A stretch of DNA of 64,000 nucleotides, taken from positions 4,912-68,911 of the forward strand of contig JBKDHA010000186.1 in NCBI GenBank assembly GCA_046335555.1, written 5' to 3'. Shown piece by piece: positions 1 through 64,000 of this stretch. Below the pieces are notes generated by a model, which was given only the letters and a program-made list of their open reading frames with translations, made no database searches and was not told the origin of the DNA. Within the stretch, counting starts at the first letter, position 1, and the number at the start of each line of letters is the position of its first letter. The DNA is from Bacteroidota bacterium. GTDB taxonomy: Bacteria > Bacteroidota > Bacteroidia > Palsa-965. The position numbers were made by a program, and so were the translations under genes.

Positions 1-300
1 AAAATTTCTGTTGTATAACGCTTGTTGCCGTCTTTGTCTTCCCAACTGCGGCTGCGGATTTTTCCTTCGAGATAAACTTGCTGGCCTTTGCGGAGAAATT
101 TCTCAGCTACTTCAGCCAATCGACGCCAGAGTACGATCTGGTGCCATTCTGTTTGCTCATTCTTGTTGCCGTTCTTGTCGCGAAATGTTTCTGTGGTAGC
201 AAGGGGAAAATTTGCAACTGCAATGCCTCCTTCGAGATAACGAACTTCGGGGTCTTTACCTAAATTACCGATCAGGATTACTTTGTTTACGCCAGCCATA
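1..300 (-). CDS. ssb: Single-stranded DNA-binding protein, 5' part only (3' end lies beyond the window start)
   Basis: Minus-strand ATG at 300..298 translates to [46 protein letters not shown]...[42 protein letters not shown], a canonical SSB OB-fold N-terminus. The frame stays open to position 1. Absent from the ORF track because no stop codon falls inside the window. Confidence 0.85.
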
Positions 301-685
301 GTGTACGTGTTGGTTAAAATGTGTGTCAGATACCGTTTTTAGCGGAAAGGTTTTGTACTTAGTATTTCTGTTAATGCAATTGGTGAAATAACAAAATTAA
401 CACAATAGGTGATATTGCCAAACTTGCGAGTTCACACTGCTGAAAATCAGCACCAAAGAGCATTACAAAAATACATACAAAATCACGTTATCCTGACAAA
501 TCATGCGAAATCAATTAAAATTATGTTTGCTTTTATTTTACAGTTGTAAGTAATGTCTGCTTGTAATTTAGTTTAGCCCAACTACACAAAAAGCCGGAAA
601 CAGGGTTAATAAAGCGACTTTCAAACAATTCTGCAGAATAATCAGAACGCCTGATCTGATAAAAATGCGAAACAAGACTGCGCGT

Positions 686-1747
686 TTAGAAAAGCCGTAA
701 GTTGATTGCAGCATTACGATAACGCGAAATCAAAACCGGAACAGCCAAAGCATCAAACTCTTTTTCATCAATCAGTTTGAAATCACCGGTAAGTTCGCCG
801 GGCAACGCTTTGTTTAACTTGACTTCATAAAACTTAGCATGCAGGCGCTGGTGACTGAGTACATGCAGAAATTCGTCCGACACATTTACAATTTCTGTTT
901 TGCGGGCAGTGCTCCAAAGTTTCCAAACCTCGTTGTTCAGCGGATCATCTTCGGCTGTTTTGGTTTCGATGAGCGGATAATCGTAAAGTCCTTGCCAGAT
1001 GTCGCCTGCAGAGCGCCTGCGCACATAAAATTTTGAGCCTGCACGCAAGATAAAATAGTGCAAAAACCGGTTGGTTACTTTGGTCTTTTTGGCTTTTACT
1101 GGTAACTCAGCAATGCGCTGTGTTCGGCGGGCTTCGCAGGTTTGGGCAAAAACACAAACACCGCAGTTGGGCGAACGCGGCACACACTGCAAAGCCCCGA
1201 ACTCCATTATTGCCTGATTATGCGTAGCCGGGTCGCGGCGGTCGAGCAGTTCTGCGGCTAATTCGCGAAACTGTTTTTTCCCGGCAGTACTGTCTATCGG
1301 CGTATCAATTCCAAAAACACGCGCAAGTACACGATATACGTTACCGTCAACCACCGGTTCAGCAATATCGTATGCAAATGAACCAATGGCGGCGGCAGTA
1401 TATTCGCCGATTCCTTTGAGCGAAAGCAGTTGATGATATGTATCAGGAAAAATTCCGTTGTGGTTTTCGGCAATAATTTTAGCTGTTTTGTGGAGGTTTC
1501 TGGCTCTGGAATAGTAGCCAAGTCCTTGCCAGAGCTTGAGTACATCTTCCTCCGAAGCAGCGGCAAGTGCAGAAATATTGGGCCAGGCGGCGGCAAAGTT
1601 TTTGTAATATTTTCGCCCCTGTTCTACCCTGGTTTGTTGTAAAATGACCTCCGAAAGCCAAATAAGGTAGGGATCGCGGGTATGCCTCCAGGGCAAATCG
1701 CGTTTATTTTTGGTGTACCAAAGCCTTATTTGACGGGAAAAATCCAT
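686..1747 (-). CDS. mutY: A/G-specific adenine DNA glycosylase MutY
   Basis: 353-aa ORF with an HhH-GPD glycosylase core (LPGIGEYTAAAI), a 4Fe-4S Cys cluster (CVPRSPNCGVCVFAQTC) and a C-terminal NUDIX-like domain. The mutY-ssb adjacency is typical of Bacteroidota. Confidence 0.9.
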   Translation of the reverse strand: MDFSRQIRLWYTKNKRDLPWRHTRDPYLIWLSEVILQQTRVEQGRKYYKNFAAAWPNISALAAASEEDVLKLWQGLGYYSRARNLHKTAKIIAENHNGIFPDTYHQLLSLKGIGEYTAAAIGSFAYDIAEPVVDGNVYRVLARVFGIDTPIDSTAGKKQFRELAAELLDRRDPATHNQAIMEFGALQCVPRSPNCGVCVFAQTCEARRTQRIAELPVKAKKTKVTNRFLHYFILRAGSKFYVRRRSAGDIWQGLYDYPLIETKTAEDDPLNNEVWKLWSTARKTEIVNVSDEFLHVLSHQRLHAKFYEVKLNKALPGELTGDFKLIDEKEFDALAVPVLISRYRNAAINLRLF

Positions 1748-1874
1748 TTTGTTTGTTAAACCGGGTGCTAAAATTACGTGGAAATTTTGGCGTTACAGGG
1801 AAATGCGTAAATTTGCAGCCCTCATTACCCGGCTTTGGTGCCGGATAAAAAATTGATAGTAAACAGTTTATACA

Positions 1875-2165
1875 ATGACCAAAGCAGAGATCGTTGCAGA
1901 GATTGCCGAAAAAACCGGCGTAGAGAAGGTAGCCGTACAGGCATCCATTGAAGCCTTCATGAAAGTGGTAAAAGGCTCATTAGCCAAGGGAGATAACGTA
2001 TATCTCCGTGGTTTCGGAAGCTTTATCGTGAAGCGTCGTGCCGAGAAAACCGGCCGCAACATTTCAAAAAACACGTCGGTAATTATTCCGGCGCATAATG
2101 TTCCCGCTTTCAAGCCGGCCAAAACATTTACCGAGAAGGTGAAGAAAAGCGTAAAAGCATCCTAA
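1875..2165 (+). CDS. hup: HU-family DNA-binding protein
   Basis: 96-aa ORF MTKAEIVAEIAEKTGVEKVAVQASIEAFMKVVKGSLAKGDNVYLRGFGSFIVKRRAEKTGRN carries the HU/IHF signature. Confidence 0.85.
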   Translation: MTKAEIVAEIAEKTGVEKVAVQASIEAFMKVVKGSLAKGDNVYLRGFGSFIVKRRAEKTGRNISKNTSVIIPAHNVPAFKPAKTFTEKVKKSVKAS

Positions 2166-2183
2166 CCTGTCTTTCTGCTGCAC

Positions 2184-3047
2184 ATGGCTAAGCTCGGCCC
2201 AACACAATGGATTGTACTCGGCGCGGCAGCAGCCTGTTTCGTTCTTTTCAGTTTTGTAAATACAGTTCCCGCAACGCGTAAAGCGCCAGCCGGGCAAATG
2301 CAGGCCGCCCAAAACAGCGAAACTATTCCGCTGGAAAAGCAGCTTGCCGAAGCCCGCAAACGCTTAACACCCGAAGCTGCCGCAACTTTAACACGGCTCG
2401 AACAGCAGGCCGGTACACAACCTGATTTTGTGAACCGTCGTCAATTGCTCGACTCCGCTGTTCGTATTGCGGTAAAATCCGGTGAATATGTTCTGGCGGC
2501 TTCTCTGGCACAGCGCAAGGCCGAAACCTGCAATGGTTCATCGGTTGACTGGCAGCTGGCCGGAGAGCGGTATCAGAATGCAGCAGCATTTATGGGCGAA
2601 AAACAGGGGCCTCAGTATCTGGGAGCCTTGTTTGAATCGGCCATGCACTGTTTTCGTGAAGCGCTTGCTTTAGACGGTAATAACCTTGATGCCCGCGTGG
2701 GTTTGGGTGCCAGCATTGTGCAGGGCACTTCAGATCCGATGGCCGGTATTCAGGAATTGCTTGCCGTTGAAAAAGCAGACTCAACAAACGTTAATGCCCA
2801 GCTTGTGCTTGGCGATTTTGCAGTACGCTCTGAGCAATACAGCAAAGCTATCGACCGCTACAAAAAAGCCTTACGTTTGCGCCCCGATCTTTACGGATTG
2901 CACCTGAGTCTGGCCGAACTGTATGAACATGAAGGCGACACCGCCTCAACCATCGTTAACCTTGAAGCATATTTGTCAAAGGCCGACGATCCAATTGTAA
3001 AAAATGATGTGGAGAATGCCATTCGCAAACTTCGCTCATCCAAATAG
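2184..3047 (+). CDS. TPR-repeat protein with an N-terminal transmembrane anchor
   Basis: 287-aa ORF with an N-terminal hydrophobic segment (WIVLGAAAACFVLFSF) and TPR-like helical repeats in the C-terminal half. Confidence 0.5.
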   Translation: MAKLGPTQWIVLGAAAACFVLFSFVNTVPATRKAPAGQMQAAQNSETIPLEKQLAEARKRLTPEAAATLTRLEQQAGTQPDFVNRRQLLDSAVRIAVKSGEYVLAASLAQRKAETCNGSSVDWQLAGERYQNAAAFMGEKQGPQYLGALFESAMHCFREALALDGNNLDARVGLGASIVQGTSDPMAGIQELLAVEKADSTNVNAQLVLGDFAVRSEQYSKAIDRYKKALRLRPDLYGLHLSLAELYEHEGDTASTIVNLEAYLSKADDPIVKNDVENAIRKLRSSK

Positions 3048-3073
3048 TAATTCATTCATTAAACAACTACAAC

Positions 3074-3169
3074 ATGCCCAGCGGTAAAAAAAGAAAGCGC
3101 CATAAAATGGCCACCCACAAGCGCAAGAAGCGCCTCAGAAAAAATCGTCACAAGAAGAAGAACCGCTAG
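3074..3169 (+). CDS. 31-aa extremely basic peptide, possibly a bS22-like ribosomal or RNA-binding protein
   Basis: ATG 3074 to TAG 3167-3169 translates to MPSGKKRKRHKMATHKRKKRLRKNRHKKKNR. The composition and the KKR..H..MA..K..KRL pattern resemble small basic ribosomal proteins of the bS22 class. A clean intrinsic terminator follows. Too short to appear in the ORF track. Confidence 0.4.
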   Translation: MPSGKKRKRHKMATHKRKKRLRKNRHKKKNR

Positions 3170-3182
3170 GAGCTGATCGCTT

Positions 3183-3224
3183 AAACCGCAGCTTTGGTTC
3201 ATTCCGAAGCTGCGGTTTTTATTT
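3183..3224 (+). terminator. Rho-independent terminator
   Basis: Stem aaaccgcagctt / aagctgcggttt around the loop ggttcattccg, followed by TTTTATTTG. Confidence 0.6.
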
Positions 3225-3244
3225 GATCTGCTTTACCATAGTGT

Positions 3245-4918
3245 GTGATTGAAGCCTTACAAATAATTGTATGGTTTCTGTTTACTTCAACTTACAGTTT
3301 ATCTGATTGCAAGCCCATCCCAAGTTGGGAGCTGGGCAATGCTTTATTTAACGCGCTAACATCTGTGTCAAACGAACTGATCATTGATGCCTCCAATTCT
3401 GAGGTTGTGATCGCTCTTTTAAACGACAAGCGACTGGTGGAACTCAACCGTGAGAAAACCAACAGTCAGTTTGCTGTGGGCGACATTTACCTCGGCCGGG
3501 TGCGAAAAGTGATGCCAGGCTTGAATGCTGCGTTCGTTGATGTTGGTTACGAGAAAGATGCTTTCCTGCATTATTTTGACCTCGGTCCGCAGGTAATGTC
3601 GCTGAATAAATTTGTGCGGATGACCGTTACAGGACGGCAAAAGCACGCAGCACTTACCTATTTTAAGAACGAACCGGAGATTAATAAAGACGGCAAAATT
3701 GGTGATGTATTGCAACCCGATCAGCATGTGCTGATTCAGATTGCGAAAGAGCCTATTTCAACAAAAGGCCCTCGCATTACTTCCGAACTTTCGATTGCAG
3801 GGCGTTACATCGTGCTGATTCCTTTTTCCGAAAAAGTTTCTGTTTCACAGAAAATAAAAAGCAACGAAGAGCGCGAACGACTCAAGAGACTCATCATGAG
3901 TATCAAGCCGAAGAATTTCGGCGTTATCGTTCGTACTGTTGCCGAAGGAAAAGGAGTTGCCGATCTCGATGCCGACATGAATGACCTGGTGGGAAAATGG
4001 AACACCTGTTTCCAGGAACTCATCAAAGCCAAGCCTGCGCAGCGCGTGCTCGGCGAGATCAACCGTACATCTGCCATTTTGCGTGATATGCTGAACAATT
4101 CGTTCAATGCAATTCATGTGAACGACGGACAGATGCACGATGAGATCAAAATGTATTTACAGACGATTGCGCCTGACAAGGAAAAAATTCTGAAACAGCA
4201 CAAAGGGCCTCAGCCCATTTTTGAGCACTTCGGAATCGACCGTCAGATCAAAGCGCTTTTCGGTAAAACGGTGACCATGAAAAGTGGCGCCTACCTCATT
4301 ATTGAACATACCGAAGCCCTGCACGTTGTTGACGTGAACAGTGGCAACAGGTCGAAACTGCACAGCGACCAGGAGAGCAATGCGCTCGACGTAAACATGG
4401 AAGCTGCTTCAGAAATTGCACGTCAGCTTCGTTTGCGTGATATGGGCGGAATTATCGTGATCGATTTTATCGACATGCACTCGCCCAATAACCGCAAAGC
4501 ACTCTTTACCAAGCTGCGCGACGAAATGAAGGCCGACCGGGCCAAGCACACCATTCTGCCTCCGAGCAAATTCGGACTTGTGCAGATTACCCGCGAGCGT
4601 GTGCGCCCCGAAACCAACATTGAAACGGCCGAAAAATGCCCCACCTGCGGCGGCTCAGGACAGGTGCAGGCCAGCGTTCTGCTCATTGACCAGATTGAAA
4701 ATAATCTGCGCTATGTTCTCCGCGAACAAAATGAGAAAAAGGTTACGCTGCGTGTGCATCCTTACATTGCCGCATTTCTTACTAAAGGCTGGATTACCTC
4801 ACTGCGCTGGAAATGGATGCGTCGCTACCGTCGCCCGATCAGCGTGAAATCAGTTCCGTCGTACCAATTCCTCGAGTATCACTTCTTCAACGCTCAGGAC
4901 GACGAAATCAAAGTGTAA
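3245..4918 (+). CDS. rng: Ribonuclease E/G family protein (RNase G-like)
   Basis: S1 domain (GDIYLGRVRKVMPGLNAAFVDVGYEKDAFLH), catalytic DNase-I-like core (HVVDVNSG...IVIDFIDM) and a Zn-link (CPTCGGSG). The ATG at 3245 gives a long N-terminal extension. The true start is probably downstream, for example the in-frame GTG at about 3365 (VSNELIIDASNSEVVIALL). Confidence 0.85.
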   Translation: MIEALQIIVWFLFTSTYSLSDCKPIPSWELGNALFNALTSVSNELIIDASNSEVVIALLNDKRLVELNREKTNSQFAVGDIYLGRVRKVMPGLNAAFVDVGYEKDAFLHYFDLGPQVMSLNKFVRMTVTGRQKHAALTYFKNEPEINKDGKIGDVLQPDQHVLIQIAKEPISTKGPRITSELSIAGRYIVLIPFSEKVSVSQKIKSNEERERLKRLIMSIKPKNFGVIVRTVAEGKGVADLDADMNDLVGKWNTCFQELIKAKPAQRVLGEINRTSAILRDMLNNSFNAIHVNDGQMHDEIKMYLQTIAPDKEKILKQHKGPQPIFEHFGIDRQIKALFGKTVTMKSGAYLIIEHTEALHVVDVNSGNRSKLHSDQESNALDVNMEAASEIARQLRLRDMGGIIVIDFIDMHSPNNRKALFTKLRDEMKADRAKHTILPPSKFGLVQITRERVRPETNIETAEKCPTCGGSGQVQASVLLIDQIENNLRYVLREQNEKKVTLRVHPYIAAFLTKGWITSLRWKWMRRYRRPISVKSVPSYQFLEYHFFNAQDDEIKV

Positions 4919-4942
4919 GCACTTTAAAAAAGCCATTTTTAA

Positions 4943-4980
4943 AAAACCACTCCCGGTATAAATCGGAAGTGGTTTTTTGT
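4943..4980 (+). terminator. Probable rho-independent terminator of rng
   Basis: aaccactcccg ... cggaagtggtt stem with one mismatch, followed by a TTTTTTGTTTG tract. Confidence 0.5.
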
Positions 4981-5114
4981 TTGACCAATGCTCATATTCA
5001 GGTATAAACCCGCATTTCAATATTTCGTCCTTATTATATATTTAAAGCACGGTCAAACTCCGATTTATTGCTTCCCGTTCGCACCACATCACCCATTTCT
5101 CCAAATCATCGAAG

Positions 5115-6332
5115 ATGAAAAAATCTCCCGCTTCCCGAGATTCAGCAGTTTCAAAATCTTCAGCTCATGCAACGGTTCAATCGCCGCAAAAAACAGGAAA
5201 ATCTTTTTTTGCGGTTAGAGATTTTACTGTACATCGGCCCTCACCACAGGCACAGCAGCACACTCAAGAACAATCTGCTCCGATAAACGAATCGGTGCAG
5301 CCGCTACAGCGCATGAAGGTGGATGCCGAAGAAGGAATGGATGATAAACTAGGAACAAAAGATAGAATAAAGGTTTATCAGCTTATTACTATTATGAATT
5401 CTGCTGTGGCTAATCTTCTCAATAAAGAAGACAAGATCATTGTAGAGATAATAAACAATGGAGAAATGAGCCCGGCATGGAATCATCACAAGGGCACAAA
5501 AGAGCATCCGGGGCGGGTTGGCGATATTGGTGTGCAGTTAAACAGTTGGTACATCGAAAAAGCTTCTCTCGGCGAATTACTCGGAATGTTTGTGCATGAA
5601 ATTGGTGTGCATACTCTCGCCGACAGGCAAATGGGGAAGGAAAACCCAAACGAGAATCTGAAAAAGGATACAAATATTTACAGCGAAAGAGTTTCGCAGG
5701 GATACGACCACACACATCCCTCAGGGCACGAAATTGGGTACTATCCTACACCAGATGAAAAAAACAAAAAAGGAAGATCGCGCCAGGCCGATCATGTAAA
5801 TCTGGCCAAAAGTTTAGCGGGTTCTTCAAGCGAAAGAGGAAGATATTATATAGATACTTACTTGCGTACCGGCGATTCTATTTCGAAAAACATCAAAGAT
5901 CCGAAAGAGCGGGATGAGGCACTATTTGATCTTACCCGATATTTTCTTTTCGATATATCGCGCATTATTGCCACCAACGACGGGGCTCCGCTTGATATTC
6001 TCCGCAGCACAAAAAAAATCGGAGAACTGATGGAATATTACAAACATGAGCTGGCAGAAGATCACAAGGAAGAACATCCGTGGCTTGAAGAAACAGTGAT
6101 GAGTGTAAATACAAAGGCTTCGACCATTCAAAAATGGTTAGTGAGTCAGATGATAGCTATGGCTACGTCTTCCAATCCCGCTGTGCAAAAAGGACGAGCG
6201 GCATTAACAGGTCTTGGCGCAGCATATATAGTAGGAGGCGGTTTGGCAGGCATGATTTCGGCACCGGCACTACTTACAGGAATTGGTGTAGGCATTGGCG
6301 TATGGGGGCTGCAAAAACTATTTGGCGTGTAG
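5115..6332 (+). CDS. HExxH-motif protein (DUF4157-like putative metallopeptidase or toxin-like domain) with a C-terminal glycine-zipper membrane segment
   Basis: 405-aa ORF. The N-terminus is S/Q/P-rich and looks disordered. The central motif GELLGMFVHEIGVHTLADRQ places HExxH in a DUF4157-like context (LLAHELTHVVQ). The C-terminus GLGAAYIVGGGLAGMISAPALLTGIGVGIGVWGL is a Gly-zipper hydrophobic segment. No signal peptide and no T9SS C-terminal domain. Confidence 0.5.
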   Translation: MKKSPASRDSAVSKSSAHATVQSPQKTGKSFFAVRDFTVHRPSPQAQQHTQEQSAPINESVQPLQRMKVDAEEGMDDKLGTKDRIKVYQLITIMNSAVANLLNKEDKIIVEIINNGEMSPAWNHHKGTKEHPGRVGDIGVQLNSWYIEKASLGELLGMFVHEIGVHTLADRQMGKENPNENLKKDTNIYSERVSQGYDHTHPSGHEIGYYPTPDEKNKKGRSRQADHVNLAKSLAGSSSERGRYYIDTYLRTGDSISKNIKDPKERDEALFDLTRYFLFDISRIIATNDGAPLDILRSTKKIGELMEYYKHELAEDHKEEHPWLEETVMSVNTKASTIQKWLVSQMIAMATSSNPAVQKGRAALTGLGAAYIVGGGLAGMISAPALLTGIGVGIGVWGLQKLFGV

Positions 6333-6338
6333 TACAGA

Positions 6339-6388
6339 TCGAAACTGCACAGCGAGCAGAAAAGCAATGCGGACGAAATCAAAGTATA
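6339..6388 (+). pseudogene. Degenerate relic of the RNase E/G 3' coding sequence (in-frame fusion of two rng segments)
   Basis: 6339-6374 matches rng 4352-4387: tcgaaactgcacagcga is a 17/17 identity and agcaatgcg is 9/9. 6371-6388 matches the rng 3' end 4901-4918: gacgaaatcaaagt is 14/14, followed by TAA. The relic translates to SKLHSEQKSNADEIKV*, against SKLHSDQESNA...DEIKV* in rng. It is in the same frame as the upstream HExxH gene and immediately follows that gene's TAG stop. Confidence 0.6.
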
Positions 6389-6411
6389 AATCAATCATCG
6401 AAACATTTTTA

Positions 6412-6456
6412 TCATGCTCCGAAATCAATTATGATTTCGGAGCATGACTTTTTTAT
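6412..6456 (+). terminator. Rho-independent terminator
   Basis: Perfect stem tcatgctccgaaat / atttcggagcatga around the loop caattatg, followed by CTTTTTTAT. Confidence 0.6.
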
Positions 6457-6596
6457 ACTTAATAATGCACATACGGGATAATTTTTCCAGATAATGGAAA
6501 CCGTCAGTCAACAATAATTACGTAAAAATCTAATTATCAGAACACTACTGTTTTGGCATACCGCATGATTCAGAATGGCACACAAACTCTGAGATC

Positions 6597-7220
6597 ATGA
6601 AAAAAATTTCCGCATTAGTGGCATTCATCTTCATCGCTGTGATGAGAATGTATGCCACTGGTGAACCCTCAACCTACTTCAACATGATCGCCACAAGTCA
6701 TGAGTATGAACTAAGTATAACTCCGGAAGGCTTATTTACGTGGACGTTTAGCGGCATCAACTTACCCGACAGTGCAACAAATGAGGAAGGCAGTAACGGA
6801 TTTATTGAATTTGAAATTGCTCTGCAAAATGGGCTTCCGTCGGGTACAGTTATTCGCAACAGCGCTGAAATCATCTTTGATTTTGAGGATGCAATTCGTA
6901 CAAATACAGTAATCAATACAATCAAATTCATCCGCAATGGCGAAGGTGAATCACTTACAGCCTATCCTAATCCTACAAAAAATTCAATAACAATAAGCGC
7001 TCCGGGAGCATCAGAAATGTATGCCGATCAGCTGTTGTTTACAAAATGTATTGTTTATGCTGCCGACGGAAGAGTGATGTATGAAAATACATTTACTCCA
7101 TCAGCACAACACAATGTACAAACCGCTATGTGGCCAGGCGGTGTTTATGTGGCCGAATTACAAACAGCGGAAGGTGAACGCCGCTTTATCCGAATCGTTC
7201 ACCAATCGGAACGAGAATAG
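6597..7220 (+). CDS. Small secreted protein with a type-A T9SS C-terminal sorting domain
   Basis: N-terminal signal peptide (MKKISALVAFIFIAVM). The C-terminus YPNPTKNSITISAPG...GVYVAELQTAEGERRFIRIVHQ matches the por-secretion-tail pattern. Confidence 0.55.
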   Translation: MKKISALVAFIFIAVMRMYATGEPSTYFNMIATSHEYELSITPEGLFTWTFSGINLPDSATNEEGSNGFIEFEIALQNGLPSGTVIRNSAEIIFDFEDAIRTNTVINTIKFIRNGEGESLTAYPNPTKNSITISAPGASEMYADQLLFTKCIVYAADGRVMYENTFTPSAQHNVQTAMWPGGVYVAELQTAEGERRFIRIVHQSERE

Positions 7221-7642
7221 TGTATTTGGCAACAGATTCAATAATGCAGGGGTGCGTTAACTCTGTTGCCTTTACACTATTTCTAAGCTCCCGAAAATCA
7301 AAAAAGAGTAGTTGTATCGGTATGTGTCAGTGTGTGTGTTTAAATTTATCCGATGCAATTACTCTTTTTATTTCTCAAATCCATAGAGCCTGTTAGAAGA
7401 TATCAAGCACTTCATTATTCTTCTGCTTTAAAATTTCATCAGGTAATACTTCCATTAGTTTATCTGCAAAAGCTTTTACCAATCTTTCTTTTAACGTGCT
7501 CCTGTGCATCACCAAACTGATTTGCCGCACCGGAACTAGTGAATGAAACGGAATAAGTCGCGATTTAAGTTTTAGCAGGAGTTCGAAAGCTGCAAGTTCC
7601 GGAAGTATGGAAAATCCCGGCCATAATTATCAGCAAAAATTT

Positions 7643-8380
7643 TTATACACTCCGCACACCAAGCTGAAGGTGTGTATAATCGGCAATCACGATATTCAGG
7701 AATTGAAGATCGGGTAATTGCTGCGGGGGAGGATAAACGCCAATTACTTCTTTTACTTTATGTGAAAGCCGGGAAAGCATTTCGTAGTTGCCGGTTTCAA
7801 ACGATTGCAGCATAATTTCGCGGATGATGCCGATGTCTTTATCGTTAAAGCGTTCGACCTGCGGAAACACAATGCGGTAATTGGGATGCACGTAGCTTAG
7901 AATTGTGCTGCGCAAACTTGTTTTCTGATTTACCCGAATCACAATGGTATCGGCAGCCATGTCGCCGATGCGCTGTCCGCGGTTGCTGATAATGCTGATA
8001 AGTGCTGCGAGTCCCGGAAATAATGCGGCTTCACATTCAAGCACTCGGGTAATCCAGCGAATGGCAAAATCGCCAATACCGGCCGGCGATCCGTCGCTTT
8101 TTACCACTTTTATTCCCATAATCATTTTGCCAAATGAACGTCCCGAAAAAAGGGCTTCCGTCCATAATGTATAGGTCATAACCGGCAAAACGAGAAGTAA
8201 AATAACCGGCTGAAAACCTTCTTCCATTCCAATTGCAAGACCTGCAACCCACATTATTATCAGCCAGTAAGCACCCATAAAAAACAAATCAAGCAGCCGA
8301 GCCGTGAAGCGTTCGCCGATGCTTGCGGTTTCAAACTGAATGACTACGTTTTGCGTGGTTGTAATCCGGGCAATATCCAT
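7643..8380 (-). CDS. RDD-family membrane protein
   Basis: 245 aa with two or three transmembrane helices and the RDD-domain signature (RLLDLFFMGAYWLI ... GQRIGDMAADTIVIR). Confidence 0.75.
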   Translation of the reverse strand: MDIARITTTQNVVIQFETASIGERFTARLLDLFFMGAYWLIIMWVAGLAIGMEEGFQPVILLLVLPVMTYTLWTEALFSGRSFGKMIMGIKVVKSDGSPAGIGDFAIRWITRVLECEAALFPGLAALISIISNRGQRIGDMAADTIVIRVNQKTSLRSTILSYVHPNYRIVFPQVERFNDKDIGIIREIMLQSFETGNYEMLSRLSHKVKEVIGVYPPPQQLPDLQFLNIVIADYTHLQLGVRSV

Positions 8381-8397
8381 TGCGTTAAAAATACAAA

Positions 8398-9738
8398 ATG
8401 AATTGCTTCAATCATGCAGCAGGTTGTTTATCTTCGCATATAACCCGTATGAAAGAAATAAGGTTTCTTCAGGAAAACCATCAGCTGTGGCTTCGTTTTG
8501 AGCAAATGCTGGATGAAAAGCAGCAGGACACACACGAGCCGGATGCGCTGGCTGATTTGTTTGTGCGCATTACCGATGATCTTTCGTGGGCACGTACCTA
8601 TTATCCGGGTTCATCAACAGAAAAATACCTGAACGACCTTGCTGCGCGTGCTTATCTGCTTATCTACAAAAACAAGCGCGAGCGCCGCAGCCGCATTCTG
8701 AGTTTCTGGTCTGAAGAAATTCCGCTGCTGATGCGCAAAAACCTGGGGAATCTGCTTATCACATTTGTGATATTCGGACTCTCGGTTTGGGTGGGAATTA
8801 TTTCGGCAAGTCATGATGAAGGTTTTGTGAGGCTGATCCTCGGCGATGAATATGTTGACCGCACTTTAGATAATATGAGTCAAGGCGATCCGCTGGGCAT
8901 TTACAAATCGCCGAATCATTTTATGATGTTCTTCGAAATTGCGCTGAACAATGCAAAGGTTGCGCTGGTGTGTGTGCTGGCCGGAATATTAAGCTGGATA
9001 GGAGTTGCATTTATACAGTTCCGAAACGGTGTAATGCTCGGCGCATTTATGTACTTCCTGAGCAGCGAAGGATTTTACCGCGAGTCGATGCTTACGGTTT
9101 GGATACACGGCACAATAGAAATTTTCTGCATTGTAGTTTCCGGTGCTGCCGGTCTTGCATTTGGCCGCGGGCTTTGGTTTCCGGGCGCATGGCCAAGAGG
9201 CAAAGCATTTCTGCATTCTTCCCGCGAAGCATTAAAAATTGGTCTCGGACTAATTCCCTTCTTTTTTCTGGCCGCATTTTTTGAAGGCTTCCTCACACGC
9301 TTTACAGGCATGCACGATGCGCTGCGCGTGCTGATTATTGCAGCTTCTCTGTTCCTGATGATCGGCTATTTTATAGTATGGCCCATTATTCTTGGTCGCG
9401 AAACATCACGTCTGGGGCGTGTTTCAACCGATCAGGATGCCGAAAAACCGTCGGGAAGATTGGCTGCGGCCAAGCTGTATATTCTGCAAAGTAATTCGCG
9501 TTTCATATTGCTGCTTGCCATTTCGGCAATGCTGTTTTTGCTGCCTACGCTTGCTATCGTCATGCACTTTGTACTTGGGCAGCATGCCGAAACATTTACG
9601 TATTTCTTCTTTGCCTGTTGCTACGGACTTGCCGGTCTTATGATTACGCTGGCCATCCGCAACCGTACTGAACGCGAAGAAAACGAGCTCACAATCCGCC
9701 GATTCAGCAACCGAAAACGTGCAGGTTATGAGCAGTAA
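8398..9738 (+). CDS. SpoIIM-like (DUF95) membrane protein
   Basis: Multi-transmembrane protein with a DUF95/SpoIIM-like layout. The ATG at 8449 (MKEIRFLQENHQLW) is a more likely start than 8398, which would leave only a 17-bp divergent gap to the RDD gene. Confidence 0.6.
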   Translation: MNCFNHAAGCLSSHITRMKEIRFLQENHQLWLRFEQMLDEKQQDTHEPDALADLFVRITDDLSWARTYYPGSSTEKYLNDLAARAYLLIYKNKRERRSRILSFWSEEIPLLMRKNLGNLLITFVIFGLSVWVGIISASHDEGFVRLILGDEYVDRTLDNMSQGDPLGIYKSPNHFMMFFEIALNNAKVALVCVLAGILSWIGVAFIQFRNGVMLGAFMYFLSSEGFYRESMLTVWIHGTIEIFCIVVSGAAGLAFGRGLWFPGAWPRGKAFLHSSREALKIGLGLIPFFFLAAFFEGFLTRFTGMHDALRVLIIAASLFLMIGYFIVWPIILGRETSRLGRVSTDQDAEKPSGRLAAAKLYILQSNSRFILLLAISAMLFLLPTLAIVMHFVLGQHAETFTYFFFACCYGLAGLMITLAIRNRTEREENELTIRRFSNRKRAGYEQ

Positions 9739-10720
9739 CAGAGGGGCTTTCCGATTAGAACGGGTGCGCTCGTTTGGCGCTGTCTTCAACGATACCAAAC
9801 GTATTCTGCGCGAAAATCTCAGTGCATTTCTTGGCGTTCTGGTACTTATTATCGGGCCGGTTGTGCTTACCACAACAACGCTTAACGTTTACTACATCAA
9901 CTATCTTTTCGACGGAAAAGAGTTTTACGAATTTGAAAATTTCGGTTCATATATTGGTTTCCGGAGTTTGCTTTCGCAAAGTACTTCACTGTTTAACGGA
10001 TTGTTTGCGGCACTTGTTATTTCACACTTCCTGAAAGTTTGCCGCGAAAAAGGATCAGGGCGATTCAGTGTTTCGGATGTAAGTTATTCGCTGCGTAAAG
10101 ATGCCGGAACTGCAATTATTCAGTTTGTTTTGCTGCTTGTACTTTGTGCAGCACTCGGCATTTGTATTACAGCAATTTTGATTTGGATGGCCTCCGAATC
10201 CAGCGGAGGAGTTGCCGGGCTGATTATTTTCTTTGGCGCTGTTGGTTATATGCTGCTCCGCTACCCGTTCTGGCATATTGTGTTTTCAATTTTCATGGCA
10301 CGGGGCTCAACTACAGGCGCACCGGGCAATACACAGCGCCCGGGCTGGTTCGAGTCGTTTAGTCTTGCAACAACTGTTATGTCGGGACAATGGTGGCGCA
10401 CCTGGGCTGTAATGTTTTGCATGTGGGCTTTGCTCATGGCAGTTGGGTATCTGATTACAATCACTTCATCCTTTGGCTCGCAAATACTGGATATGTTCGG
10501 GCTTCAGGCTTCGTTTGATGAGGTTACACAAACCCTGATCAACACCATATTTCAGATTGTAAGTGATTTTGCGCGTACACTTGTAAACTGTGTGTTTTGC
10601 GTTGCAGTAGGTTTACACTATTACAGTCTGAAAGAATTCAAGTTCGGTTATACCATTACCGAACAACTCAATAAAATTGGCAACAACAGTACCGATGAAG
10701 ATGTTGAGCTCAGTTACTGA
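9719..10720 (+). CDS. Polytopic membrane protein of unknown function
   Basis: 333 aa with at least 6 predicted transmembrane segments. Overlaps the upstream gene by 20 nt on the same strand, which implies an operon. Confidence 0.5.
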   Translation: MQVMSSNRGAFRLERVRSFGAVFNDTKRILRENLSAFLGVLVLIIGPVVLTTTTLNVYYINYLFDGKEFYEFENFGSYIGFRSLLSQSTSLFNGLFAALVISHFLKVCREKGSGRFSVSDVSYSLRKDAGTAIIQFVLLLVLCAALGICITAILIWMASESSGGVAGLIIFFGAVGYMLLRYPFWHIVFSIFMARGSTTGAPGNTQRPGWFESFSLATTVMSGQWWRTWAVMFCMWALLMAVGYLITITSSFGSQILDMFGLQASFDEVTQTLINTIFQIVSDFARTLVNCVFCVAVGLHYYSLKEFKFGYTITEQLNKIGNNSTDEDVELSY

Positions 10721-11474
10721 ACGGTTCATCCGTTTGTTTCTGCTGCTGCTGTTTGTTGCGGCACCTTTGCTGCTGCCTGCAAAAACAGCCGACAGTCTCA
10801 GCACCGATACATCGAAGGTGATGATGCGTGAGCCGGATCCGGAAACGCAAAAAAGTTATTACAGCGACGATTTTTATCGTTACGAACGCAAACGCGGACT
10901 CGAAGACGAAACTTTTTTTGATCGTTTGCTGCGTTCATTTTTTGAAGATAAAGACGAAGATGTTGACCCCAATATTGATTTGCCGGAAAATATTGACAGC
11001 ATCTCACGCGGCGCTCAGGCATTGAATTATCTGCTGCTGGCATTGGCTGTAGGCTTATTGGTTTGGGGATTGATCCGCGCACTTAAAAGCGGATCTGCCG
11101 GAAGACTTTTCAGCGGAAAAACAAAAGGCAGCGACGAAGAAATTGATGCCAGCGTTGAGGATGTAGATATACATTCCATCAACTACGAAACACAAATTGC
11201 GGCAGCCCGCGACCGCGGCGATTTTCGTTATGCGGTGCGGCTTTGGTTTTTAAGCACACTCAAAAATTTCACCGACCGCGAACTGCTGAACTGGAAACCC
11301 GAAAAAACAAATATGGATTACTACTACGAATTGAGCGGTAATCCGATGCAGAAAAAATTCGGCGATATAAGCCGGGTTTACGATTATGTATGGTACGGCG
11401 AACGTGCCATAAATGCCGGCGATTACGAACATGCCGAAGAACAGTTCCGCGATCTGAACCGGAGTTTAAACTAG
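10677..11474 (+). CDS. DUF4129 domain membrane protein
   Basis: Two transmembrane segments plus a C-terminal region (ETQIAAARDRGDFRYAVRLWFLSTLKNFTDRELLNWKPEKTNMDYYYEL...DYVWYGER) typical of DUF4129. The start may be ATG 10695 (MKMLSS). Confidence 0.6.
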   Translation: MATTVPMKMLSSVTERFIRLFLLLLFVAAPLLLPAKTADSLSTDTSKVMMREPDPETQKSYYSDDFYRYERKRGLEDETFFDRLLRSFFEDKDEDVDPNIDLPENIDSISRGAQALNYLLLALAVGLLVWGLIRALKSGSAGRLFSGKTKGSDEEIDASVEDVDIHSINYETQIAAARDRGDFRYAVRLWFLSTLKNFTDRELLNWKPEKTNMDYYYELSGNPMQKKFGDISRVYDYVWYGERAINAGDYEHAEEQFRDLNRSLN

Positions 11475-11480
11475 AATGCA

Positions 11481-12710
11481 ATGCTGAAACGCAGTTGGTT
11501 TCTCTTCTTGCTCTTTGGCCTCGCGGTGGCTCTGCTGGTGACCCTCTCCGGCCGAAACGCCGAGCGCCAGTATTCGTGGCGGGATTTCTACACTGCGGAA
11601 GAACGTCAGCCGTGGGGCTGTAAGATTTTCAGAGATTATGCCGATGAACTTTTCGACGGAGAAGTAACTAATGTGCGCAGCACTATTACCGATCAGTTCA
11701 GAAAAAATGATGTGCCGAAAGGAAATTACATCATCATCAACTCCAACTTTGCGCCTACTTTTTCGGATGTTGGTTATTTATGCCAGTATGCCGAACAGGG
11801 CAGCTCGGTATTTATTGCAGCACAAGAATTCGGATTGCTCGAAGATTCGCTGAAGTTTCGTGCCGGCGGAACAAATCCTGATGATTTTGATTTCAATACT
11901 ACCGATGATGTCAGTCCTGCTGATCAGAAACGAGTGGACACCATACGTTTCGCCAATTTCCTGAATCCGAATCTTAAAAAATCAACCGACTATATTTTCG
12001 ACAGAGAATACAATCAACGCATTTTCAAATTTGCGAATGACAAAAATACAACTGCACTTGGTCGCGACGGCTACGGCAATATCAATTTCATTCGTGTAAA
12101 ATGGGGCAAGGGTGAATTCCTGCTGCATACAATTCCCAAAGCTTTTACCAATTATTACATGGCCGATTCGGCAACATCGTCTTATGGTTTCAAAGCCATG
12201 TCGTATTTGCCAGTTCAGCAAACATTCTGGGATGAGCATTACAAAGACGGACTTCGTGAGAGCAATGACACCCGGCGTTTTCTGATGTCGGAGCCGGCTC
12301 TTAAATTAGCATATTTAGTACTTGTGGTTACCGGCGCATTGCTGCTGCTCTTCCGCGGAAAACGCCGCCAGCGGGCTGTTCCGGAAGTTAAGCCGGTAAT
12401 AAATTCGACACTTGCATTTGTTGAAACAATTGGAACATTGTATTACCGCGAAGGAAATACACAAGACATCATCAATAAAAAAGCAAGCTATTTTCTGGAA
12501 TCTGTCCGCTCCCGTTTTTATGTGCAGACAACAGTTTTTGATGAGCCATTTCTGCAAAAAGTTTCAGGATTATCTGGCGTAAATTATGCGCAGGTAATGC
12601 AGTTGTTTGGCTTCATCGGTCAGCTGCGTGCTATGCAGGGCGGCGGCGATACCGAACTGCGAAAGCTGGAACAGATGATCTGGGATTTTAATCAAAACAG
12701 TAAACGATAA
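11481..12710 (+). CDS. DUF4350 domain protein (N- and C-proximal transmembrane segments around a large periplasmic domain)
   Basis: 409 aa with an N-terminal transmembrane segment, a second transmembrane segment LAYLVLVVTGALLLLFRGKRRQ, and a C-terminal cytoplasmic tail. This architecture usually accompanies MoxR/DUF58 genes. Confidence 0.55.
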   Translation: MLKRSWFLFLLFGLAVALLVTLSGRNAERQYSWRDFYTAEERQPWGCKIFRDYADELFDGEVTNVRSTITDQFRKNDVPKGNYIIINSNFAPTFSDVGYLCQYAEQGSSVFIAAQEFGLLEDSLKFRAGGTNPDDFDFNTTDDVSPADQKRVDTIRFANFLNPNLKKSTDYIFDREYNQRIFKFANDKNTTALGRDGYGNINFIRVKWGKGEFLLHTIPKAFTNYYMADSATSSYGFKAMSYLPVQQTFWDEHYKDGLRESNDTRRFLMSEPALKLAYLVLVVTGALLLLFRGKRRQRAVPEVKPVINSTLAFVETIGTLYYREGNTQDIINKKASYFLESVRSRFYVQTTVFDEPFLQKVSGLSGVNYAQVMQLFGFIGQLRAMQGGGDTELRKLEQMIWDFNQNSKR

Positions 12711-12736
12711 CCGAACCTATTAATTCATAAACCGAC

Positions 12737-13726
12737 ATGAACGAACAAACGCCTAACCCGTTTTTCCAGAGTCGTCTGCCGCTGGCCGATCTTCAGCAGG
12801 CTGTGGCCGACGTGCGTACCGAAATCGGGCGCATTATTGTGGGACAGGATCGTATTGTGGATCTGATGATTTGCGCTTTACTTGCCGACGGTCACGTACT
12901 GCTTGAAGGTGTGCCCGGTGTTGCCAAAACGCTTACCGCAAAACTTCTGGCCCGCACGGTGTCGGTTGGATTTTCGCGCATTCAGTTTACGCCCGATCTT
13001 ATGCCGAGCGATGTAACCGGAACCAGCGTATTCAATGTAAAATCGCAGGAATTTGAGTTTCACCGCGGCCCTATTTTCAGCAATATCGTGTTGATCGACG
13101 AGATCAACCGTGCGCCTGCCAAAACACAATCGGCCTTGTTTGAGGCGATGGAAGAACGGCAGGTTACTATCGACGGGCACACATACATTCTTGATCGTCC
13201 GTTCCTCGTTGTAGCCACACAAAATCCGGTTGAGCAGGAAGGCACATATCGACTGCCTGAAGCACAGTTAGACCGTTTTCTGTTCAAGCTCGAAATCGAC
13301 TATCCATCGCTTGAGCACGAAACACGCATCATTGCCGATTTCCACAACCGCAAGAATGTAATCGACCTGAACAGTGTAAAACCGGTGCTGAGTGCCTCAC
13401 AGCTTCAGGCATTGCGCGAAAAGGTTTTCGGACTGCATGTTGAGCCGAACTTGATTCACTACATCGCACAAATTGTAAACCGCACACGCAACAACAGCGC
13501 ACTGTATCTTGGCGCATCGCCGCGCGCATCACTGGCAATTCTTACCGCATCAAAAGCGATGGCCGCAATGCAGGGCCGCGATTTTGTAACGCCCGATGAT
13601 ATCCGCATTGTAGCTGTGCCTGTGTTGCAGCACCGCGTAATGCTTACACCTGAAAAAGAAATGGAAGGCGCCACCGCCCGCGATGTGGTGATGCAACTCA
13701 TTCAGCAGGTTGAAGTGCCCCGTTAA
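12737..13726 (+). CDS. moxR: MoxR-family AAA+ ATPase
   Basis: Walker A GVPGVAKT, Walker B VLIDEINRA and a typical MoxR C-terminal lid. 329 aa. Confidence 0.9.
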   Translation: MNEQTPNPFFQSRLPLADLQQAVADVRTEIGRIIVGQDRIVDLMICALLADGHVLLEGVPGVAKTLTAKLLARTVSVGFSRIQFTPDLMPSDVTGTSVFNVKSQEFEFHRGPIFSNIVLIDEINRAPAKTQSALFEAMEERQVTIDGHTYILDRPFLVVATQNPVEQEGTYRLPEAQLDRFLFKLEIDYPSLEHETRIIADFHNRKNVIDLNSVKPVLSASQLQALREKVFGLHVEPNLIHYIAQIVNRTRNNSALYLGASPRASLAILTASKAMAAMQGRDFVTPDDIRIVAVPVLQHRVMLTPEKEMEGATARDVVMQLIQQVEVPR

Positions 13727-13747
13727 TCACGAATCCGAAACAGCGAA

Positions 13748-15088
13748 GTGTTCATCATCAACTTCATAAAATCATTCTACCTCACGGGGCGCTTTTTTGC
13801 ACTCTGCCTCGGGTTGGCTGCGCTGGCCATGCTGGCGTATTTCTTTCCCGTGCTGCTGCCTGTTGCAAAAATTGTACTCATTGCCATTCCGGCTGTGCTG
13901 GTGCTTGATACAATTTTAGTGTGGAGTGTTGCGCAAGGCATCATTGCCCGGCGCATTACGATGGACAAACTTTCGAACGGCGATTATAACGATGTAAAAA
14001 TTACAGTCGAAAGCCGTTACCCCATGCCGATGCGTTGCGCTGTGGTTGATGAACTTCCGGTACAATTTCAGGCGCGCGATCTGAGTTTTAAGTTTATGCT
14101 CATGCCTCGTGCTGTGCGAGAACTCACCTACCGCGTGCGTCCTGTCAAGCGCGGCGAATACCGATTCGGGAAAGTGAATGTGTATGTGGCTACTGTGCTT
14201 GGACTCACCGAGCGCCGCTTCAAATTTTCGCAGGAGCAGAATGTGCCGGTTTATCCTTCGTTTATTCAGATGCGCCGGTTTGAACTTTTAGCTATTTCAA
14301 ACCGATTAACGGAAGCAGGCATCAAAAAAATTCGCCGGCGCGGACAGAATACGGAGTTTGACCAAATCAAAGACTACGTTGCCGGCGATGATCCGCGCAC
14401 GGTAAACTGGAAAGCATCAGCACGGCGCAGCAAGCTCATGGTGAATACCTATCAGGACGAGAAATCGCAGCAGGTAGTTTCGCTTATTGATATGGGGCGC
14501 GTAATGAAAATGCCTTTCGAAGAAATGACGCTGCTCGATTATTCGATTAATGCAAGCCTTGTTATTTCAAACATTGCGATGCAGAAATACGACAAGGCCG
14601 GTGTAATTACCTTTTCGCATAAAATACATCAGGCGCTTGCCCCCGAACGGCGCGGCTTGCAGCTTTACAAAATTATGGAGCTGCTCTACGGTGCAAAAAC
14701 AGGTTTCCTCGAAAGCGACTACGAACGCCTGTACATGAGCGTAAAGCAGAAACTCACACAACGCAGTTTGCTCCTGCTCTTCACCAATTTCGAAAGTCTG
14801 AGCAGCATGCAGCGCCAGCTCAAATACCTGCGTCGTTTATCGAAAGATCATTTATTAGTTGTTATCTTTTTTGAAAATACCGAACTGCGCTCGTTCTTAG
14901 ATGAACGTCCGCAAAGTGTGCAGGAGATTTACTACAAAACTGTTGCCGAGAAATTTACGTGGGAGAAAAAATTAATTGTAAAAGAGCTTGAGCAATATGG
15001 CATTCATGCTGTTTATACGGCTCCGCAGAACCTTACTGTTAATACGATTAATAAGTATTTGGAGTTGAAGGCCAGAGGGCTTATTTAA
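13748..15088 (+). CDS. DUF58 domain protein (vWA-like MoxR partner)
   Basis: 446 aa with N-terminal transmembrane helices and a DUF58 core (YVAGDDPRTVNWKASAR...). Sits immediately downstream of moxR. Confidence 0.8.
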   Translation: MFIINFIKSFYLTGRFFALCLGLAALAMLAYFFPVLLPVAKIVLIAIPAVLVLDTILVWSVAQGIIARRITMDKLSNGDYNDVKITVESRYPMPMRCAVVDELPVQFQARDLSFKFMLMPRAVRELTYRVRPVKRGEYRFGKVNVYVATVLGLTERRFKFSQEQNVPVYPSFIQMRRFELLAISNRLTEAGIKKIRRRGQNTEFDQIKDYVAGDDPRTVNWKASARRSKLMVNTYQDEKSQQVVSLIDMGRVMKMPFEEMTLLDYSINASLVISNIAMQKYDKAGVITFSHKIHQALAPERRGLQLYKIMELLYGAKTGFLESDYERLYMSVKQKLTQRSLLLLFTNFESLSSMQRQLKYLRRLSKDHLLVVIFFENTELRSFLDERPQSVQEIYYKTVAEKFTWEKKLIVKELEQYGIHAVYTAPQNLTVNTINKYLELKARGLI

Positions 15089-15148
15089 TGTTTTCCCTTC
15101 GGGAGTGATGAATGTAGAGTGATGAGTGTAAAACGGTTGTATGGTATC

Positions 15149-16471
15149 TTAATATGAAACCCCAAACCACTCCGCTACCCAAGCGGTAGAATGAAAATCA
15201 ATATCGGTTGCAAAAAATCCTGTTTTTCCGCCTCTCGTTGTTTTACCGTTTGGATCAACCGGTAATGCGTGGCCGAGTTTGGTAATCATAAAAAGCAAAA
15301 CTACTTGGCCTGTTGTTGAATTGCCATAAATTGATTCTACGATCCGAGGATTGTTAATTGATAAACGTTCGGCTGCAGTTGTCGTTGTATCAACACCGTG
15401 CAGTGCGGTCCATTGTTTTACTAATTCTTTTGCATTCTGTTTGTCAACGGTGTAATCTGCATCGCCCTGAAAAATGGCGATTTGAGGATAAGTGCCGGTA
15501 TAACCGGGGCGTGCGGCGCGGGCTAATGCAGCCCATTCGGCGGGTGTTTTGGTAATTTTTCCGGCCATTGCTTTTCCGGCATCGTTCAGGTTTTTGGCTG
15601 CGCCGAACGGGCCTCCTGCAAATAAAGCTCCTTTGTGTATCAGCTCCGGAAAATTCACCATTACACTGTTAGCCATTGCCGCTCCTGCTGATAAGCCGGT
15701 GATGCAAACGGTATCAAGCTGATAGCGGTACTTCATCCAGAGAATCATATTTTTTATGGATGCTGTTTCGCCCGAAATGGTGTCCAGATCATCGGCATTG
15801 AACCAGTTGAAACAATTGCTGATGTTGTTGATGATTTGTTGCTCGGGATACAGCAGCGCGAAGCCGTGTTTGTCTGCCAAATCATTCCAGCCGGTTTGTG
15901 TGGCACATTGCTTTGCGGTTTGCGAACAGCCGTGCAGCACAACAACCAACTTAGCCTGTTTAAGACTATCGGGCAAATAAAAATTCATGAGCAGGTTGCC
16001 GGGGTTACTGCCAAATTCTTTTTGCCGATATAAAACTACTTTTTCATTTTTTGAGGTAAGTTTCAGTAATGCAAGTTCTTCGTTCACAATAAATTTTTCG
16101 GTGCGTGTACAGCTATTTGTTCCAAAAATCTTGTGCGAATCGTTCACCATCCACGCATAAACAATGTATTCGGTATTGATCTGAAATTCTATTCCGCAAT
16201 CGCCGCTGCCTATACCGGTTTCAACCAGCACAACTGATCGGCTTGCGCCTTTATAAACGCGTGTTACCGAAAACCTGAACCGTTTTTTGGTAAAAACTTC
16301 TGTTCCTCCTGGAGATGTGCTTTGCACCAGCGAATCAAAAACAACTTTACCCGAAAAAACAATTGCGGCATCCTTGTATTCTTCCTGAACCGATTTCTGA
16401 CCAATACATGAACAGGCTGAAAGCAGTTCAGCAGCAAATACGGCTAGGCAAACAAACAATAACTTTTTCAT
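15149..16471 (-). CDS. Lipoprotein with a C-terminal PHB-depolymerase-family esterase (alpha/beta hydrolase) domain
   Basis: Signal peptide with a Cys lipobox (LLSACSC). The esterase domain carries the nucleophile motif GLSAGAAM (GxSxG) and the conserved VVLHGCSQTA stretch of LpqC-type esterases. Confidence 0.65.
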   Translation of the reverse strand: MKKLLFVCLAVFAAELLSACSCIGQKSVQEEYKDAAIVFSGKVVFDSLVQSTSPGGTEVFTKKRFRFSVTRVYKGASRSVVLVETGIGSGDCGIEFQINTEYIVYAWMVNDSHKIFGTNSCTRTEKFIVNEELALLKLTSKNEKVVLYRQKEFGSNPGNLLMNFYLPDSLKQAKLVVVLHGCSQTAKQCATQTGWNDLADKHGFALLYPEQQIINNISNCFNWFNADDLDTISGETASIKNMILWMKYRYQLDTVCITGLSAGAAMANSVMVNFPELIHKGALFAGGPFGAAKNLNDAGKAMAGKITKTPAEWAALARAARPGYTGTYPQIAIFQGDADYTVDKQNAKELVKQWTALHGVDTTTTAAERLSINNPRIVESIYGNSTTGQVVLLFMITKLGHALPVDPNGKTTRGGKTGFFATDIDFHSTAWVAEWFGVSY

Positions 16472-16487
16472 TGCACTAAAACTAAAA

Positions 16488-16516
16488 CAGCGATGAACAA
16501 ACGCTGTTCATCGCTG
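16488..16516 (-). terminator. Intrinsic terminator on the minus strand (for the peptidase gene)
   Basis: Perfect 12-bp inverted repeat cagcgatgaaca / tgttcatcgctg around the loop aacgc. On the minus strand it is followed by TTTTAGTTTTAG. Confidence 0.55.
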
Positions 16517-16550
16517 TAAAATTATTCAATCAATATAATTAGGACATTTC

Positions 16551-16668
16551 TTAAAACTCAAAAGATTGAGGCGGGCGAAGGAGCGAAAACCGTCCCCGCA
16601 TTTGCTGCGGGGACTATAAATGAGGATTTTCGCGACGAGTCCAACGAAGAGATTTTGAGTTTTAAGAG
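16551..16668. repeat. ~120-bp nested-palindromic intergenic repeat, copy A (REP/MITE-like or structured-RNA element)
   Basis: ttaaaactcaaaagattgaggcgg...gcgaaaacc...[9-bp stem gtccccgca/tgcggggac]...aatgaggattttcg...agtccaacgaag.gattttgagttttaagag. The ends are conserved and form inverted repeats (aaaactcaaaa / ttttgagtttt). About 85-90% identical to a second copy at 62495-62612. Confidence 0.7.
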
Positions 16669-16675
16669 ATGTCCT

Positions 16676-18316
16676 TTATCGTTTCTCAACCTCCAGCACA
16701 ACAGCTACCCAACCTGCATCCGAAACCGGTTTCGTGAATTTCACATTTCCGCCCTCGCTGCTGAATGTTGTTGCAGCTGTTAGCTTTGCCCCCAGCGCTG
16801 CATTTATTTTATCGGCCAACGTTGCGCCTTTTGCAGCGCTGATTTGCTGGTTAACGGCTTTGTAGTCGATAGGCTCATTGGTAACCAGCACAGCCATTTC
16901 ATCCATTGTGCCAATATTATCGGGATACAACGTATGGTCTTTGGGGAATAGACGTTTGCCGGTTATACCGCAATAAGGCGAATGCTTTGGTGTGTAGGGA
17001 AAAAGCACATAGCTGGTTTTATCGGTTTCAAGTCCGATCAGATATGTATAGCATTCTGCATTATTCGTGAACTGAATTTTAAACGGTGTGCCTTTTTGAT
17101 CTTTCGACTGTCCTTTTACAACCGGGCTTGCAGTGCGGTAAACACCAACATTGCCCGATTTGCCGCGTGCTGTAAATGCAATTGCACTTTTTGTGCTTTG
17201 ATTTTCGAGACCGAAAAAACAATCGAGTGTTGTGGGTGCGGGTTTGCTCACAGCACCCATCGGATGCAGGCCGTAGGCTTCAACTACAAAGTAGTCGAAA
17301 TCGTTGTAGCGCACCCAGCAAACACCATCTTTGCCCCATTCATTTCCCCAGGAATTCATGATCTGAAATGCGCCGCCTTTCATGTAATCATCATATCCGA
17401 TCACGCACATCGCATGACCGCCAAACTCATTTTTAAAAGCGGCATCAAAATCTGATTTTTCGGGAAACCAAACATCTTTGCCTTCCATATTGCGCATAAA
17501 CGTTCCGCCAACGCGCATACCAATAACTACCGGTGCGCCCTGTGCAAGATTTTGTTTGATGGCCAGCATGTTTACGCGGTAATCATCATCACCGCCGCTG
17601 CCGTCGTTTTTCGACAACCGTGATGCGCCTTTAATTTTATATTTTGCAGCAGCATTGAACTCTGAATCCGAAGGCTCGTTTGAGCAGGTATTTTCATCAT
17701 ACGGAAACTGCGAAAGCGGAAGTCCGCCGCGTTGCTGCATCGCTTCCATTGCCTGCTGCAAATAAGCGCCCTGACAGTTTTCGAGTGCAATCTGACTGTA
17801 TAAAAACGAAGGGCTGAAACGAATTTGCTTCGGATCTTGTCCGGTAGCGCGGCTCTGCAAAATGGTGCGCGCTGCATACGAACTGGCCCAGGCCACGCAC
17901 GAACCCTGCTTGCCCTGATTGAGCCGCGGCGGAGCAAACTCAAGCAAAGAAACCCGCTCGGGCAGCGGATCTTTTACATTATCGGCAAGCGGCTCGTAAA
18001 CAGGTGCCTGATCGTACACCTCGCGCTTCATGTCACAGCCTTTGCTGTATGAAGAGGAATTGGCTGTGCTGTTGCCGGGCAAACTGCAGCTTTTACCGCT
18101 GAAAAACCAGAATGCCACAAGCGCAACAACTACCAGAATACCTATTTTCGGATTCCGGAACAGAAACCGAATGAGCTGCGGCAAAAACATGAGCAGTATT
18201 CCTAACCCGCCAAAACCGCCGCCGCCGCCACCACCGCCGCGGTTAAAACCGGGACGGTTTCCGGGATTGAAATTTGAACCGTTGTCGTTGTCGTCCTGAT
18301 CAATTCTGATAGGCAT
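16676..18316 (-). CDS. C1-family (papain-like) cysteine peptidase with a Gly-rich N-terminus and transmembrane anchor
   Basis: Catalytic Cys context QGKQGSCVAWASSYA and His context GGHAMCVIGYDD. The N-terminus has a poly-Gly run (GGGGGGGGFGG) followed by a transmembrane helix. A C-terminal beta-rich domain follows the peptidase core. Confidence 0.75.
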   Translation of the reverse strand: MPIRIDQDDNDNGSNFNPGNRPGFNRGGGGGGGGFGGLGILLMFLPQLIRFLFRNPKIGILVVVALVAFWFFSGKSCSLPGNSTANSSSYSKGCDMKREVYDQAPVYEPLADNVKDPLPERVSLLEFAPPRLNQGKQGSCVAWASSYAARTILQSRATGQDPKQIRFSPSFLYSQIALENCQGAYLQQAMEAMQQRGGLPLSQFPYDENTCSNEPSDSEFNAAAKYKIKGASRLSKNDGSGGDDDYRVNMLAIKQNLAQGAPVVIGMRVGGTFMRNMEGKDVWFPEKSDFDAAFKNEFGGHAMCVIGYDDYMKGGAFQIMNSWGNEWGKDGVCWVRYNDFDYFVVEAYGLHPMGAVSKPAPTTLDCFFGLENQSTKSAIAFTARGKSGNVGVYRTASPVVKGQSKDQKGTPFKIQFTNNAECYTYLIGLETDKTSYVLFPYTPKHSPYCGITGKRLFPKDHTLYPDNIGTMDEMAVLVTNEPIDYKAVNQQISAAKGATLADKINAALGAKLTAATTFSSEGGNVKFTKPVSDAGWVAVVLEVEKR

Positions 18317-18491
18317 AATTAGGTTGGATTTAGTTGGGACGAAGATATATTTTTGACTTTCAAAGCTAATGTAGTTTCACCAAACACAAAAGAAGTCGCA
18401 GTTATTTCGTGATTATCATTAAAATATGTGTGTTTTATATGAATGGTTCACCTATTTTGCGAAACACCAGAATTCACAAAACATCAAAATT

Positions 18492-19619
18492 ATGAGAACA
18501 GTTGCCTTATCTATTGCTGTAATGGCGCTCGGTTCGATAACCGCCCTGAATGCTCAGAACCTTGTAAAAAATGGTTCTTTTGAAGAAAACAAATGTGAGC
18601 CAAAGGGCTGGGGCGAAATTGGCCGCGCATCAATGGTGAACAGCGCCAACAACACCACTGTTGATTATTACGGTCCCAAAGCCTGCAAAGGTCAGGCGCT
18701 TTCAACCGGTGATAATTTCATGGGTAATCAGGCCGCTTTTGAAGGCCAGCACTATGCCGGAATTATTGCTTACTACGCCGATGAAGCTAACGACTGGAGA
18801 AGCATCTGGAGCGGCGAAATCAAAACCCGCAGCGGATACCAAAACTACAGCGAGTATGTTCAGCTCGAATTTACTCAAGCACTCGAAGCCGGAAAAACGT
18901 ACAGCATTTCTTTTCAGGCCAGTCTCGCCGATAAAAGTGCTTATGCCGTTTCAGGTCTCGGCGCTTACATCTCGAAAGATAAAATGAACGAGATGAAAAA
19001 TACTTACCTCGAAGTTGAACCGCAAATCTCTTCATCAGCAACAACTGAAAATGCAGGTGGCTGGACAGAAATCAAAGGTAACTACACAGCCAAAGGTGGT
19101 GAGATGTACATCATTATCGGCTGCTTCAAAAAAGGTATGGATACCAAGCGCATTAATGGCGAAGCGAATACACTGAATATGCGCCGCGCTTATTATTTTA
19201 TTGATGGTGTAACTGTTGGCGGCGGTGCCGGTGCTGTTACTCCCGATCAGCCGAAAGACGATCTGTATGAGCAAATTCTCAGCGGTGCGAATATTTCGCT
19301 GAAAGGCTTGAATTTCGAAACAGGTTCAGCCAAGATCAAACAGGAATCGTTTGCTGATCTCGACAAATGGGTGGCTGTACTCAAAGCGCATCCCGAACTC
19401 AAAATTGCTATCGAAGGACATACCGATGCTTCCGGAAATGCAGCCAGCAACATGACACTTTCAAAACAACGCGCTGAGTCGGTTAAGAAATACTTTACCG
19501 ACAAAGGCATTGGCGCCGACCGCATGACAACAGAAGGCTTCGGATCAACCCGCCCTGTTGATAAAGACAATGTAAAAAGTCTGGCCAACCGCCGCGTTGA
19601 AATTCATATTGTGAAGTAA
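18492..19619 (+). CDS. OmpA-family protein
   Basis: Signal peptide MRTVALSIAVMALGSITALNA. C-terminal OmpA domain (NFETGSAKIKQESFADLDKWVAVLKAHPELKIAIEGHTDASGNAASNMTLSKQRAESVKKYF...RRVEIHIV). ATG 18492 is preferred over 18426. Confidence 0.8.
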   Translation: MRTVALSIAVMALGSITALNAQNLVKNGSFEENKCEPKGWGEIGRASMVNSANNTTVDYYGPKACKGQALSTGDNFMGNQAAFEGQHYAGIIAYYADEANDWRSIWSGEIKTRSGYQNYSEYVQLEFTQALEAGKTYSISFQASLADKSAYAVSGLGAYISKDKMNEMKNTYLEVEPQISSSATTENAGGWTEIKGNYTAKGGEMYIIIGCFKKGMDTKRINGEANTLNMRRAYYFIDGVTVGGGAGAVTPDQPKDDLYEQILSGANISLKGLNFETGSAKIKQESFADLDKWVAVLKAHPELKIAIEGHTDASGNAASNMTLSKQRAESVKKYFTDKGIGADRMTTEGFGSTRPVDKDNVKSLANRRVEIHIVK

Positions 19620-19638
19620 TCGGAATTATTGTAATTGC

Positions 19639-19678
19639 AAAAGCGGCTGTATCTCAACGATACAGCCGCTTTTTATTT
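19639..19678. terminator. Bidirectional rho-independent terminator
   Basis: Perfect 14-bp stem aaagcggctgtatc / gatacagccgcttt. An A-run precedes it and a T-run follows, so it can serve the convergent genes on either side. Confidence 0.65.
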
Positions 19679-20185
19679 CCTGTATTTGGTACTGTCTCCA
19701 ACAGTGTACTTGTACTTTTCAAGTAAATTGGCCAACTCAGTACTATCAACGTCTTTAAAAAACGGATTCGAATCAAGTAATGCGCGCGATTGTTTCATAA
19801 TTCGCTCAGATTCCGCATCTAACTCAGACATCCCTTTGTCAATTGACGATGAAGCAGATTGAATAGCGCATTGAATACTCATTAATCTGATAACAGATTC
19901 AATTGCAGCAGTGTCATTTAATGAATAACGGTATGCCAGTTTATCTAATGAAACCGTTCGGAAACCTTCAAAAAAAGCTAGATTTTCTTCATCTAATACC
20001 GTATCAGCTAAGGGATAAGATGCTGACGGAAATGAACGCATTACATGCTGCAATGAATCAAATAAAGCGTATTGCCTTGGTGTTGCCGAAGATTTTGGCG
20101 TGCAGGAACTGCCAGCAAAAAGCATCAGAACAAAGACTAATATCAATCCGAAATTAAAGCGGAACGAATTACCGGCCATTCTCAC
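19673..20185 (-). CDS. Hypothetical lipoprotein
   Basis: 170 aa with a signal peptide and Cys lipobox (LMLFAGSSC). No recognisable domain. Confidence 0.45.
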   Translation of the reverse strand: MRMAGNSFRFNFGLILVFVLMLFAGSSCTPKSSATPRQYALFDSLQHVMRSFPSASYPLADTVLDEENLAFFEGFRTVSLDKLAYRYSLNDTAAIESVIRLMSIQCAIQSASSSIDKGMSELDAESERIMKQSRALLDSNPFFKDVDSTELANLLEKYKYTVGDSTKYRK

Positions 20186-20510
20186 CTTGTTTCTCTTTAT
20201 GTATGTCTACCCATACCGACATATTCATTAACAAAGCATTCATATCTTCCGGTTTAGTGAAGTTATGTTTTACCAAAACTTCATCTAACTCTTTTTCCAT
20301 AATATCATTCATTACATCAACGGCTTTCTCGCCTTTCCACGTTGCCGCTTCAGCTACAAAATAGCTTCGGTTTTGTTTCATGTATAACTGAAGTGAATCA
20401 TATAACTTGACCTGACTTTCAGTTGCGTATTCTGATTTTTTCTGACAGGAATACAGCATTAACAAGAGTATTCCGAATACTATTGCAGCACGTTGGTTAA
20501 TTGATTGCAT
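20169..20510 (-). CDS. Hypothetical small lipoprotein
   Basis: The likely start is MQSINQRAAIVFGILLLMLYSCQ (ATG at 20510), which gives a 113-aa lipoprotein. The 5'-extended ORF would overlap the divergent sulfotransferase gene. Confidence 0.4.
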   Translation of the reverse strand: MQSINQRAAIVFGILLLMLYSCQKKSEYATESQVKLYDSLQLYMKQNRSYFVAEAATWKGEKAVDVMNDIMEKELDEVLVKHNFTKPEDMNALLMNMSVWVDIHKEKQGENGR

Positions 20511-20553
20511 ACTTAGATTTTTTGAAACATATAAAAATACCAATAATCCTGAA

Positions 20554-21381
20554 TTGGTCTTTGCAGCTTCTCCGTATCTTGGCGCTGTGCCGCACACTCC
20601 CCGACAATACTTTCGTGCCCTGCTGCTGAAATTCGGAATCGGCAACAAAGCTGCATTTCATCTCAATCTTGATGAAATAAGTGCAGACGATGTTTTCCTT
20701 TGCTCCTATCCTAAATCAGGCAATACTTGGCTACGATTTTTACTTGCACATCTTATCAGTTCACGTATCAATATTCATCCAAAAAATATTGATGAGTTGG
20801 TGCCTGATGTTTATATGGCTGCTGAAATTGCCAATAAACTTAAATCGCCGCGCATACTGAAAACGCATCATGCTCTTTTCGATAGTTATCCGAAAACAAT
20901 TTATGTAGTGCGTGATGTGCGCGATGTATTGCTTTCTTACTACCATTATCAAACATCGCTGGGGAAATTCAGCGGAAGTTTAAGCGAATTTATTCGCATT
21001 GCCGATACACTGCATCCCTTCGGAAGTTGGAGCGAACATGTGAAATCAGCATTGGAATTTCAGCAAAAATATCCGCAGCGCATTCTGGTTTTGCGTTACG
21101 AAGATTTACAGCAGCAACCCGAAACCGAATTGCAGAAGATACTTGCATTTACAGGCATAAGCCCTGTACGCAACACTACAGAAGTAATTGAGCTTTCCGC
21201 ATTCGGAAGGCTGCGGAAACTCGAAGACGAACACGGAAGCGCTTTCAGCGAAAAAAGCGGAACACATTTTTTCCGCAGCGGAAAAACAGGAGAAGGACGT
21301 GCAACATTTTCGGCAGAAGAAAACGATTTACTTTTCAAACAGTATGGCAAATTTCTGCAGCAACTTGGATATTCCTTGTAA
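20554..21381 (+). CDS. PAPS-dependent sulfotransferase-family protein
   Basis: 5'-PSB loop YPKSGNTWLRF and 3'-PB region VVRDVRDVLLSYYH. The overall pattern matches Sulfotransfer_1. Confidence 0.75.
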   Translation: MVFAASPYLGAVPHTPRQYFRALLLKFGIGNKAAFHLNLDEISADDVFLCSYPKSGNTWLRFLLAHLISSRINIHPKNIDELVPDVYMAAEIANKLKSPRILKTHHALFDSYPKTIYVVRDVRDVLLSYYHYQTSLGKFSGSLSEFIRIADTLHPFGSWSEHVKSALEFQQKYPQRILVLRYEDLQQQPETELQKILAFTGISPVRNTTEVIELSAFGRLRKLEDEHGSAFSEKSGTHFFRSGKTGEGRATFSAEENDLLFKQYGKFLQQLGYSL

Positions 21382-21429
21382 ACACGCGGAAATCGTTACA
21401 TTTGCTATACAACATCCGACCTACAAGCT

Positions 21430-21666
21430 ATGCCATCTGTTCAGGAACTGATCGAAAAAATTGAAGCTGAAATTGAAGAACTTCCGCGCGGTGTTCTTCA
21501 GCCTGATACTAACTACCGCCAGCTTCCCGAATGGAGTTCGATGCACGCGCTTATTGTGCTGGCACTTGCAGAAACCGAATACAATGTAGCACTGAGCGGC
21601 GAAGACCTACGCAGTTGTTCAACTGTTACTGATCTTCAGAAACTGATTACAAGCCGTATGCCATAA
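21430..21666 (+). CDS. Acyl carrier protein-like (phosphopantetheine-binding) protein
   Basis: 78 aa with a four-helix ACP-like pattern and a candidate phosphopantetheinylated Ser in LPEWSSMHALIVLALAE. The KAS III gene starts 4 nt downstream. Confidence 0.6.
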   Translation: MPSVQELIEKIEAEIEELPRGVLQPDTNYRQLPEWSSMHALIVLALAETEYNVALSGEDLRSCSTVTDLQKLITSRMP

Positions 21667-21669
21667 GTC

Positions 21670-22722
21670 ATGGCTATTTTCACAACAGCAAACGTTCGTA
21701 TCGCAGGCATTTCTGCCGCAGTTCCTGCGCGTTCAGAAAGCAATCTCGATTACGACAAGCTTACCGAAGCTGAACGCAAGCTGCTTGTGAAAACTACAGG
21801 CATCCTGCACCGCCGCATCGCTGCAAAAGATCAAACTCTTACCGACATCGGCGAAGTTGCAGGCAACAAACTCATCGACCAGCTTGGCTGGGATCGCAGC
21901 GAAATTGATTTGTTGGTGCTTGTTACACAATCGCGCGATTACATTTTGCCTTCATCAGCTGTACTTCTTCAACACCGACTTTCACTTCCGCACACCTGTG
22001 CTGCTTTCGATCTCGGACTCGGATGCAGCGGATATGTATATGCGCTTTCGGTTGCAACTGCAATGATGCAGAACGGAGGATTTCGCAAAGGCATCGTTAT
22101 TGCCGGTGATATTTCAACTTCGGGCACCAGCGAACACGACAAAAGCACATACCCGCTTTTTGGTGATGCCGTTACTGCAACCGCTCTCGAATACAAGTCA
22201 GGAGCCGAAGCAATACACTACAACCTGCAGAGCGACGGAAGCGGTGCCAATTCAATAATTATTCCCGACGGCGGTTTGCGCAAGCAGCTTGAACCCGAAT
22301 CGTACATCATGCACGAATACGAACCGGGCATTATCCGCTCGCGCAAACATCTCTGGCTGAACGGACTTGATGTCTTCAACTTCTCAGTGCGTGAAGCGCC
22401 GGCAAATATTCAGCAGCTTTGTGCAAGTGCAAACATTGCTCCCGACGCGCATGACTTTTTTGTGATGCATCAGGCCAATTTGCTGATGAATGAAACCATC
22501 CGGAAAAAGCTAAAATATCCGGCCGAAAAAACGCCCTACTCACTCAACGATTTTGGAAATACAAGCTCTGCCTCTATTCCAATTACTATTGTAAGTCAAT
22601 GCGCTGCAGCAGCCGAAAAACCGCAACGCTGGCTGCTTTCGGGCTTTGGTGTTGGACTAAGCTGGGCCAGCATGAGTATAAAAACCGATGGTTTTGTTTG
22701 TATGCCTGTGATTGAAGTTTAA
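21670..22722 (+). CDS. 3-oxoacyl-ACP synthase III (FabH-like ketosynthase)
   Basis: Cys-His-Asn triad contexts AAFDLGLGCSGYVYAL, FFVMHQANLLMNE and NDFGNTSSASIP. 350 aa. Confidence 0.8.
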   Translation: MAIFTTANVRIAGISAAVPARSESNLDYDKLTEAERKLLVKTTGILHRRIAAKDQTLTDIGEVAGNKLIDQLGWDRSEIDLLVLVTQSRDYILPSSAVLLQHRLSLPHTCAAFDLGLGCSGYVYALSVATAMMQNGGFRKGIVIAGDISTSGTSEHDKSTYPLFGDAVTATALEYKSGAEAIHYNLQSDGSGANSIIIPDGGLRKQLEPESYIMHEYEPGIIRSRKHLWLNGLDVFNFSVREAPANIQQLCASANIAPDAHDFFVMHQANLLMNETIRKKLKYPAEKTPYSLNDFGNTSSASIPITIVSQCAAAAEKPQRWLLSGFGVGLSWASMSIKTDGFVCMPVIEV

Positions 22723-22732
22723 ACGAACCGCA

Positions 22733-23737
22733 ATGCCAGCACGTCTCTCCTATTTTACGTATCATTTGCCGGAACAGGTTTATACCAATGCCGACTTCGC
22801 GCTCGATTTTCCGGAAGCTAAAATGAGCAGTCTCGAAAAAACAGGCGTGCGAAAACGACATATTACACCAAAAGGACAAACCTCATCAGACCTTGCTGTT
22901 CTTGCCGCTGAACGGTTATTTACCGAAAATAATATTGATCGAAACAGTATTGATTTTATCATTTACTGTTCCTTTGATTTGGATTATCATCTGCCCTCAA
23001 CAGCATGCTTGATTCAGCACAGGTTAGGACTGCCTTCACATTGCGGAGCTTTTGACATGGGCTTGGGCTGCAGTGCTTATGTTTACGGCATTGCCACAGC
23101 GGCATCATTGCTTGAAACACTTCAGCTTAAAAATATATTACTGCTCACAGCTTCTTCACTCACACATCAAATACACGAGCGCGACCGAGGGAATCGTTTT
23201 TTGTTTGGTGATGCGGCATCAGCTTCGCTTGTTACGCGCACTGAAAAAGCGTCGATTGGCTCATTTGTTTTTGGTACCGACGGCAGCGGCGGCAATCAAA
23301 TCATTGTTCCGCACGGAGGAATGCGTACACCGCTGCAGGAGGATTCGTTTACAGAATCAACTGATGAATTCGGCAACACAACAGCACCTGCTAATTTTTA
23401 TATGGACGGCATCGGGATTTTCAGGTTTACAGTGGGTGTTGTTCCTAAACTTGTGAACGATGTGCTTACCAAAGCCGCACTAACAAACGATGATATAGAT
23501 CTGTTCGTGTTTCATCAGCCCAATGTTTTCCTGAATGAAATGCTGCGCAAGAAACTAAATATCCCGGCCGAAAAATTTATACACGCAATGGCTGATACCG
23601 GAAATACAGTTCAGGCAACAATTCCGATTGCATTAACTGAGGCGCTGAAAGAAGGTAAACTTAAACCGGGCATGAAAGTACTGCTAGCCGGATTTGGCGT
23701 TGGTTTAAGCTGGGGCGGTTGTATTATTGACTATTAA
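22733..23737 (+). CDS. Second FabH-like 3-oxoacyl-ACP synthase III
   Basis: Triad contexts GAFDMGLGCSAYVYGI, LFVFHQPNVFLNE and ADTGNTVQATIP. ATG 22733 (MPARLSYFTYHLPEQV) is the likely start. The alternative ATG at 22712 would overlap the first KAS gene by 11 nt. Confidence 0.8.
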   Translation: MPARLSYFTYHLPEQVYTNADFALDFPEAKMSSLEKTGVRKRHITPKGQTSSDLAVLAAERLFTENNIDRNSIDFIIYCSFDLDYHLPSTACLIQHRLGLPSHCGAFDMGLGCSAYVYGIATAASLLETLQLKNILLLTASSLTHQIHERDRGNRFLFGDAASASLVTRTEKASIGSFVFGTDGSGGNQIIVPHGGMRTPLQEDSFTESTDEFGNTTAPANFYMDGIGIFRFTVGVVPKLVNDVLTKAALTNDDIDLFVFHQPNVFLNEMLRKKLNIPAEKFIHAMADTGNTVQATIPIALTEALKEGKLKPGMKVLLAGFGVGLSWGGCIIDY

Positions 23738-23752
23738 TAATCGCAATTATCA

Positions 23753-24499
23753 TTGAGCCGAAAACACGATCATCTTCTTTCACGAAAAGGAGCAACGCGA
23801 ACTGCTGACATTCCAGCCGAAGTCCTTGAAGCATTGAATTCAGGCGCAATCAGCACAGTTAATCTTACCGAGTGGCTGATGGTTGACAATCTAAAGCTTC
23901 TTGATGTTGTGCTGAAAGCTGAAAAGCAATCAGCTCTTTTCAAATCTGTAAGCGATGCAGTTGCTGCGCTTAAAAAGCCAACGGTTAACAGTGTGCAGTA
24001 TGCAATAAGTACAACGCTTCGCGCAGCAGCGGGGAAAGATGAAAAGAAAATTTATGCATTGCTTTCGTCGCATCCGTCAGACTCAGTTCGCTGCTGGGCG
24101 GCCTACTATGTTGGTACCGATTCATCGAAAACACTTGAGCAAAAACTGGAGCTCATTGAACCGCTTGCTGCCGATCTGCATTTCGGGGTGCGTGAAGTAG
24201 CCTGGCTTGCTGTTCGCCCTGCCCTTGCGGCTGAACTGAGCAAAGCACTGATACTTCTTAAACCGTGGACACCCAGCAGCGATGCAAACATCAGACGTTT
24301 TACGAGTGAAGCTACGCGGCCACGGGGCGTTTGGTGTGCGCACATTACAGAACTCAAAGAAAAACCTGAACTGGCCTTGCACTTGCTCGAACCCTTGCGC
24401 AGCGATAGTTCTGAATATGTGAGAAACAGTGTTGCCAATTGGCTCAACGATGCTTCTAAAACTCAGCCAAAATGGGTTCAGGAAACTTGTAAACGCTGA
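23753..24499 (+). CDS. DNA alkylation repair protein (AlkD-like HEAT-repeat fold)
   Basis: 248 aa with the helical-repeat pattern and the conserved C-terminal stretch (RRFTSEATRPRGVWCAH...EYVRNSVANWLND) of the DNA_alkylation family. Confidence 0.6.
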   Translation: MSRKHDHLLSRKGATRTADIPAEVLEALNSGAISTVNLTEWLMVDNLKLLDVVLKAEKQSALFKSVSDAVAALKKPTVNSVQYAISTTLRAAAGKDEKKIYALLSSHPSDSVRCWAAYYVGTDSSKTLEQKLELIEPLAADLHFGVREVAWLAVRPALAAELSKALILLKPWTPSSDANIRRFTSEATRPRGVWCAHITELKEKPELALHLLEPLRSDSSEYVRNSVANWLNDASKTQPKWVQETCKR

Positions 24500-24564
24500 A
24501 GCAAAGAATCTCCAACAAAAGAAACGGGAGTGATTGTAAAACGGGCTTTACGAAGTTTATAGCA

Positions 24565-26415
24565 TCAGTCAAAAACCTTTCGATCCGGATCTATCAGCGG
24601 CGATGCTTCTTCAAACTTTGCAGCAAACAACTGTTCTCCTTCAGTATTCAGGTACCCGAATTTTCCTTTGTCTTTGAAAACTGCAAAACCATTTACCATA
24701 GGCTGCACTTCATCGTAGGCGGGAGCAATGCTTATTTTCCCGGTACTGTCAATCATCCCGAATTTACCACTACGGCTCACCGGCGAATAACCTTTGTACA
24801 TAACGCCAATACTGTCGAACTGCGGCTGCACAATGTAGTTTCCTTTATCATCAATCATTCCGCTGCCCGACTCTTCTTTCACCACAGTACGGCCGCCGAA
24901 AAAGTAGATGTAGGTATATGAAAGCGGTTTGTAAATCAAACTTCCGTCGGTACGATAACAGCCTGACATTCCTCCTGCTTCAACAGTAAAATAACCGGGC
25001 TGAAGATGGTAGATTTCATCAAACACAACAGGCAAAATTCTTCGGCCATTTGTATCAATTACGCCTCCCGCACCTGCATTGTCCTGACCATTTCTCAGAT
25101 AACTCAACACCTGCTGAAGTGTATCTGCCGAAGCATTTTTGCTGAGTTCTTTTACATGAAAATAACCATCGCCGAGACTGTAAATAAAAACCCATTCGGG
25201 TTGCGAAACAAATTTCCCGTTCCGGTCGATAAGTCCGTAACGTCCGTTCTGTTCAACAATGGCTCTGTTAAACACATAATCATCCGCAGCCTGAAATTGC
25301 GGCTCAATAATTACTTTTCCTGTAACATCTGCATATCCATAACGGCCATCAGCTGCACGAAAACGGATTCGGCTGCAGCTTACTTTGAATGCTTCCGAAA
25401 CTGTAGTTTGTAATGTGCCTGTTTGCTTACCAGTTTTATCAATAATAATGGTTGCATTGCCTTTGGTAACTGTTGTAAAACCATCCCGGAAAGGAGTTGC
25501 ATAATCATATTGCGGAGCAACAATTTCGTTGCCGCCCGCATCGCAAAAACCATACTTGCCGTTTTTATAAATGCGAAACATTCCATCGCCAAAAACCGGT
25601 TGCTGTTCGTAAACAGGGGCTGCAATAACTTTCCCGGCACTGTCAACAATGCCGTATTTACCAGAAAGTGCCGGTTGCTTTGTTTCTTCTAAAACATCAA
25701 ACTCGTTATCGCTGTTTGAATGCTCATTTTCAGATTCAGCAGTTGCATTCTGTACAAAAGGAAAGTACCAATTGCCGTTATCGCTTGTAAAGATTTCATT
25801 GTACTTCGGCTCAACTACAAGTTTGCCTTTAGCATTTATGAGTCCGTATTTCAAGTTTTTCCCGCCTTCCAGCAATGCCAGCAACATATCTTCAGCATTG
25901 CTTGTATCTTGAGTAATGACAAGCGCAAGCGGCCCGGTCATTTCTTTAAGATCCTGAAGTTGTGGTCTGCATACTAATTCTCCGGCGGCATTCACAATGC
26001 CAAGTGCACGGCCTTTTTGCACCACGCAGAGTTCGGAAGTATAAAAATAGGCTTGATCGAACCGGGCTGCAATCAATTCTTTTCCGGTGCCGTGTGCTGC
26101 AAATCCGAACCGGCCTTTATCGGCAAAAATGAAACACTGTGCACTGAACGGAATTACCGAATCCCAACGCGGGGCAAGAAGTTCTTTGCCTTCTTTATCA
26201 ATCATACCGTACTTGCCATTGCTTTGCACAACAGCAGCACCATTCACAAAACTCCAGGCATTGGTATATTGCGGATCAATTACAAAACTTCCTGTTTCGT
26301 CGATATAGCCGTATTTACCATCAACTTTTACGCAACCGCGCAGCTTTCCGGCTTTTCCGCAGGAAGTGAGCAGCAGCAATATATACAGGGCGAGAAAAGA
26401 AATGTATCTGAACAT
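24565..26415 (-). CDS. WG-repeat lipoprotein
   Basis: Signal peptide plus lipobox (LLLTSCGKAG). More than 12 tandem KYG(Y/F/M)ID..G..VI.P.Y motifs of the WG-containing-repeat family. Confidence 0.65.
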   Translation of the reverse strand: MFRYISFLALYILLLLTSCGKAGKLRGCVKVDGKYGYIDETGSFVIDPQYTNAWSFVNGAAVVQSNGKYGMIDKEGKELLAPRWDSVIPFSAQCFIFADKGRFGFAAHGTGKELIAARFDQAYFYTSELCVVQKGRALGIVNAAGELVCRPQLQDLKEMTGPLALVITQDTSNAEDMLLALLEGGKNLKYGLINAKGKLVVEPKYNEIFTSDNGNWYFPFVQNATAESENEHSNSDNEFDVLEETKQPALSGKYGIVDSAGKVIAAPVYEQQPVFGDGMFRIYKNGKYGFCDAGGNEIVAPQYDYATPFRDGFTTVTKGNATIIIDKTGKQTGTLQTTVSEAFKVSCSRIRFRAADGRYGYADVTGKVIIEPQFQAADDYVFNRAIVEQNGRYGLIDRNGKFVSQPEWVFIYSLGDGYFHVKELSKNASADTLQQVLSYLRNGQDNAGAGGVIDTNGRRILPVVFDEIYHLQPGYFTVEAGGMSGCYRTDGSLIYKPLSYTYIYFFGGRTVVKEESGSGMIDDKGNYIVQPQFDSIGVMYKGYSPVSRSGKFGMIDSTGKISIAPAYDEVQPMVNGFAVFKDKGKFGYLNTEGEQLFAAKFEEASPLIDPDRKVFD

Positions 26416-26444
26416 GCCGCAAAAATAGCGGAAATACGGGCAAA

Positions 26445-27860
26445 TCAGGCCATCACACCATTAATAGAGGTGGCATGAACATATTCATCTTCTATATCCC
26501 CGAAAATAGCTTCGTAGTGAGTACCGCAGGTTTTCTCGTGAATGTTCGGCCGGTTAACTACAAGATTCCGCCAGCGGGCAAACTGCTTGGGGTTCTTGAG
26601 CATATCCAGAAAATCGCCGTATTTCTCGTAGTTATTGAAGAAATCACCGGCAAGCAGATAATGCACAAGCGAAAATGCAGTCTGATAACCTTCGTAGTTT
26701 GATTCGGAAGTCGAGCTCAGATTAGCCAGATTAAACGACTCGGGATCGTAAAATATATTGATGAATTTTTCGACAAGATTATAAGCCCCGTCAATGTACT
26801 TTTTCCGGTCGGCCATAGCTTGCATACCAGCATCACGGCCTTCTTTCATAAGTACATCAAGAGCTTCGGCAAACATTTTGCTGCTGTTCATACCCAGATA
26901 AACACCCGATGCAAAGATTGGATCAAGGAATTTACCGGCATCGCCAAGCATTACATAATTGCGTCCGAAAGTTTTCTCGGCGTAATAAGAGTAGTCAGAA
27001 ACAGCAATCAGCGGCTGTGCAATTTCTGCATCGGCAAGAATATCGTTGGTAAGGACACAACTCTTTACTTCTTGCAGATACAGCGCCTTTTGCCAGTCTT
27101 CATGACCTTCGGCAGTAAGTTTTGCTTTTTGTTCTTTCAGGTATTTGCGGTTAATCACAAGGCCAACGCTTACCCGGTCTTTGCCAACAGGCTGTATTCC
27201 AAACCAACCGCTTTTGTGTTGTTCGAGATACACAATTTGCAGCAGGCCAACATCAATGCCTTGTGTGTACTTAGCGCCTTTCCAGTGCGTGAGAAATGCA
27301 ATACGGTCAAGCTCCTGATACGAATGCTTGTCGCCCGTGCGGCGAGCCAGAAAAGTATCTTGACCGCTGGCATCAATCAAAAACCGGCCTTCATATTCAT
27401 GCTTTAGTCCGTCTGCTTCTGTAGTATGCACACGCACATTATCTTCGGGCAAGTCAAGTTCTACTTTTTCAACTTTGGCTTGCTCTTTAACCTCAGCCCC
27501 ATGCTTTGCGGCATTATCAAGCAGCATTTTGTCAAAGTCGGCCCGAACAACATGGAATGAAAGATAGCTTTCATCATGAATGATATTCTGAAAACACCAG
27601 GTTGAGCTGGATTTCCCATCGTGACTGGTAAAACGAGCGCCCGGCTTGCGCACGAAACGGCGTTTCATTTCGTCATACACACCAAGTTCTTTGAACAATG
27701 GATAACAAAATGGCAAAAGCGATTCGCCCACATGCTGACGAGGAAATTTTTCTTTCTCAAGCACCAGAACTGAATAGCCTTTCCAGCGCAAATAGGTTGC
27801 AGCTGATGAACCTGTCGGGCCACCGCCTATAATAATGAAGTCGTAAACAGAGGATGCCAT
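26445..27860 (-). CDS. FAD-dependent oxidoreductase, flavin-halogenase-like
   Basis: GxGxxG motif DFIIIGGGPTGSSAA. GESLLP motif. A degenerate WxWxIP-like stretch (SGWFGIQPVG). Start taken at MASSVYDF. Confidence 0.7.
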   Translation of the reverse strand: MASSVYDFIIIGGGPTGSSAATYLRWKGYSVLVLEKEKFPRQHVGESLLPFCYPLFKELGVYDEMKRRFVRKPGARFTSHDGKSSSTWCFQNIIHDESYLSFHVVRADFDKMLLDNAAKHGAEVKEQAKVEKVELDLPEDNVRVHTTEADGLKHEYEGRFLIDASGQDTFLARRTGDKHSYQELDRIAFLTHWKGAKYTQGIDVGLLQIVYLEQHKSGWFGIQPVGKDRVSVGLVINRKYLKEQKAKLTAEGHEDWQKALYLQEVKSCVLTNDILADAEIAQPLIAVSDYSYYAEKTFGRNYVMLGDAGKFLDPIFASGVYLGMNSSKMFAEALDVLMKEGRDAGMQAMADRKKYIDGAYNLVEKFINIFYDPESFNLANLSSTSESNYEGYQTAFSLVHYLLAGDFFNNYEKYGDFLDMLKNPKQFARWRNLVVNRPNIHEKTCGTHYEAIFGDIEDEYVHATSINGVMA

Positions 27861-28031
27861 TGTTTCTTTAATTTGCCTCATTAAATATACAGTAATAAGA
27901 ACAACTGCAATTCGTTTCTGCAGATTAACCTGATTTGTTGAATTGATGTTCGATTTTCAAAACCCTAAATTGAACAAATTGCTGGTTACTAAACAATAAC
28001 GGATGTCAGTATTTTACAGAAAATATTATCA

Positions 28032-28715
28032 TCAGCTCAAAGCAAATTTTCTCATCTCTGTTAATAGCTTATCTGTCATTGGCGGGATATTTCGTGCAAC
28101 ATGTCCGTCAATCCATTCTCGTATATGAATATTCGAGATTAATGCCGAAAACTGTTGTTTCAGATACGTGTTTATATTCTCGTTACTGCTTTTCATTTCC
28201 GACCAAACAGCAGCTCTGTTTTCGAGCAGGAAAACGATGTCTTCAAAGTCATGGCTTACTCTTCCGTCGCCTTTACCTCTGCTTAAAAAAGCTTCAAATT
28301 TTGCAGCAATAAAATACGGTGCTGTGAGTATGTTAATTTGATGCAGTCTGCTGATTTTCCGAGGTACTGCGTGAACAAAACCGTCGGCATACCATTTATT
28401 TTTGAACCCAATAGAAGGATCATCCGTAGGCATTACATCAACAATAATTCCGTCAATTTTGTATCGGCAGACGACCGGAGAAGTCGTATCGTTTTTGAAT
28501 CCTGCCCGTAAAAGTTTTTGATCAAATTCTGTTCGTGCTTTGTAAGTAACCAGTTCAACAATGATATCAATATCATCTGTTGGCCTAATGTCAGTAACCG
28601 GCAAGTCGGCATAAAACGGAATAGTTGATCCGCCTACAAATACTACTTCGTTGTTAAGATTTCCAAGTGCTTTTACAACAGTTTTAATTTGTTCTGTGTT
28701 TCGATTGTTGTTCAT
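28032..28715 (-). CDS. Nucleotidyltransferase-fold protein, AbiEii/DUF1814-like (candidate type IV toxin)
   Basis: Pol-beta-like motif VGGSTIPFYADLPVTDIRPTDDIDIIVEL (GGS..R.T.DIDh). 227 aa. Overlaps the upstream HTH gene by 32 nt. Confidence 0.55.
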   Translation of the reverse strand: MNNNRNTEQIKTVVKALGNLNNEVVFVGGSTIPFYADLPVTDIRPTDDIDIIVELVTYKARTEFDQKLLRAGFKNDTTSPVVCRYKIDGIIVDVMPTDDPSIGFKNKWYADGFVHAVPRKISRLHQINILTAPYFIAAKFEAFLSRGKGDGRVSHDFEDIVFLLENRAAVWSEMKSSNENINTYLKQQFSALISNIHIREWIDGHVARNIPPMTDKLLTEMRKFALS

Positions 28716-29235
28716 TTTTTTCGAGAAGTTTTTTCAATTGTCTTACGGCAATTTCCTTCTCTCTTATTTTGCCGATGCGCAGGACATCGGCAAGTGCCAA
28801 CATTTCGTAAAATTCAGGAGAACTGTGAATGGCTTTTGTTTGCTTGCTGTAAAGCGGTTCAATAAGCAACCCCATAGTTTTCCCCTCGCTGTCGGCCCAT
28901 ACATAGTTAACTTCACTCTTAATGAATTTCTTCATGTAAGGGTGAGAATGAGCTGCCGGTACTCCGCGAACAATTGTTCCGGGCATTTGGGGAAATACGT
29001 ACTTGAAGCCGTATTGCAGGAACTCCAGCAAATTCTGGCTGAATACCTGTTTTTTACTGTGATCTATCAAACCAGCGGCTCTGCTTCGGTTGAGAGATTC
29101 TGAAATTTCAGACAAACTTACGTGCAGAGAGGCGGCTAAGTCAAGCAAAGTCCAGTTTAATTCTGGCAGACTTGCAATTTTTATTAGAATGGCCACATCC
29201 TGCGGCCTCATACCATTATGCTTTCTCATACCCAA
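28684..29235 (-). CDS. Winged-HTH protein, candidate AbiEi-like antitoxin or regulator
   Basis: N-terminal HTH-like segment (PQDVAILIKIASLPELNWTLLDLAASLHVSLSEISESLNRSRAAGLI). Translationally coupled to the nucleotidyltransferase gene. Confidence 0.4.
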   Translation of the reverse strand: MGMRKHNGMRPQDVAILIKIASLPELNWTLLDLAASLHVSLSEISESLNRSRAAGLIDHSKKQVFSQNLLEFLQYGFKYVFPQMPGTIVRGVPAAHSHPYMKKFIKSEVNYVWADSEGKTMGLLIEPLYSKQTKAIHSSPEFYEMLALADVLRIGKIREKEIAVRQLKKLLEKNEQQSKHRTN

Positions 29236-29291
29236 AGATACAACTTCTCATTTCGCAAATCGCGAAACAAGAAATTTTTCCCCAAATTTTT

Positions 29292-31442
29292 TTAACTTAA
29301 TACCACATAAGCAATCCAGCTGGCCACATAAGCCAACACTCCCATAAATATGAACTGAATAATTGGCCACATCCAGCTATTGGTTTCGCGTTTTACAACT
29401 GCAATTGTGCTGATACACTGCAATGCAAACGCATAAAAAATCAATAGCGATATGCCGGTTGGAAACGAATACACCAATTCGCCTGTTACCGAATCGCGTT
29501 CTTTGCGCATTACTTCTCTAATCGGCTCCACATTTTCTTCATCTCCGGCTCCGTAAATGGTGGCCATTGTGCCTACAAAAACCTCGCGGGCGGCGAGGGA
29601 AGTAATCAGTGAAATGCCAATTTTCCAGTCGTACCCCAGCGGGCGAATAACCGGCTCAATAAACTTACCCAACTGCCCGGCATACGATGCTTCCAGCTTT
29701 TCAGATGCTGCTGCTGTTCGTGCCTCATTTAACTCATCAAGTTGCAAAACTAGTTCGGGGGCACGTCCATTCTCTGCATCCTTGATTTGCTGTGTAAGCA
29801 TTGCCTCTGTATCACGCGCCGCATCAAAATCGTTGCCCGGGCCATACGAAGCCAAAAACCAAAGCACCACCGAAACAATCAGAATTACCTTACCTGCATC
29901 AATTACAAACACACGCACTTTATCATAAATTGTATAAAGCACATTGCTCCATTTGGGCAAGCGGTAAACCGGAAGTTCCATGATAAACCAACTCCGTTCG
30001 CGGGTTTTCACGAGCAGATTCATGACCCAGGCAGCAAGCAATGCCATTACAAAACCCAGCAGATACAACCCCATTAATGTAAGCGCCTGCAAATGAAAAA
30101 TGCCGCCCACCACTTTATCGGGAATAACAAGTGCGATGAGAAGTGTGTAAACCGGAAGTCGTGCAGAACAACTCATGAGCGGTGTAACCATAATGGTTAT
30201 GATTCGCTCTTTCCAGTTGCTGATGGTGCGTGTAGTCATGATTGCAGGAACTGCACAAGCCATACCACTGATCAGCGGAATAACCGAACGCCCGTGCAAC
30301 CCGAAACGGCGCATCAGTTTATCCATAATAAAACTCACCCGCGCCATGTAGCCCGAATCTTCCAGTATTGCAATGAAGAAAAACAGCAAGGCTATTTGTG
30401 GGACAAACACCACTACTCCACTTAGTCCGGCCAGAATGCCTTCGGTAAACAAATCGGTTAGCCAGCCTGCAGGCAATATATCGCTGCACCAGCCGCGAAG
30501 TGCTGCAAAACCGTTTTCTATCCACGCCATCGGATACTCGGCGAGATAAAAAATCGACTGGAACATGATAAACAGCAACACCAAAAAAACAATGTAGCCG
30601 CCTATGCGGTGCGTGAGAATTTTATCGAGACTGCGTGTAAAAGCCGGGCGTTCGGGCTGATTCTCCGTGCAGGCTGCTATATGCTGACCAATAATGCCGT
30701 GCCGGAATAAACTCTCTTCGGCCTGCGCCGCTGATGGCGTAAAACCTGAAACTTCCAGAATCGACTGAAGCGGGCTGTTGGCGGCAACCAACAAATGTGC
30801 TTTGTGCAACGCAGCATATCCGCTGAGTCCCGGGAACTCTCTTTGCACAAGCTTAACTGCATCAGGCGCAATTTGAGAAAGATCGCAGAACGGATAAGCA
30901 GGTGCTGCAAGCGGTTCGCAAATAATAGCTTTAAGCTCGCTGATGCCAGACTTGTCGCGGGCACTAACCGGAATTACAGGAACGCCAAGTCTGTTGCTCA
31001 GTCTTTCTGCCTTAATATGCAAGCCCGATTTACCGGCCTCATCAATCATATTCAGCACCAGTACACAGGGCCGGCCGAGATCTATAACCTGCCCGGCAAG
31101 AAAAAGACTGCGCTTGAGATTGGTTGCATCAGCTACAATGAGCGTCAGCTCCGGATAATCTTCATTGGAAGCATCTGTAAGCACATTGCAGGCTACAATC
31201 TCATCCAGCGATTTCGGGTAAAGACTGTATGTGCCCGGAAGATCTACACAAGTAATTTCAAATGACTTGCCGTGAAGCTTGTGCTTAAATGAACCCAGCT
31301 TTTTATCGACGGTTACTCCCGGAAAGTTTCCGGTTTTCTGATGCAAACCGGTTAACGCATTAAAAAGTGTGGATTTCCCGCTGTTGGGGTTGCCGACCAA
31401 TGCAATACGGCGTTTTATAGTTGATGGGGCAGCGGCAGACAC
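29292..31442 (-). CDS. feoB: Ferrous iron transporter FeoB
   Basis: N-terminal G-domain (GNPNSGKST, DLPGTYS, NMID) plus a polytopic permease. 716 aa. Confidence 0.95.
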   Translation of the reverse strand: MSAAAPSTIKRRIALVGNPNSGKSTLFNALTGLHQKTGNFPGVTVDKKLGSFKHKLHGKSFEITCVDLPGTYSLYPKSLDEIVACNVLTDASNEDYPELTLIVADATNLKRSLFLAGQVIDLGRPCVLVLNMIDEAGKSGLHIKAERLSNRLGVPVIPVSARDKSGISELKAIICEPLAAPAYPFCDLSQIAPDAVKLVQREFPGLSGYAALHKAHLLVAANSPLQSILEVSGFTPSAAQAEESLFRHGIIGQHIAACTENQPERPAFTRSLDKILTHRIGGYIVFLVLLFIMFQSIFYLAEYPMAWIENGFAALRGWCSDILPAGWLTDLFTEGILAGLSGVVVFVPQIALLFFFIAILEDSGYMARVSFIMDKLMRRFGLHGRSVIPLISGMACAVPAIMTTRTISNWKERIITIMVTPLMSCSARLPVYTLLIALVIPDKVVGGIFHLQALTLMGLYLLGFVMALLAAWVMNLLVKTRERSWFIMELPVYRLPKWSNVLYTIYDKVRVFVIDAGKVILIVSVVLWFLASYGPGNDFDAARDTEAMLTQQIKDAENGRAPELVLQLDELNEARTAAASEKLEASYAGQLGKFIEPVIRPLGYDWKIGISLITSLAAREVFVGTMATIYGAGDEENVEPIREVMRKERDSVTGELVYSFPTGISLLIFYAFALQCISTIAVVKRETNSWMWPIIQFIFMGVLAYVASWIAYVVLS

Positions 31443-31445
31443 GGA

Positions 31446-31694
31446 TCAGGAAGCGGCATTGAGCCGGCGAATACAAATTGTGGCAGCCTCAGCACGGCGA
31501 AGGCTAAGCACATAACCAGAAATATTTATCGCAATTGGATCTCCCAACGGAGCAATTTTCTCAAGCATCACCTCCTCGCCGGGTGAACAACCCATTTCAA
31601 GCAGCTTCAACGACAGCAGTTTATCGGTAAAGGAATCTATTACCGCACGTTCGCCGGGAGCAAGTGTATCGAGATGATCTGAGGTTGCAGACAT
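31446..31694 (-). CDS. feoA: FeoA-family protein
   Basis: SH3-like FeoA pattern (LAPGERAVIDSF...LLEMGCSPGEEVMLEKIAPLGDPIAINISGYVLSLRRAEAA). Sits directly upstream of feoB. Start taken at MSATSDH. Confidence 0.75.
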   Translation of the reverse strand: MSATSDHLDTLAPGERAVIDSFTDKLLSLKLLEMGCSPGEEVMLEKIAPLGDPIAINISGYVLSLRRAEAATICIRRLNAAS

Positions 31695-31879
31695 AATTAC
31701 TTTACAAAAATACAATACACCTGCCGGTTGAACCTACCTAAAAGAGGGTATTTTGACTTGCCTGCAAATAATAAGCACAACTCATGTCAACACAAGCAAA
31801 CACACAATAGCCTAATTAACAGACTTTTACATTAAATAATTTAGAGCACCTGCAGAAATGATATGTCTCATTTTCCGGA

Positions 31880-32026
31880 TTAATGTTTCACTTTCTTCTT
31901 TTTAGACGAAAATGTTGGACAAGTGCCGCATTTATTTTTAGGCTTAAAAATAAAGCACCCGGAAAGAGATGTTCCTGCAATACCGGCAACAATCAAAAAC
32001 GGAATTAATCTTCTGAACAGCTTCAT
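31880..32026 (-). CDS. Possible 48-aa small membrane or lipoprotein ORF upstream of feoAB
   Basis: Minus-strand ATG 32026 to TAA 31880 translates to MKLFRRLIPFLIVAGIAGTSLSGCFIFKPKNKCGTCPTFSSKKKKVKH. It has a hydrophobic N-terminus and an LSGC lipobox-like motif. Not in the ORF track (<60 aa). Confidence 0.25.
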   Translation of the reverse strand: MKLFRRLIPFLIVAGIAGTSLSGCFIFKPKNKCGTCPTFSSKKKKVKH

Positions 32027-32139
32027 ACTACTAAGATAACGGATTGCAGTGTGCATTGCGTATATGTGTCCTGATGTTTTTTTAGCAAATATGACTTATA
32101 TCGACTGTGTTTTCAGGAACTTCAAAAAAATTCGTACAA

Positions 32140-32560
32140 GCCTGTAACAAACCGGTAACCCTAAATCGTCTTATTCATGAAACTCACCAACAACTACACA
32201 ACACTAAACAACGCTGCACCATGAAAAAGCTCGTACTCTTCTTCGCCCTTTTCCTCGCTTTCACATTCACCGCTAACGCCGGCAACGGTCACCGCGATCT
32301 GATGAAGCGCATTAACAATCAGCTTGGTTTTACAACCAAAGAAAAAGCTGAACTCGGAACAGGCGTAGCGGTTGTAACTTTCACAATCGACGGAAACGGA
32401 CAGATCAACGTGCAGAGCTGCGATGCAACCACCGATGCACAAAAAGCAGCAGTAACCGAACGCCTCAATAAATTTTATGTGTACAATGCGCCGGTAACTC
32501 CTGGCACAGTTTATATGATGAAAGTTGATTTTACGCAGAAGTAATTTTTTTGTCAGATTA
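32140..32560 (+). repeat. ~420-bp inverted duplication, copy 1 (leader plus small secreted-protein gene)
   Basis: About 95% identical to the reverse complement of 49090-49512. The 79-nt leader (ctgtaacaaaccggtaaccctaaatcg...gctgcacc) is 100% identical between copies. Within the CDS there are several synonymous substitutions and 2 amino-acid changes. Confidence 0.8.
32221..32544 (+). CDS. Small secreted protein of unknown function (paralog 1)
   Basis: Signal peptide MKKLVLFFALFLAFTFTANA. About 87-aa mature protein. A near-identical inverted paralog lies at 49103-49426. Confidence 0.6.
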   Translation: MKKLVLFFALFLAFTFTANAGNGHRDLMKRINNQLGFTTKEKAELGTGVAVVTFTIDGNGQINVQSCDATTDAQKAAVTERLNKFYVYNAPVTPGTVYMMKVDFTQK

Positions 32561-32701
32561 CATCCCCTGAAACGGTCGTTCCAAGCGGAGCGACCGTTTC
32601 TTATTTATCGGCGATATTGTTTTGAATTTGCGGAATAATTCCGACTCCTGTAAGGCTAATTATTTTGTGTGTTGTATTTTGCAAAAGCTAAAACACACCA
32701 A

Positions 32702-35105
32702 ATGATCAAACAAATCTTCATCATCGGCTGTATTCTGTATGCCACATTGGGCTTTCAGCCACTTCCTGCTCAGGAAGCCGACAAACTAAATACAGGTTAT
32801 TTCCCCGGATTCCCCGACCGCCCCGCAAGTCACAATTTTCAGCATTACTCGGGTGCTGATATGCGCGAGTTATGGAGTACCGCATCAACTGGTGAACAGC
32901 GTACAATGTCACTGTCAATGTGGAAATACATAGGTCCGGATAATGCGAATAACCTATGCGGAGCTGGTCGTGTAAACTGTGTAGCTGTTGATCCGCTCGA
33001 CAGCAATTCAATTTGGCTGGGTTCTGCAAGCGGTGGTTTGTGGAAGAGCACTAATGGCGGCCAATCATGGACTCCGACTTCTGATTTGTTTGCATCGCTG
33101 GGTGTAACCAAAGTACAGTATGATCCGCTCAACGCACAAACCATTTATCTCGCCACAGGCGATGCAAACGGTGGCGATGCCTATTCATTTGGTTTGTTAA
33201 AGAGTACAGACGGAGGTGCAACGTGGGATTCTACTGCACTTTCATTCACTCTTCAGGCCAATGAATACATCCGTGATTTTTCATTACATCCGTCACTTGC
33301 CGGAAATATTGTAGTAATTACTAACCGGTATATTTACCGCTCAATTGATGGCGGAACAACATTTACACCGTCTCTCAGCGGCGATTTTTACAGTGTGGCG
33401 CGTGACTTGCAAAATGCATCTGTATTGTATGTGACTTCATATCCTGATCAGAATTATTCCTATGCGCGCATTCGTGTGAGCACAAACAATGGTGCAAGCT
33501 GGAGCTTTTGCGATTCGGGATTGCCGGCAACTTATTTCAAAATAAAACTTGCTGTAACACAGGCTCAGTCAACATCATTGTTTGCAGCCGGTATTAAACT
33601 TGGTACCGATTCGATGAATTTAATCGAGACTCCTGATGGAGGGCAAAACTGGTTTACATCGCCTTATCATAATATCGGACAACAAACCTGGTTTAATCTG
33701 TATTTTGATGTTTCGCAGAGTCTTCCACTTCGTTTTTATTTCGGTGCAGTTTGGAGTTGGAAATCAACCGACGCTGGCTTAACATGGAATACAATGTCGC
33801 AATGGGCTCCTGTGCATTGTGATCACCACGGTATTCTGCAAACCGGCAACGGACGTTTTTTTGATTGCAATGATGGCGGAATCTGGAAAACTGCCGACGA
33901 TGGTAATACATGGACCAGTTTGAACAATAATCTGGGTGCGCTGCAATTTTACAGGATGAATGTATGCAAAACTGATACTGCAGTTATTGGCGCCGGTGCA
34001 CAAGATAATTGCTATGTGGTAAAAAGTCAGGGAACCGGAAACAACTGGCATTCTGATGTAGGGGGCGATATTATGGAAGTGCTTATTGATCCTGTTGTTT
34101 CAAATAATCATTATGTGATGGGAATTGGAGGCGCTATGGCTGCATCATCAACCGGTGGTGCAAACTGGTATGGGATACCGGCTCAGTCTAGTCCGCTGCC
34201 GGTCGGGTAATTGGATCACTCCTTTTGCTATTAATCCGCAAAATACGCGCTCATTTATTGCCGGTTTTGCCGAAGTCTGGAAGTCGTATGATGCCTGTAT
34301 GAACTGGGTGCCGATTTCGTCCAACCTGAACAACGGAAATAATCTGAGCTGCATAGCTTTTGCACCTTCCGACAGCAATGTGATTTATGCTGCCGACTAC
34401 AATCGTTTTTATGCTACTTACAATTCGGGACAAAACTGGCAAAACTATTCATCAGTGCTTCCTGCAGGAGTTCCCGTTCACCGGGTTTTTGTACATCCGC
34501 AGCAGCCAATGGAAGTATGGATTGTATGCGGCGGCTTTCAGTCGGGAAGCAAAGTGTATAAATCGGTAAACGGCGGTGTTTCGTGGACTAATCTTTCTGC
34601 CGGATTACCGAATATTCAGTTAAACTGCGGTGTGTTGACTGGAGATGGTGAGAACACTGTCTTTCTGGGTTCGGCAGCCGGCATGTATATGAAAAACGAT
34701 TCATTGGCCGGATGGACTAAGTTGCAGAATGGTTTTCCCAATGCCAATGTATCGGATCTTGAATATGTGGATGCATTCCGGACGGTATTTTGTTCCACCT
34801 ATGGACGGGGAATGTGGAAGTTTGAGTTGCCACCGGTTACCACCGGAGTATTGATGCCCGATGCCGTTACACCGGTTACTGTTTTCCCTTCTCCCGCCAG
34901 CGATTTTGTTCAGGTACATTTCACAAATGCGCTTTCGCAACCTGTGCGATTAGCTGTGTTTGATGCCTACGGAAAGCTGGTTCAAACGCAATCTCTTAGT
35001 CAGTCTGTCCGCTTAGACACTTCATTGTGGTCTTCGGGACTTTACTTTTTTCAGTTCGAAACCGGTGGCACTACATACACGAAACGTGTGGCTGTTTCAC
35101 ACTGA
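32702..35105 (+). pseudogene. BNR/sialidase-like beta-propeller glycosidase-type protein with a T9SS C-terminal domain, frame-disrupted at about 34169-34214
   Basis: Two overlapping ORFs (32669-34210 and 34125-35105) in different frames encode a single protein. BNR/propeller motifs (S.DGG.TW) run throughout. The C-terminal T9SS domain is VFPSPASDFVQVHF...GLYFFQFETGGTTYTKRVAV. The signal peptide starts at ATG 32702. A 46-nt segment (34169-34214), flanked by aactgg/aattgg, separates GGANW from ITPFAINP and shifts the frame. Confidence 0.6.
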
Positions 35106-35163
35106 TTGAGATGTGTTTTTTTTATATCTCTGAAGTAAACTGTAGAATTAAATAAAAAGTACC

Positions 35164-35232
35164 CCCTCAAAAAAAATAAATAAACCTTCAAGGTTTCTTA
35201 AACCTTGAAGGTTTATTTATTTTTTTTGAGGG
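35164..35232. terminator. Very long perfect hairpin (about 29-bp arms), a bidirectional terminator
   Basis: ccctcaaaaaaaataaataaaccttcaagg / ccttgaaggtttatttattttttttgaggg. Lies between convergent genes and is A/T-run rich on both sides. Confidence 0.6.
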
Positions 35233-35338
35233 AGGCTTTTAAACACCCCGACGATAAAAAAAGCCCTCCGCATACGAATGCGGAGGGCCGGGATGCAGCT
35301 GAGCTCAGCGTCAAAGCTCTGCTGGTCGTTTATGCTTT

Positions 35339-36268
35339 TTAGCGGGGTTGCTCGGCAGGAGTTGCGGGAGCCTGATTGTTTTCGGGCTGCGGTTGCTGCG
35401 CCGGAATTTCCTGCGGTGCCGGTGTATTATTTTGTGTGCTGTCGGCTTTTTGTTCTTCAATTATTTGTTCGCCGGTTTCACGTTTTCCGTTTTTCTCGGC
35501 TTCCGCTTTTTCTTTTGCAGCTTGTTCCTCGGCAGCGCTGTTGTACATATTTCGTTTGTCAACTCCGCCGCCGATGTAATCTTTGGTGGTTACAATAATG
35601 GCGCCGCCTGAGAGATCGCCGTACTCGGCCGGAATGCCGCCGGAAAGCACTGTAATCTGACCAATTGCAAGCCCCGGAACAGATGACGAGCCGTAAATTT
35701 TTTCACCATCTACAAACATCTGCGATTGACCCGGGCGTGAACCACGCATGACTAAACCGCCTGAAGGTGTCTGACTGCATGATGAACAGGTATTGGTAAT
35801 CATGCCGGTTATATCACCGCGGCTTACGGCCATTACTTTAATTTGTTCTGCAGTAATGTTGGTGATGGTTGAATACTCTTTATCAACCGGACTTTTTACA
35901 TATTCAGCATAAATAATAACTTCTTTGCAAGTATCACAGGTTTTAAGCTGCATCGGATAGCTGAGGTAAGCTGTTTGTCCGGCACTAACTACAACGCCGC
36001 GTTTTACATAAGCTTTGTAGCCTACCATGCGGGCTTCTACTTCATAAGTCCCGGCAGAAACTGCGCGGAGATTAACTACCCCGTCCATATCGGTAGCCCC
36101 GCCGATATTTGTGCCTACAATGCGCACTACAGCGCCGGGCAGCGGACGTTTATCAATATCAAGAACAGTGGCTTTAATAGTGCCGGAACCATCGGCCTGT
36201 GCATTGAGCAGTGCAGCAAACAGAAAAGCCGGAAGCAAGAGGGCGAAACGGAGGAGGCGGGTTTTCAT
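35339..36268 (-). CDS. Carboxypeptidase-regulatory-like domain / TonB-dependent-receptor plug-domain protein with a low-complexity C-terminal tail
   Basis: Signal peptide MKTRLLRFALLLPAFLFAALLNAQ. CarbopepD_reg-like segment (GTIKATVLDIDKRPLPGAVVRIVGTNIGGATDMDGVVNL). Plug-like segment. A/E/K/Q/P-rich tail. Confidence 0.6.
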   Translation of the reverse strand: MKTRLLRFALLLPAFLFAALLNAQADGSGTIKATVLDIDKRPLPGAVVRIVGTNIGGATDMDGVVNLRAVSAGTYEVEARMVGYKAYVKRGVVVSAGQTAYLSYPMQLKTCDTCKEVIIYAEYVKSPVDKEYSTITNITAEQIKVMAVSRGDITGMITNTCSSCSQTPSGGLVMRGSRPGQSQMFVDGEKIYGSSSVPGLAIGQITVLSGGIPAEYGDLSGGAIIVTTKDYIGGGVDKRNMYNSAAEEQAAKEKAEAEKNGKRETGEQIIEEQKADSTQNNTPAPQEIPAQQPQPENNQAPATPAEQPR

Positions 36269-36435
36269 AACAATTGATGTTTTAAAGGATGTGTATTTAA
36301 TCTTTAAGAGCGGCTCACATCTTAAAAACGCATTGCTTCCCGTTTTTCCACACGGCAAAAGGAAGTTTATCTAAAACTGGTTGATTAATCTGCTTAATTG
36401 GCGGCCTTAATTGGTTAATTGGCCTCAGAATGATA

Positions 36436-37872
36436 CTAAAACTCTTTTCTGCGATAAATAATAACCTGCGAACTGCTTATTTCAAACTTCTTCTCTTCTG
36501 TAAATCTGGCCGTATCATTCTTTAAATCGTTAATCAATTGCTCATTCTCAAAACTATTCCAAACGATATAGTAAGCACTGTCGGGCACTGTAACTGTATG
36601 CTTGTGCAATTTGTCTTTTGTCAAATAACCGCCCCGCGCATCAGTAAGCATATTGTGAATGAGAAATGTGCCATAAACTTTCCGGTCTTTCTGTTCGTTG
36701 CTGGTGAGCCATTGACCGGCTTGCTGCATAACTTTTACCGCATTGGCATAACCACGTTCGTTATCTTCTTTTCCGGGATAAGTAATCATGTTTATTATTG
36801 ATGGAGTTGCTGCAACAATAACTAATAATGCAACAATCCATCTTTTCCAATTTATCTGTGAAAGCATTCCCGCAGCAGCCATGCAGAGTAAAATGACAAG
36901 GATAAGAACATAGCGGCCGGAGTAGAAATTAACGGCACTCATCATAAAAAAGAAGAACGAAAAAATACCGGAACAGATAAGCCAGTGCCGCTGTACTGCC
37001 AATAACTGCATTTTACCGAAAGCCTTTGCAGTAAGCGTTATTGCAAGAATTGCCGTTACCGCATTTCGTCCCTGATAAATGAAAATGTAAAGCAGATAGC
37101 GGTTAAACTGATTGAGGATAAATGCTGGCTCGAAGCTCATCAGATAAACGTGATACGGAAAAAACATCCAGCCGCGAACTGCATACTGCCAAAATAAAAA
37201 TCCAACCCAGAGCAAAGCCGGAGCATTGATTTTTACGAGTGTAATAATATGCTGCCGGTGTCCGCCGCGATGCTTCAGCCAAACGAGAAGCCGGTGTGCA
37301 GATAGTCCAGCAAACAAAGCCACTGCCGATTCTTTAGTAAGTATCGCTGCTGCTGCTGCCAGCATATACACAAGCCACTTGTTTTCGATATACGCCTGCA
37401 AGGCAAGCAGCAGAAACAAGGCCAGCATAATTTCGGGCAGCAGCAATCCCGACTGTGCAAAAAATACAGGCTGCACACAAATCAGCACAACGGCTGCAAT
37501 GCCGGCTGCGGGCGAAAAAATCCGCGAGGCCGAACGATAAACCGCAATCAGCAGCAGCACCGACACCAGCAATGCAAACGAATGCGCGGCAACTGCCGAA
37601 TTTCCAAAAATACTCACCCAAATTGCCGCGAGAAAATGAAACAGCAGCGGATGCCCGCGGGTAAGCTCGGCCGGAATTGCATCGGGAGCCAGCGAAGGCC
37701 CGGAAGCCGCCATTTCCTGAACCGCCGGTGCATATACCCAAGCTTCATCCCAGTAATACGGCAACTCAACATACGGCAGTTTAATCAGCACAAATGCCGT
37801 ACACACCAATGCCAGCACAATGTGCATGTGCAGAGGTGTAAGTATAAAACGGCTTTGCTGAGCTGATTGCAT
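36436..37872 (-). CDS. Glycosyltransferase family 39 (ArnT/PMT-like) polytopic membrane protein
   Basis: 478 aa with more than 10 transmembrane segments. The N-terminal loop carries a YYWDEAWVY (DE..Y) motif typical of PMT_2/ArnT-type glycosyltransferases. Confidence 0.6.
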   Translation of the reverse strand: MQSAQQSRFILTPLHMHIVLALVCTAFVLIKLPYVELPYYWDEAWVYAPAVQEMAASGPSLAPDAIPAELTRGHPLLFHFLAAIWVSIFGNSAVAAHSFALLVSVLLLIAVYRSASRIFSPAAGIAAVVLICVQPVFFAQSGLLLPEIMLALFLLLALQAYIENKWLVYMLAAAAAILTKESAVALFAGLSAHRLLVWLKHRGGHRQHIITLVKINAPALLWVGFLFWQYAVRGWMFFPYHVYLMSFEPAFILNQFNRYLLYIFIYQGRNAVTAILAITLTAKAFGKMQLLAVQRHWLICSGIFSFFFFMMSAVNFYSGRYVLILVILLCMAAAGMLSQINWKRWIVALLVIVAATPSIINMITYPGKEDNERGYANAVKVMQQAGQWLTSNEQKDRKVYGTFLIHNMLTDARGGYLTKDKLHKHTVTVPDSAYYIVWNSFENEQLINDLKNDTARFTEEKKFEISSSQVIIYRRKEF

Positions 37873-37889
37873 TGTAGTTTTGCCTGACG

Positions 37890-38543
37890 TTATTGTGCAA
37901 GCTGCAAGCCGGCAAACGGATTGCTCATTTTTTCAAAGCCGATGGTTGTTGAAGGGCCGTGGCCGGGGTAAACAACTGTATCATCGGGCAAGACAAATAA
38001 TTTTTCGCGGATGCTTTTCAGTAATTGCGCACTGCTTCCTCCGGGCAAATCGGTGCGCCCCACACTGCCGCGAAAAAGCACATCGCCTCCAATCAGCACT
38101 TTGCTTTCGGCATTGTAGAAACAAACATGCCCGGGCGAGTGGCCGGGTGCCGGAATAACTTGGAGCGTTGTAGTACCGAAACTAATCGTTTCGGTATCTG
38201 TTATATGCCGCGAAACCTCCGGCTGCTGATTGCCCGGAATGCCGTACAAATGGCAGGTTTGCGCATAGCTGTTCAGCACAGTTGCTTCATTAACCGGAAT
38301 TTCCAAACCAATTTCCCAGGTATCACTTACAAATTTATTCCCCAACACATGGTCAATATGGCAATGCGTGTTCAGCAGCCGAACAGGTGTAAGTCCGCTA
38401 TCGCTGATAAACGAACGCAGCTCGTTTTCCTCATCAGCATCAAAACAGCCGGGATCAATAATTACACATTCTTTCGACTCGTCGAATAAAATGTATGTGT
38501 TTTCGTAAAACGGGTTGAATGTAAAACTATTCAGTTGCAGCAT
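37890..38543 (-). CDS. MBL-fold metallo-hydrolase (glyoxalase-II-like)
   Basis: HxHxDH motif NTHCHIDHVLGN plus downstream His and Asp ligands. Start taken at MLQLNSFTFNPFYENTYIL. Confidence 0.8.
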   Translation of the reverse strand: MLQLNSFTFNPFYENTYILFDESKECVIIDPGCFDADEENELRSFISDSGLTPVRLLNTHCHIDHVLGNKFVSDTWEIGLEIPVNEATVLNSYAQTCHLYGIPGNQQPEVSRHITDTETISFGTTTLQVIPAPGHSPGHVCFYNAESKVLIGGDVLFRGSVGRTDLPGGSSAQLLKSIREKLFVLPDDTVVYPGHGPSTTIGFEKMSNPFAGLQLAQ

Positions 38544-38676
38544 ACGGCAAATATACACGATCAGTTGCCGCATCTTCAAAATTTGGTTTGGCAGTACAAA
38601 CTTGTCTGTGATACCCGATAAGCAGCACAATTTCCTTAACTTTAAAGCCTCAACGCTGGTTTTGGGTGATACCTCT

Positions 38677-41600
38677 ATGATGCGCTTTTTACGCTTTCTG
38701 CTGCTTTTGTTACTTCCGTTTACCGCGGGAGCTCAGTTCTACAATGGTTCTCAAACCGATTTTGGGAAAAACCGGCTGCAGTATCAGAGCTTTAAGTGGA
38801 ACTATTTCCGTTTCCCCAAGTATGATGTGTATTACAATACCGGCGGAAAGGAAATGGCTATTTATGTAGCCCGTGCAGCAAAAAATCATCTTGCCGAAAT
38901 TGAACGCTTTTTCGATTACCCGCTCGAAAGCCGTATCGAATTTGTGGTGTATAATAAGCAGGAAGATTTTAAGCAAAGCAATGCCGGACTCACTACCGAC
39001 GAATCATCGAACGTTGGCGGAACTACGCGCCTTGTAGGCACAAAAGTATTTCTGTACTACGAAGGCGATCACGCCAAACTCGAAGAACAAATTCGCGGCG
39101 GAATTGCAGAAGTTATTCTCAACAGCATGATGTATGGCGGCAATGCCCGCGATATGGTGAAAAACTCAACCCTGCTGGCTTTGCCCGAATGGTACACCAA
39201 GGGCTTGATTTCTTTTGTTGCACATGGCTGGAATACCGATATCGACAGTCGTGTGCGCGATGGAATTACTTCAGGGCGTTTCCGCAAATTCAATCATTTG
39301 CTGGGCGAAGATGCTCGGCTTGCCGGCCATTCAATCTGGTATTACATTTCCGAAAAATACAGCCCCGGAGTGATTCCGAATATTCTTTACATGACCCGCG
39401 TTAGCCGGAATGTGGAGAGCGCCACGCTTTTTGTTATCGGAACAAATGTTAAAGTATTGGCCATAGAATGGCAAAGCTATTTTCTGGAACGATACAACAG
39501 CGAAGACTCAACGCGCACATTACCGCAGGGAATTAAACCTGTAACAAAACCGCGTGCTGCCGCGGCTTACAGTCAGGCAAAAATTAGTCCCGACGGAAAA
39601 AGTATTTGTTATGTAACCAATGAACTCGGACAAACGAAACTCTGGCTTCAGGATTTGCAAACAGGCAAACGCAAACGTCTGCTTAAACTCGGACACAAAA
39701 TAGATCGCATCAACGATTATTCATATCCGCTGGTAAGCTGGCATCCCGGAAGCAAGTTAATCTCGTGGATTTATGAAAAACGCGGAGAAACTTTTTTGGT
39801 GATTTATGAAATTGAATCGGGAGAAAAAATTGTGAAACCGATTTTCAATTTTATCAAGATCATCGACTTCAGCTATTCGCCCGACGGGACACAGTTTGTA
39901 ATGTCGGCCGTGCAAAACGGGCAAACCGATATTTTCCTGTACACCATTTCGGGAGGAGCAACAACGCCCGTTACCAAAGATATTTACGATGATCTTAATC
40001 CTCGTTTTGTTGACGGAGGACGCAGTATTATTTTCAGTTCGAACCGCGTTTCAGATACTATAGACAAACGCAGCAAAGGCACCGAAGTTATACTCGCGCA
40101 TTCGTATGATTTGTTTTTGTATAATGTAAAATCAGGTTCGGTTTTGCTGCGCCGCATCACCAATACACCCGGTGTAAGCGAGTTGCAGCCGATGCCGTGG
40201 GACGATACACATTTTACCTATCTCAGTGATCAGAATGGTGTGCGTAACCGGTATGTTGGTTATTTCGACAGCTCAATTGCTTATGTGGATACAGCAGCAC
40301 ATTACCGCTATTTTGCGCGAAGCGTTACGGCTACAAATTACCGATACTCAATTTCGGAACAAGATGTTGCACCTGCATCAGGACAATATGCCGAAGTAGT
40401 TTTTCATGACGGACGCTGGCAGGTTTATGTGAATCAGCTCACCAATTTCGGAGAAATAACATCAAAGAAACTGCGCAACACTATTCACCGCGACCGCGTA
40501 CTGGAAATTGCGCGCATTGATGCAGAAATTGATTCACTTGCCCGGGTCAATCCGCCCAAACCGCTGATTCCGCAGCAACGAATGCAAACGGTGCTTGTGC
40601 CTGAGAAACCCAAAACAACCGACTCCAGCGGCATCGACATCAATAATTATACATTCGGAAACAAGCCTTCAACAGCTACAAAAACAGACAGTACTGCGGT
40701 AACAGTTGCTGCAACTGATACTGTGAAAACAGCACCCGATCCGTTTTTGCTTCCGATTGTGCGCAACTACTATGTGCAATATTCGCTTGAGTATCTCACC
40801 GGGCAATTAGACAATAGTTTTCTCAATATCGGCTATCAGCGTTTTACAGGCGGAAGTTCGCCGGTGTACCTCAATCCCGGTTTTACAGGCTTGTTTAAAA
40901 TCGGACTTACCGATTTGCTTGAAGATCGAAAGATTACAGGCGGAGTTCGTTTATCAGCCAATCTGATGAATAACGAATACCTGCTGCTGTATGAAGACCG
41001 CACCCGCCGTCTCGACCGAACATGGATTCTGCACCGGCAGGCATTTCAAAACTTAACAGGCAGCACCGGTTCAACCCGCATACACACACATGAAGCACGC
41101 TACGGCTTGCGCTGGCCGTTTAGTGAAGTTGCATCGCTGCGCGGAATGGTTGGTTACCGCAACGACCGCCGTGTTATTCAGTCAACAGACTTTGCTTCGT
41201 TAAATGCGCGCAATACATATTTCAACTCCGCAAACATCAAAGTTGAATTTGTGTTCGATAACACGATTAAGCGCGGATTGAATTTGTACAATGGAATGCG
41301 CTTCAAAGTTTTTGCAGAGACATTTCAGGGACTTGATAGTTTGTGGGGCGCAGATCAAAAATCAAACCGCTGGTTTAAAAATGATTTGTATGCCGTAGGT
41401 GCTGATTTTCGTTATTACCTGCGTATTCACCGCGAGTTTATTCTCGCTACACGTATCTCAGGAGCAACATCTTTTGGTCGAGAAAAATTGGTGTATTATC
41501 TCGGCGGAGTTGATAACTGGTTGTTTCCGAAATTTGATCAAAGTGTTCGCGTGAGCGATGACCAGAACTATTCTTATCAAACGCTGGCAACGCCGATGCG

Positions 41601-41994
41601 CGGATTTTTGCAGAACATCAGAAACGGAAACAGCTTCGCATTGATTAATGCCGAGCTTCGGATGCCGTTGTTCCGCTACCTGCTTAACCGTCCGCTGCGT
41701 TCTGATTTCATTAATAATTTTCAGGTTATCGGCTTTGGCGATTTCGGAACTGCATGGACAGGAAAAAGTCCATACGACGAAAGCAATTCGCTCAACACAA
41801 CCTACATTGGTTCGCCCGGCAATCCAATTGTAGTTGTGCTGAAAAACCACAAAGAACCATTTGTCGGCGGTTTTGGCTGGGGCGTGCGAAGCCGGATCTG
41901 GGGTTATTTTGTGCGTTTCGATATGGCCTGGGGAGTTGAAGACCGGGTAATTTTACCGCGGCAGATGTATCTTTCATTCAGCCTTGATTTCTGA
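38677..41994 (+). CDS. Large outer-membrane protein with N-terminal PD40/TolB-like beta-propeller repeats and a C-terminal beta-barrel
   Basis: Signal peptide MMRFLRFLLLLLLPFTAGAQ. PD40-like repeats (SPDGKSICYV, SPDGTQFVMS, SSNR). The C-terminal ~450 aa show alternating hydrophobic beta-strand patterning and end in ...YLSFSLDF. Confidence 0.5.
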   Translation: MMRFLRFLLLLLLPFTAGAQFYNGSQTDFGKNRLQYQSFKWNYFRFPKYDVYYNTGGKEMAIYVARAAKNHLAEIERFFDYPLESRIEFVVYNKQEDFKQSNAGLTTDESSNVGGTTRLVGTKVFLYYEGDHAKLEEQIRGGIAEVILNSMMYGGNARDMVKNSTLLALPEWYTKGLISFVAHGWNTDIDSRVRDGITSGRFRKFNHLLGEDARLAGHSIWYYISEKYSPGVIPNILYMTRVSRNVESATLFVIGTNVKVLAIEWQSYFLERYNSEDSTRTLPQGIKPVTKPRAAAAYSQAKISPDGKSICYVTNELGQTKLWLQDLQTGKRKRLLKLGHKIDRINDYSYPLVSWHPGSKLISWIYEKRGETFLVIYEIESGEKIVKPIFNFIKIIDFSYSPDGTQFVMSAVQNGQTDIFLYTISGGATTPVTKDIYDDLNPRFVDGGRSIIFSSNRVSDTIDKRSKGTEVILAHSYDLFLYNVKSGSVLLRRITNTPGVSELQPMPWDDTHFTYLSDQNGVRNRYVGYFDSSIAYVDTAAHYRYFARSVTATNYRYSISEQDVAPASGQYAEVVFHDGRWQVYVNQLTNFGEITSKKLRNTIHRDRVLEIARIDAEIDSLARVNPPKPLIPQQRMQTVLVPEKPKTTDSSGIDINNYTFGNKPSTATKTDSTAVTVAATDTVKTAPDPFLLPIVRNYYVQYSLEYLTGQLDNSFLNIGYQRFTGGSSPVYLNPGFTGLFKIGLTDLLEDRKITGGVRLSANLMNNEYLLLYEDRTRRLDRTWILHRQAFQNLTGSTGSTRIHTHEARYGLRWPFSEVASLRGMVGYRNDRRVIQSTDFASLNARNTYFNSANIKVEFVFDNTIKRGLNLYNGMRFKVFAETFQGLDSLWGADQKSNRWFKNDLYAVGADFRYYLRIHREFILATRISGATSFGREKLVYYLGGVDNWLFPKFDQSVRVSDDQNYSYQTLATPMRGFLQNIRNGNSFALINAELRMPLFRYLLNRPLRSDFINNFQVIGFGDFGTAWTGKSPYDESNSLNTTYIGSPGNPIVVVLKNHKEPFVGGFGWGVRSRIWGYFVRFDMAWGVEDRVILPRQMYLSFSLDF

Positions 41995-43205
41995 TGAGTC
42001 GCGACGAATTAAAAATTGCCGTGCAGCAGGCTGCAAAAAACCTTCTGCCGCGCATTACCGAAATCCGCCGGCACATTCATGCTCACCCAGAACTCTCGTT
42101 TCAGGAGCACAATACAGCAGCTTTTGTAGAGGCGCAACTATCGGCACTCGGCATTTCGCACAAAAGGCTTTCGGGCACAGGCATTGTAGCGCTGATCGAG
42201 GGCCGCAATCCGCAAAGCAAAACAATTGCGCTTCGCGGCGATATGGATGCGCTGCCGATAACTGAAGCCAACAACACAGATTATGTTTCAACTGTTCCCG
42301 GCATCATGCATGCTTGCGGGCACGATGTGCATACCGCTTGTTTGCTGGGAGCAGCAACTATTTTGAACGGATTGCGCGAAGCATTTTCCGGAACAGTAAA
42401 ACTTATTTTCCAGCCCGGCGAAGAAGTGTTGCCCGGCGGTGCATCGCTAATGATTCGCGATGGTGTGCTGGAAAATCCCAAGCCAGAATCCATTTTTGCG
42501 CAGCATGTTTTTCCATCGCTGCCTGCCGGTAAAGTTGGTTTCCGCAGCGGTATGTACATGGCTTCTACCGATGAACTGTACATGACTGTAACCGGAAAAG
42601 GCGGACACGCAGCCATGCCTGCCGATTATGTAAACCCGCTTATTATTGCTTCGGCCATTCTGCTCAAACTTCAGGAGCAGTTTATGGATGAAGCTACACG
42701 CATTGCACAAACCCGCGAAACGCCCACCGTGCTTGCCTTCGGGAAAATTGAAGGCAAAGGCGCGACCAACGTAATTCCCGCCGAAGTAAAACTCGAAGGC
42801 ACATTCCGCACCATGAACGAAGTGTGGCGAAGCGAAGCACACAGTATAATGGTGCAAACAGCTGCCGAAGTTGCCGAAAGCCTCGGCGGACGTTGTGAGT
42901 TTCGTATCGAGCGCGGTTATCCTTTTTTGGTGAATGATGCAGCACTTACTTCATCGGCGCGGAATGCAGCGGAAGAATATCTCGGAAAAGAAAATGTAAC
43001 CGAGCTTAGTATGCGCATGACCGCCGAAGACTTCGCCTTTTTTTCGCAGAAAATGCCAGCGTGTTTTTATCGCTTGGGAACAGCTTCAGCCGACGGGCGT
43101 TTTACACACGGCGTACATCACCCGAATTTCGATATTGATGAAGCTGCGTTGGAAACCGGAGCAGGCTTGATGAGCTGGTTAGTGCTTACCGAATTATGCA
43201 AATAA
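41994..43205 (+). CDS. M20-family amidohydrolase (N-acyl-L-amino acid amidohydrolase type)
   Basis: Metal-binding motifs MHACGHDVH and GEE. 403 aa, full M20D-like pattern. Confidence 0.85.
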   Translation: MSRDELKIAVQQAAKNLLPRITEIRRHIHAHPELSFQEHNTAAFVEAQLSALGISHKRLSGTGIVALIEGRNPQSKTIALRGDMDALPITEANNTDYVSTVPGIMHACGHDVHTACLLGAATILNGLREAFSGTVKLIFQPGEEVLPGGASLMIRDGVLENPKPESIFAQHVFPSLPAGKVGFRSGMYMASTDELYMTVTGKGGHAAMPADYVNPLIIASAILLKLQEQFMDEATRIAQTRETPTVLAFGKIEGKGATNVIPAEVKLEGTFRTMNEVWRSEAHSIMVQTAAEVAESLGGRCEFRIERGYPFLVNDAALTSSARNAAEEYLGKENVTELSMRMTAEDFAFFSQKMPACFYRLGTASADGRFTHGVHHPNFDIDEAALETGAGLMSWLVLTELCK

Positions 43206-43208
43206 TAC

Positions 43209-44162
43209 TTACAACGTCCGCAGCAAATTAGCCAGCGCTTCTTTTGGGCTTGGCATGCTTGTGCAAATGCGCGGATCCATAAGGTTTTCACCAAAATCGC
43301 CGCGCACGTTCGATGCTTTTTCTTTGAGCAAAGTTAATTCTGCTTTCAGTGCTGCCGGTTTCATGTAAGCTAAACTGTAAACACAAATAGTTTGTGTAAA
43401 TGCGGACTGAACCGAATCGGCAATGAAATTTATCAGCACAGTTTTACAATCATCAGTATTGCAGGATGCAAGTGCCCGCGCTGCCGAAATCTGAATGTGG
43501 TAATTTGATGTATCGTAGAGAAAAGGAAGAATGCGCTCGTAGTAGCCGGGAAGTTTAAGGTGATAAATACATTCAAGTGCTGCATGCTGCAAAAAGAATT
43601 CGCTGATTTCGTCTTGGTTGTGGCCTGCAGGTTTTTTACTGAGTTGTGTGGTAATGAAATTATGAATGTAGTTCAGATCAAATGCTTTACCATGATAATG
43701 ATTGAAAAGCGCTGTCATTGTTTGTTCATAAACATCAACAGGGACAATGCTTTTGTGCTGAGTGATGCGATACGTTGCATACACTTTATTTTCTTCAACA
43801 TAATCGAAACCGGCCGATGGTGTGGCAATTGAATAAGTATTACCGCTGTTCTTCTTCAGGAAAAAATAACTCTTCCCTTTCGGAAAATAAAACTCAGGCC
43901 CGTGTCCGCCGCTGTAGCTGCATAAATCGAGCAGATAGAAATTATCAACTTTAATTGTGCCTTTAAGCTCGCCTCCGGCTAATGTTTTCAGGATTTTGAG
44001 TTTAACACCTTTGTGTTTATTCACATGACCGATTTCGGCCAGCACAAAAAAATCGGCTTTGCAAATTACGCTGTCTTGCCAGGGTTCATCCCATGTTGTT
44101 GCGTGACCAGATTGCGTGAAAAAAAGAAAAGCAGCAGCGATGAAAAAAGCTATTCTGTACAT
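43209..44162 (-). CDS. Hypothetical secreted protein
   Basis: 317 aa with an N-terminal signal peptide (IAFFIAAAFLFFTQSGHA). No recognisable catalytic motif. Confidence 0.4.
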   Translation of the reverse strand: MYRIAFFIAAAFLFFTQSGHATTWDEPWQDSVICKADFFVLAEIGHVNKHKGVKLKILKTLAGGELKGTIKVDNFYLLDLCSYSGGHGPEFYFPKGKSYFFLKKNSGNTYSIATPSAGFDYVEENKVYATYRITQHKSIVPVDVYEQTMTALFNHYHGKAFDLNYIHNFITTQLSKKPAGHNQDEISEFFLQHAALECIYHLKLPGYYERILPFLYDTSNYHIQISAARALASCNTDDCKTVLINFIADSVQSAFTQTICVYSLAYMKPAALKAELTLLKEKASNVRGDFGENLMDPRICTSMPSPKEALANLLRTL

Positions 44163-44257
44163 AAACCAAGGAGTAAAATGAGCTGCCTGCGTTACTTTTT
44201 ACAGCCGGAGGCGTTATGCAGGTATAACGCTGTGCCGGTAATAAGATACTGCTTTAT

Positions 44258-44977
44258 TTGAAAACACAGGTTTTCCGTACCTTCGTGCACACAACAACAG
44301 CAAACAAACCAGTGAAGTTTTCAGGCAACGTTACACCTTCTTCTCTCAGTCCCGAACAACAAATTGAACTCGATGCAGGCCGCCTGTTGCCTATCATGGA
44401 AGAGTTTTACACGATTCAGGGCGAAGGTTATCACACCGGAAAAGCGGCTTACTTTATCCGTCTTGGTGGTTGTGATGTTGGTTGCCATTGGTGCGATGTG
44501 AAAGAAAGCTGGGATGCTGATACGCATCCGCTTACTCTTGCCGATACCATTGTTGAAAATGCCCTGAAACATCCTGCCAAAGCTGTTGTAGTGACCGGCG
44601 GAGAACCCTCTGCATTTCAGCTCGATTACCTTACCGCAAAGCTTCGCGAACACGGTATTGCTACATTTATTGAAACCTCCGGGGCGTATCCGCTCACCGG
44701 AACCTGGGACTGGATTTGTCTTTCGCCAAAAAAAACAAGTCGGCCGGTGCCCGAAAACTACAAAAGGGCACACGAATTGAAGGTGATTGTTTTTAATACC
44801 GATGATTTCCGCTGGGCAGAAGAAAATGCGGCTCTGGTTGGCTCCGATTGTATGCTGTTTTTGCAGCCCGAATGGAGTCGCGCCGAACGCATAATGCCTC
44901 AGTTAGTTGATTACGTAATGCAGCATCCGAACTGGAACATGTCGCTGCAAACGCATAAATACATGCACATACCATGA
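44258..44977 (+). CDS. queE: Radical-SAM 7-carboxy-7-deazaguanine synthase (QueE-like)
   Basis: EEFYTIQGEGYHTGKAAYFIRLGGCDVGCHWCDVKESW carries a CxxxCxxC radical-SAM cluster in the context of short-type QueE. Confidence 0.7.
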   Translation: MKTQVFRTFVHTTTANKPVKFSGNVTPSSLSPEQQIELDAGRLLPIMEEFYTIQGEGYHTGKAAYFIRLGGCDVGCHWCDVKESWDADTHPLTLADTIVENALKHPAKAVVVTGGEPSAFQLDYLTAKLREHGIATFIETSGAYPLTGTWDWICLSPKKTSRPVPENYKRAHELKVIVFNTDDFRWAEENAALVGSDCMLFLQPEWSRAERIMPQLVDYVMQHPNWNMSLQTHKYMHIP

Positions 44978-46953
44978 TCATGGCAAAACGCATTCTGATT
45001 CTCTTTTTTGCTCTCACAGGCATTCTCACCTCTTGCCGCGCCCAGCCGCCGCAGGTGCTTTCAACTACAAATAAGAAAGCAGAGAAAGCTTATCGCGCTG
45101 CGCAGGAATTTCGCAACGGCTATAAATACGAAGAAGCGCTGGCCGAAATCGGGAAAGCTGTTGCAGCCGATCCGAATTTTGCAGAGGCTTATCTGCTTAA
45201 AGCCAATATTCACGGCGAACGCAGGCAGTGGGCCGAGTGTGCGGACGCATTCAATAAGGCTTTTGGCGTGAATCCCAACATCAGTTTGCACAGTTACTAC
45301 GATTGTGCAATGGCCGAAATGAAAGTGGGGCGCTATGCTGATGCAAAAAAGCATTATCAGGAATTCATAAAACGCAATCCCCGCGGTGTGAGTCAGGCTT
45401 ATTTTACAAAAGCCGAAATTGGTGTTGCTTCCTGCGATTTTGCCATGAACGCTATTGCGAATCCTGTTCCGTTTAATCCGGTGAATGCCGGAAACGGCAT
45501 TAACAGCGCCGAGTGCGAATACTTTCCCAATCTTACTGCTGATGAAAGCATGTTCTTGTTTACCCGCAACAGCCGCAAACCCGATGAAAACGGTGTGCTG
45601 CGTGTTTCGCAGGAAGATTTTTTTGTGAGCTACCGTAATCCGGGCGGCGAGTGGAGCGTGGCTTCGGGGTTAAGTCCGATGGTAAACTCCGACCGCAACG
45701 AAGGCGCTCCGAGCCTTTCGCCTGACGGACGCTTTCTGTTTTTTGCAGCCTGCGAAGAATACGGCGATTATGGAAATGGGCGGCAGGGCTTCGGAAGTTG
45801 CGATATTTTCTTTACCAAAAAAGTAAACGGACAATGGAGCCGCGCCAGCAATGTGGGCGGACCGCTCAATACACGCTACTGGGAATCGCAGCCTTCGTTC
45901 TCGTCCGACGGAAAAACACTTTACTACGTAAGCAACCGTCCCGGCGGACTTGGCGATGGTGATATATGGATGAGTATTTTGCAGCCCGATAATTCGTGGA
46001 GTCAGCCGGTAAATTTGGGTGAAACCATTAATACACCCGGCCGCGAAGAAGGCGTGTTTATTCATCCTGATAATCAAACACTGTACTTCGCATCCAGCGG
46101 ACACGTTGGTATGGGCGGACTTGATCTATATGTTTCGCGCCGCATGCCTGACGGGAATTGGGGCAAGCCCGAAAATCTCGGCTATCCGATCAATACGTTT
46201 AAAGATGAAAGCGGATTGATTGTAAACAGCAAAGGCGAATATGCTTATTTCTCTTCAGACCGCGAAGGAACAGCAGGCTGTGAAGACATTTATATGTTTG
46301 AGCTTCCGAAAAGTGCGCAGCCTGTTCAGGTTACTTATATGAAGGGCAAAGTGTTTAATAAGCGAACAACAAAACCGCTTTCTGCATCATTCGAACTTAT
46401 TGATCTTGAAACCGGAACTGTAGTTGCGGCATCCATGTCTGATCCTGTTTCGGGCGAATTTCTGGTGTGTATTCCGGTAAACAAAAACTATGCTTTGAAT
46501 GTAAGCAGTCCGGGATACCTTTTTTACTCTGAAACGTTCCAACTCAAAGCTTCGGAAGATCCATGGAAACCTGTTCGTATGGATGTGCCGATGCAGCCCA
46601 TTGAACCCGGTGTGACTGTAGATTTGAAAAACGTATTCTTTGAAACCGGGAAATTTGATCTTCGTCCCGAGTCCAAAGCAGAACTCGATAAACTTATTGC
46701 CTTCCTTACTGCCAATCCGAATATCCGCGCCGAACTCAGCGGACATACCGATAATGTAGGTTCTCCAACAGCTAATCTCACACTTTCGCAAAACCGTGCA
46801 AAAGCGGTAGTTGATTATTTGGTAGCCGGCGGCATTGATGCATCGCGTTTAACGAGCAAAGGTTACGGTGATACTAAGCCAAAAGTGCCCAACGATACAC
46901 CTGAAAATCGTCAGAAAAACCGACGTACTGAGTTTACAGTAATTTCTAACTAA
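44974..46953 (+). CDS. OmpA-family protein with TPR, PD40 and OmpA domains
   Basis: Lipoprotein signal (LTSCRAQ). TPR region. PD40 repeats (SPDGRFLFFA, SSDGKTLYYVSNR). C-terminal OmpA domain (FETGKFDLRPESKAELDKLIAFLTANPNIRAELSGHTDNVGS...NRRTEF). The ATGA start overlaps queE. Confidence 0.75.
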   Translation: MIMAKRILILFFALTGILTSCRAQPPQVLSTTNKKAEKAYRAAQEFRNGYKYEEALAEIGKAVAADPNFAEAYLLKANIHGERRQWAECADAFNKAFGVNPNISLHSYYDCAMAEMKVGRYADAKKHYQEFIKRNPRGVSQAYFTKAEIGVASCDFAMNAIANPVPFNPVNAGNGINSAECEYFPNLTADESMFLFTRNSRKPDENGVLRVSQEDFFVSYRNPGGEWSVASGLSPMVNSDRNEGAPSLSPDGRFLFFAACEEYGDYGNGRQGFGSCDIFFTKKVNGQWSRASNVGGPLNTRYWESQPSFSSDGKTLYYVSNRPGGLGDGDIWMSILQPDNSWSQPVNLGETINTPGREEGVFIHPDNQTLYFASSGHVGMGGLDLYVSRRMPDGNWGKPENLGYPINTFKDESGLIVNSKGEYAYFSSDREGTAGCEDIYMFELPKSAQPVQVTYMKGKVFNKRTTKPLSASFELIDLETGTVVAASMSDPVSGEFLVCIPVNKNYALNVSSPGYLFYSETFQLKASEDPWKPVRMDVPMQPIEPGVTVDLKNVFFETGKFDLRPESKAELDKLIAFLTANPNIRAELSGHTDNVGSPTANLTLSQNRAKAVVDYLVAGGIDASRLTSKGYGDTKPKVPNDTPENRQKNRRTEFTVISN

Positions 46954-47726
46954 TGTCGGTCTGGTTTCGTGCAAAAGCTTGGTTAAGGTATCGTTCTGTT
47001 GCTAAAAACAGGCACGGTGTTCATTCGCCTTTTGTGTATGCGCTGAACGAAAAAGTTTTTCCTCCGGCATCGGCCGATGATTTTGGTTCACATCCTGCAG
47101 AGGCCTGGCGGACGTTGTGCCTGAACAACCATGATACCATAGAAGTGAGTGATTTCGGCACAGGCGTGTCTGGTCCGCGTGCGGTTGCCGATATTGCGAA
47201 GCGGGCAGCAAAGCCTCCGCATGCGGCGCAATTACTACATCGTTTAGTGAGGCACTTTGCGCCGGGTACGATGCTTGAACTGGGCACATCGCTGGGCATT
47301 ACAACGCTTTATCAGCAAAGTGCTGCCCCCGATGCTAAGTTCATAACCATTGAAGGCTGTCCGCAAACATCGGCATTGGCAGCAGAGGTGTTTAAGCAAC
47401 AACATACAAAAATTGAGCTGCGCACAGGCACATTTGAGAATGAACTCTTACCGGCTCTGCAAACACTGAAAAGTGTTGACTATGTTTATTTCGACGGCAA
47501 TCACCGCAAACAGCCGACACTCGATTATTTCTACGCATGCCTGCCTTTTGCGCATGAAAACACCGTTTTTATTTTTGATGATATTCATTGGTCGGCCGAA
47601 ATGGAAGAGGCTTGGGAAGTAATACAGGCCGATAAAAACGTGACAGTTACAATTGACGTTTTTGATTTCGGATTAGTGTTTTTTCGCAATGGACAGATAA
47701 AAGAAGATTTTGTAATTCGCTGGTAG
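46953..47726 (+). CDS. Class I SAM-dependent methyltransferase
   Basis: Motif I-like MLELGTSLGITT and the acidic DG of motif II (VDYVYFDGNH). 257 aa. Confidence 0.65.
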   Translation: MSVWFRAKAWLRYRSVAKNRHGVHSPFVYALNEKVFPPASADDFGSHPAEAWRTLCLNNHDTIEVSDFGTGVSGPRAVADIAKRAAKPPHAAQLLHRLVRHFAPGTMLELGTSLGITTLYQQSAAPDAKFITIEGCPQTSALAAEVFKQQHTKIELRTGTFENELLPALQTLKSVDYVYFDGNHRKQPTLDYFYACLPFAHENTVFIFDDIHWSAEMEEAWEVIQADKNVTVTIDVFDFGLVFFRNGQIKEDFVIRW

Positions 47727-47943
47727 TAATCAGTTATTTTTTTCTCAATTATCAGAATCGTTTCTCAGGAAAGTTTGTTTTTTTTAGGGTAACCTATTTT
47801 ATCGCCAAACGTCTTTATTTACCAGGGATTAACAAATAAAAGATCAAACAAAAATCACCTAATCATTAGCCGGCAAATCTGAGTTGAATTAACTTGTTGA
47901 TAATAAACTGTCTAAACTAAAACTAAATAACATCAATATAAAA

Positions 47944-49032
47944 ATGCAGAAATCTTTCAAGTTAATAGCTGTTTTATTTTTAGTAGTTCTCACAGCTTCA
48001 TATCGTTCTTCCTCAAAAAGTTTTGAAAGTAAGATTGACAGTTTGATAACTGCCGAGTTCAATGATAAAGAAGGCCCCGGCGGTGTGTTTATGGTTACCA
48101 AAAACGGCAAAGCAATTTATAAAAAAGCATTCGGCAAATCGAATCTTGAATTAAATACAGATCTCACAACAGATCATGTATTTCAGATTGGCTCAATGAC
48201 CAAGCAGTTTACGGCAATTGCGGTGTTAATGCTTGAAGAGCAAGGTAAGTTGAGCGTAGCTGATACGATTTCAAAGTTTATACCTGATTATCCTTCCGGC
48301 AATAAAATAACCATCCATCATTTACTAACGCACACTTCCGGGATTAAGGATTTCACGAAAATGAAAACGCTTCGTGATATTGCTCAAAAAGAAATGACTC
48401 CTCAGATGATGGTTGATTTCTTTAAAAATGAGCCAGTTGATTTTGCTCCAGGCGAGAAGTTTGATTACAACAATTCCGGATATGTATTATTGGGCTATAT
48501 TATTGAATTGGTTTCGGGCGAAACGTATGAGGATTTTATTGAAAAACGAATTTTCGAAAAAGCCGGAATGACACATTCTTCTTATGCAAGCGACCGACAA
48601 ATAGTTAAAAATCGTGCTTATGGTTATCATAAAAAAGAAAGTGGCTACGTAAATAAAACGGTAATCAATTTTAGTGTCCCTTTTGCTTCCGGCTCATTAA
48701 TGTCAACCGTTGATGATATGCTGAAATGGCAAATTGCATTAAACACAAATGTTCTGCTGAAAGCTGAGAATGTGAAGAAAGCATTCACGAAATACAAATT
48801 AAACAGCGGCGAAGAATTTACTTACGGATATGGCTGGCATATCAGAGATATTAACGGCACGCCCGACAGAGAGCATGGCGGCAGTGTTTTTGGTTTTAAA
48901 TCAATGGGAGTTTATATTCCCGGAGAAGATATTTATGTAATCGGTTTCAGCAATTGCGATTGTCATTCGCCAACAAAAATTACACAAGACATCGCTAAAC
49001 TTACATTGGAGACACTGCAGAAAAAGAAGTAA
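47944..49032 (+). CDS. Serine hydrolase of the beta-lactamase/transpeptidase-like superfamily
   Basis: Signal peptide. SxxK motif SMTKQF. YxN-like motif YNNSGY. 362 aa. Confidence 0.75.
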   Translation: MQKSFKLIAVLFLVVLTASYRSSSKSFESKIDSLITAEFNDKEGPGGVFMVTKNGKAIYKKAFGKSNLELNTDLTTDHVFQIGSMTKQFTAIAVLMLEEQGKLSVADTISKFIPDYPSGNKITIHHLLTHTSGIKDFTKMKTLRDIAQKEMTPQMMVDFFKNEPVDFAPGEKFDYNNSGYVLLGYIIELVSGETYEDFIEKRIFEKAGMTHSSYASDRQIVKNRAYGYHKKESGYVNKTVINFSVPFASGSLMSTVDDMLKWQIALNTNVLLKAENVKKAFTKYKLNSGEEFTYGYGWHIRDINGTPDREHGGSVFGFKSMGVYIPGEDIYVIGFSNCDCHSPTKITQDIAKLTLETLQKKK

Positions 49033-49044
49033 CTACTTATAAAG

Positions 49045-49082
49045 CAAAAGCCTCTCGAAATACTTCGAGAGGCTTTTGTTTT
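49045..49082. terminator. Bidirectional rho-independent terminator
   Basis: Stem aaaagcctctcgaa / ttcgagaggctttt followed by a T-run. Lies between convergent genes. Confidence 0.65.
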
Positions 49083-49089
49083 CTTGGGG

Positions 49090-49512
49090 ATGTTGCAAAA
49101 AATTACTTCTGCGTAAAATCAACTTTCATCATATAAACTGTGCCAGGAGTTACCGGCGCATTGTACACATAAAATTTATTGAGGCGTTCGGTTACTGCTG
49201 CTTTTTGTGCTTCGGTGGTTGCATCGCAACTCTGTACATTGATCTGTCCGTTTCCGTCGATTGTGAAAGTTACAACCGCTACGCCTGTTCCGAGTTCAGC
49301 TTTTTCTTTGGCTGTAAAACCAAGCTGATTGTTAATGCGCTTCATCAGATCGCGGTGACCGTTGCCGGCGTTTGCGGTGAATGTAAAAGCGAGGAAAAGG
49401 GCGAAGAAGAGTACGAGCTTTTTCATGGTGCAGCGTTGTTTAGTGTTGTGTAGTTGTTGGTGAGTTTCATGAATAAGACGATTTAGGGTTACCGGTTTGT
49501 TACAGCTCTGCA
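49090..49512 (-). repeat. ~420-bp inverted duplication, copy 2
   Basis: Reverse complement of 32140-32560 with about 95% identity, including a 100% identical 79-nt leader. Confidence 0.8.
49103..49426 (-). CDS. Small secreted protein of unknown function (paralog 2)
   Basis: MKKLVLFFALFLAFTFTANAGNGHRDLMKRINNQLGFTAKEKAELG... differs from the 32221-32544 product by 2 amino acids. Confidence 0.6.
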   Translation of the reverse strand: MKKLVLFFALFLAFTFTANAGNGHRDLMKRINNQLGFTAKEKAELGTGVAVVTFTIDGNGQINVQSCDATTEAQKAAVTERLNKFYVYNAPVTPGTVYMMKVDFTQK

Positions 49513-49963
49513 TCATTTTTTTCTGAAAATAATTTTTCATGCAGCCGAATACATTGATTTTATTGAGTTCCAAGATTCAAAAAAAACTAAACGGCTGCCC
49601 GAATATTCGGACAGCCGTTCGTCTTCATCAGCGAAGCTGAAACTCACCGCTGCATGAAATGTTTATATCATAGTGAATCTGGTTCTGTCTTTCATAACCC
49701 AAATCAATACACGCTGCAAAATTGCCAGATGCATGAGGAGTTCGAGAAATGCTTTGCTCATCGTTGTATGTTTGTTTGAAGACGCCTATAGACTAAACAC
49801 GTCCTGCCTTTAGTTCTGAACTGTATTTCAGTATGTGACGTTTTGTGCCTGATAATTTGTTACAGCACTTGAAAAATTATTTTACAAACGGTCTGGATCA
49901 TTTACAGGACAGGCATAAGGCGAAAAAAATCGCTGTATATTGCGGCATCTAAAGAGACTCCTA

Positions 49964-52012
49964 ATGAAAAAACTTCTCTGGTCATCGGCCGCATTGGCCA
50001 TATTGATTGCCTGCTCTGAAGCAGCTTCTGAACAAAAAACCAAAGCACCGATGCGCGACATTATTGCTGAAAACGTGGATTCTACCGTTAATCCCGGCGA
50101 TAATTTCTTTCGTTATGCAAACGGACGCTGGATCAAAAACAATCCGATTCCGGGTTCGGAAAACAGCTGGACAATTGGCCATCTGGTACGTGATGAAATC
50201 AATAAAAACCTGCGCAGCATAAACGAAGATGCCGCCAAAGCTAATGCCGCCGAAGGGACCGACACACGAAAAATCGGTGATTTCTGGAGCACAGGCATGG
50301 ACTCTGCCAAAGCCGACAAACTGGGCATTTCACCCCTGCAGAATGAACTTAACCGCATTAATGCAGCTGCCGATATTAAAGGCATTGTAGATGCCGCTTT
50401 GGCAATGGAACCGCTTGGTACAGGCGTTTTCTGGGGTGCATACATCGGGCAGGATGCCCGCAACAGTGATGTGATGGCTGTTGGCCTTTATCAAGGCGGA
50501 ATCGGTCTCGAAGAGCGCGAATATTACCTTGATAATGATTCGGCAACCAAAGCCATCCGTGCCGAATATCAGGCGCATATTGGCCGAATGCTCGAACTCA
50601 TTGGCGAACCTGCGGCTTCTGCTCAAACTGCCGCTGCTGATGTAGTGGGTTTTGAAACCAAGCTTGCAATGGTTTCGCGCAAACTCGAAGAGCGCCGTGA
50701 TCCTATCAAAAACTACAATAAAATGTCGGTGGGTGATGTTACAAAAAAACTCACGCCTTCTATCGACTGGCAAACTGCATTTACCGGATTCGGATTAAAA
50801 GGTGTTGATTCAATTATTGTTGGTCAGCCTGAGTTTTACAGCGGCCTTGAAAAAGCACTGAAATCCACATCTGTTCCGGCGCTTAAAAACTACATGCGTT
50901 ATCACCTCGTTGTTGCGTATGCCGATTATCTCTCAAAACCAATTGATACCGAGCATTTCAACTTTTACGGAAAAACACTTTCAGGTGCTCGTGAACAACG
51001 CCCGCGCTGGAAACGAGTGCTCGACTCAGAAGGCGATGCAATGGGCATGGTACTGGGCAAACTTTTCGTGAATGAATATTTCCCGGAAACTGCCAAGAAA
51101 CGCTACAACGATATGGTTGAAGCTGTGCGTGAAGTTTATGCTGAACGCATTAAAGCGCTGACATGGATGAATGACACGACCAAGCAAAAAGCATTAGCCA
51201 AGCTTTCGACAATGAAAAAGAAAGTTGGTTATCCCGATCAATGGAAAGATTACTCGAAATTAATGGTCGGCACAAATTCATATTGCGAAAACATGATGAA
51301 TGCGATGCGCTGGCGCTTTAATGATATGATCTCGAAATACGGAAAGCCGGTTGACCGCAATGAGTGGGAAATGACACCGCAAACCTACAATGCTTACTAC
51401 AACCCGTCGAACAACGAGATCGTACTGCCTGCTGCCATCTTCGCGATACCGGGCATGCCTGATTCGCTTATTGATGATGCAGTTGTTTACGGCTACGGCG
51501 GTGCTTCAACCATTGGTCACGAAATCACACATGGTTTTGATGATGAAGGCCGGCAGTTTGACGATGCAGGTAATCTGAAACAGTGGTGGACAAAAGACGA
51601 TGAAGTAAAATTCATCAAGCGTGCACAGGTTATGATTGATCAGTTTGATGCTTACGAACCGCTGCCCGGCAAACACATTAACGGAAAAGCCACACTCGGC
51701 GAAAACATTGCTGACTATGGCGGAATTCTGCTCGGCCTCGAAGCATTCAAAAAAACAGAGCAGTATAAAAAAGGCGAAAAGATTTCGGGCTATACACCAG
51801 TGCAGCGCTATTTCTTAGGCTATGCGCTGGGCTGGCTCGGACATCAAACCGAAAAGCAACTCAGCAAACGCCTGATGACTGATGTACACTCACCTGCCGA
51901 ATGGCGTGTGAACGGTCCGTTTGCAAATATTCCTGCGTTTTATGCCGCTTTCGGAGTAAAAGAAGGTCAGCCTATGTGGCGGCCTGATAGTTTGCGCGTA
52001 AACATCTGGTAA
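49964..52012 (+). CDS. M13-family (neprilysin-like) zinc metallopeptidase
   Basis: HEITHGFDD (HExxH), GENIADYGG (ExxxD) and NAYY motifs. Lipoprotein signal (ILIACS). ATG 49964 preferred as start. Confidence 0.9.
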   Translation: MKKLLWSSAALAILIACSEAASEQKTKAPMRDIIAENVDSTVNPGDNFFRYANGRWIKNNPIPGSENSWTIGHLVRDEINKNLRSINEDAAKANAAEGTDTRKIGDFWSTGMDSAKADKLGISPLQNELNRINAAADIKGIVDAALAMEPLGTGVFWGAYIGQDARNSDVMAVGLYQGGIGLEEREYYLDNDSATKAIRAEYQAHIGRMLELIGEPAASAQTAAADVVGFETKLAMVSRKLEERRDPIKNYNKMSVGDVTKKLTPSIDWQTAFTGFGLKGVDSIIVGQPEFYSGLEKALKSTSVPALKNYMRYHLVVAYADYLSKPIDTEHFNFYGKTLSGAREQRPRWKRVLDSEGDAMGMVLGKLFVNEYFPETAKKRYNDMVEAVREVYAERIKALTWMNDTTKQKALAKLSTMKKKVGYPDQWKDYSKLMVGTNSYCENMMNAMRWRFNDMISKYGKPVDRNEWEMTPQTYNAYYNPSNNEIVLPAAIFAIPGMPDSLIDDAVVYGYGGASTIGHEITHGFDDEGRQFDDAGNLKQWWTKDDEVKFIKRAQVMIDQFDAYEPLPGKHINGKATLGENIADYGGILLGLEAFKKTEQYKKGEKISGYTPVQRYFLGYALGWLGHQTEKQLSKRLMTDVHSPAEWRVNGPFANIPAFYAAFGVKEGQPMWRPDSLRVNIW

Positions 52013-52062
52013 ATCAATGTTCGTTAAATACAAAGCGCGGCTGCATAAACAACAGCCGCGCT

Positions 52063-52569
52063 TTGTATTTTAGCACTGTGAACACATCGCCCGAAAAGAA
52101 GATAACAGATCCTGCTGAAGCTTTAACCAAAGCTCAACGCTGGTGCGCCTATCAGGAACGCAGCCAGCAGGAAGTGCGCGATAAATTGTACAGCTGGGGA
52201 TTGTGGGCAGAAGCTATAGAGAATATTATTGCTGAACTGATCAGTACAAACTTCATCAGTGAAGAACGTTTTGCAGAAGCTTTTGTGAGCGGAAAATTCC
52301 GCATCAAACAATGGGGACGCATAAAAATTAAAATCGAACTGAAACAGCACCGCATCAGTGAACCCGTTATTCGTAAAGCACTTGCTGTTATTGACGGAGA
52401 TGAATATATGCGCGTGCTCAGAAAACAAGCCGAGAAAAAAGCGAAAACCGAAAAAGAAAAACATCCGCAGAAACGACAGTATAAATTAATCCGCTATCTG
52501 ATGTCGCGCGGTTTTGAACAGGATCTTGTGCGCGAAGTGCTTGGCGAATTAATGAGTGAACAAGAATGA
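52063..52569 (+). CDS. recX: RecX-family regulatory protein
   Basis: 168-aa three-repeat helical pattern with the conserved ...RWCAYQERSQQEVRDKL... / ...LMSRGFEQDLVREVL... segments. Confidence 0.7.
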   Translation: MYFSTVNTSPEKKITDPAEALTKAQRWCAYQERSQQEVRDKLYSWGLWAEAIENIIAELISTNFISEERFAEAFVSGKFRIKQWGRIKIKIELKQHRISEPVIRKALAVIDGDEYMRVLRKQAEKKAKTEKEKHPQKRQYKLIRYLMSRGFEQDLVREVLGELMSEQE

Positions 52570-53144
52570 CAAAAGCCGAACGTATTAAGCGCATATTTGA
52601 TCCGTACTATTCCGCTCCGGTTGAAGTTTGGGAAGTTTTCGCGGCATTACTTCAACACAGAAAATTCCGAAAGAATGAAATTCTGAAAGAAAGTCACTCC
52701 AAAGAATCATTCCTGAATATTATTATCAATGGCTCGGCCGGATTATTCCTTGACAAAAGCAGTCATGCAATTTGTCTTGATCTTTGCTACGAAGAAGAAT
52801 TTTTCTGTGATTATATGTCGTTCCTCACGCAATCGTCAACACCATTATACACACAAGCGCTCGAATCATTAGAAGTACTTTCGATCTCGCATACATCGCT
52901 GGAAAAACTTTATACCGAATCGCCGTTTGGTGTTCAAATCGGCCGTGTTGCTGCTGAGTCTTTATTTATTCATAAGCAAAATCAGCAGGTAGAATTACTG
53001 ACATTAACAGCTGAAGAGCGCTACCGGCAGTTGTTGCAGAAGCAACCAGAAATTATCAGGCGCACGCCATCTAAGCACATTGCGTCTTATCTCGGTATTA
53101 CTCCCGAAAGTTTAAGCAGGATCAGAAAAACTATTCATTCCTGA
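52566..53144 (+). CDS. Crp/Fnr-family transcriptional regulator
   Basis: N-terminal cNMP-binding-like beta-roll plus a C-terminal HTH (RTPSKHIASYLGITPESLSRIRK). The ATGA start overlaps recX. Confidence 0.75.
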   Translation: MTKAERIKRIFDPYYSAPVEVWEVFAALLQHRKFRKNEILKESHSKESFLNIIINGSAGLFLDKSSHAICLDLCYEEEFFCDYMSFLTQSSTPLYTQALESLEVLSISHTSLEKLYTESPFGVQIGRVAAESLFIHKQNQQVELLTLTAEERYRQLLQKQPEIIRRTPSKHIASYLGITPESLSRIRKTIHS

Positions 53145-53148
53145 TACT

Positions 53149-53313
53149 AAGAGCCTGTTTAAAAATCATCCTTTGGCTTTGTCATGGCATATTTTTCCTC
53201 ATCCTGCGTTGCATTTTTTGTCGATCCTCTCCCAGGATCGCCTTCAAAATGCGCCTTGTCTGAAAAAAAATCTACTCATAACAAACCTCAAAAACGAATT
53301 TTAAACAGGCTCT
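53149..53313. repeat. ~165-bp element bounded by perfect 15-16-bp terminal inverted repeats (MITE-like or long stem)
   Basis: agagcctgtttaaaa at 53150-53164 and ttttaaacaggctct at 53299-53313 are exact reverse complements. Between them lie 133 bp of A/T-rich non-coding sequence. Sits between convergent genes. Confidence 0.45.
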
Positions 53314-53339
53314 GATATTCTGATGATAAACACGCGCAA

Positions 53340-53846
53340 TTACTGCACCGCTGTTCTTCTCATCGATCCATCTCCAAACAAACCTTCTTCATCCATTACC
53401 TGCAGCGCCTGAACCATGCACTCCTGCGAGTCATAAATATTCAGGCGGCGGCGGGCGGGTTTGCCTTGCGGATCAGTGTATAAAACAATGAATGCATCAT
53501 TTCCGATTTTCCGGCGGTGATAAACGATCTGTAAAATATCATCTCGGATAATCGCTTTTGTATCGGTAAAACCAAACATCCGGTAAGCTGCAAATGCCGA
53601 AAAACAGGCTAATGCAAAGGTTAAAAAGGCCAGCAGAAAATAGCCCGATAAAATCATCGTCACACAAAAGAAGAACATAATCAATGCCGCAAAACTCATT
53701 CCGATAACTTCAAACCAGAGTTTCTTGCCATCGGGCTCAGGCAATACAGCCGGAATCTCTTTTTTGGCAATTACCAAGCGATCTGAGAGAATATGGCAGT
53801 ACGTGCCATCGGCCAGCACAAAATGCGGTGTTTGCGGTTCATACAT
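53340..53846 (-). CDS. Hypothetical membrane protein
   Basis: 168 aa. Two central transmembrane helices (FAALIMFFFCVTMILSGYFLLAFLTFALACFSAFAAY) flanked by soluble segments. Confidence 0.4.
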   Translation of the reverse strand: MYEPQTPHFVLADGTYCHILSDRLVIAKKEIPAVLPEPDGKKLWFEVIGMSFAALIMFFFCVTMILSGYFLLAFLTFALACFSAFAAYRMFGFTDTKAIIRDDILQIVYHRRKIGNDAFIVLYTDPQGKPARRRLNIYDSQECMVQALQVMDEEGLFGDGSMRRTAVQ

Positions 53847-53927
53847 GGTGCAAAGGTAAGCATGTGCTCAGTTTGAATTATAACAAGCGCAAAGAATAAT
53901 GTATATTAGTAGTAAAATTTAAAGTTT

Positions 53928-54116
53928 ATGAAAGGTGTTAGTTTTATCATCGATGAAAAAAACAGAAAAAAGTCTGTTGTAATAGATATTAGTGTACTTA
54001 AAAAGCGGGAAGAGGAAATTTATGAACTAATTGATTCATTAATTGCGGAATCTCGTATCGGAGGTGAAACGATGGAGTGGACTACTGCTAAAAAACAACT
54101 GCTCAATAAGAAGTAA
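53928..54116 (+). CDS. Putative type II antitoxin
   Basis: 62-aa ORF whose TAA overlaps the ATG of the RelE-like gene (TAATG), the classic toxin-antitoxin arrangement. Confidence 0.5.
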   Translation: MKGVSFIIDEKNRKKSVVIDISVLKKREEEIYELIDSLIAESRIGGETMEWTTAKKQLLNKK

Positions 54117-54379
54117 TGAATTACCAAATTAATATTGACAAACGGGCATTCAAAGAACTCTCCGAATTAAATGCAAAGGACAAAAAAAAGATTATTGATC
54201 TGATTGATAATTTATCAGAAAATCCGCGCCCTGCCGGATGTAAGAAACTTCAAGGACAAAAAAAGAATATGTGGCGTGTTAGATCCGGCGATCTATCGGA
54301 TTATTTATACAATTGAAGATAATATACTTACTATTACAGTAATTAAAATTGGGCACCGCAGAGAAATCTATAATAGGTA
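54116..54379 (+). pseudogene. RelE/ParE-family type II toxin gene carrying a 1-nt frameshift
   Basis: MNYQINIDKRAFKELSELNAKDKKKIIDLIDNLSENPRPAGCKKLQGQKKNMWRVRSGD, then a +1 shift gives YRIIYTIEDNILTITVIKIGHRREIYNR*. Read together, this is the canonical RelE/ParE C-terminus GDYRIIY...IGHRR.IY. An extra c at about 54296 (ggcgat[c]tatcgg) breaks the frame. Confidence 0.7.
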
Positions 54380-54389
54380 AACAATATAC

Positions 54390-55151
54390 CTACATTTTCC
54401 GCAACTGCTCACGGAACGATTTCAGGAACTTCGTAGCGTAAACAAAATCCGACAACTCTTTAACATCGGCAGTCAAAATTTCGTGACGGTTGCCTTCCCA
54501 AAGTTTTGCGCCTTTGTGCAGAAATGCAATTTTATCGCCAATCTCCAGCACCGAATTCATATCATGTGTAATGACAATAGTTGTCATCTTATACTCTTCG
54601 GTAATTTCCTGAATCAGCTCATCAATGCGGATAGCTGTTAGCGGATCAAGGCCGGAGTTCGGCTCGTCGCAAAACAGGTAACGTGGTTTAAGTGAAATGG
54701 CGCGGGCAATGGCTACGCGCTTTTTCATGCCTCCGCTGATTTCAGCAGGATACAGTTTTGCCGATTGCGGAAGGTTAACGCGTTCCAAACAAAACATAAC
54801 ACGGTCGCGCTTCTCGGCTTCAGTCATCGTTGTAAACAGATTGAGCGGAAACATTACATTCTCCTCAACTGTCATAGAATCGAAAAGCGCACCGCCCTGA
54901 AACAGCATGCCTATTTGCTGACGCACATCTTTGCGCGCCTCAAAATCCATCTTCAAAAAATCTTTCCCGTCGTAAAGTACTTCACCGGTTTCGGGTGTAA
55001 TCAAACCTACCATGCACTTTGAAAGCACCGATTTACCGGTTCCGCTTTCGCCAATAATCAGGTTCGATTTGCCTTCTTCAAACGTGAATGAAAAGTCGCG
55101 CAACACAACTTTCTCACCAAATGCTTTGCTCAGATTCTTTACTTCGATCAT
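54390..55151 (-). CDS. ABC transporter ATP-binding protein (MlaF-like)
   Basis: Walker A GESGTGKS, ABC signature ISGGMKKRVAIARA and Walker B LFCDEP. Translationally coupled to the upstream permease gene. Confidence 0.85.
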   Translation of the reverse strand: MIEVKNLSKAFGEKVVLRDFSFTFEEGKSNLIIGESGTGKSVLSKCMVGLITPETGEVLYDGKDFLKMDFEARKDVRQQIGMLFQGGALFDSMTVEENVMFPLNLFTTMTEAEKRDRVMFCLERVNLPQSAKLYPAEISGGMKKRVAIARAISLKPRYLFCDEPNSGLDPLTAIRIDELIQEITEEYKMTTIVITHDMNSVLEIGDKIAFLHKGAKLWEGNRHEILTADVKELSDFVYATKFLKSFREQLRKM

Positions 55152-55897
55152 GCCAGCAGCAATTGAGTGAGCAAAAAGTTAAAACACAGCAGCGCAATAA
55201 TACTATAAACTACAGCATTGGTACTCGACTGCCCTACTTCGAGCGAACCGCCCTTGGTATAATAGCCATGATAGGCCGAAACAGAAGGGATAATAAAGCC
55301 AAAAACTGCTGTTTTAATTAACGCATAAAACACATTGTAGGGGCGAAATTCATACTGAATACCATATACAAATTCGTAAGGCGTTACAACTCCCGAAGCC
55401 ACACCAAGCACAAAACCGCCAATGTGACCGAGGAACATGGAAATCATTACCACAAACGGGAAAATAGCTACCGATGCCAATACTTTGGGCAAAATCAGAA
55501 AGCTGGCCGAGTTTACACCCATAACATCGAGTGCATCAATTTGCTCGGTTACGCGCATGTTGCCAATTTCTGACGCAATACTGGAACCAACTTTACCGGC
55601 CAGAATGAGACTTACAATAGTGGGCGAAAATTCGAGAATGATAGAATCGCGGGCGGCAAGACCAACAGCATAGAGCGGAATCCACGGACTTTCGAAACCG
55701 AAAGCGGCCTGAATGGTAATAACCGCGCCCATGAAAATGGAAATGATAGCTACAATGCCCAGCGAACCGATACCGATAGCGTCAACTTCATGGAAAAAAC
55801 GCTGCCAAAAAATCTTTCGCTTTTCAGGTTTGCGGAAGACCTGAAGCATCAGCAGCCAGTAGCGGCCAATATGGTAGAAAAGGTTTGTTGGACTCAT
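55148..55897 (-). CDS. ABC transporter permease (MlaE-like)
   Basis: 249-aa polytopic protein with an MlaE/Ttg2B-type pattern. Its ATGA overlaps the ATPase gene. Confidence 0.8.
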   Translation of the reverse strand: MSPTNLFYHIGRYWLLMLQVFRKPEKRKIFWQRFFHEVDAIGIGSLGIVAIISIFMGAVITIQAAFGFESPWIPLYAVGLAARDSIILEFSPTIVSLILAGKVGSSIASEIGNMRVTEQIDALDVMGVNSASFLILPKVLASVAIFPFVVMISMFLGHIGGFVLGVASGVVTPYEFVYGIQYEFRPYNVFYALIKTAVFGFIIPSVSAYHGYYTKGGSLEVGQSSTNAVVYSIIALLCFNFLLTQLLLA

Positions 55898-55958
55898 CTG
55901 TGAAGGACAAAAATAGCGATTATTTCGGGGCTAAGTGTTGCCCTTTTTTGTGTATCGC

Positions 55959-58715
55959 TTAACGAATCACATTCACATGCCCGTATCGGCGGACGAGCGC
56001 GCCACCGGTGCAGGTTGACCGGTATTCAATCTGATAAACATAAGTGTCGATTTGAACGATAGTGCCTTTGTAAGTTCCGTCCCAACCATTCACAATATCA
56101 GTAGTTTCGCATATAAGCTGCCCCCAACGGTCAAAGATCAGGAGATGAAAATCAGTAATGCCTTCGCCGTAGGCTGTAAATTTATCGTTATTGCCATTTC
56201 CATTAGGTGTAAATGTATTGGGGACAAACAATGCACCGACTCCCGAAACACCATTAATTTGAATAGTATCTGCGATGATGCATGAACCGGCGGTGATAAG
56301 CACAGTATAAACGCCCGGTTCACTCACACTAATGCTGCTGGTTGTGGCTCCGGTATTCCAGAGCCATGCCGATGCACCAGCAACCGAAGCATCAAGCTCA
56401 AGACCCAAACCACCGCAAAGCGTGAGTTCACGTTGCAGTCCCGGACGCAACAGGTAAACAACATTGACGGTATCGGCAGTCAAACAGTTTCCCAAACTCA
56501 CTTGCACAGAATATGTCCCCGAACTATCCGGCAAAATAGTTTGCGTTTGCTCGCCGGTGTTCCATGTAAAAACAGCTCCGGGGTTTCCGGCATCCAGCAC
56601 CAGCACATTATCAGGGCAAACCAACGAGTCTGGCCCGAGATTTACTAATGGCACAGGATCAACCTGCACTATAATTGAATCACGAAGTACACATGGCGGC
56701 GTGGTGGTTTCAACCCAATAGATACCGGCAGTAGTAACCGTAATTACTGACGCGGTATCGCCTGTGCTCCACAACCAGGTTGCACCCGCACCACCATTGA
56801 GTTGAACAGTTTGCCCTTGGCAAATATTTGTATCGTTGCCAATTGCAGGCGGAAGCACAATCTGCACCTGCACACTGTCGGTATCGCTGCACGCACCATT
56901 GGTAACTACAACCGAGTAGATCCCCGATGCTGAGGCAGTTATTGTTTGGGTTGTATCACCGGTTGACCATGCGTAAGTTGCAGCGTTTGCCCCTGCATCA
57001 AGCAGCAGCGACGATGCACATAAAATCGTGTCGCTCCCCAAATCAACTACAGGAGCAGGTTGTACGGTAACAACCACTGTAGCTGTATCAGAAGTGGGGC
57101 CGCAGGTAGCGGGGCCGGTGATGATAAGCGTTACCGTATAAGTTCCTGCCTGTGTGAAGGTGTAACTAGGTTGCGGCAAACTACTTGTATCGGCAGTGGT
57201 ATTTGTATCACCAAAATTCCAGTTGTATTGAACTTGCGGATTTGAACTAACAGGCGAAAATACTACAGGCAACGGCGCACAACCAGTTGTGGATGTATTC
57301 AGCGAAAATGTGGCATTAAGCAATGAACTTGCCGGGCATAACGGATCGCGTTGATAGCGCCACAAAGCATTGGTACGACCGCTGGTAGCCGTCCAGCCAC
57401 CAAACATCCAAAAATCGCCGACAAGATCCTGAAAGCTCACACTGCCGCCTGCCGATTCGGGATAATTAGTGGCTGCAGGAACTTGCAAGGTTCCATAGTT
57501 TCCTGGCTGATTAATCAAAAAGTTGCCACCAATCCAATTGAACTGGCTTGTAAGTGGATCAAACATCCAAAGATCATTGAGTGCGCCAGCAGAAGAGAAG
57601 CCGCCCCATTGCCAGAAATTTCCGCACTCATCAGTCCAGCAAGTTCTGCCTTCAAATCGCCCTTGCGGATACGCAGACGTGAACTGGCACTGGGTTTGAA
57701 AAGTTGACGGTGGATTATTTGTGTTGGGGCCTGCCATCCACGTCCACAAGTTTGTGGTTGGATCATACATCCACATATCCGACATCTTTGGCGTCAATAA
57801 CAATTGACCGCCATAGAACCAAAAACGACCTTGTGTATCTTTCCATTTCGAGTAGCTGTAACGCGCACCTGGAGTGTTTGTAGCGGCGGGCACTTGTAGC
57901 GTACCCCAGTTAGCAGGCAAATTGGGAGTGCTGCTGCCGCTCATCCATGTCCACAAATTTGTGGTCGGATCGTATTTCCACATATCGTTATAAAAACCGG
58001 CATCAGCCCCACCGAAAATCCATAGTTCGCCCGAATTACTCACCCACGTTGCATTCGACTCTGAACGGGCGGGCGGCATGTTTGTGGCGGCGGCTACCTG
58101 CAATGTGCCATAATTGCCTTGGTTGTTAGCTACATTGGTTCCTGCCATCCATGTCCACTCATTGGTAGCAATCGAATATCTCCATAAATCGTTAAGTTCA
58201 CCAACATTTCCAACAGCATCAAAGCCATATCCACCAAAGAGCCATAAATCGCCAGCTACATCAGTCCAAGTACCTGCTCCCCAGGCACGCGATCCAGGTA
58301 TATTTGTTGGCGAAGGCACACCCTGAACACCGTAGCTACCTGCTTGCTGAAATCCTGTTGTTCCGCTTATCCAAGTCCAGTTATTGGTGATCGGGTCAAA
58401 CTTCCAGAGTGCAGTTGCTTCTTGAATAGGCCCAACCCTTAGCCCGCCAAAAAACCAGAAATTGCCTTGTAGATCTGTCCACTGCGCAACCTCATACAGA
58501 GCCGGTGGTTCGTTGCCGGGTGCAGGCACACCTTGAATCCCAAAGTTTCCTGTTGCGTTATTGGAGCTGCTTCCCTTCATCCATGTCCATATACCATTCT
58601 GTCCCTGCAAACTAACACCTGCTGTAAGCAGAAGCAGAAGCATGCAGAAACGAAAAGACATGGGATAGTTCCGGGACATTATCGAGGTTGGGTTAGTTAT
58701 CGAAATATAGAACAA
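55959..58715 (-). CDS. Kelch/galactose-oxidase-like repeat protein with Ig-like domains and a type-B T9SS C-terminal sorting domain
   Basis: N-terminal Kelch-like W-rich repeats (WTWM.G). Central Ig-like/PKD-like repeats. C-terminus PNTFTPNGNGNNDKFTAYGEGITDFHLLIFDRWGQLI...YVYQIEY matches the gliding-motility CTD (TIGR04131-like). Confidence 0.7.
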   Translation of the reverse strand: MFYISITNPTSIMSRNYPMSFRFCMLLLLLTAGVSLQGQNGIWTWMKGSSSNNATGNFGIQGVPAPGNEPPALYEVAQWTDLQGNFWFFGGLRVGPIQEATALWKFDPITNNWTWISGTTGFQQAGSYGVQGVPSPTNIPGSRAWGAGTWTDVAGDLWLFGGYGFDAVGNVGELNDLWRYSIATNEWTWMAGTNVANNQGNYGTLQVAAATNMPPARSESNATWVSNSGELWIFGGADAGFYNDMWKYDPTTNLWTWMSGSSTPNLPANWGTLQVPAATNTPGARYSYSKWKDTQGRFWFYGGQLLLTPKMSDMWMYDPTTNLWTWMAGPNTNNPPSTFQTQCQFTSAYPQGRFEGRTCWTDECGNFWQWGGFSSAGALNDLWMFDPLTSQFNWIGGNFLINQPGNYGTLQVPAATNYPESAGGSVSFQDLVGDFWMFGGWTATSGRTNALWRYQRDPLCPASSLLNATFSLNTSTTGCAPLPVVFSPVSSNPQVQYNWNFGDTNTTADTSSLPQPSYTFTQAGTYTVTLIITGPATCGPTSDTATVVVTVQPAPVVDLGSDTILCASSLLLDAGANAATYAWSTGDTTQTITASASGIYSVVVTNGACSDTDSVQVQIVLPPAIGNDTNICQGQTVQLNGGAGATWLWSTGDTASVITVTTAGIYWVETTTPPCVLRDSIIVQVDPVPLVNLGPDSLVCPDNVLVLDAGNPGAVFTWNTGEQTQTILPDSSGTYSVQVSLGNCLTADTVNVVYLLRPGLQRELTLCGGLGLELDASVAGASAWLWNTGATTSSISVSEPGVYTVLITAGSCIIADTIQINGVSGVGALFVPNTFTPNGNGNNDKFTAYGEGITDFHLLIFDRWGQLICETTDIVNGWDGTYKGTIVQIDTYVYQIEYRSTCTGGALVRRYGHVNVIR

Positions 58716-58840
58716 ACCAGCTTGGTAACAGTTCGTTTTAGATTAAAACTTGCCTGATAGTGAAAAATACTTGGTTAGTGTTCCAAACAACTTTAAATAA
58801 AACGGGAGCTGAAATCAGCTCCCGTTTTTCCCTTTATAGC

Positions 58841-61800
58841 TTACTGTCCGTGACAGTTTTTATACTTCTTCCCAGATCCGCAGGGGCAAGGATCATTGCG
58901 CCCTACTTTGGGATCTTGCCGCACTACCTGCTGCACAACGGGCTGTTGACGTTGCTGCGGTATTCCGTTTTCGCCTTGCTGAACGGGTTGCTGTTGCTGC
59001 TGCTGCGGTGCGGCTCCAACTTCTTCGCGGGTGGTTTGAAGTTTGGGCTGGGGCTGCTGACGCGGCGGTGCATTGCGCAACTGCTGTTCCTGAATAACAT
59101 CGGCATCGCCTTTCGGTACATCACCGTGAAACAAGAACGAAACAATTTCGCGGTTCGTTTCGCCGGCCATGCGTTTGAACAGATCAAACGACTCGAACTT
59201 GTAGATCAGCAGCGGGTCTTTCTGTTCGTAAACGGCATTCTGAACGCTTTGTTTCAGATCGTCCATTTCACGCAGATGCTCTTTCCACGCATCATCAATC
59301 ATGGAAAGAATAGTGCCTTTCTCGAATGTAGAAACCAGCTCGCGGCCTTGTGTTTCGTAACATTTTTTAAGATTGGCAACAGCGTGCATTGTCTTTATTC
59401 CATCAGTAACCGGGGTTACAATGTTTTCGTACTGTGCAGCTTGTGTTTCATAAACATTCTTTACCACAGGCCAGAACTGCTGCGCCATGCGAGCCGATTT
59501 CTGACGATAGTGATCGAGAATTGTGGTGTACAGTTTATCAGAAATCTCACCGGGTTTCATGGCACTGAATTCATCAGGGCGTACCGGCGATTCGATGCCG
59601 AACAAGCGGAGACAGTCAATTTCAAACTGACTGAAGTTTTGTGATTCGCTGGTTTCTGTGGCAATGTTTTCGCAAACATCATGCACCATGTTTGCAATGT
59701 CGAGCTGAAGACGTTCGCCAAACAAGGCATTGCGGCGGCGTTTGTAAATCACCTCGCGCTGTGCATTCATCACATCATCATACTCGATCAACCGCTTACG
59801 TGTGCCGAAGTGGTTTTCTTCCACTTTCTTCTGCGCACGCTCAATCGACTTGGTAATCATGCTGTGCTGAATTACTTCGCCTTCTTTCAAACCCATGCGA
59901 TCCATCATGCGGGCAATGCGGTCGGAACCGAAAAGACGCATGAGATCATCTTCAAGCGAAACGAAGAACTGCGAAGTACCTGTATCGCCCTGACGACCGG
60001 CGCGACCACGCAGCTGGCGGTCAACGCGGCGGCTTTCGTGGCGCTCCGTACCGATAATGGCCAAACCACCGGCTTCGCGCACACCGGGTCCGAGCTTGAT
60101 GTCGGTACCGCGACCGGCCATGTTGGTGGCAATGGTAACTGTGCCGGGCAAACCTGCTTCGGCAACAATATCGGCTTCGCGCTGGTGCTGCTTGGCGTTA
60201 AGTACGTTGTGCTTGATATTGCGGAGTTTGAGCATACGGCTCAGCAATTCCGAAATTTCTACCGATGTTGTACCCACCAGTATCGGACGGCCATCGGCAA
60301 CGCATTTTACAATTTCGTCGATAACCGCATTGTACTTTTCGCGCTTGGTCTTGTAAACAAGATCCTCGCGATCCTGACGTATAATTGCTCTGTTGGTGGG
60401 AATGGTAACTACATCAAGTTTGTAGATCGTCCAGAATTCCTGTGCTTCCGTTTCGGCTGTACCGGTCATGCCGGCCAGCTTGTGATACATACGGAAATAG
60501 TTCTGCAATGTAACGGTAGCGTAGGTTTGTGTAGCCGCTTCTACTTTTACATTTTCTTTTGATTCGATAGCTTGGTGCAGACCGTCTGAATAACGGCGGC
60601 CATCAAGAATACGGCCGGTTTGTTCATCTACAATCTGAACTTTTCCGTTCATTACCACATACTCAACATCTTTCTCAAACAGACAGTAGGCTTTGAGCAA
60701 CTGCTGCATGGAGTGAACACGTTCAGATTTTATGTTGTAATCGCGGATAAAATCTTCTTTGGCAATGAGGCGTTCTTTTTCGTCGGTATGCTTGCGTTCG
60801 AGTTCTACGAGTTCGGCTGCAAGATCAGGAAGGACAAAGAAGTGCTGATCTTCAATATTTTTGGAGATCAGATCAATGCCTTTTTCGGACAGCTCAATGG
60901 TATTGTGTTTTTCATCAATCACGAAAAACAGTTCGGCATCTACCTTGTGCATTTCGCGCTGCTGATCCTGCATGTAGAAGTTTTCTGTTTTCTGCAGCAG
61001 GGCTTTCACACCTTGTTCACTGAGGAACTTGATGAGTGCTTTGTTTTTCGGAAGTCCACGGTAGCAGCGCAATACGGCCATTCCGGCTTCCTTCTCTTTT
61101 TCTTTGTTGTTCTGACTTTCGGTGAACAGTTTTTTTGCGTCGGCCAGAATGGTGTTGATGTAAGAGCGCTGTGCGTTTACCAATATTTCAACACGCGGCT
61201 TCAGCTCGTGAAACATGTGGTTATCGCCTTTGGGTGTTGGGCCTGCAATAATGAGCGGTGTACGCGCATCATCAATAAGCACCGAGTCAACCTCATCCAC
61301 AATAGCATAGTGGTGTTTGCGCTGCACAAGTTCTTCGGGTGTGCGCGACATATTATCACGCAGATAATCGAAGCCGAACTCGTTGTTGGTACCGTAAGTA
61401 ATATCAGCCAAATAAGCCTGGCGGCGCGGCAGTGAGTTCGACTCGTGCATGTCGATGCAGTCAACCGTAAGGCCGAGGAACTCAAACAGCGGTCCGTTCC
61501 ATTCGGAGTCGCGGCGGGCGAGGTAGTTGTTAACGGTAACAACGTGTACGCCTCGTCCGGCAAGGGCATTGAGGTAAACCGGCAATGTAGCCACAAGGGT
61601 TTTACCTTCGCCGGTTGCCATTTCAGCAATTTTACCCTGATGCAGTACTGTACCGCCGATAAGCTGTACATCATAATGCACCATGTTCCATTTCACTTCA
61701 TTTCCGGCGGCAATCCAACTGTTTTTCCAGATGGCTTTATCGCCTTCGATGCGGATATGCGGACGTTTTACGGCCAGATTGCGGTCGTGCTCGGTAGCAG

Positions 61801-62203
61801 TAACCGTAAGTTCTTCGTTCTCTGCCAGGCGGCGTGATGTTTCTTTTACCACGGCAAATGCTTCGGGCAGAATTTCGAGCAGTACCTCCTCAATTTTCTT
61901 GAGGACAGTTTTCTCAATACTGTCGGCCTCCGCAAAGAGGCGTTCCTGATCGTCGATTGGAGTTTCGGGGTTTTCGGCTTGCAGTTTGAGGGCAAGGATT
62001 TCGCCTTCTTCTTTGCTTATGTATTCGCTGATGCGTTTACGGAACTCATCGGTTTTGGCGCGGAGCTCATCAATAGAGAGAGCACGCAGTTTATCACCAA
62101 ACGCGAGGGTTTCATTTACATAAGGCATAACCTCCTTCACATCGCGCTCAGATTTTGAGCCGCCGAGGAGTTTTGAAATACTTTTTACGATGCTATCGAA
62201 CAT
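58841..62203 (-). CDS. secA: Preprotein translocase ATPase SecA
   Basis: 1120 aa with DEAD-like motor motifs and a C-terminal zinc finger ([14 protein letters not shown]). Confidence 0.97.
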
Positions 62204-62400
62204 GAGCGTAACGGGTAAATGGCAAAGACAGCCGCATTATGGGGCATACTTTGACAGGATTGCAAAAGTAGCATTTTCTGCCGGACGTTTGGGCGAAAAC
62301 AGCTTGGCAATGCGCATCAATGATCGTTCCCCTCAACAAAGTGCAGGCTGTAGCTGCCAAACTTGCCGAAACCGAGGCAAATCTTCGGCCGAAATGGCAG

Positions 62401-62433
62401 AAAACAAACCGGGGAAACCGATATGGTTTCCCC
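62401..62433 (-). terminator. Intrinsic terminator on the minus strand
   Basis: Perfect stem ggggaaacc / ggtttcccc around the loop gatat. On the minus strand it is followed by TTTGTTTT. Confidence 0.5.
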
Positions 62434-62494
62434 GATGTACCGCTTCTGCGGTGAAGTGTGTTCAATAAATGGCTGCCAGAACTCGGGGTATCTA

Positions 62495-62612
62495 TTAAAA
62501 CTCAAAAGATTGAGGCGGACGCAGAAGCGAAAACCACACCCTCAGTATTGCGGGGAGTGTAAATGAGGATTTTCGTAACTAGTCCAACGAAGATATTTTG
62601 AGTTTTCAGAGA
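62495..62612. repeat. ~120-bp nested-palindromic intergenic repeat, copy B
   Basis: Matches copy A (16551-16668) with near-identical ends and a divergent central hairpin. Confidence 0.7.
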
Positions 62613-62618
62613 TTTCCC

Positions 62619-62840
62619 TCAGTACTCGTCTTCATTGAAGAAGAAGTCTTCCTTGGTAGGATAGTCGGGCCAGATCTCCTCAATGGTTTCATAGGCCTCG
62701 CCTTCATCTTCAATTTCCTGCAAGTTTTCGATTACTTCCATCGGAGCGCCGGAGCGGATGGCATAGTCGATGAGTTCTTCTTTCGTAGCCGGCCAGGGTG
62801 CATCTTCAAGGTAGGAAGCAAGTTCAAGGGTCCAATACAT
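62619..62840 (-). CDS. DUF2795-like small acidic protein
   Basis: 73 aa. The YLEDAPWPATKEELIDYAIRSGAPMEVIENL pattern resembles DUF2795. Confidence 0.5.
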   Translation of the reverse strand: MYWTLELASYLEDAPWPATKEELIDYAIRSGAPMEVIENLQEIEDEGEAYETIEEIWPDYPTKEDFFFNEDEY

Positions 62841-63060
62841 ACGCGAAGGGTATTTAAATGTTTTGTTTTGTTTACAACGAGGATTTGTTCAAAATGTTAC
62901 ACACTGCACAGGCAGGTATTATTTTTCACCTCAATATTCGTGCAAAAGTAAAATTTTATGGAGGCGATCAAACGTTAACCCCTAAATTTTACAAAGAAGT
63001 AAATTATTGAAGTTCAATAATTTGAGTTTTTTTTCAACATAAAGTTTTCAGCAGCCCTGT

Positions 63061-63609
63061 TTACATGCGTGGTTTCCAGGGTGTTTCTGTGGCTCCAAGG
63101 TCTTTTGTGAGCTTTCGGGAAAGCACAAAAAGATAGTCGGACAGCCGATTAAGATATTGTGAAATAAGCTGATTGAGTTCTGCCGTTTCTGCCAGATGCG
63201 TCACATTCCGTTCGGCCCGGCGGCAAACGCAGCGGGCCACATGACAATGCGAAACGGTAATATGTCCGCCCGGCAGCACAAAGCTCCGCATGGGCGGAAG
63301 TTCCTCGTTCATGGCATCAATAGCCAGTTCGAGTCGCGTAATATCAGCCGCTTCGAGTTCCGGAAGTTTCATCTTCGATTTTTCCGGATCGGCAGCCAGC
63401 AGTGAGCCCATTGTAAAAAGGCGATCCTGAATTTCAATCAGCAAATCGGTAACGGCTGTTTCTGCAATCGAATCGCGCAGTACGCCAATCCACGAGTTAA
63501 GTTCATCAACCGTGCCGTAAGCTTCAATGCGGATATGATGCTTGGGAACTCGTGTTCCGCCGATGAGCGAGGTCTGGCCTTTATCGCCTGTTTTGGTGTA
63601 AATTTTCAT
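63061..63609 (-). CDS. PduO-type ATP:cob(I)alamin adenosyltransferase
   Basis: MKIYTKTGDKGQTSLIGGTRVPKHHIRIEAYGTVDELNSWIG... is the canonical PduO/ATR N-terminus. 182 aa. Confidence 0.85.
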   Translation of the reverse strand: MKIYTKTGDKGQTSLIGGTRVPKHHIRIEAYGTVDELNSWIGVLRDSIAETAVTDLLIEIQDRLFTMGSLLAADPEKSKMKLPELEAADITRLELAIDAMNEELPPMRSFVLPGGHITVSHCHVARCVCRRAERNVTHLAETAELNQLISQYLNRLSDYLFVLSRKLTKDLGATETPWKPRM

Positions 63610-63708
63610 ACTCAGTATTGCACAACAAAGCGTCCGGCAGTTTGTTCACCGCTGCTGTTTTGCACCCCGAAGATATGCACTGCTGAACGTAATACCGACA
63701 TGTGCTGA

Positions 63709-64000
63709 TTAACTTAATTCATTCAGCAGTTTGAGTTGAATGCCGGTATAGCCGGAGTCGATTTGCGAAAGATATGCCTTGAAATCGCCGCCTATCCAAG
63801 TACTCAATTCAAAAATCAATTGCCGGACTGTTGTTGCCGAAGAACTGCAATACTTCCCTTGCTGGTTAAAACATATTGGTTCATGATGACTGATGCGGTT
63901 TCTGAAATTTCGTATCAGTCTAAGTTTGGGGAAAATTTCTGTTTCAGATATACCAATAGGAATGGTTTTAAAAGCATTAAGCGGAATTCTGTTCAGCGTA
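63709..64000 (-). CDS. C-terminal fragment of a possible Abi_2 (AbiD/AbiF-like) abortive-infection family protein (5' part beyond the window)
   Basis: The minus-strand frame is open from the window edge to TAA at 63709-63711: ...IRNFRNRISHHEPICFNQQGKYCSSSATTVRQLIFELSTWIGGDFKAYLSQIDSGYTGIQLKLLNELS*. The RN...HH....N arrangement resembles the conserved Abi_2 motif. Absent from the ORF track because the start lies outside the window. Confidence 0.35.
   Translation of the reverse strand, partial: TLNRIPLNAFKTIPIGISETEIFPKLRLIRNFRNRISHHEPICFNQQGKYCSSSATTVRQLIFELSTWIGGDFKAYLSQIDSGYTGIQLKLLNELS

Follow-up and report, generated by a model that had tools for sequence, protein, structure and literature searches.

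A 56-nt stretch behind the stop codon of a 405-aa HExxH protein gene in an uncultured Bacteroidota lineage is a fragment of the RNase G gene, rng. We judge it, with a probability of about 0.85, to be the scar of a recombination, in either direction, between two alternative layouts of the DNA that separates rng from an RDD-family gene. In the type-1 layout, rng is followed by terminator 1, the HExxH gene and the RDD gene, with no relic; in the type-2 layout, it is followed by terminator 2, a T9SS cargo gene and a LysR gene, with no HExxH gene. The window, as we call the entire 64,000-nt stretch of DNA analysed, carries a composite of the two (Table 1) in a neighbourhood that encodes SSB, MutY, HU, TPR, rng, RDD, SpoIIM, DUF4129, DUF4350, MoxR and DUF58 proteins. 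All comparisons are based on metagenome assemblies, and the relatives were found via the protein cluster of the TPR neighbour.

Table 1 Features of the rng–RDD interval (window coordinates)
Feature	Position	Strand	Evidence or remark
rng (RNase E/G family)	3245–4918	+	Maximal ORF (starts chosen by gene callers give 517–557 aa); PF10150, E = 2e-96
Source piece A in rng	4347–4384	+	Codons directly past the catalytic DVNSG motif
Source piece B in rng	4901–4918	+	Final 5 codons and TAA
Terminator 1	4941–4984	+	Inverted repeat I9, arms 4941–4955 and 4964–4978; alignment of intergenic regions
HExxH/Gly-zipper protein gene, 405 aa	5115–6332	+	dN/dS ~0.2; same protein in at least six other contigs
Illegitimate junction, type-1 sequence (through TAG and one T) to rng fragment	6333/6334		Comparison with L081 and L082 flanks and with rng
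Relic piece A′	6334–6371	+	34/38 to rng 4347–4384; same in all composite contigs
Relic piece B′	6372–6389	+	Former rng stop-proximal 18 nt; 17/18 to 4901–4918
Terminator 2	6412–6456	+	16-bp perfect hairpin (6412–6447) plus T tract; fold z = -5.2
Leader/promoter region of T9SS cargo gene	6457–6596	+	Homologous to L087 10803–10942
207-aa T9SS cargo remnant	6597–7220	+	Pfam, NCBIfam, L087 gene table, BLAST breakpoints
LysR-type regulator remnant, last 73 codons	7399–7617	-	tblastn 82% over 73 aa, E = 5e-31
RDD-family membrane protein gene	7643–8380	-	Gene tables, tblastn; conserved right border of the variable interval

The initial annotation had read these nucleotides as a genuine rng fragment, in frame behind the HExxH TAG, and as a sign of rearrangement at the 3′ end of rng, and on both points it was right. 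A repeat finder aligned 6334–6376 with rng 4347–4389 at 86% over 43 nt, of which the truly homologous part is piece A′, including a 17-nt exact run at rng 4352–4368; the next 18 nt, piece B′, match the end of rng at all positions but one. Across the 64-kb window, these pieces match only rng and themselves (at up to three mismatches for A′ and one for B′), and a second match to either was obtained in 0/100 dinucleotide shuffles. The two pieces abut (38 + 18 nt), and rng 4385–4900 (516 nt, 172 codons) is absent between them. The relic begins one base past the TAG and continues the frame of the 405-aa ORF (...FGV-stop-YRSKLHSEQKSNADEIKV-stop); this coincidence of frame and that of the 516-nt gap have a joint chance of about 1/9, and we attach no meaning to them. 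At the 6333/6334 joint, microhomology amounts to at most 2 nt. The relic shares its codon states (AGx, TCG, ATC AAA GTG TAA) with the clade of the window and not with L081, L082, L096 or L001, indicating that it derives from the rng gene of a close relative. Both synonymous and non-synonymous changes separate it from rng. With four changes in 38 nt, A′ differs from rng by more than third positions of rng differ within the species (1.7% relative to L087; rng dS 0.026), so the composite allele is old.

Both parental arrangements occur in related genomes. The type-1 layout is found in L081, L082 and L093–L095, which are more distant, genus-level relatives, and terminator 1, as part of this layout, is conserved in the intergenic alignments of L081, L082 and L091. 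Our finding of rng, terminator 1, HExxH and RDD without a relic in these genomes contradicts the idea that the HExxH gene is a newcomer to this site, and its composition (GC 0.442, GC3 0.387, within ~1.2 SD of the genes in the window) likewise gives no sign of foreignness. The type-2 layout is found in L087, L089 and L090. L087 and L089 are conspecific with the window and carry an intact T9SS cargo gene of 1544 aa right after terminator 2, so the presence/absence polymorphism at rng that had been proposed as a check does exist. Because the type-2 layout occurs in conspecific contigs, 6372–6685 can be recognized as the native rng downstream region of the alternative allele. It is 92.7% identical to L087 10718–11031, a segment that comprises the stop-proximal 18 nt of rng, terminator 2 and the first part of the 1544-aa gene. 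Piece B′ runs contiguously into terminator 2 exactly as the rng genes of L087, L089 and L090 do. Homology is continuous with type 2 rightwards from 6372 and with type 1 leftwards. The two terminators, correctly distinguished from the start, are unrelated in sequence: terminator 2 natively ends rng in the HExxH-less allele, its hairpin is preserved between haplotypes by a compensatory change of a T-A to a G-C pair, and it now lies 3′ of the HExxH gene, whose transcript we infer to end there.

The rng–RDD interval contains further deletion scars. The 207-aa ORF consists of a signal peptide, part of DUF7619 and Por_Secre_tail, and is the 1544-aa cargo gene minus 4,011 nt, lost by an in-frame internal deletion; the LysR-type regulator gene, reduced here to its last codons, is intact in L090; and the HExxH gene itself is truncated in L091 and L092. 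Among close relatives, the rng–RDD interval takes at least five configurations (HExxH, HExxH remnant, T9SS plus LysR, composite and empty). The composite allele, with the same 38-nt A′, is also present in at least six further contigs from different samples, and none of the seven composite contigs has a longer rng fragment. Scans of metagenome contigs with HExxH peptides and with a degenerate rng-end pattern gave no match. We also looked for traces of a relic in type-1 genomes. A candidate degenerate relic in the 61-nt spacer between the HExxH and RDD genes of L082 (CAATGCGG...GATGAA...CGGGATAATT) did not differ significantly from shuffled sequences (p = 0.04–0.15), and none was found in the corresponding spacer of L081.

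We give about even odds to our preferred direction, in which a type-1 chromosome received type-2 DNA. Whereas the homologies, alleles and breakpoints are direct observations, the direction of transfer and the order of events are what we infer from them. DNA from a related type-2 strain would have entered a type-1 chromosome, the left end of the incoming segment happening to fall inside rng at about codon 368. Homologous recombination, in the RDD gene or further on, would have joined its right side; illegitimate joining one base past the HExxH stop would have attached its left side and completed an event of homology-facilitated illegitimate recombination (HFIR). An illegitimate joint on one side with homologous sequence on the other is indeed what the composite contains. 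In the product, the HExxH gene would have been followed by 572 nt from the 3′ end of rng, by the terminator 2 native to this fragment and by the T9SS–LysR island. Later deletions of useless DNA would then have removed 516 nt from the rng fragment, 4,011 nt from the T9SS gene and most of LysR, and shortening of the rng repeat would also have eliminated a long direct repeat able to loop out the HExxH gene. The relic itself would be inert, an ordinary scar of genome evolution. Divergence across the locus has the corresponding asymmetry. Positions 1–4918 of the window are 98.66% identical to L087, and rng up to its stop codon is 98.7–99% identical to the metagenome contigs L087, L088 and L089. Left of the rng stop, the window differs from L087 by 1.3%; on the right, divergence is 5–16% and returns to ~2% by 8.3–8.5 kb. 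A right side that stems from another lineage, with a crossover close to this last point, would produce such a pattern. By contrast, L091 and L092 keep the HExxH 5′ end together with part of the LysR remnant, which suggests that the composite is older than the species split and weakens the reading of this asymmetry as a recent import.

The opposite direction, in which a type-2 chromosome gained the rng 3′ part, terminator 1 and HExxH gene from a type-1 relative, strikes us as a serious but rather doubtful alternative. One route would be for a circularised fragment to integrate in the Campbell manner, through a single crossover within rng. This would displace the recipient's own rng 3′ copy downstream, where it would decay to the relic, and would yield both the duplication and the junction of the HExxH stop with A′ in one step. 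Conspecific type-2 genomes exist, and rng is the best-conserved anchor of the neighbourhood (dN 0.024). The HExxH gene has a dS to L081 of 0.59, a value approached only by HU (0.68) and rng (0.69) and low compared with TPR (0.90), with RDD, SpoIIM and DUF4350 (1.5–1.6) and with mutY and a 330-aa ORF (higher or saturated, >3). In the sister species L091, the cassette allele is a different one: its terminator 1 region is only 57% identical, between flanks that are 92% identical, indicating that the HExxH cassette has itself moved between lineages. Both observations count against the direction we set out above and fit its reverse. However, the rng gene of the window is L087-like to its stop, with 0 mismatches in 4784–4918; compared with L081, its divergence peaks in the last block, and block-wise divergence reveals no L081-like, donor-derived 3′ tract. 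Transfer in this direction also predicts a right flank at conspecific divergence (~1%) rather than the 5–16% found, and all outgroups are type 1, making HExxH the older resident. The initial annotation had offered, as its first history, an element that entered the rng 3′ end and brought a replacement end. Its notion of a displaced or replaced end survives in something close to this second recombination route; the mobile element does not, as no integrase or transposase gene lies between rng and RDD. Among the alleles found, none retains the undeleted 572-nt fragment expected under our preferred history, and the 38-nt piece could instead be filler DNA, acquired by template switching during repair as the HExxH flank was joined straight to the last 18 nt of rng. 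This variant, which needs no 516-nt deletion and is compatible with both recombination models, would account for the same short relic in 7/7 composite contigs and for the origin of both pieces in one nearby gene. We find it improbable: on inspection, the joint between A′ and B′ lacks useful microhomology, and several simple deletions are known from elsewhere in this interval, so a later deletion would be unremarkable.

The remaining explanations fare worse. The second history originally proposed, in which the rng tail (and HExxH) was duplicated locally in tandem and then underwent internal deletions, would suit two copies in direct-repeat arrangement within 2 kb. It is very hard to sustain, because what follows the relic is terminator 2 and the T9SS leader, the other allele's native downstream sequence and not a copy of what follows rng, and because there is no second copy of terminator 1 or of HExxH. 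Near-identical 18-nt direct repeats (4901–4918 and 6372–6389) flank terminator 1, HExxH and A′ and could be taken for att sites of a mobile element integrated site-specifically at the rng 3′ end; an att-flanked island would indeed be bordered by direct repeats of its target's 3′ end. Such an island would also contain an integrase, but the only ORF between rng and the relic is HExxH, and none of the alleles encodes an integrase, transposase or recombinase anywhere in the interval. Homologs of the HExxH gene in other genomes are single genes in unrelated contexts with no rng pieces, and orthology to the type-2 rng end already accounts for the 18-nt repeat, leaving site-specific integration with only a slight chance of being correct. 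We give least credence of all to a functional relic, acting as a read-through extension of the HExxH protein or as a regulatory 3′ UTR or decoy that mimics rng mRNA. The relic is in frame with the ORF, would lie in the transcribed 3′ UTR ahead of terminator 2, and has an A′ that is invariant across composite contigs. These contigs are all close relatives, however, which leaves their identity with little weight, and the protein family ends uniformly at ...QKLFG(V/I/Y/W) and a stop. The mixture of synonymous and non-synonymous changes relative to rng and the complete lack of a relic in type-1 relatives also argue against function, as does an Rfam search of 4700–7800 that returned nothing credible, its single match being a sub-threshold one to a snoRNA.

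The HExxH gene, which its dN/dS indicates to be an accessory gene under purifying selection, encodes a protein with a disordered N-terminus, a weakly zincin-like core (residues ~66–350) and a hydrophobic Gly-rich C-terminus. H161, E162 and H166 do not vary among 12 sequences and fall within a predicted helix (152–172, pLDDT ~90), as in zincin-like metallohydrolases with a conserved HExxH on a helix, and the product is likely to be a membrane-anchored zincin-like hydrolase. Fold matches of the HEIGVH domain to zincins are weak: Foldseek searches of the PDB and of viral structures found no match at E < 1e-3, a PDB sequence profile search gave no match, and neither did searches of Pfam (E ≤ 0.1), NCBIfam, PADLOC or PHROGs. 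The closest known systems include minimal zincin-like metallohydrolases such as Wss1/WLM, YbeY, minigluzincins and M48/BepA. The motif had been assigned to a DUF4157-type context, an assignment we must revise, as PF13699 (DUF4157/eCIS_core) does not match the 405-aa protein. In P0009–P0011, P0102, P0103, P0106, P0108, P0109, P0112 and P0118, PF13699 matches an N-terminal extension that the window protein lacks; of these homologs, P0010 is from Flavobacterium. In all 12 eCIS_core-bearing homologs scanned (11 from two scans of 4 and 7, plus P0012 by precomputed annotation), PF13699 is N-terminal and the domain of the window protein C-terminal. In alignment A1, the long homologs have their DUF4157 motif (HEAWHVVQQ) in columns ~145–155, where the window protein reads FAVRDFTVH, and HEIGVH aligns with a second, downstream HExxH that is common to all members and belongs to a different, unnamed domain. 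Elsewhere, this domain appears to be a cargo domain of DUF4157 (eCIS) toxins.

'DUF4157 plus C-terminal toxin domain' is a described eCIS toxin architecture (PMC8213781; PMC11297309), and the homologs of the window protein share it; one, in L102, adjoins an AAA ATPase and two more eCIS_core proteins. The window protein differs in lacking PF13699 and in its surroundings, and the toxicity of its domain is only presumed. An eCIS-associated toxin (EAT) lies within ~10 genes of an eCIS operon or adjoins a DUF4157 gene (PMC11297309). The HExxH gene has neither among its neighbours: no eCIS genes occur within ~10 kb of it, and sheath, tube or baseplate families are not among the 25 of 56 Pfam families listed for the 35 ORFs beyond 13.8 kb. 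A polymorphic toxin–immunity module is also not indicated, as no conserved immunity gene is adjacent: the convergent RDD gene, 61 nt from the HExxH stop in L082, is also present in HExxH-less genomes, and homologs in other contexts neighbour a different 153-aa protein. Clustering at 50% identity gives 117 clusters for the family among 1.84 billion representatives; it is rare, unstudied and related to injected toxins. A more ambitious interpretation, which we hold to be unlikely, is that this is a new zincin-like toxin/effector domain of contractile injection systems, that the rng-side copy has been domesticated and kept by balancing or frequency-dependent selection, and that shortening of the relic was favoured. 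The DUF4157-less, Gly-zipper-anchored copy would then be a stand-alone derivative whose presence/absence and allelic polymorphism at the rng–RDD hot spot are old, with cassette alleles at odds with the species tree, and the shortened relic would have removed a long direct repeat that could otherwise delete the HExxH gene.

More broadly, HFIR is a documented mechanism, as is the displacement of 3′ gene ends (PMC3240628; PMC5361080), and orphan effector 3′ ends are known from the T6SS and Rhs loci of Vibrio cholerae (PMC5361080; PMC3240628). Like HFIR scars, the composite has one side in conserved sequence and an illegitimate other side with almost no microhomology. As in V. cholerae, alternative cassettes are swapped between strains at a fixed locus, and the 3′ fragment of a conserved gene is stranded downstream of a new or old cassette. 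Unlike the V. cholerae orphan ends, this fragment comes from a housekeeping RNase gene and not from a toxin with a variable 3′ end, does not serve as an orphan module and has shrunk to 56 nt; its mechanism is deduced from sequence only. The locus also resembles strain-variable genomic islets in its several configurations between core genes and its breakpoint exactly at a core gene end, although at 0.1–5 kb the rng–RDD interval is very small and has no mobility genes. The scar provides a datable, base-resolved case of accessory cassette swapping right downstream of a housekeeping gene in an uncultured Bacteroidota lineage, achieved without mobile-element genes and followed by stepwise deletional decay, and is a useful case study rather than a surprise. 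The HExxH family, absent from all four HMM libraries searched, points further ahead: in eCIS loci, it is this domain that makes up the C-terminal, presumably toxic portion of DUF4157 proteins, which makes it a candidate new effector domain.

The interval between rng and the convergent RDD membrane-protein gene is explained as carrying an old scar of recombination, in an islet downstream of rng that varies between strains. A 56-nt relic, starting one base past the stop of a 405-aa ORF with a HEIGVH motif (the HExxH gene), is built from two rng pieces: A′ (34/38 identical to rng 4347-4384, including a 17-nt exact run) and B′ (17/18 identical to rng 4901-4918). The 516 nt (172 codons) between these sources in rng are absent. 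Within the window neither piece matches anything but rng and itself, and 100 shuffles gave no second match to either, confirming the initial annotation's view that the stretch after the HExxH stop derives from rng; the relic region has no Rfam match. Its codon states (AGx, TCG, ATC-AAA-GTG-TAA) are those of the window's own clade and differ from those of the related contigs L081, L082, L096 and L001, so the source was a closely related rng. The four private changes in the 38 nt of A′ (two synonymous-type, two replacement) look like neutral decay. Divergence of A′ exceeds that of rng within the species (1.7% at third positions, dS 0.026), and the scar is therefore old relative to the species' diversity.

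Features of the rng-RDD interval and their counterparts (window coordinates unless a contig is named)
Feature	Position	Details
rng, RNase E/G family	ends at 4918	PF10150, E=2e-96
Terminator 1, hairpin after rng	arms 4941-4955 / 4964-4978	
HExxH ORF, 405 aa	5115-6332	TAG stop
Relic piece A′	6334-6371	
Relic piece B′	6372-6389	
Terminator 2	6412-6456	perfect 16-bp hairpin + T tract
207-aa ORF	6597-7220	DUF7619/Por_Secre_tail
Intact counterpart of 207-aa ORF	L087 10943-15577	
LysR remnant	7399-7617 (-)	final 73 codons of LysR-type regulator
Intact LysR counterpart	L090 15916-16851	
HExxH remnant locus, sister species	L091 4552-4903; L092 6249-6612	

Alleles of this interval were compiled from genome and metagenome look-ups, the closest relatives being reached through the 90% cluster of the upstream TPR gene. 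The type 1 layout, in which rng is followed by terminator 1, the HExxH gene and RDD, occurs in contigs L081, L093-L095 and L082, all from genus-level relatives (rng 96-97% aa identity, other genes 70-86%). The relic is absent from these five; a degenerate copy suspected in L082 was dropped, as the match was not significant. The HExxH-RDD spacer of L081 (9560-10120) is filled by a ~190-nt unit that is tandemly repeated about three times, with a long, REP/MITE-like palindrome in every copy, and in L096 only 121 nt separate rng from RDD. Contigs L087 and L089 share 98.7-99% identity with positions 1-4918 of the window, after which homology resumes at window 6372. In this type 2 layout, terminator 2 and the leader seen in the window come directly after the rng stop, ahead of a 1544-aa T9SS cargo gene that is intact (FG-GAP/ASPIC/DUF7619/Por_Secre_tail), and the interval has no HExxH gene; L090 (91% identical) shares the type 2 layout, its T9SS gene being followed by an intact LysR gene. 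The sister species, represented by L091/L092 (92% identical), still has terminator 1, the promoter region and ~70-80 nt from the 5′ end of an HExxH gene, after which a deletion reaches the equivalent of window 7545, within the LysR remnant in the RDD-proximal spacer; this is an independent loss of the gene. The window's composite layout is found again in L097-L101 and partly in L088, which come from at least six other samples; A′ is identical across all composite contigs.

B′, terminator 2 and the leader correspond by orthology to the native end of rng and the sequence after it in type 2 genomes, and everything from the rng stop to the HExxH stop in the window is type 1 sequence. This makes the window allele a recombinant of both layouts, with an illegitimate joint at 6333/6334 and microhomology of at most 2 nt. 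The initial annotation had proposed either a tandem duplication of the rng tail, which conflicts with the finding that copy and original are followed by different sequences, or an element integrating at the rng 3′ end, which as a site-specific event is unsupported because no allele contains a recombinase. A read-through extension of the HExxH protein is unlikely because the C-terminus is uniform across the family. The simplest account of the 516-nt gap is that these bases were deleted later, as happened at three other places in the interval; filler synthesis is a less likely alternative, compatible with the lack of any longer relic among composite contigs. A full 572-nt direct repeat would favour HExxH loss, and a shortened relic would therefore stabilise the composite.

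Two histories yield an identical structure. In the one we prefer, at a probability of about 0.5, a type 1 recipient would have taken up an rng fragment-terminator 2-T9SS-LysR...RDD segment from a type 2 donor, with a homologous anchor on the RDD side and an illegitimate join after the HExxH stop, matching textbook homology-facilitated illegitimate recombination (PMC3240628; cf. PMC5361080). We prefer it because it needs just one event of simple topology, because all outgroups have the type 1 layout, because the window differs from L087 by 1.3% left of the stop, by 5-16% to its right and by ~2% near 8.3-8.5 kb, and because the window's rng has no foreign 3′ tract. The converse, in which a type 2 recipient gained an rng 3′ part-terminator 1-HExxH segment that displaced its own rng 3′ end, possibly through single-crossover integration of a circularised fragment, is the less likely of the two. 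It is favoured by a dS to L081 of 0.59 for the HExxH gene, below most neighbouring genes (TPR 0.90; RDD, SpoIIM and DUF4350 1.5-1.6; mutY and a 330-aa ORF higher or saturated, >3) and approached only in strongly conserved HU (0.68) and rng (0.69). Moreover, the HExxH allele of L082 has diverged much more than the sequences flanking it (dS >2 versus about 1), and in L091 the terminator 1 region shares 57% identity with that of the window, versus 92% for the flanks. The terminator 1-HExxH cassette (4919-6332 versus L081, L082 and L091) is thus discordant with the species tree and has been exchanged between lineages.

Downstream of the relic, terminator 2 has two haplotypes, which differ at one stem position by a compensatory change from T-A to G-C (window 6412-6447 versus L087 10760-10795 / L097), the L087 form also being found in L097 and L101. 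A 59-nt patch (6386-6444) with nine private differences within otherwise shared sequence looks like a small conversion tract. The 207-aa ORF is the T9SS gene minus 4,011 nt, an in-frame internal deletion common to all composite contigs, and still has a signal peptide and C-terminal sorting domain. The same LysR truncation occurs in L087, and a LysR piece is left in L091/L092, suggesting that the island and HExxH cassette were together before those species split.

The HExxH protein has no matches in Pfam, NCBIfam, PADLOC or PHROGs and no PDB sequence match. A profile search found a small family (117 of 1.84 billion representatives at E<=1e-3) with invariant PAWNHHK, HEIGVH, RQxDHVNLAKS and FLFD..R..ATDDG motifs and a Gly-rich hydrophobic tail. 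In the AlphaFold model, residues 66-350 form a core predicted with confidence (pLDDT about 90), the N-terminal 65 residues are disordered and the C-terminal helices are of low confidence. Our best guess at the protein's role is that of a membrane-anchored metallohydrolase. The gene, with dN/dS of about 0.2 and 4/4 differences from L097 synonymous, is under purifying selection. In another lineage (L083/L085, 6001-7260 and neighbours), a 51% identical gene lies downstream of alaS, between a gene for a fatty-acid hydroxylase and a convergent 153-aa ORF that has no Pfam matches; the HExxH gene thus occurs singly in unrelated contexts. Giant proteins (P0119, 1680 aa; P0124, 6022 aa; also P0140 and P0142) contain 5-7 copies of a ~45-residue HExxH segment (profile positions 133-176), with no Pfam matches in P0119 or P0142, suggesting that this segment also exists as a repeated module.

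In all 12 eCIS_core-bearing homologs scanned, the eCIS_core/DUF4157 domain is N-terminal and contains a HExxH of its own, an arrangement that matches the 'DUF4157 + C-terminal toxin' architecture of eCIS toxins (PMC8213781, PMC11297309). In Flavobacterium sp. KACC 22763 (L102), a DUF4157-fused homolog is encoded next to an AAA ATPase and a further pair of eCIS_core proteins, one of them eCIS_core+Endonuclease_NS_2. The cluster (1-12700) also includes a GH-E-like protein and probably represents the cargo end of an eCIS operon. The window protein, by contrast, lacks this domain, and no eCIS genes were found within about 10 kb of its gene or among the 25 listed Pfam families (of 56) for the 35 ORFs beyond 13.8 kb, so its initial classification as 'DUF4157-like' was wrong, although homology supports a relationship to an eCIS cargo domain. 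The family is uncharacterised and mildly interesting, and the recombination is of a kind already known, documented here unusually well by surviving parental alleles.

Follow-up and report, generated by a model that had tools for sequence, protein, structure and literature searches.

What is the palindromic repeat that occurs twice in a 64-kb stretch of DNA (the window, analysed here at its full length), and why does it lie precisely between the stop codon of a gene and the terminator of that gene? A sequence-only reading had pointed to two copies of about 120 bp, and both were recovered where it had placed them (16551-16668, copy A; 62495-62612, copy B). They share the same orientation, as had been described, and each starts right after a stop codon, with a terminator-like hairpin and T-run beyond it. 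The repeat is thus real, but its length had been underestimated: when the limits were set by comparison with empty sites, the element measured 134 nt in copy A and 133 nt in copy B. The internal pair gcgaaaacc/ggattttcgc and the central hairpin were found as noted before. A conserved 22-mer and a conserved 25-mer from the ends each occurred twice in the window and in none of 100 dinucleotide-preserving shuffles. The centre is divergent, as had been reported, whereas the 85-90% identity given for the ends compares with an overall value of 82% across the elements and 85% across 120 nt in a BLAST alignment. A distance of 46 kb separates copies A and B, which lie next to unrelated housekeeping genes and have no flanking sequence in common. 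By convention, the 5' end of the element is the gene-adjoining end on the minus strand (Table 1).

Table 1. Positions in the window of copies A and B, their parts and the adjoining host features. TIR, terminal inverted repeat; TSD, 3-bp target duplication.
Feature	Position	Strand	Basis or remark
Copy A, 134 nt	16542..16675	-	L157 and L158 lack it at the orthologous site; TIR; hairpin fold
Peptidase C1 stop codon TAA, the target triplet and first TSD copy of A	16676..16678	-	Empty/filled site comparison
Second TSD copy of A, TAA on the minus strand	16539..16541	-	Site comparison
Gene-proximal TIR of A, AGGACATCTCTTAAAACTCAAAA on the minus strand	16653..16675	-	Inverted-repeat pair
Gene-distal TIR of A	16541..16563	-	Inverted-repeat pair
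Central 9-bp G+C-rich hairpin of A, then GGTTTTCG	16592..16614	-	Varies between copies
Intrinsic terminator native to the peptidase C1 gene (stem of 14 bp, T-run)	16487..16517	-	The host's, not the element's
Peptidase C1 gene, whose stop codon is the target of insertion A	16676..18316	-	
Copy B, 133 nt, oriented as A	62486..62618	-	
DUF2795 stop codon TGA, first TSD copy of B	62619..62621	-	L007 and L102 read TGA [element] TGA
Decayed second TSD copy of B	62483..62485	-	CGA in the window, TGA in L007 and L102
Native intrinsic terminator, after DUF2795 and before secA	62408..62436	-	
DUF2795 gene, whose stop codon adjoins copy B	62619..62840	-	

Relatives of the window were found by exact-protein look-ups, which returned same-species and sister-strain contigs that were 100%, ~97%, 94-97%, and 89-92% identical to the window. 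Copy A was missing from the orthologous site in L157 (a 136-kb contig that is otherwise 94-97% identical to the window) and also in L158 (a ~100-kb contig, 89-92% identical). In both of these contigs, the peptidase stop codon stands directly before TTTATTTGAG..., which is followed by the same terminator as in the window, whereas the window reads CGA TAA, 134 nt of element, and TAA TTATATTG... at this place. The empty site is therefore CGA TAA TTTATTT and the filled site CGA TAA [element] TAA TTATATT. On insertion, copy A duplicated the 3 bp of the stop codon TAA perfectly. At the empty sites in L157 and L158, the same terminator hairpin lies 24 nt past the stop codon, indicating that the terminator is older than the element.

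Further copies were present at two other loci, C and D, which excludes a local duplication, a possibility that had been raised for the pair in the window. Copy C lies ~115 nt past the window end, inside a 238-aa gene that it truncates in L102, L106, and L107; L104, with 100% identity to the window, has an empty site and an intact gene. The sequence is TTGAAT GAGG TTAGG at the empty site and TTGAAT GAGG [element] GAGG TGAGG at the filled one, and in the register that fits all copies, the duplication is a 3-bp CTC/CTC. A reading of this duplication as TGA was rejected because it needs an extra 5-nt deletion, compared with one substitution for GAG/CTC. The orientation of copy C is opposite to that of the disrupted gene. 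Copy C belongs to a diverged subfamily, yet it was recently inserted. Copy D, found in L117, L159, and L160, immediately follows the ssb stop codon TAA, ~270 nt before the window start, and its site is empty in L126. It is flanked by TAA and TGA, an imperfect duplication, and its outer repeat has decayed. In L125, only the first seven bases of the element are kept at this locus, and they look like a remnant.

Locus B was occupied in all four strain types, and L007 and L102 carry a TGA/TGA duplication around the copy. Strain differences at this locus are much greater in the centre than in the flanks, as seen in the orthologous copies of L007, L102, and L004. In the last of these, from a strain 89-92% identical to the window, the orthologue of window positions 62486-62618 is a 73-nt internal-deletion form (L004, 3223-3295), in which the 3' interior has been deleted between two AATC microhomologies and the remainder is a perfect 24-bp hairpin. 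Two 5'-arm positions of this form differ from all long forms and thereby pair with the retained 3' arm, which looks like a template-switch (quasi-palindrome) correction. Taken over the four loci, the duplication length was 3 bp at every insertion, and the triplet was of the TNA type at three of them (TAA, TGA, and TAA) and CTC at copy C. Perfect duplications occurred with three kinds of triplet (TAA, TGA, and CTC), the imperfect case being copy D. These comparisons show that insertion was recent and is polymorphic among strains with 89-97% identity.

The anatomy of the element was then compared across copies. The terminal inverted repeats that had been described at the ends are present but longer than noted, reaching 23 nt in copy A (96% complementarity) and 26 nt in copy B (81%). 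TIRs were also seen in copies C and D, and the inverted repeats extend to the very ends of the element. The copies range from 122 to 134 nt, with a TIR of ~23 bp and the consensus 5'-(N)GGNNATCTCTNAAAACTCAAAA. In gene orientation, every copy begins with the 3-bp duplication, N-GG-NN-ATCTCT-N-AAAACTCAAAA, and the interior, and continues after the interior with TTTTGAGTTTT-N-AGAGAT-NN-CC and the second 3-bp duplication. The interior contains two conserved but non-complementary 7-nt bulges, a short helix, a helix of 8-9 bp (CGAAAATCC/GGTTTTCG), and a variable apical hairpin. Although pairwise identity among the six full-length sequences was 63-94% and the sequence of the apical hairpin varied, the four-helix architecture was common to all six.

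The element is close to a palindrome over its full length, and folding predicted one long imperfect hairpin for both A and B, in agreement with the sequence-only reading. Against shuffled controls, the fold on the gene strand reached -48.4 kcal/mol for copy A (z -7.2) and -32.6 kcal/mol for copy B (z -2.8), and on the plus strand -59.8 kcal/mol (z -8.0) and -38.4 kcal/mol (z -4.5), respectively. The central hairpin of copy A is terminator-like on the gene strand only. There was no conserved ORF in the element; six-frame translations differ between copies and contain stops, and a coding or read-through peptide was rejected because the frames are not conserved. A sigma-70-type promoter within the element was likewise rejected, the one weak match (9/12) straddling the element edge.

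In a covariation test, which had been proposed as a check of the structure, three compensatory pairs were found in three helices, but the alignment comprised 5-6 sequences and 29 of 500 shuffles reached the same count. The compensatory columns lie in copy C (20/116, 36/101, and 45/91), and copy D shows complementary changes on both arms (CTCATAAAAC/GTTTTATGAG). In the same 5-6 sequences, 93% of cells were paired, compared with 34-55% in slid-partner controls. Compensatory changes in internal stems could point to selection on structure, but with 5-6 sequences they are only suggestive. Matching of transposon ends, together with quasi-palindrome template-switch correction, would give the same pairing pattern without any RNA function, and the perfect hairpin in L004 points to template-switch correction as its source.

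The combination of TIRs, a fixed 3-bp duplication, empty sites, and no coding capacity argues for a MITE moved in trans by a DDE transposase. We put the probability at about 85% that the ~134-bp palindromic repeats are copies of a non-coding MITE that has recently inserted in an uncultured freshwater Bacteroidota lineage. A MITE-like element had been among the earlier suggestions, and it was borne out by the TIRs, the 3-bp TSDs, the filled and empty sites in close relatives, the extra loci, and the lack of an Rfam family. In the Rfam search, the whole window gave 0 matches at the gathering score, and the region of copy A gave only chance-level matches at E values up to 10. The repeat represents a new family, but selfish DNA of this kind is well known, and the system is not of a new type.

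The DDE transposase would be encoded elsewhere in the genome and would most likely be an IS5-family, IS1031-like enzyme. No transposase or IS with matching TIRs was found in the sequence sampled, and a Pfam search found no transposase in the 64-kb window. The IS1031 group of the IS5 family prefers 5'-TNA-3' and produces an exclusive 3-bp direct repeat (PMC12016507). The terminal repeat of ISLrh is given as GAACCTGTCTAGTATCT in the same source, and the element end GGACATCTCTTAAAACT matches it at 10 of 17 positions in an ungapped comparison. The likeness in sequence may be taken as a lead, not as proof. In several respects, the element is like MITEs of the IS5 family and IS1031 group: it has 3-bp repeats, TNA triplets in three of four cases, a TIR of ~17-23 bp, no coding capacity, and presence/absence polymorphism. 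It differs from them in starting with GG rather than with the GAG/GAA of ISLrh and of another element in the window (53151-53312) and in one insertion at a non-TNA target (CTC). The insertion signature most resembles that of IS5/IS1031-type derivatives.

The element at 53151-53312 is a second, unrelated MITE-like sequence (162 bp). Its inverted ends measure 37 nt (GAGCCTGTTTAAAAATC...), and it has an IS1031-like end, GAGCCTGT. Its flanking triplets are of the TNA type (TAA at 53148-53150 and TGA at 53313-53315), and it sits 3 nt past the TGA stop of the gene at 52566-53144. L109 and L110 lack it and have one TGA at the corresponding site, and contigs L111 and L113 end inside it. Its IS1031-like end and TNA flanks suggest that IS1031-like transposition occurs in this lineage.

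With regard to the position of the repeat, the duplicated triplet was a gene's stop codon in three of the four independent insertions (TAA, TGA, and TAA). Because the stop triplet is duplicated on insertion, the stop codon is regenerated and stays intact, while the element ends up in the 3' untranslated region and the original terminator is shifted ~135 nt downstream. This position is best explained by insertion into the stop triplet itself (TAA/TGA), with the existing terminator displaced downstream. The location of copy C inside a coding gene indicates that the stop-codon/terminator position is not an absolute rule. TNA covers two of the three stop codons, and the short stop-to-terminator spacer is dispensable, so that a TNA preference and selection together can account for the placement. 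According to this model, purifying selection would remove disruptive insertions, and the spacer would be one of the few places where insertion is harmless. Read-through into the element would add a long stable hairpin to the 3' end of the mRNA, presumably as a side effect.

A plain TNA preference does not fully explain the choice of the stop triplet or the shared orientation. Other TNA triplets (counted by eye, ~2-3 per site, within ~25 nt) lie near all three stop-codon insertions, yet the stop was used each time, and all three insertions have one orientation relative to the gene. It is conceivable, though unlikely, that the element is targeted to stop codons in one orientation or is retained as a portable 3'-end mRNA module. 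This reading draws on the three of three intergenic insertions at a stop triplet, their same orientation, the nearby TNA triplets, and the kept four-helix architecture.

A related explanation is that the repeat, possibly a MITE in origin, has become a domesticated 3'-UTR module, in which the hairpin or the central terminator-like stem stabilizes, processes, or terminates the upstream mRNA; it would then be comparable to REP sequences or to Correia elements, which RNase III cleaves. The placement and common orientation of three of four copies, the architecture kept in six of six full-length sequences despite apical differences, the paired fraction of 93% with compensatory pairs in three helices, the strand-specific terminator-like hairpin of copy A, and the return of the L004 deletion form to a perfect 24-bp hairpin would all agree with such a role. 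Against it, the gene does not need copy A, because 97%-identical relatives have the same gene and terminator but lack the copy. The native terminator is kept downstream of both window copies, and copy C disrupts a gene to which it is oriented in reverse. The pairing evidence comes from 5-6 sequences, with the observed number of compensatory pairs reached in 29 of 500 shuffles, and template-switch self-correction and end matching yield the same pattern without RNA function. We therefore consider domestication improbable.

The MITE reading was further weighed against explanations that involve other kinds of palindrome. A REP/REPIN-like or IS200/IS605-derived palindrome, moved as single-stranded DNA by a Y1 transposase (RAYT or TnpA), would also be a dispersed extragenic palindrome near terminators, and a REP/BIME-like nature had been suggested for the repeat. 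This suggestion found no support. Such elements insert without a TSD, RAYT-dependent mobility leaving no duplication, whereas perfect 3-bp duplications of TAA, TGA, and CTC are present here; they carry subterminal hairpins, whereas the inverted repeats lie at the very ends here; and REP units are far shorter (20-40 nt, compared with 134 nt, a three- to fivefold difference). No RAYT was found in the 64-kb window. Movement by a Y1 enzyme is thus very improbable. Even less credence can be given to a local or segmental duplication or to an integron attC or similar folded site of recombination. In favour of these readings, the window contains only two copies, and attC sites too follow stop codons and have a variable centre. 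But the copies are 46 kb apart among housekeeping genes with unrelated flanks, copies exist at two further loci, TSDs are present, no cassette array is seen, the window encodes no integrase, and the ends TTAAAAC...GTTTTAA do not fit the RYYYAAC/GTTRRRY boxes. Copy C and the filled and empty sites of copy A refute both the duplication and the attC explanation.

Among known repeats, the Correia elements of Neisseria (CREE/NEMIS) are ~100-155 bp long with terminal repeats of ~26 bp, occur in long and short forms through internal deletion, and are co-transcribed with neighbouring genes as long hairpins. The present element also has long and short forms, here of 134 nt and 73 nt, and its size, nested palindromy, and long/short forms most resemble those of Correia elements. 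In contrast, the target duplicated by Correia elements is TA, these elements contain IHF and promoter motifs, and neither their sequence nor their host phylum is related. ERIC sequences are ~127 bp long. The ERIC/IRU and REP/BIME repeats of enterobacteria are similar in being imperfect palindromes that lie in transcribed intergenic DNA close to the 3' ends of genes; the element is unlike them in its clear TIRs, 3-bp duplications, and recent insertion polymorphism, and shares no sequence similarity with them. A MITE of Porphyromonas gingivalis, also a member of the Bacteroidota, is described as a non-autonomous inverted-repeat element that contains a minisatellite (PMC4596501). It shares the phylum but not the host, and the minisatellite reported there has no counterpart here.

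The distribution of the family was examined at several scales. The strain of the window carries loci A, B, and D within ~65 kb, and the fourth locus, C, was found in a relative. Nine short-read contigs, which come from several samples, end inside a copy (L012, L013, L095, L097, L104, L105, L106, L117, and L159). These ends fit a dispersed repeat, although strain heterogeneity or poor coverage of the hairpin could also cause them. A genome-wide copy number would be an extrapolation because the four known loci all come from ~200 kb of sampled sequence. There was no match to plasmids and phages by blastn or to genome contigs in an exact-pattern scan, and a scan of metagenome contigs returned one chance match, inside a coding repeat (L014). 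In viral contigs, the 3' motif was not found and a 15-base motif gave 28 chance matches. No copies were present in 8 × 20 kb (~160 kb) taken from the HU locus of contigs ~77% identical to the window. The element was also found at none of 80 SecA loci from GTDB species representatives, where relatives were at most 68% identical among the matches listed. Within this sampling, the family looks confined to this species group. The secA gene itself (window 58841-62203) has its best match at 68% SecA identity among the GTDB species-representative matches listed.

The main value of these results lies in the annotation and population genomics of a poorly sampled, uncultured freshwater Bacteroidota lineage. 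The family marks recent transposition, with insertions that differ between 97%-identical strains. It breaks short-read assemblies and can truncate genes, as copy C does. Genes such as ssb, DUF2795, and the C1 peptidase gene acquire with it a 3'-UTR hairpin of about -35 to -56 kcal/mol on the gene strand. It also illustrates clearly how a transposon that prefers TNA targets comes to be inserted at stop codons and yet leaves them intact. A new principle would be involved only if the bias towards stop codons and towards one orientation turned out to be directed or adaptive.

Several other features of the window were recorded. Next to the MlaE/ABC-ATPase pair, a small islet at ~53850-54390 varies between strains (compared with L109, L110, and L111-L114): two small ORFs (66 and 62 aa) are present in the window type, L114 carries a ParE-toxin gene and a 62-aa ORF, and L109 and L110 carry a BD-FAE hydrolase of 405-408 aa. 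At 35164-35232, between the convergent genes at 34125-35105 (+) and 35339-36358 (-), two arms of 33 nt (CCCTCAAAAAAAATAAATAAACCTTCAAGGTTT and its complement) and a loop of 3 nt form a perfect palindrome; it is unusually long and perfect for a bidirectional terminator. A 43-nt direct repeat with 86% identity occurs at 4347-4389, inside an RNase E/G gene (3245-4918), and at 6334-6376, just after an ORF (5115-6332). Finally, two tandem paralogous KAS III (FabH-like) genes (21670-22722 and 22712-23737) account for a 72-nt direct repeat at 22459-22530 and 23504-23575.

Follow-up and report, generated by a model that had tools for sequence, protein, structure and literature searches.

The closest described system to the locus analysed here is wfpC-D-E-F(-wfpG), part of the O-polysaccharide locus of Flavobacterium psychrophilum, in which wfpC encodes a KAS III of 333 aa, wfpD an ACP of 76 aa, wfpE a second KAS III of 350 aa that is 33% identical to WfpC, and wfpF a ketoreductase (KR) of 242 aa (PMC6519341, Table S1). 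According to that study, whose assignment is itself a prediction, these four genes supply the 3,5-dihydroxyhexanoyl group of D-Qui2NAc4NR, an N-acyl group on an aminosugar that is assembled on the ACP (Cisar, Bush & Wiens 2019; PMC6519341). A conceptual precedent is provided by CurM and the cyanobacterial olefin synthases (Ols), whose sulfotransferase (ST) domain sulfates a carrier-bound beta-hydroxyacyl chain (PMC11730487); the reaction uses PAPS, and its target is a beta-hydroxyl that KS and KR have generated on an ACP.

The window, by which we mean the whole 64-kb stretch of DNA that was analysed, carries on its + strand four co-directional ORFs encoding, in this order, an ST, an ACP and two KAS III paralogs, KAS-A and KAS-B. 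Two divergent KAS III enzymes and a small dedicated ACP are thus common to this block and to the wfp locus from the same phylum, and the likeness, taken from the sizes, order and paralog identity in the published table, extends to protein lengths (WfpC 333, WfpD 76 and WfpE 350 aa versus KAS-B 334, ACP 78 and KAS-A 350 aa) and to the identity between the paralogs (33% for WfpC and WfpE, 35% for KAS-A and KAS-B). The window block differs in that it has a sulfotransferase attached, lies outside any polysaccharide locus, has no wfpF-like KR in the window and carries KAS-B downstream of KAS-A, whereas wfpC is located upstream of the ACP gene. As acyltransferase, the wfp locus has the PglD-like WfpG and most Bacteroidota relatives have a PseH-like GNAT, whereas none is found in the window. 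The statement of the sequence-only reading that no characterized Bacteroidota pathway has exactly this four-gene composition therefore holds literally, but a close relative, wfpC-F, has been described, as a prediction. Compared to CurM/Ols, which is a type I PKS module, the window proteins are free-standing, and the CurM/Ols ST represents a different lineage, not being among the PDB matches of the window ST at E<=1e-3. Since the ORF and domain survey found no thioesterase at the four-gene locus, no olefin-forming elimination is expected here.

The four genes and their neighborhood

The first gene (20587..21381, + strand) encodes a protein of 264 aa matching Sulfotransfer_1 (PF00685; 1.5e-37, 129.8 bits), with the phenol sulfotransferases SULT1A1/1A2 as best PDB matches (83-87 bits). 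It contains the PKSGxTW 5'-phosphosulfate loop, the catalytic His, the RDxRD...S 3'-phosphate motif and GxxGxxK/R, and by these sequence features is a cytosolic-type (Sulfotransfer_1/SULT) enzyme with predicted PAPS dependence. The motifs PKSGNTW, K-T-H-H, RDVRD and RSGKTGEGR are conserved in its orthologs; among the 40 analysed, PKSGNTW never varies (40/40), and RDxRD and the catalytic K-x-H have likewise been kept, in agreement with the motifs quoted previously. The ORF is open from TTG 20554, but GTG 20587 is most likely the start, because homologs are 263-264 aa long, the alignment with locus L007 begins at 20587, and a terminator-like hairpin lies just upstream in L002/L115/L116.

The second gene (21430..21666, + strand) encodes 78 aa without any match in Pfam, and its best score with an NCBIfam ACP model is 19.8 bits (cut-off 72). 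Nevertheless, a profile of nine orthologs searched against PDB retrieved only ACPs at the top of the list (2lml, 6.7e-5), and in the alignment to 2lml the sequence W-S-S-M, invariant in the orthologs, stands opposite W-D-S-L, from which we assign Ser37 as the predicted phosphopantetheine site. Furthermore, AF2 run on the single sequence (pLDDT 69) predicts the four-helix topology of ACPs, in which helix II begins at Ser37, the 50 best Foldseek matches of this model are all carrier proteins, and the orthologs of L004 and L010 match PF00550 weakly. Profile and model together identify the protein as a divergent, dedicated carrier protein, WfpD-like, which is 70% and 49% identical to the ACPs of L007 and L004, respectively. 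Housekeeping AcpP was rejected (16-20 bits versus AcpP-model cut-offs of 66-84; WSSM instead of DSL).

KAS-A (350 aa; 21670..22722, + strand; WfpE-like by size and position) and KAS-B (334 aa; 22733..23737, + strand; WfpC-like by size) both match Pfam ACP_syn_III and ACP_syn_III_C. For KAS-B, the start is ATG 22733, which gives the homolog length, and not TTG 22712. The intact Cys-His-Asn triads noted before (Cys119-His267-Asn297 in KAS-A, an HQPN variant in KAS-B) are invariant in 106/106 sequences of the KAS-A clade and 39/39 of the KAS-B clade. An NJ tree with bootstrap, built from 148 sequences including FabH references, places the two proteins in two sister clades spread over ~90 loci, the KAS-A clade being monophyletic with 100% and the KAS-B clade having 71% bootstrap, and the nearest relatives of both are found in the same loci, the sulfotransferase-rich clusters L004/L009/L010/L011/L028. 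KAS-A shares 57-64% identity with the KAS of the cassettes in L004/L007, and KAS-B is 45% identical to the KAS-B of L004, which sits upstream of the ACP there. PDB 4efi (Burkholderia xenovorans; 212 bits to KAS-A) falls within the KAS-A clade and 3gwa (B. pseudomallei; 287 bits to KAS-B) within the KAS-B clade; both are structural-genomics 'KAS III' entries, uncharacterised by their deposited names, and supply the fold, not the function.

Housekeeping FabH was rejected for both KAS proteins, which score 203.7 and 226.5 with TIGR00747 (cut-off 292.1). FabH references lie outside both clades with 100% bootstrap, and an insertion of ~15 residues before the catalytic His is present in KAS-A and KAS-B but missing from FabH. 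FabH, ~29-32% identical to the window proteins, shares with them the thiolase fold and the Cys-His-Asn triad, and the reaction, a decarboxylative Claisen condensation with malonyl-ACP, is presumably the same. Together with the low AcpP scores, this bears out the earlier view that the block is not part of housekeeping FAS. The DarB-, OleA- or alkylpyrone-type chemistry suggested at the same time finds no support, as these enzymes, together with PqsD/PqsBC and CorB/MxnB-type enzymes members of the same superfamily, resemble KAS-A and KAS-B less than true FabH structures do (137-175 bits). DarB/StlD models gave 16.8 and 35 bits (cut-off 550) and 27.6 and 39.2 bits (cut-off 450; NF053539/NF005293), Xanthomonas OleA structures 47-69 bits over residues ~28-149 only, PqsD 78-112 bits and CorB 70-86 bits, and domain searches found none of the partner genes DarA, OleBCD and PqsA in the 64-kb window.

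With corrected starts, the intergenic spacers are 48, 3 and 10 nt without overlap. The gene identities, co-directional arrangement and operon-like layout were confirmed. Conservation of the linkage in related genomes, proposed as a check, was found as well: the ST-ACP-KAS-A-KAS-B composition is identical in six diverged loci of the window's clade, without frameshifts and with invariant active sites, while both flanks vary. Comparison of the window with L001, at unsaturated dS (0.31-0.65), gave dN/dS values of 0.147 (ST), 0 (ACP), 0.046 (KAS-A) and 0.053 (KAS-B), the ACP being 100% identical despite a dS of 0.31; overall, dN/dS ranges from 0 to 0.18 across the four genes and from 0.07 to 0.18 for ST. 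Because dN/dS is low and the same block recurs in six diverged loci, far beyond chance, the four genes are genuine and selection acts on them.

The ST-ACP spacer is constant at 48-49 nt in all six clade loci. It contains TACATTTG (21397..21404, + strand), 25 nt upstream of the ACP start, which fits the Bacteroidota -7 promoter consensus TAnnTTTG and is a candidate internal promoter. The same box is found at the equivalent position in L001 and L007 as an exact match to the consensus, and L002/L005/L115/L116 have TATATTTA with one mismatch. TAnnTTTG occurs in the window at 0.0004 per nt per strand, corresponding to a chance of ~2% within a 48-nt spacer. The conservation of this sequence element suggests partly independent transcription of the genes on either side.

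Downstream of the block, a halogenase-derived flavoprotein of 478 aa (26445..27881, - strand) with a degenerate WxWxIP motif (GWFGIQP) is possibly associated, its membership being uncertain. It is located 0.6-2.7 kb downstream in 6/6 clade loci and is 89-96% conserved; the PDB entries that it matches best are CndH, PltA and CmlS, halogenases that depend on carrier proteins, and homologs (44-46%) with the canonical motif lie inside L031/L035 beside prolyl-carrier genes.

Relation to a widespread cassette

In ~90 loci, relatives of the window genes have the core order [KAS-B]-ACP-KAS-A-KR; in Bacteroidota, an ArnC-like GT2 and a PseH-like N-acyltransferase (GNAT) usually come next. Of the 82 loci outside the window's clade, 71 have KR adjoining KAS-A, 59 have an ACP gene immediately upstream of KAS-A, 40 encode GT2 plus PseH-like GNAT and 33 encode KAS-B, and about 30 relatives have the exact order KAS-B-ACP-KAS-A-KR, which is that of wfpC-D-E-F. 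OlsC-like hydroxylases are often added, as are several sulfotransferases and a sub-module of the prolyl-carrier (pyrrole) type; partner scores were 174.8 bits for the ArnC-like protein over its full length, 52.9 for the PseH-like and 113.6 for the OlsC/LpxO-like protein. In a Prevotella MAG the unit is part of a polysaccharide locus (DegT-PglD-like-...-Wzx), in L030 KAS-B-ACP-KAS-A-KR stands among housekeeping genes, apart from the transferases, and five Chitinophagales loci have KR-less versions. Two KAS III enzymes with an ACP had been taken as the hallmark of head-to-head or starter-unit condensation; here they are instead the signature of a wfpC-D-E-F-type unit. KR (71/82) and, as enzymes that handle aminosugars, GT2 plus GNAT (40/82) accompany the relatives, and PglD-like acyltransferases occur in polysaccharide loci.

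The extended Bacteroidota cassette, exemplified by the Chitinophagales MAG GCA_046329535.1 (L004) and Aequorivita sp. H23M31 CP034951.1 (L008) and apparently uncharacterised, shares with the window orthologous ST1, ACP, KAS-A and KAS-B. Only the extended cassette has KR, ArnC-like GT2, PseH-like GNAT, OlsC-like hydroxylase(s), 2-4 more sulfotransferases of other families, a protein of ~820 aa and a set made up of ACP, adenylase and PigA/RedW-like dehydrogenase; L031/L035 also contain a true halogenase. The second ACP of the extended clusters resembles an ornithine-lipid ACP model. The window ST is orthologous (44-53%) to ST1 of L003/L004/L006/L007. In most extended clusters the neighbours of ST1 are the ~820-aa protein and the prolyl-carrier genes (ACP2-adenylase-ACAD), not the KAS unit, but the ST-ACP-KAS-A adjacency recurs in the distant L007.

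KR, GT2 and GNAT are jointly missing only in the window's clade. In the 64-kb window, tblastn (E<1e-3) found no SDR/KR homolog, homology and domain searches found no GT2, acyltransferase, thioesterase or PAPS-synthesis gene, and a low-power search found no PseH-like GNAT ortholog on the clade's long contigs (up to 1.12 Mb). Judging from this gene content, the window block is a trimmed, lineage-specific derivative of the widespread cassette, from which the reductase, GT2 and acyltransferase were lost. It is therefore not the self-contained module that had been proposed, lacking the KR and every transferase of its relatives at the locus and elsewhere in the window.

Possible functions of the block

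The likeliest role of the widespread cassette is to make short hydroxy-acyl groups that decorate sugars of the cell surface. For the window block, we favor, at about an even chance, a trimmed acyl-building unit making a C4-C6 oxo- or hydroxy-acyl-ACP that is O-sulfated and passed to unlinked enzymes. Housekeeping malonyl transacylase would load malonate onto the dedicated ACP, one KAS III would use malonyl-ACP to extend a short acyl-CoA, probably acetyl-CoA, to a 3-oxoacyl-ACP, and the second would carry out one more condensation to a C6 chain, on the principle that each condensation has its own, non-iterative KAS III. The keto groups may be reduced by an unlinked reductase (e.g., FabG) or kept as ketones, ST with PAPS would O-sulfate a chain hydroxyl on the carrier or after transfer, and an acyltransferase encoded elsewhere would hand the (sulfo)acyl group on, most likely to an amino sugar within a surface glycoconjugate. 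Here, we infer how long the chain is, in which order the two KAS enzymes act, what is sulfated and what accepts the acyl group; the required partners are hypothetical, because the 64-kb window encodes no KR, acyltransferase, thioesterase or PAPS-synthesis enzyme and the clade's long contigs gave no PseH-like GNAT.

Alternatively, ACP, KAS-A and KAS-B could provide a glycan with a short acyl group that carries no sulfate, ST being a conserved neighbour that acts on an unrelated acceptor such as a free small molecule or a different portion of what the ancestral cassette made. The promoter-like box in the ST-ACP spacer is consistent with this, as is the placement of ST1 in most extended clusters beside the genes of the ~820-aa protein and the prolyl carrier, a branch to which its substrate may belong, and the closest structural relatives of ST are phenol/alcohol SULTs acting on free molecules, as SULT1-like enzymes usually do; the box, ST1 placement and SULT1 habit all count against a sulfated acyl chain. 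Nevertheless, we consider a separate role of ST unlikely, since the spacer is kept at 48-49 nt in six clade loci despite varying flanks, the adjacency is found again in L007, and of 3-5 ancestral sulfotransferases the clade has kept ST1 alone, together with the ACP and KAS genes while sugar-handling genes were lost.

Systems of the FAS/PKS type are classically known to form pyrones when deprived of reduction, and the absence of KR from the locus and window, the proximity of ST to phenol sulfotransferases and the invariance of the block between variable flanks would also suit a modified form of the earlier proposal, a self-contained small-molecule pathway in which the two KAS III enzymes make a 3,5-dioxoacyl-ACP that cyclises to a pyrone (triacetic-acid-lactone type) or a related enol/aromatic and is then sulfated. 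However, the KAS orthologs are paired with KR in 71/82 loci and are not DarB-, OleA-, PqsD- or CorB-like, reduction could come from housekeeping FabG, and domain searches found no cyclase/aromatase, thioesterase or exporter nearby, which makes this rather improbable.

Some KAS III enzymes take long primers, and a lipid pathway, in which long-chain acyl-CoA primes one KAS III and a membrane lipid with a sulfated 3-oxo/3-hydroxy fatty acyl chain is formed, could be read from the OlsC/LpxO-like acyl-chain 2-hydroxylases and the ornithine-lipid-like second ACP of extended clusters. We give it little credence, as the only chemistry tied to such a gene arrangement is a C6 acyl group, the partners are of sugar-nucleotide type (PseH-like, PglD-like, DegT, ArnC-like), and no lipid acyltransferase is found in the 64-kb window.

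Loss of the greater part of the ancestral cassette could point to a decayed cluster that no longer functions, or the genes could simply be housekeeping fabH/acpP, but both readings are very improbable and largely refuted by dN/dS of 0-0.18, intact reading frames and invariant active sites in six diverged loci, by the position of the KAS proteins outside FabH (100% bootstrap) and below its cut-off, and by the ACP not being AcpP-like.

Beyond the favored sulfated acyl unit, we regard as a long shot that leftover glycan-acylation parts have been repurposed, the dedicated ACP and the two non-iterative KAS III enzymes assembling, without reductase and transferase, a triketide that is released as a pyrone or enol, with aryl-type sulfation and perhaps tailoring by the conserved flavoprotein encoded 2.7 kb downstream. 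If true, this would be a polyketide/sulfate pathway of a new kind, tiny and type-II-like, in uncultured Bacteroidia.

Composition and conservation of the four-gene block

The four co-directional ORFs at 20554-23737 of the window are a hitherto undescribed form of the acyl-building unit predicted for WfpC-F of Flavobacterium psychrophilum, reduced in gene content and linked to a sulfotransferase. They encode a sulfotransferase (20587-21381, +), an acyl carrier protein (ACP; 21430-21666, +) and two FabH-like ketosynthases, KAS-A (21670-22722, +) and KAS-B (22733-23737, +), an assignment already made by the sequence-only reading and borne out here by ORF calls, Pfam/NCBIfam searches and motif conservation. 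The sulfotransferase matches Sulfotransfer_1 (1.5e-37), shares the PAPS loop PKSGNTW with 40 out of 40 orthologs and also carries the catalytic K-T-H-H, RDVRD and GxxGxxR motifs. Both KAS proteins match ACP_syn_III and ACP_syn_III_C, and their Cys-His-Asn triads are intact, as in all 145 relatives examined. The 78-aa protein encoded between the sulfotransferase and the KAS genes showed weak resemblance to ACPs in Pfam/NCBIfam, and a PDB search with a profile of nine orthologs (A2) returned ACPs at the head of the list (2lml, 6.7e-5). Its invariant W-S-S-M aligned to the W-D-S-L of ACPs, placing the phosphopantetheine site at Ser37. The single-sequence AlphaFold model (pLDDT 69) has a four-helix ACP topology with helix II starting at Ser37, carrier proteins made up all 50 best Foldseek matches, and the orthologs in two related loci (L004 and L010) gave a weak PF00550 match. 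Ortholog profile, predicted structure with its Foldseek matches and PF00550 in orthologs thus identify it as a genuine carrier protein.

Based on homolog lengths, the start of the alignment with the related locus L007 and upstream hairpins in three relatives, two starts were moved, the most likely ones being GTG 20587 for the sulfotransferase (264 aa) and ATG 22733 for KAS-B (334 aa). The operon-like, co-directional layout described earlier stands, while these two starts and the spacers, now 48, 3 and 10 nt, had to be revised. A Bacteroidota -7-like (TAnnTTTG-like) box, TACATTTG (21397-21404, +), precedes the ACP start by 25 nt and is conserved in all loci of the window clade and in L007, which suggests a predicted internal promoter between the sulfotransferase and ACP genes. 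A second conserved motif, (T)TATCTTG (20570-20586), stands 6-14 nt ahead of the sulfotransferase gene in six of six clade loci. When 20100-24700 was scanned for sigma-70 promoters and for terminators, sites were rarer than in shuffles, which makes the scan uninformative for Bacteroidota; an Rfam scan of the window gave no match.

The proposed check for linkage in related genomes recovered the same block, in exactly the same order, in six loci from different samples (the window, L001, L002, L005, L115 and L116; the window clade), with sulfotransferases 65-82% identical to that of the window. Pairwise dN/dS was 0-0.18 for all four genes and, in the unsaturated window-L001 pair, 0.147, 0, 0.046 and 0.053 for sulfotransferase, ACP, KAS-A and KAS-B, respectively. 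Close relatives of KAS-B were also sought in metagenomes by two scans, of which the first gave no match and the second only sequences of at most 48% identity, so that no further members of the trimmed clade were found. Because the flanking genes vary among the six loci (two small lipoproteins, a 565-aa ORF, a KptA-like gene and an AlkD-like gene), we consider the four genes a conserved unit with the AlkD-like gene outside it. This HEAT-repeat gene (23753-24499, +; DNA_alkylation, 31 bits) starts 15 nt past KAS-B and is probably co-transcribed with the block; as a fifth member it was rejected, since L115 lacks it and a KptA/Tpt1-like RNA 2'-phosphotransferase gene intervenes in L002 and L005. 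On the other side, the two small, clade-specific lipoprotein genes without Pfam match (19673-20513, -) are both present in the window and L001, one of them in L005 and neither in any other clade locus. The mechanically called lipoprotein ORF 20169-20648 overlaps the sulfotransferase ORF, its real start probably being the signal-peptide Met at 20513. The 565-aa ORF takes the lipoprotein position in L001, L002, L005 and L116 and is missing from the window.

KAS III families and the wider cassette

The closest solved structures of KAS-A and KAS-B are 4efi (212 bits) and 3gwa (287 bits), Burkholderia structural-genomics entries with no function assigned. Among other PDB enzymes, FabH scored 137-175 bits, PqsD 78-112 and CorB 70-86, and OleA reached 47-69 bits over a fragment only, while the NCBIfam DarB model gave 17-35 bits against a cut-off of 550. 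These HMM and PDB scores rule out membership in the DarB, OleA, PqsD or CorB groups and place both proteins away from the DarB/OleA-like chemistry first proposed for them. The FabH model TIGR00747 likewise scored below its cut-off (204 and 226 versus 292 bits). In a neighbour-joining tree, coarse by nature, of 148 sequences (all KAS genes of the fetched loci, 4efi, 3gwa and three FabH structures), KAS-A nests in a clade of 105 sequences plus 4efi and KAS-B in one of 38 sequences plus 3gwa, with 100% and 71% bootstrap in a 43-sequence subsample. FabH falls outside both (100%) and lacks the insertion of about 15 residues before the catalytic His common to them, in agreement with the earlier view that this is not housekeeping fatty acid synthesis.

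Homologs of the sulfotransferase at 44-53% identity occur in much larger clusters (L003, L004, L006 and L007), and a KAS-A alignment scan of species-representative genomes found 593 relatives, from which 80 loci were kept. Mapping of cassette parts by tblastn, with coarse calls and counts covering 82 non-clade loci with enough flank, located an SDR ketoreductase (KR) adjoining KAS-A in 71, a small ACP directly upstream of KAS-A in 59, a GT2 and GNAT-like pair in 40, KAS-B in 33, Asp/Arg-hydroxylase-family genes in 19, sulfotransferases in 14 and a second ACP and/or acyl-CoA-dehydrogenase-like gene in seven. The usual Bacteroidota order is KAS-B-ACP-KAS-A-KR-GT2-GNAT, e.g., in Aequorivita sp. 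H23M31 (L008) and in L009, a JGI contig of 4.8 Mb; Flavobacterium fluviatile TAPY14 is another cultured carrier of the full cassette. The GT2 aligned with ArnC from end to end (174.8 bits). Against their best models, the GNAT scored 52.9 bits (PseH), the hydroxylase 113.6 and 61.7 bits (OlsC/LpxO) and the dehydrogenase 338 and 289 bits (the prolyl-carrier-protein dehydrogenases PigA/RedW), and the adenylase proved to be an amino-acid adenylation domain. A Prevotella MAG has the unit within a polysaccharide locus of classical type, made up of DegT aminotransferase, ATP-grasp, PglD-like acyltransferase, ACP-KAS-KR-KAS, FabD-like and Wzx genes, and in L030 KAS-B-ACP-KAS-A-KR stands alone amid housekeeping genes. 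A linkage to WG-repeat proteins was dropped, as the matches in L008, L055 and L073 (21-25% identity) were repeat matches only and not meaningful.

Decoration genes vary between cassettes around a constant KAS-ACP-KAS-KR-GT2-GNAT core, as noted for L016, L031, L033, L035 and L036: in some cassettes three OlsC/LpxO-like hydroxylase genes stand in tandem and sulfotransferase genes are lacking, and in others there are up to five sulfotransferases. ACP, amino-acid adenylase and PigA/RedW-like dehydrogenase genes occur together in extended clusters (L004, 12316-15189; L003, 12292-16328; L031 and L035, about 15.6-21 kb), a set predicted to follow the classical prolyl-carrier to pyrrolyl-carrier logic. 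A canonical halogenase accompanies it in two loci, and an adjacent protein of about 820 aa has a weak C-terminal SGNH/GDSL match. We found no description of an extended cluster with sulfotransferase and KAS III genes in the searchable literature, most subscription journals lying outside it.

The closest described system is the F. psychrophilum O-antigen locus, with wfpC (KAS III, 333 aa), wfpD (ACP, 76 aa), wfpE (KAS III, 350 aa, 33% identical to WfpC), wfpF (KR, 242 aa) and a PglD-like wfpG (Cisar, Bush and Wiens 2019, PMC6519341). Compared by published description, KAS-B/ACP/KAS-A/KR resemble wfpC-D-E-F in order, sizes and paralog divergence. In the proposal of PMC6519341, the wfp genes build a 3,5-dihydroxyhexanoyl group, which then moves from the ACP onto UDP-D-Qui2NAc4NH2. 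This assignment was predicted from the chemistry of the O-antigen and not from biochemistry, and is repeated in a 2026 preprint. A 3,5-dihydroxyhexanoyl group is also associated with the V. cholerae O100 locus.

Gene content of the window clade

Among the loci mapped, the sulfotransferase-ACP-KAS-A-KAS-B arrangement without KR, GT2 and GNAT is confined to the window clade, where KAS-B occupies the usual KR position. By tblastn, no KR, GT2, GNAT, hydroxylase, further sulfotransferase, 820-aa protein, adenylase or acyl-CoA-dehydrogenase-like gene was found elsewhere in the 64-kb window, and Pfam searches of 20 further window ORFs detected no PAPS-synthesis, thioesterase or acyltransferase gene. 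The long contigs of the clade, which reach 1.12 Mb in Ga0618270_017 of a JGI 3300071513 bin, have no PseH-like GNAT ortholog on record, absence tests on MAGs such as this one having low power. Other bins of the clade are GCA_025454955.1 and those of JGI 3300078827 and 3300078831. KR-less units (ACP-KAS-A-GT2-GNAT) also exist in five Chitinophagales loci, so the lack of a dedicated KR need not mean lost function. Since both KAS trees place sulfotransferase-rich clusters (L004, L009, L010, L011 and L028) nearest, we conclude that the block arose from a cluster of this kind through gene loss and rearrangement.

Several other window genes were recorded. A flavoprotein (26445-27881, -), conserved at 89-96% across the clade, has the carrier-protein-dependent halogenases CndH, PltA, CmlS and Bmp2 as best structural relatives (143-149 bits), and GWFGIQP replaces the halogenase signature WxWxIP in all six clade loci; its homologs (44-46%) in L031 and L035 keep GWIWVIP/GWMWVIP and adjoin prolyl-carrier genes. 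The clade's flavoprotein may be a halogenase that has taken on another role, and may also be a second remnant of the ancestral cluster. Between it and feoB lie an AbiEii-like nucleotidyltransferase toxin gene and its upstream partner (28032-29235, -), which may form an AbiE-type toxin-antitoxin pair; L001 and L005 share this pair, and L115 and L116 lack it. A PMT_2 (ArnT-like GT-C) glycosyltransferase is encoded 13 kb from the block (36436-37872, -); ArnT-like GT-C enzymes use undecaprenyl-phosphate-sugar donors. In L030 and L008, genes for TMTC/TPR-type proteins immediately precede the cassette, and a link of these or of the PMT_2 enzyme to the block is conjectural. Two ORFs of 513 and 326 aa (32669-35105, +; 86-nt overlap) both have Sortilin/Vps10 repeats, and the second ends with a T9SS sorting domain; a frameshift or an assembly error may have divided what is a single gene. 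The co-directional SpoIIM-like, unknown, DUF4129, DUF4350, MoxR-type AAA and DUF58 genes (8398-15088, +) show synteny throughout the clade loci and have no connection with the block.

Proposed product and significance

Taken as a whole, we see about an even chance that the block builds a C6 (sulfo)acyl group delivered by an unlinked acyltransferase, a product structure that we infer. The dedicated ACP would be malonylated by the housekeeping transacylase, and the two non-iterative KAS III enzymes would perform one condensation each (C2 to C4 to C6), with reduction in trans or omitted. The SULT-type enzyme would then O-sulfate a hydroxyl, and the unlinked acyltransferase would transfer the acyl group to what is probably an amino sugar of the cell surface. 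Coupling of the sulfotransferase to the acyl chain is suggested by three observations: of three to five ancestral sulfotransferases, the ST1 type (orthologous to that of the window) alone was retained beside the ACP/KAS genes while sugar-handling genes vanished; the sulfotransferase-ACP-KAS-A adjacency recurs in L007; and the olefin synthase/CurM ST domain provides a precedent for carrier-bound beta-hydroxy sulfation (PMC11730487). Against such coupling, ST1 adjoins the genes for the 820-aa protein and the prolyl carrier in most extended clusters, the box before the ACP gene hints at an internal promoter, and the structural relatives of the sulfotransferase act on free phenols or alcohols; even so, we regard it as unlikely that the enzyme is a conserved but functionally separate neighbour. 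Less likely again is a self-contained, reductase-less route to a sulfated pyrone or enol, and a long-chain sulfated lipid in place of the C6 group is a shade more doubtful still. The module, first read as self-contained, is not so: block and window lack the partner genes KR, GT2 and GNAT of its relatives. A remnant or housekeeping set is hardly credible, decay being ruled out by dN/dS and motif conservation, and a housekeeping fabH/acpP identity by model scores, the ACP profile search and the tree.

Acyl-building units of the KAS-ACP-KAS(-KR) kind are very widespread, as the 593 relatives of KAS-A illustrate, and to our knowledge they have never been studied biochemically. The window holds a natural 'minimal' version, still under selection and coupled to one sulfotransferase, and therefore offers a compact system for in vitro work on the role of each KAS III, chain length and SULT-type sulfation of a carrier-bound hydroxyacyl chain. 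Arguably the more interesting lead is the larger, apparently undescribed Bacteroidota cluster type exposed by the comparison, in which ArnC-like and PseH-like enzymes are encoded together with OlsC-like hydroxylases, as many as five sulfotransferases and a prolyl-carrier/pyrrole sub-module that includes a halogenase in some loci. Its probable role is to add sulfated and acylated amino sugars to the cell surface, a modification of relevance to serotype variation, to phage and host recognition and to sulfur-containing glycans of marine and freshwater habitats.
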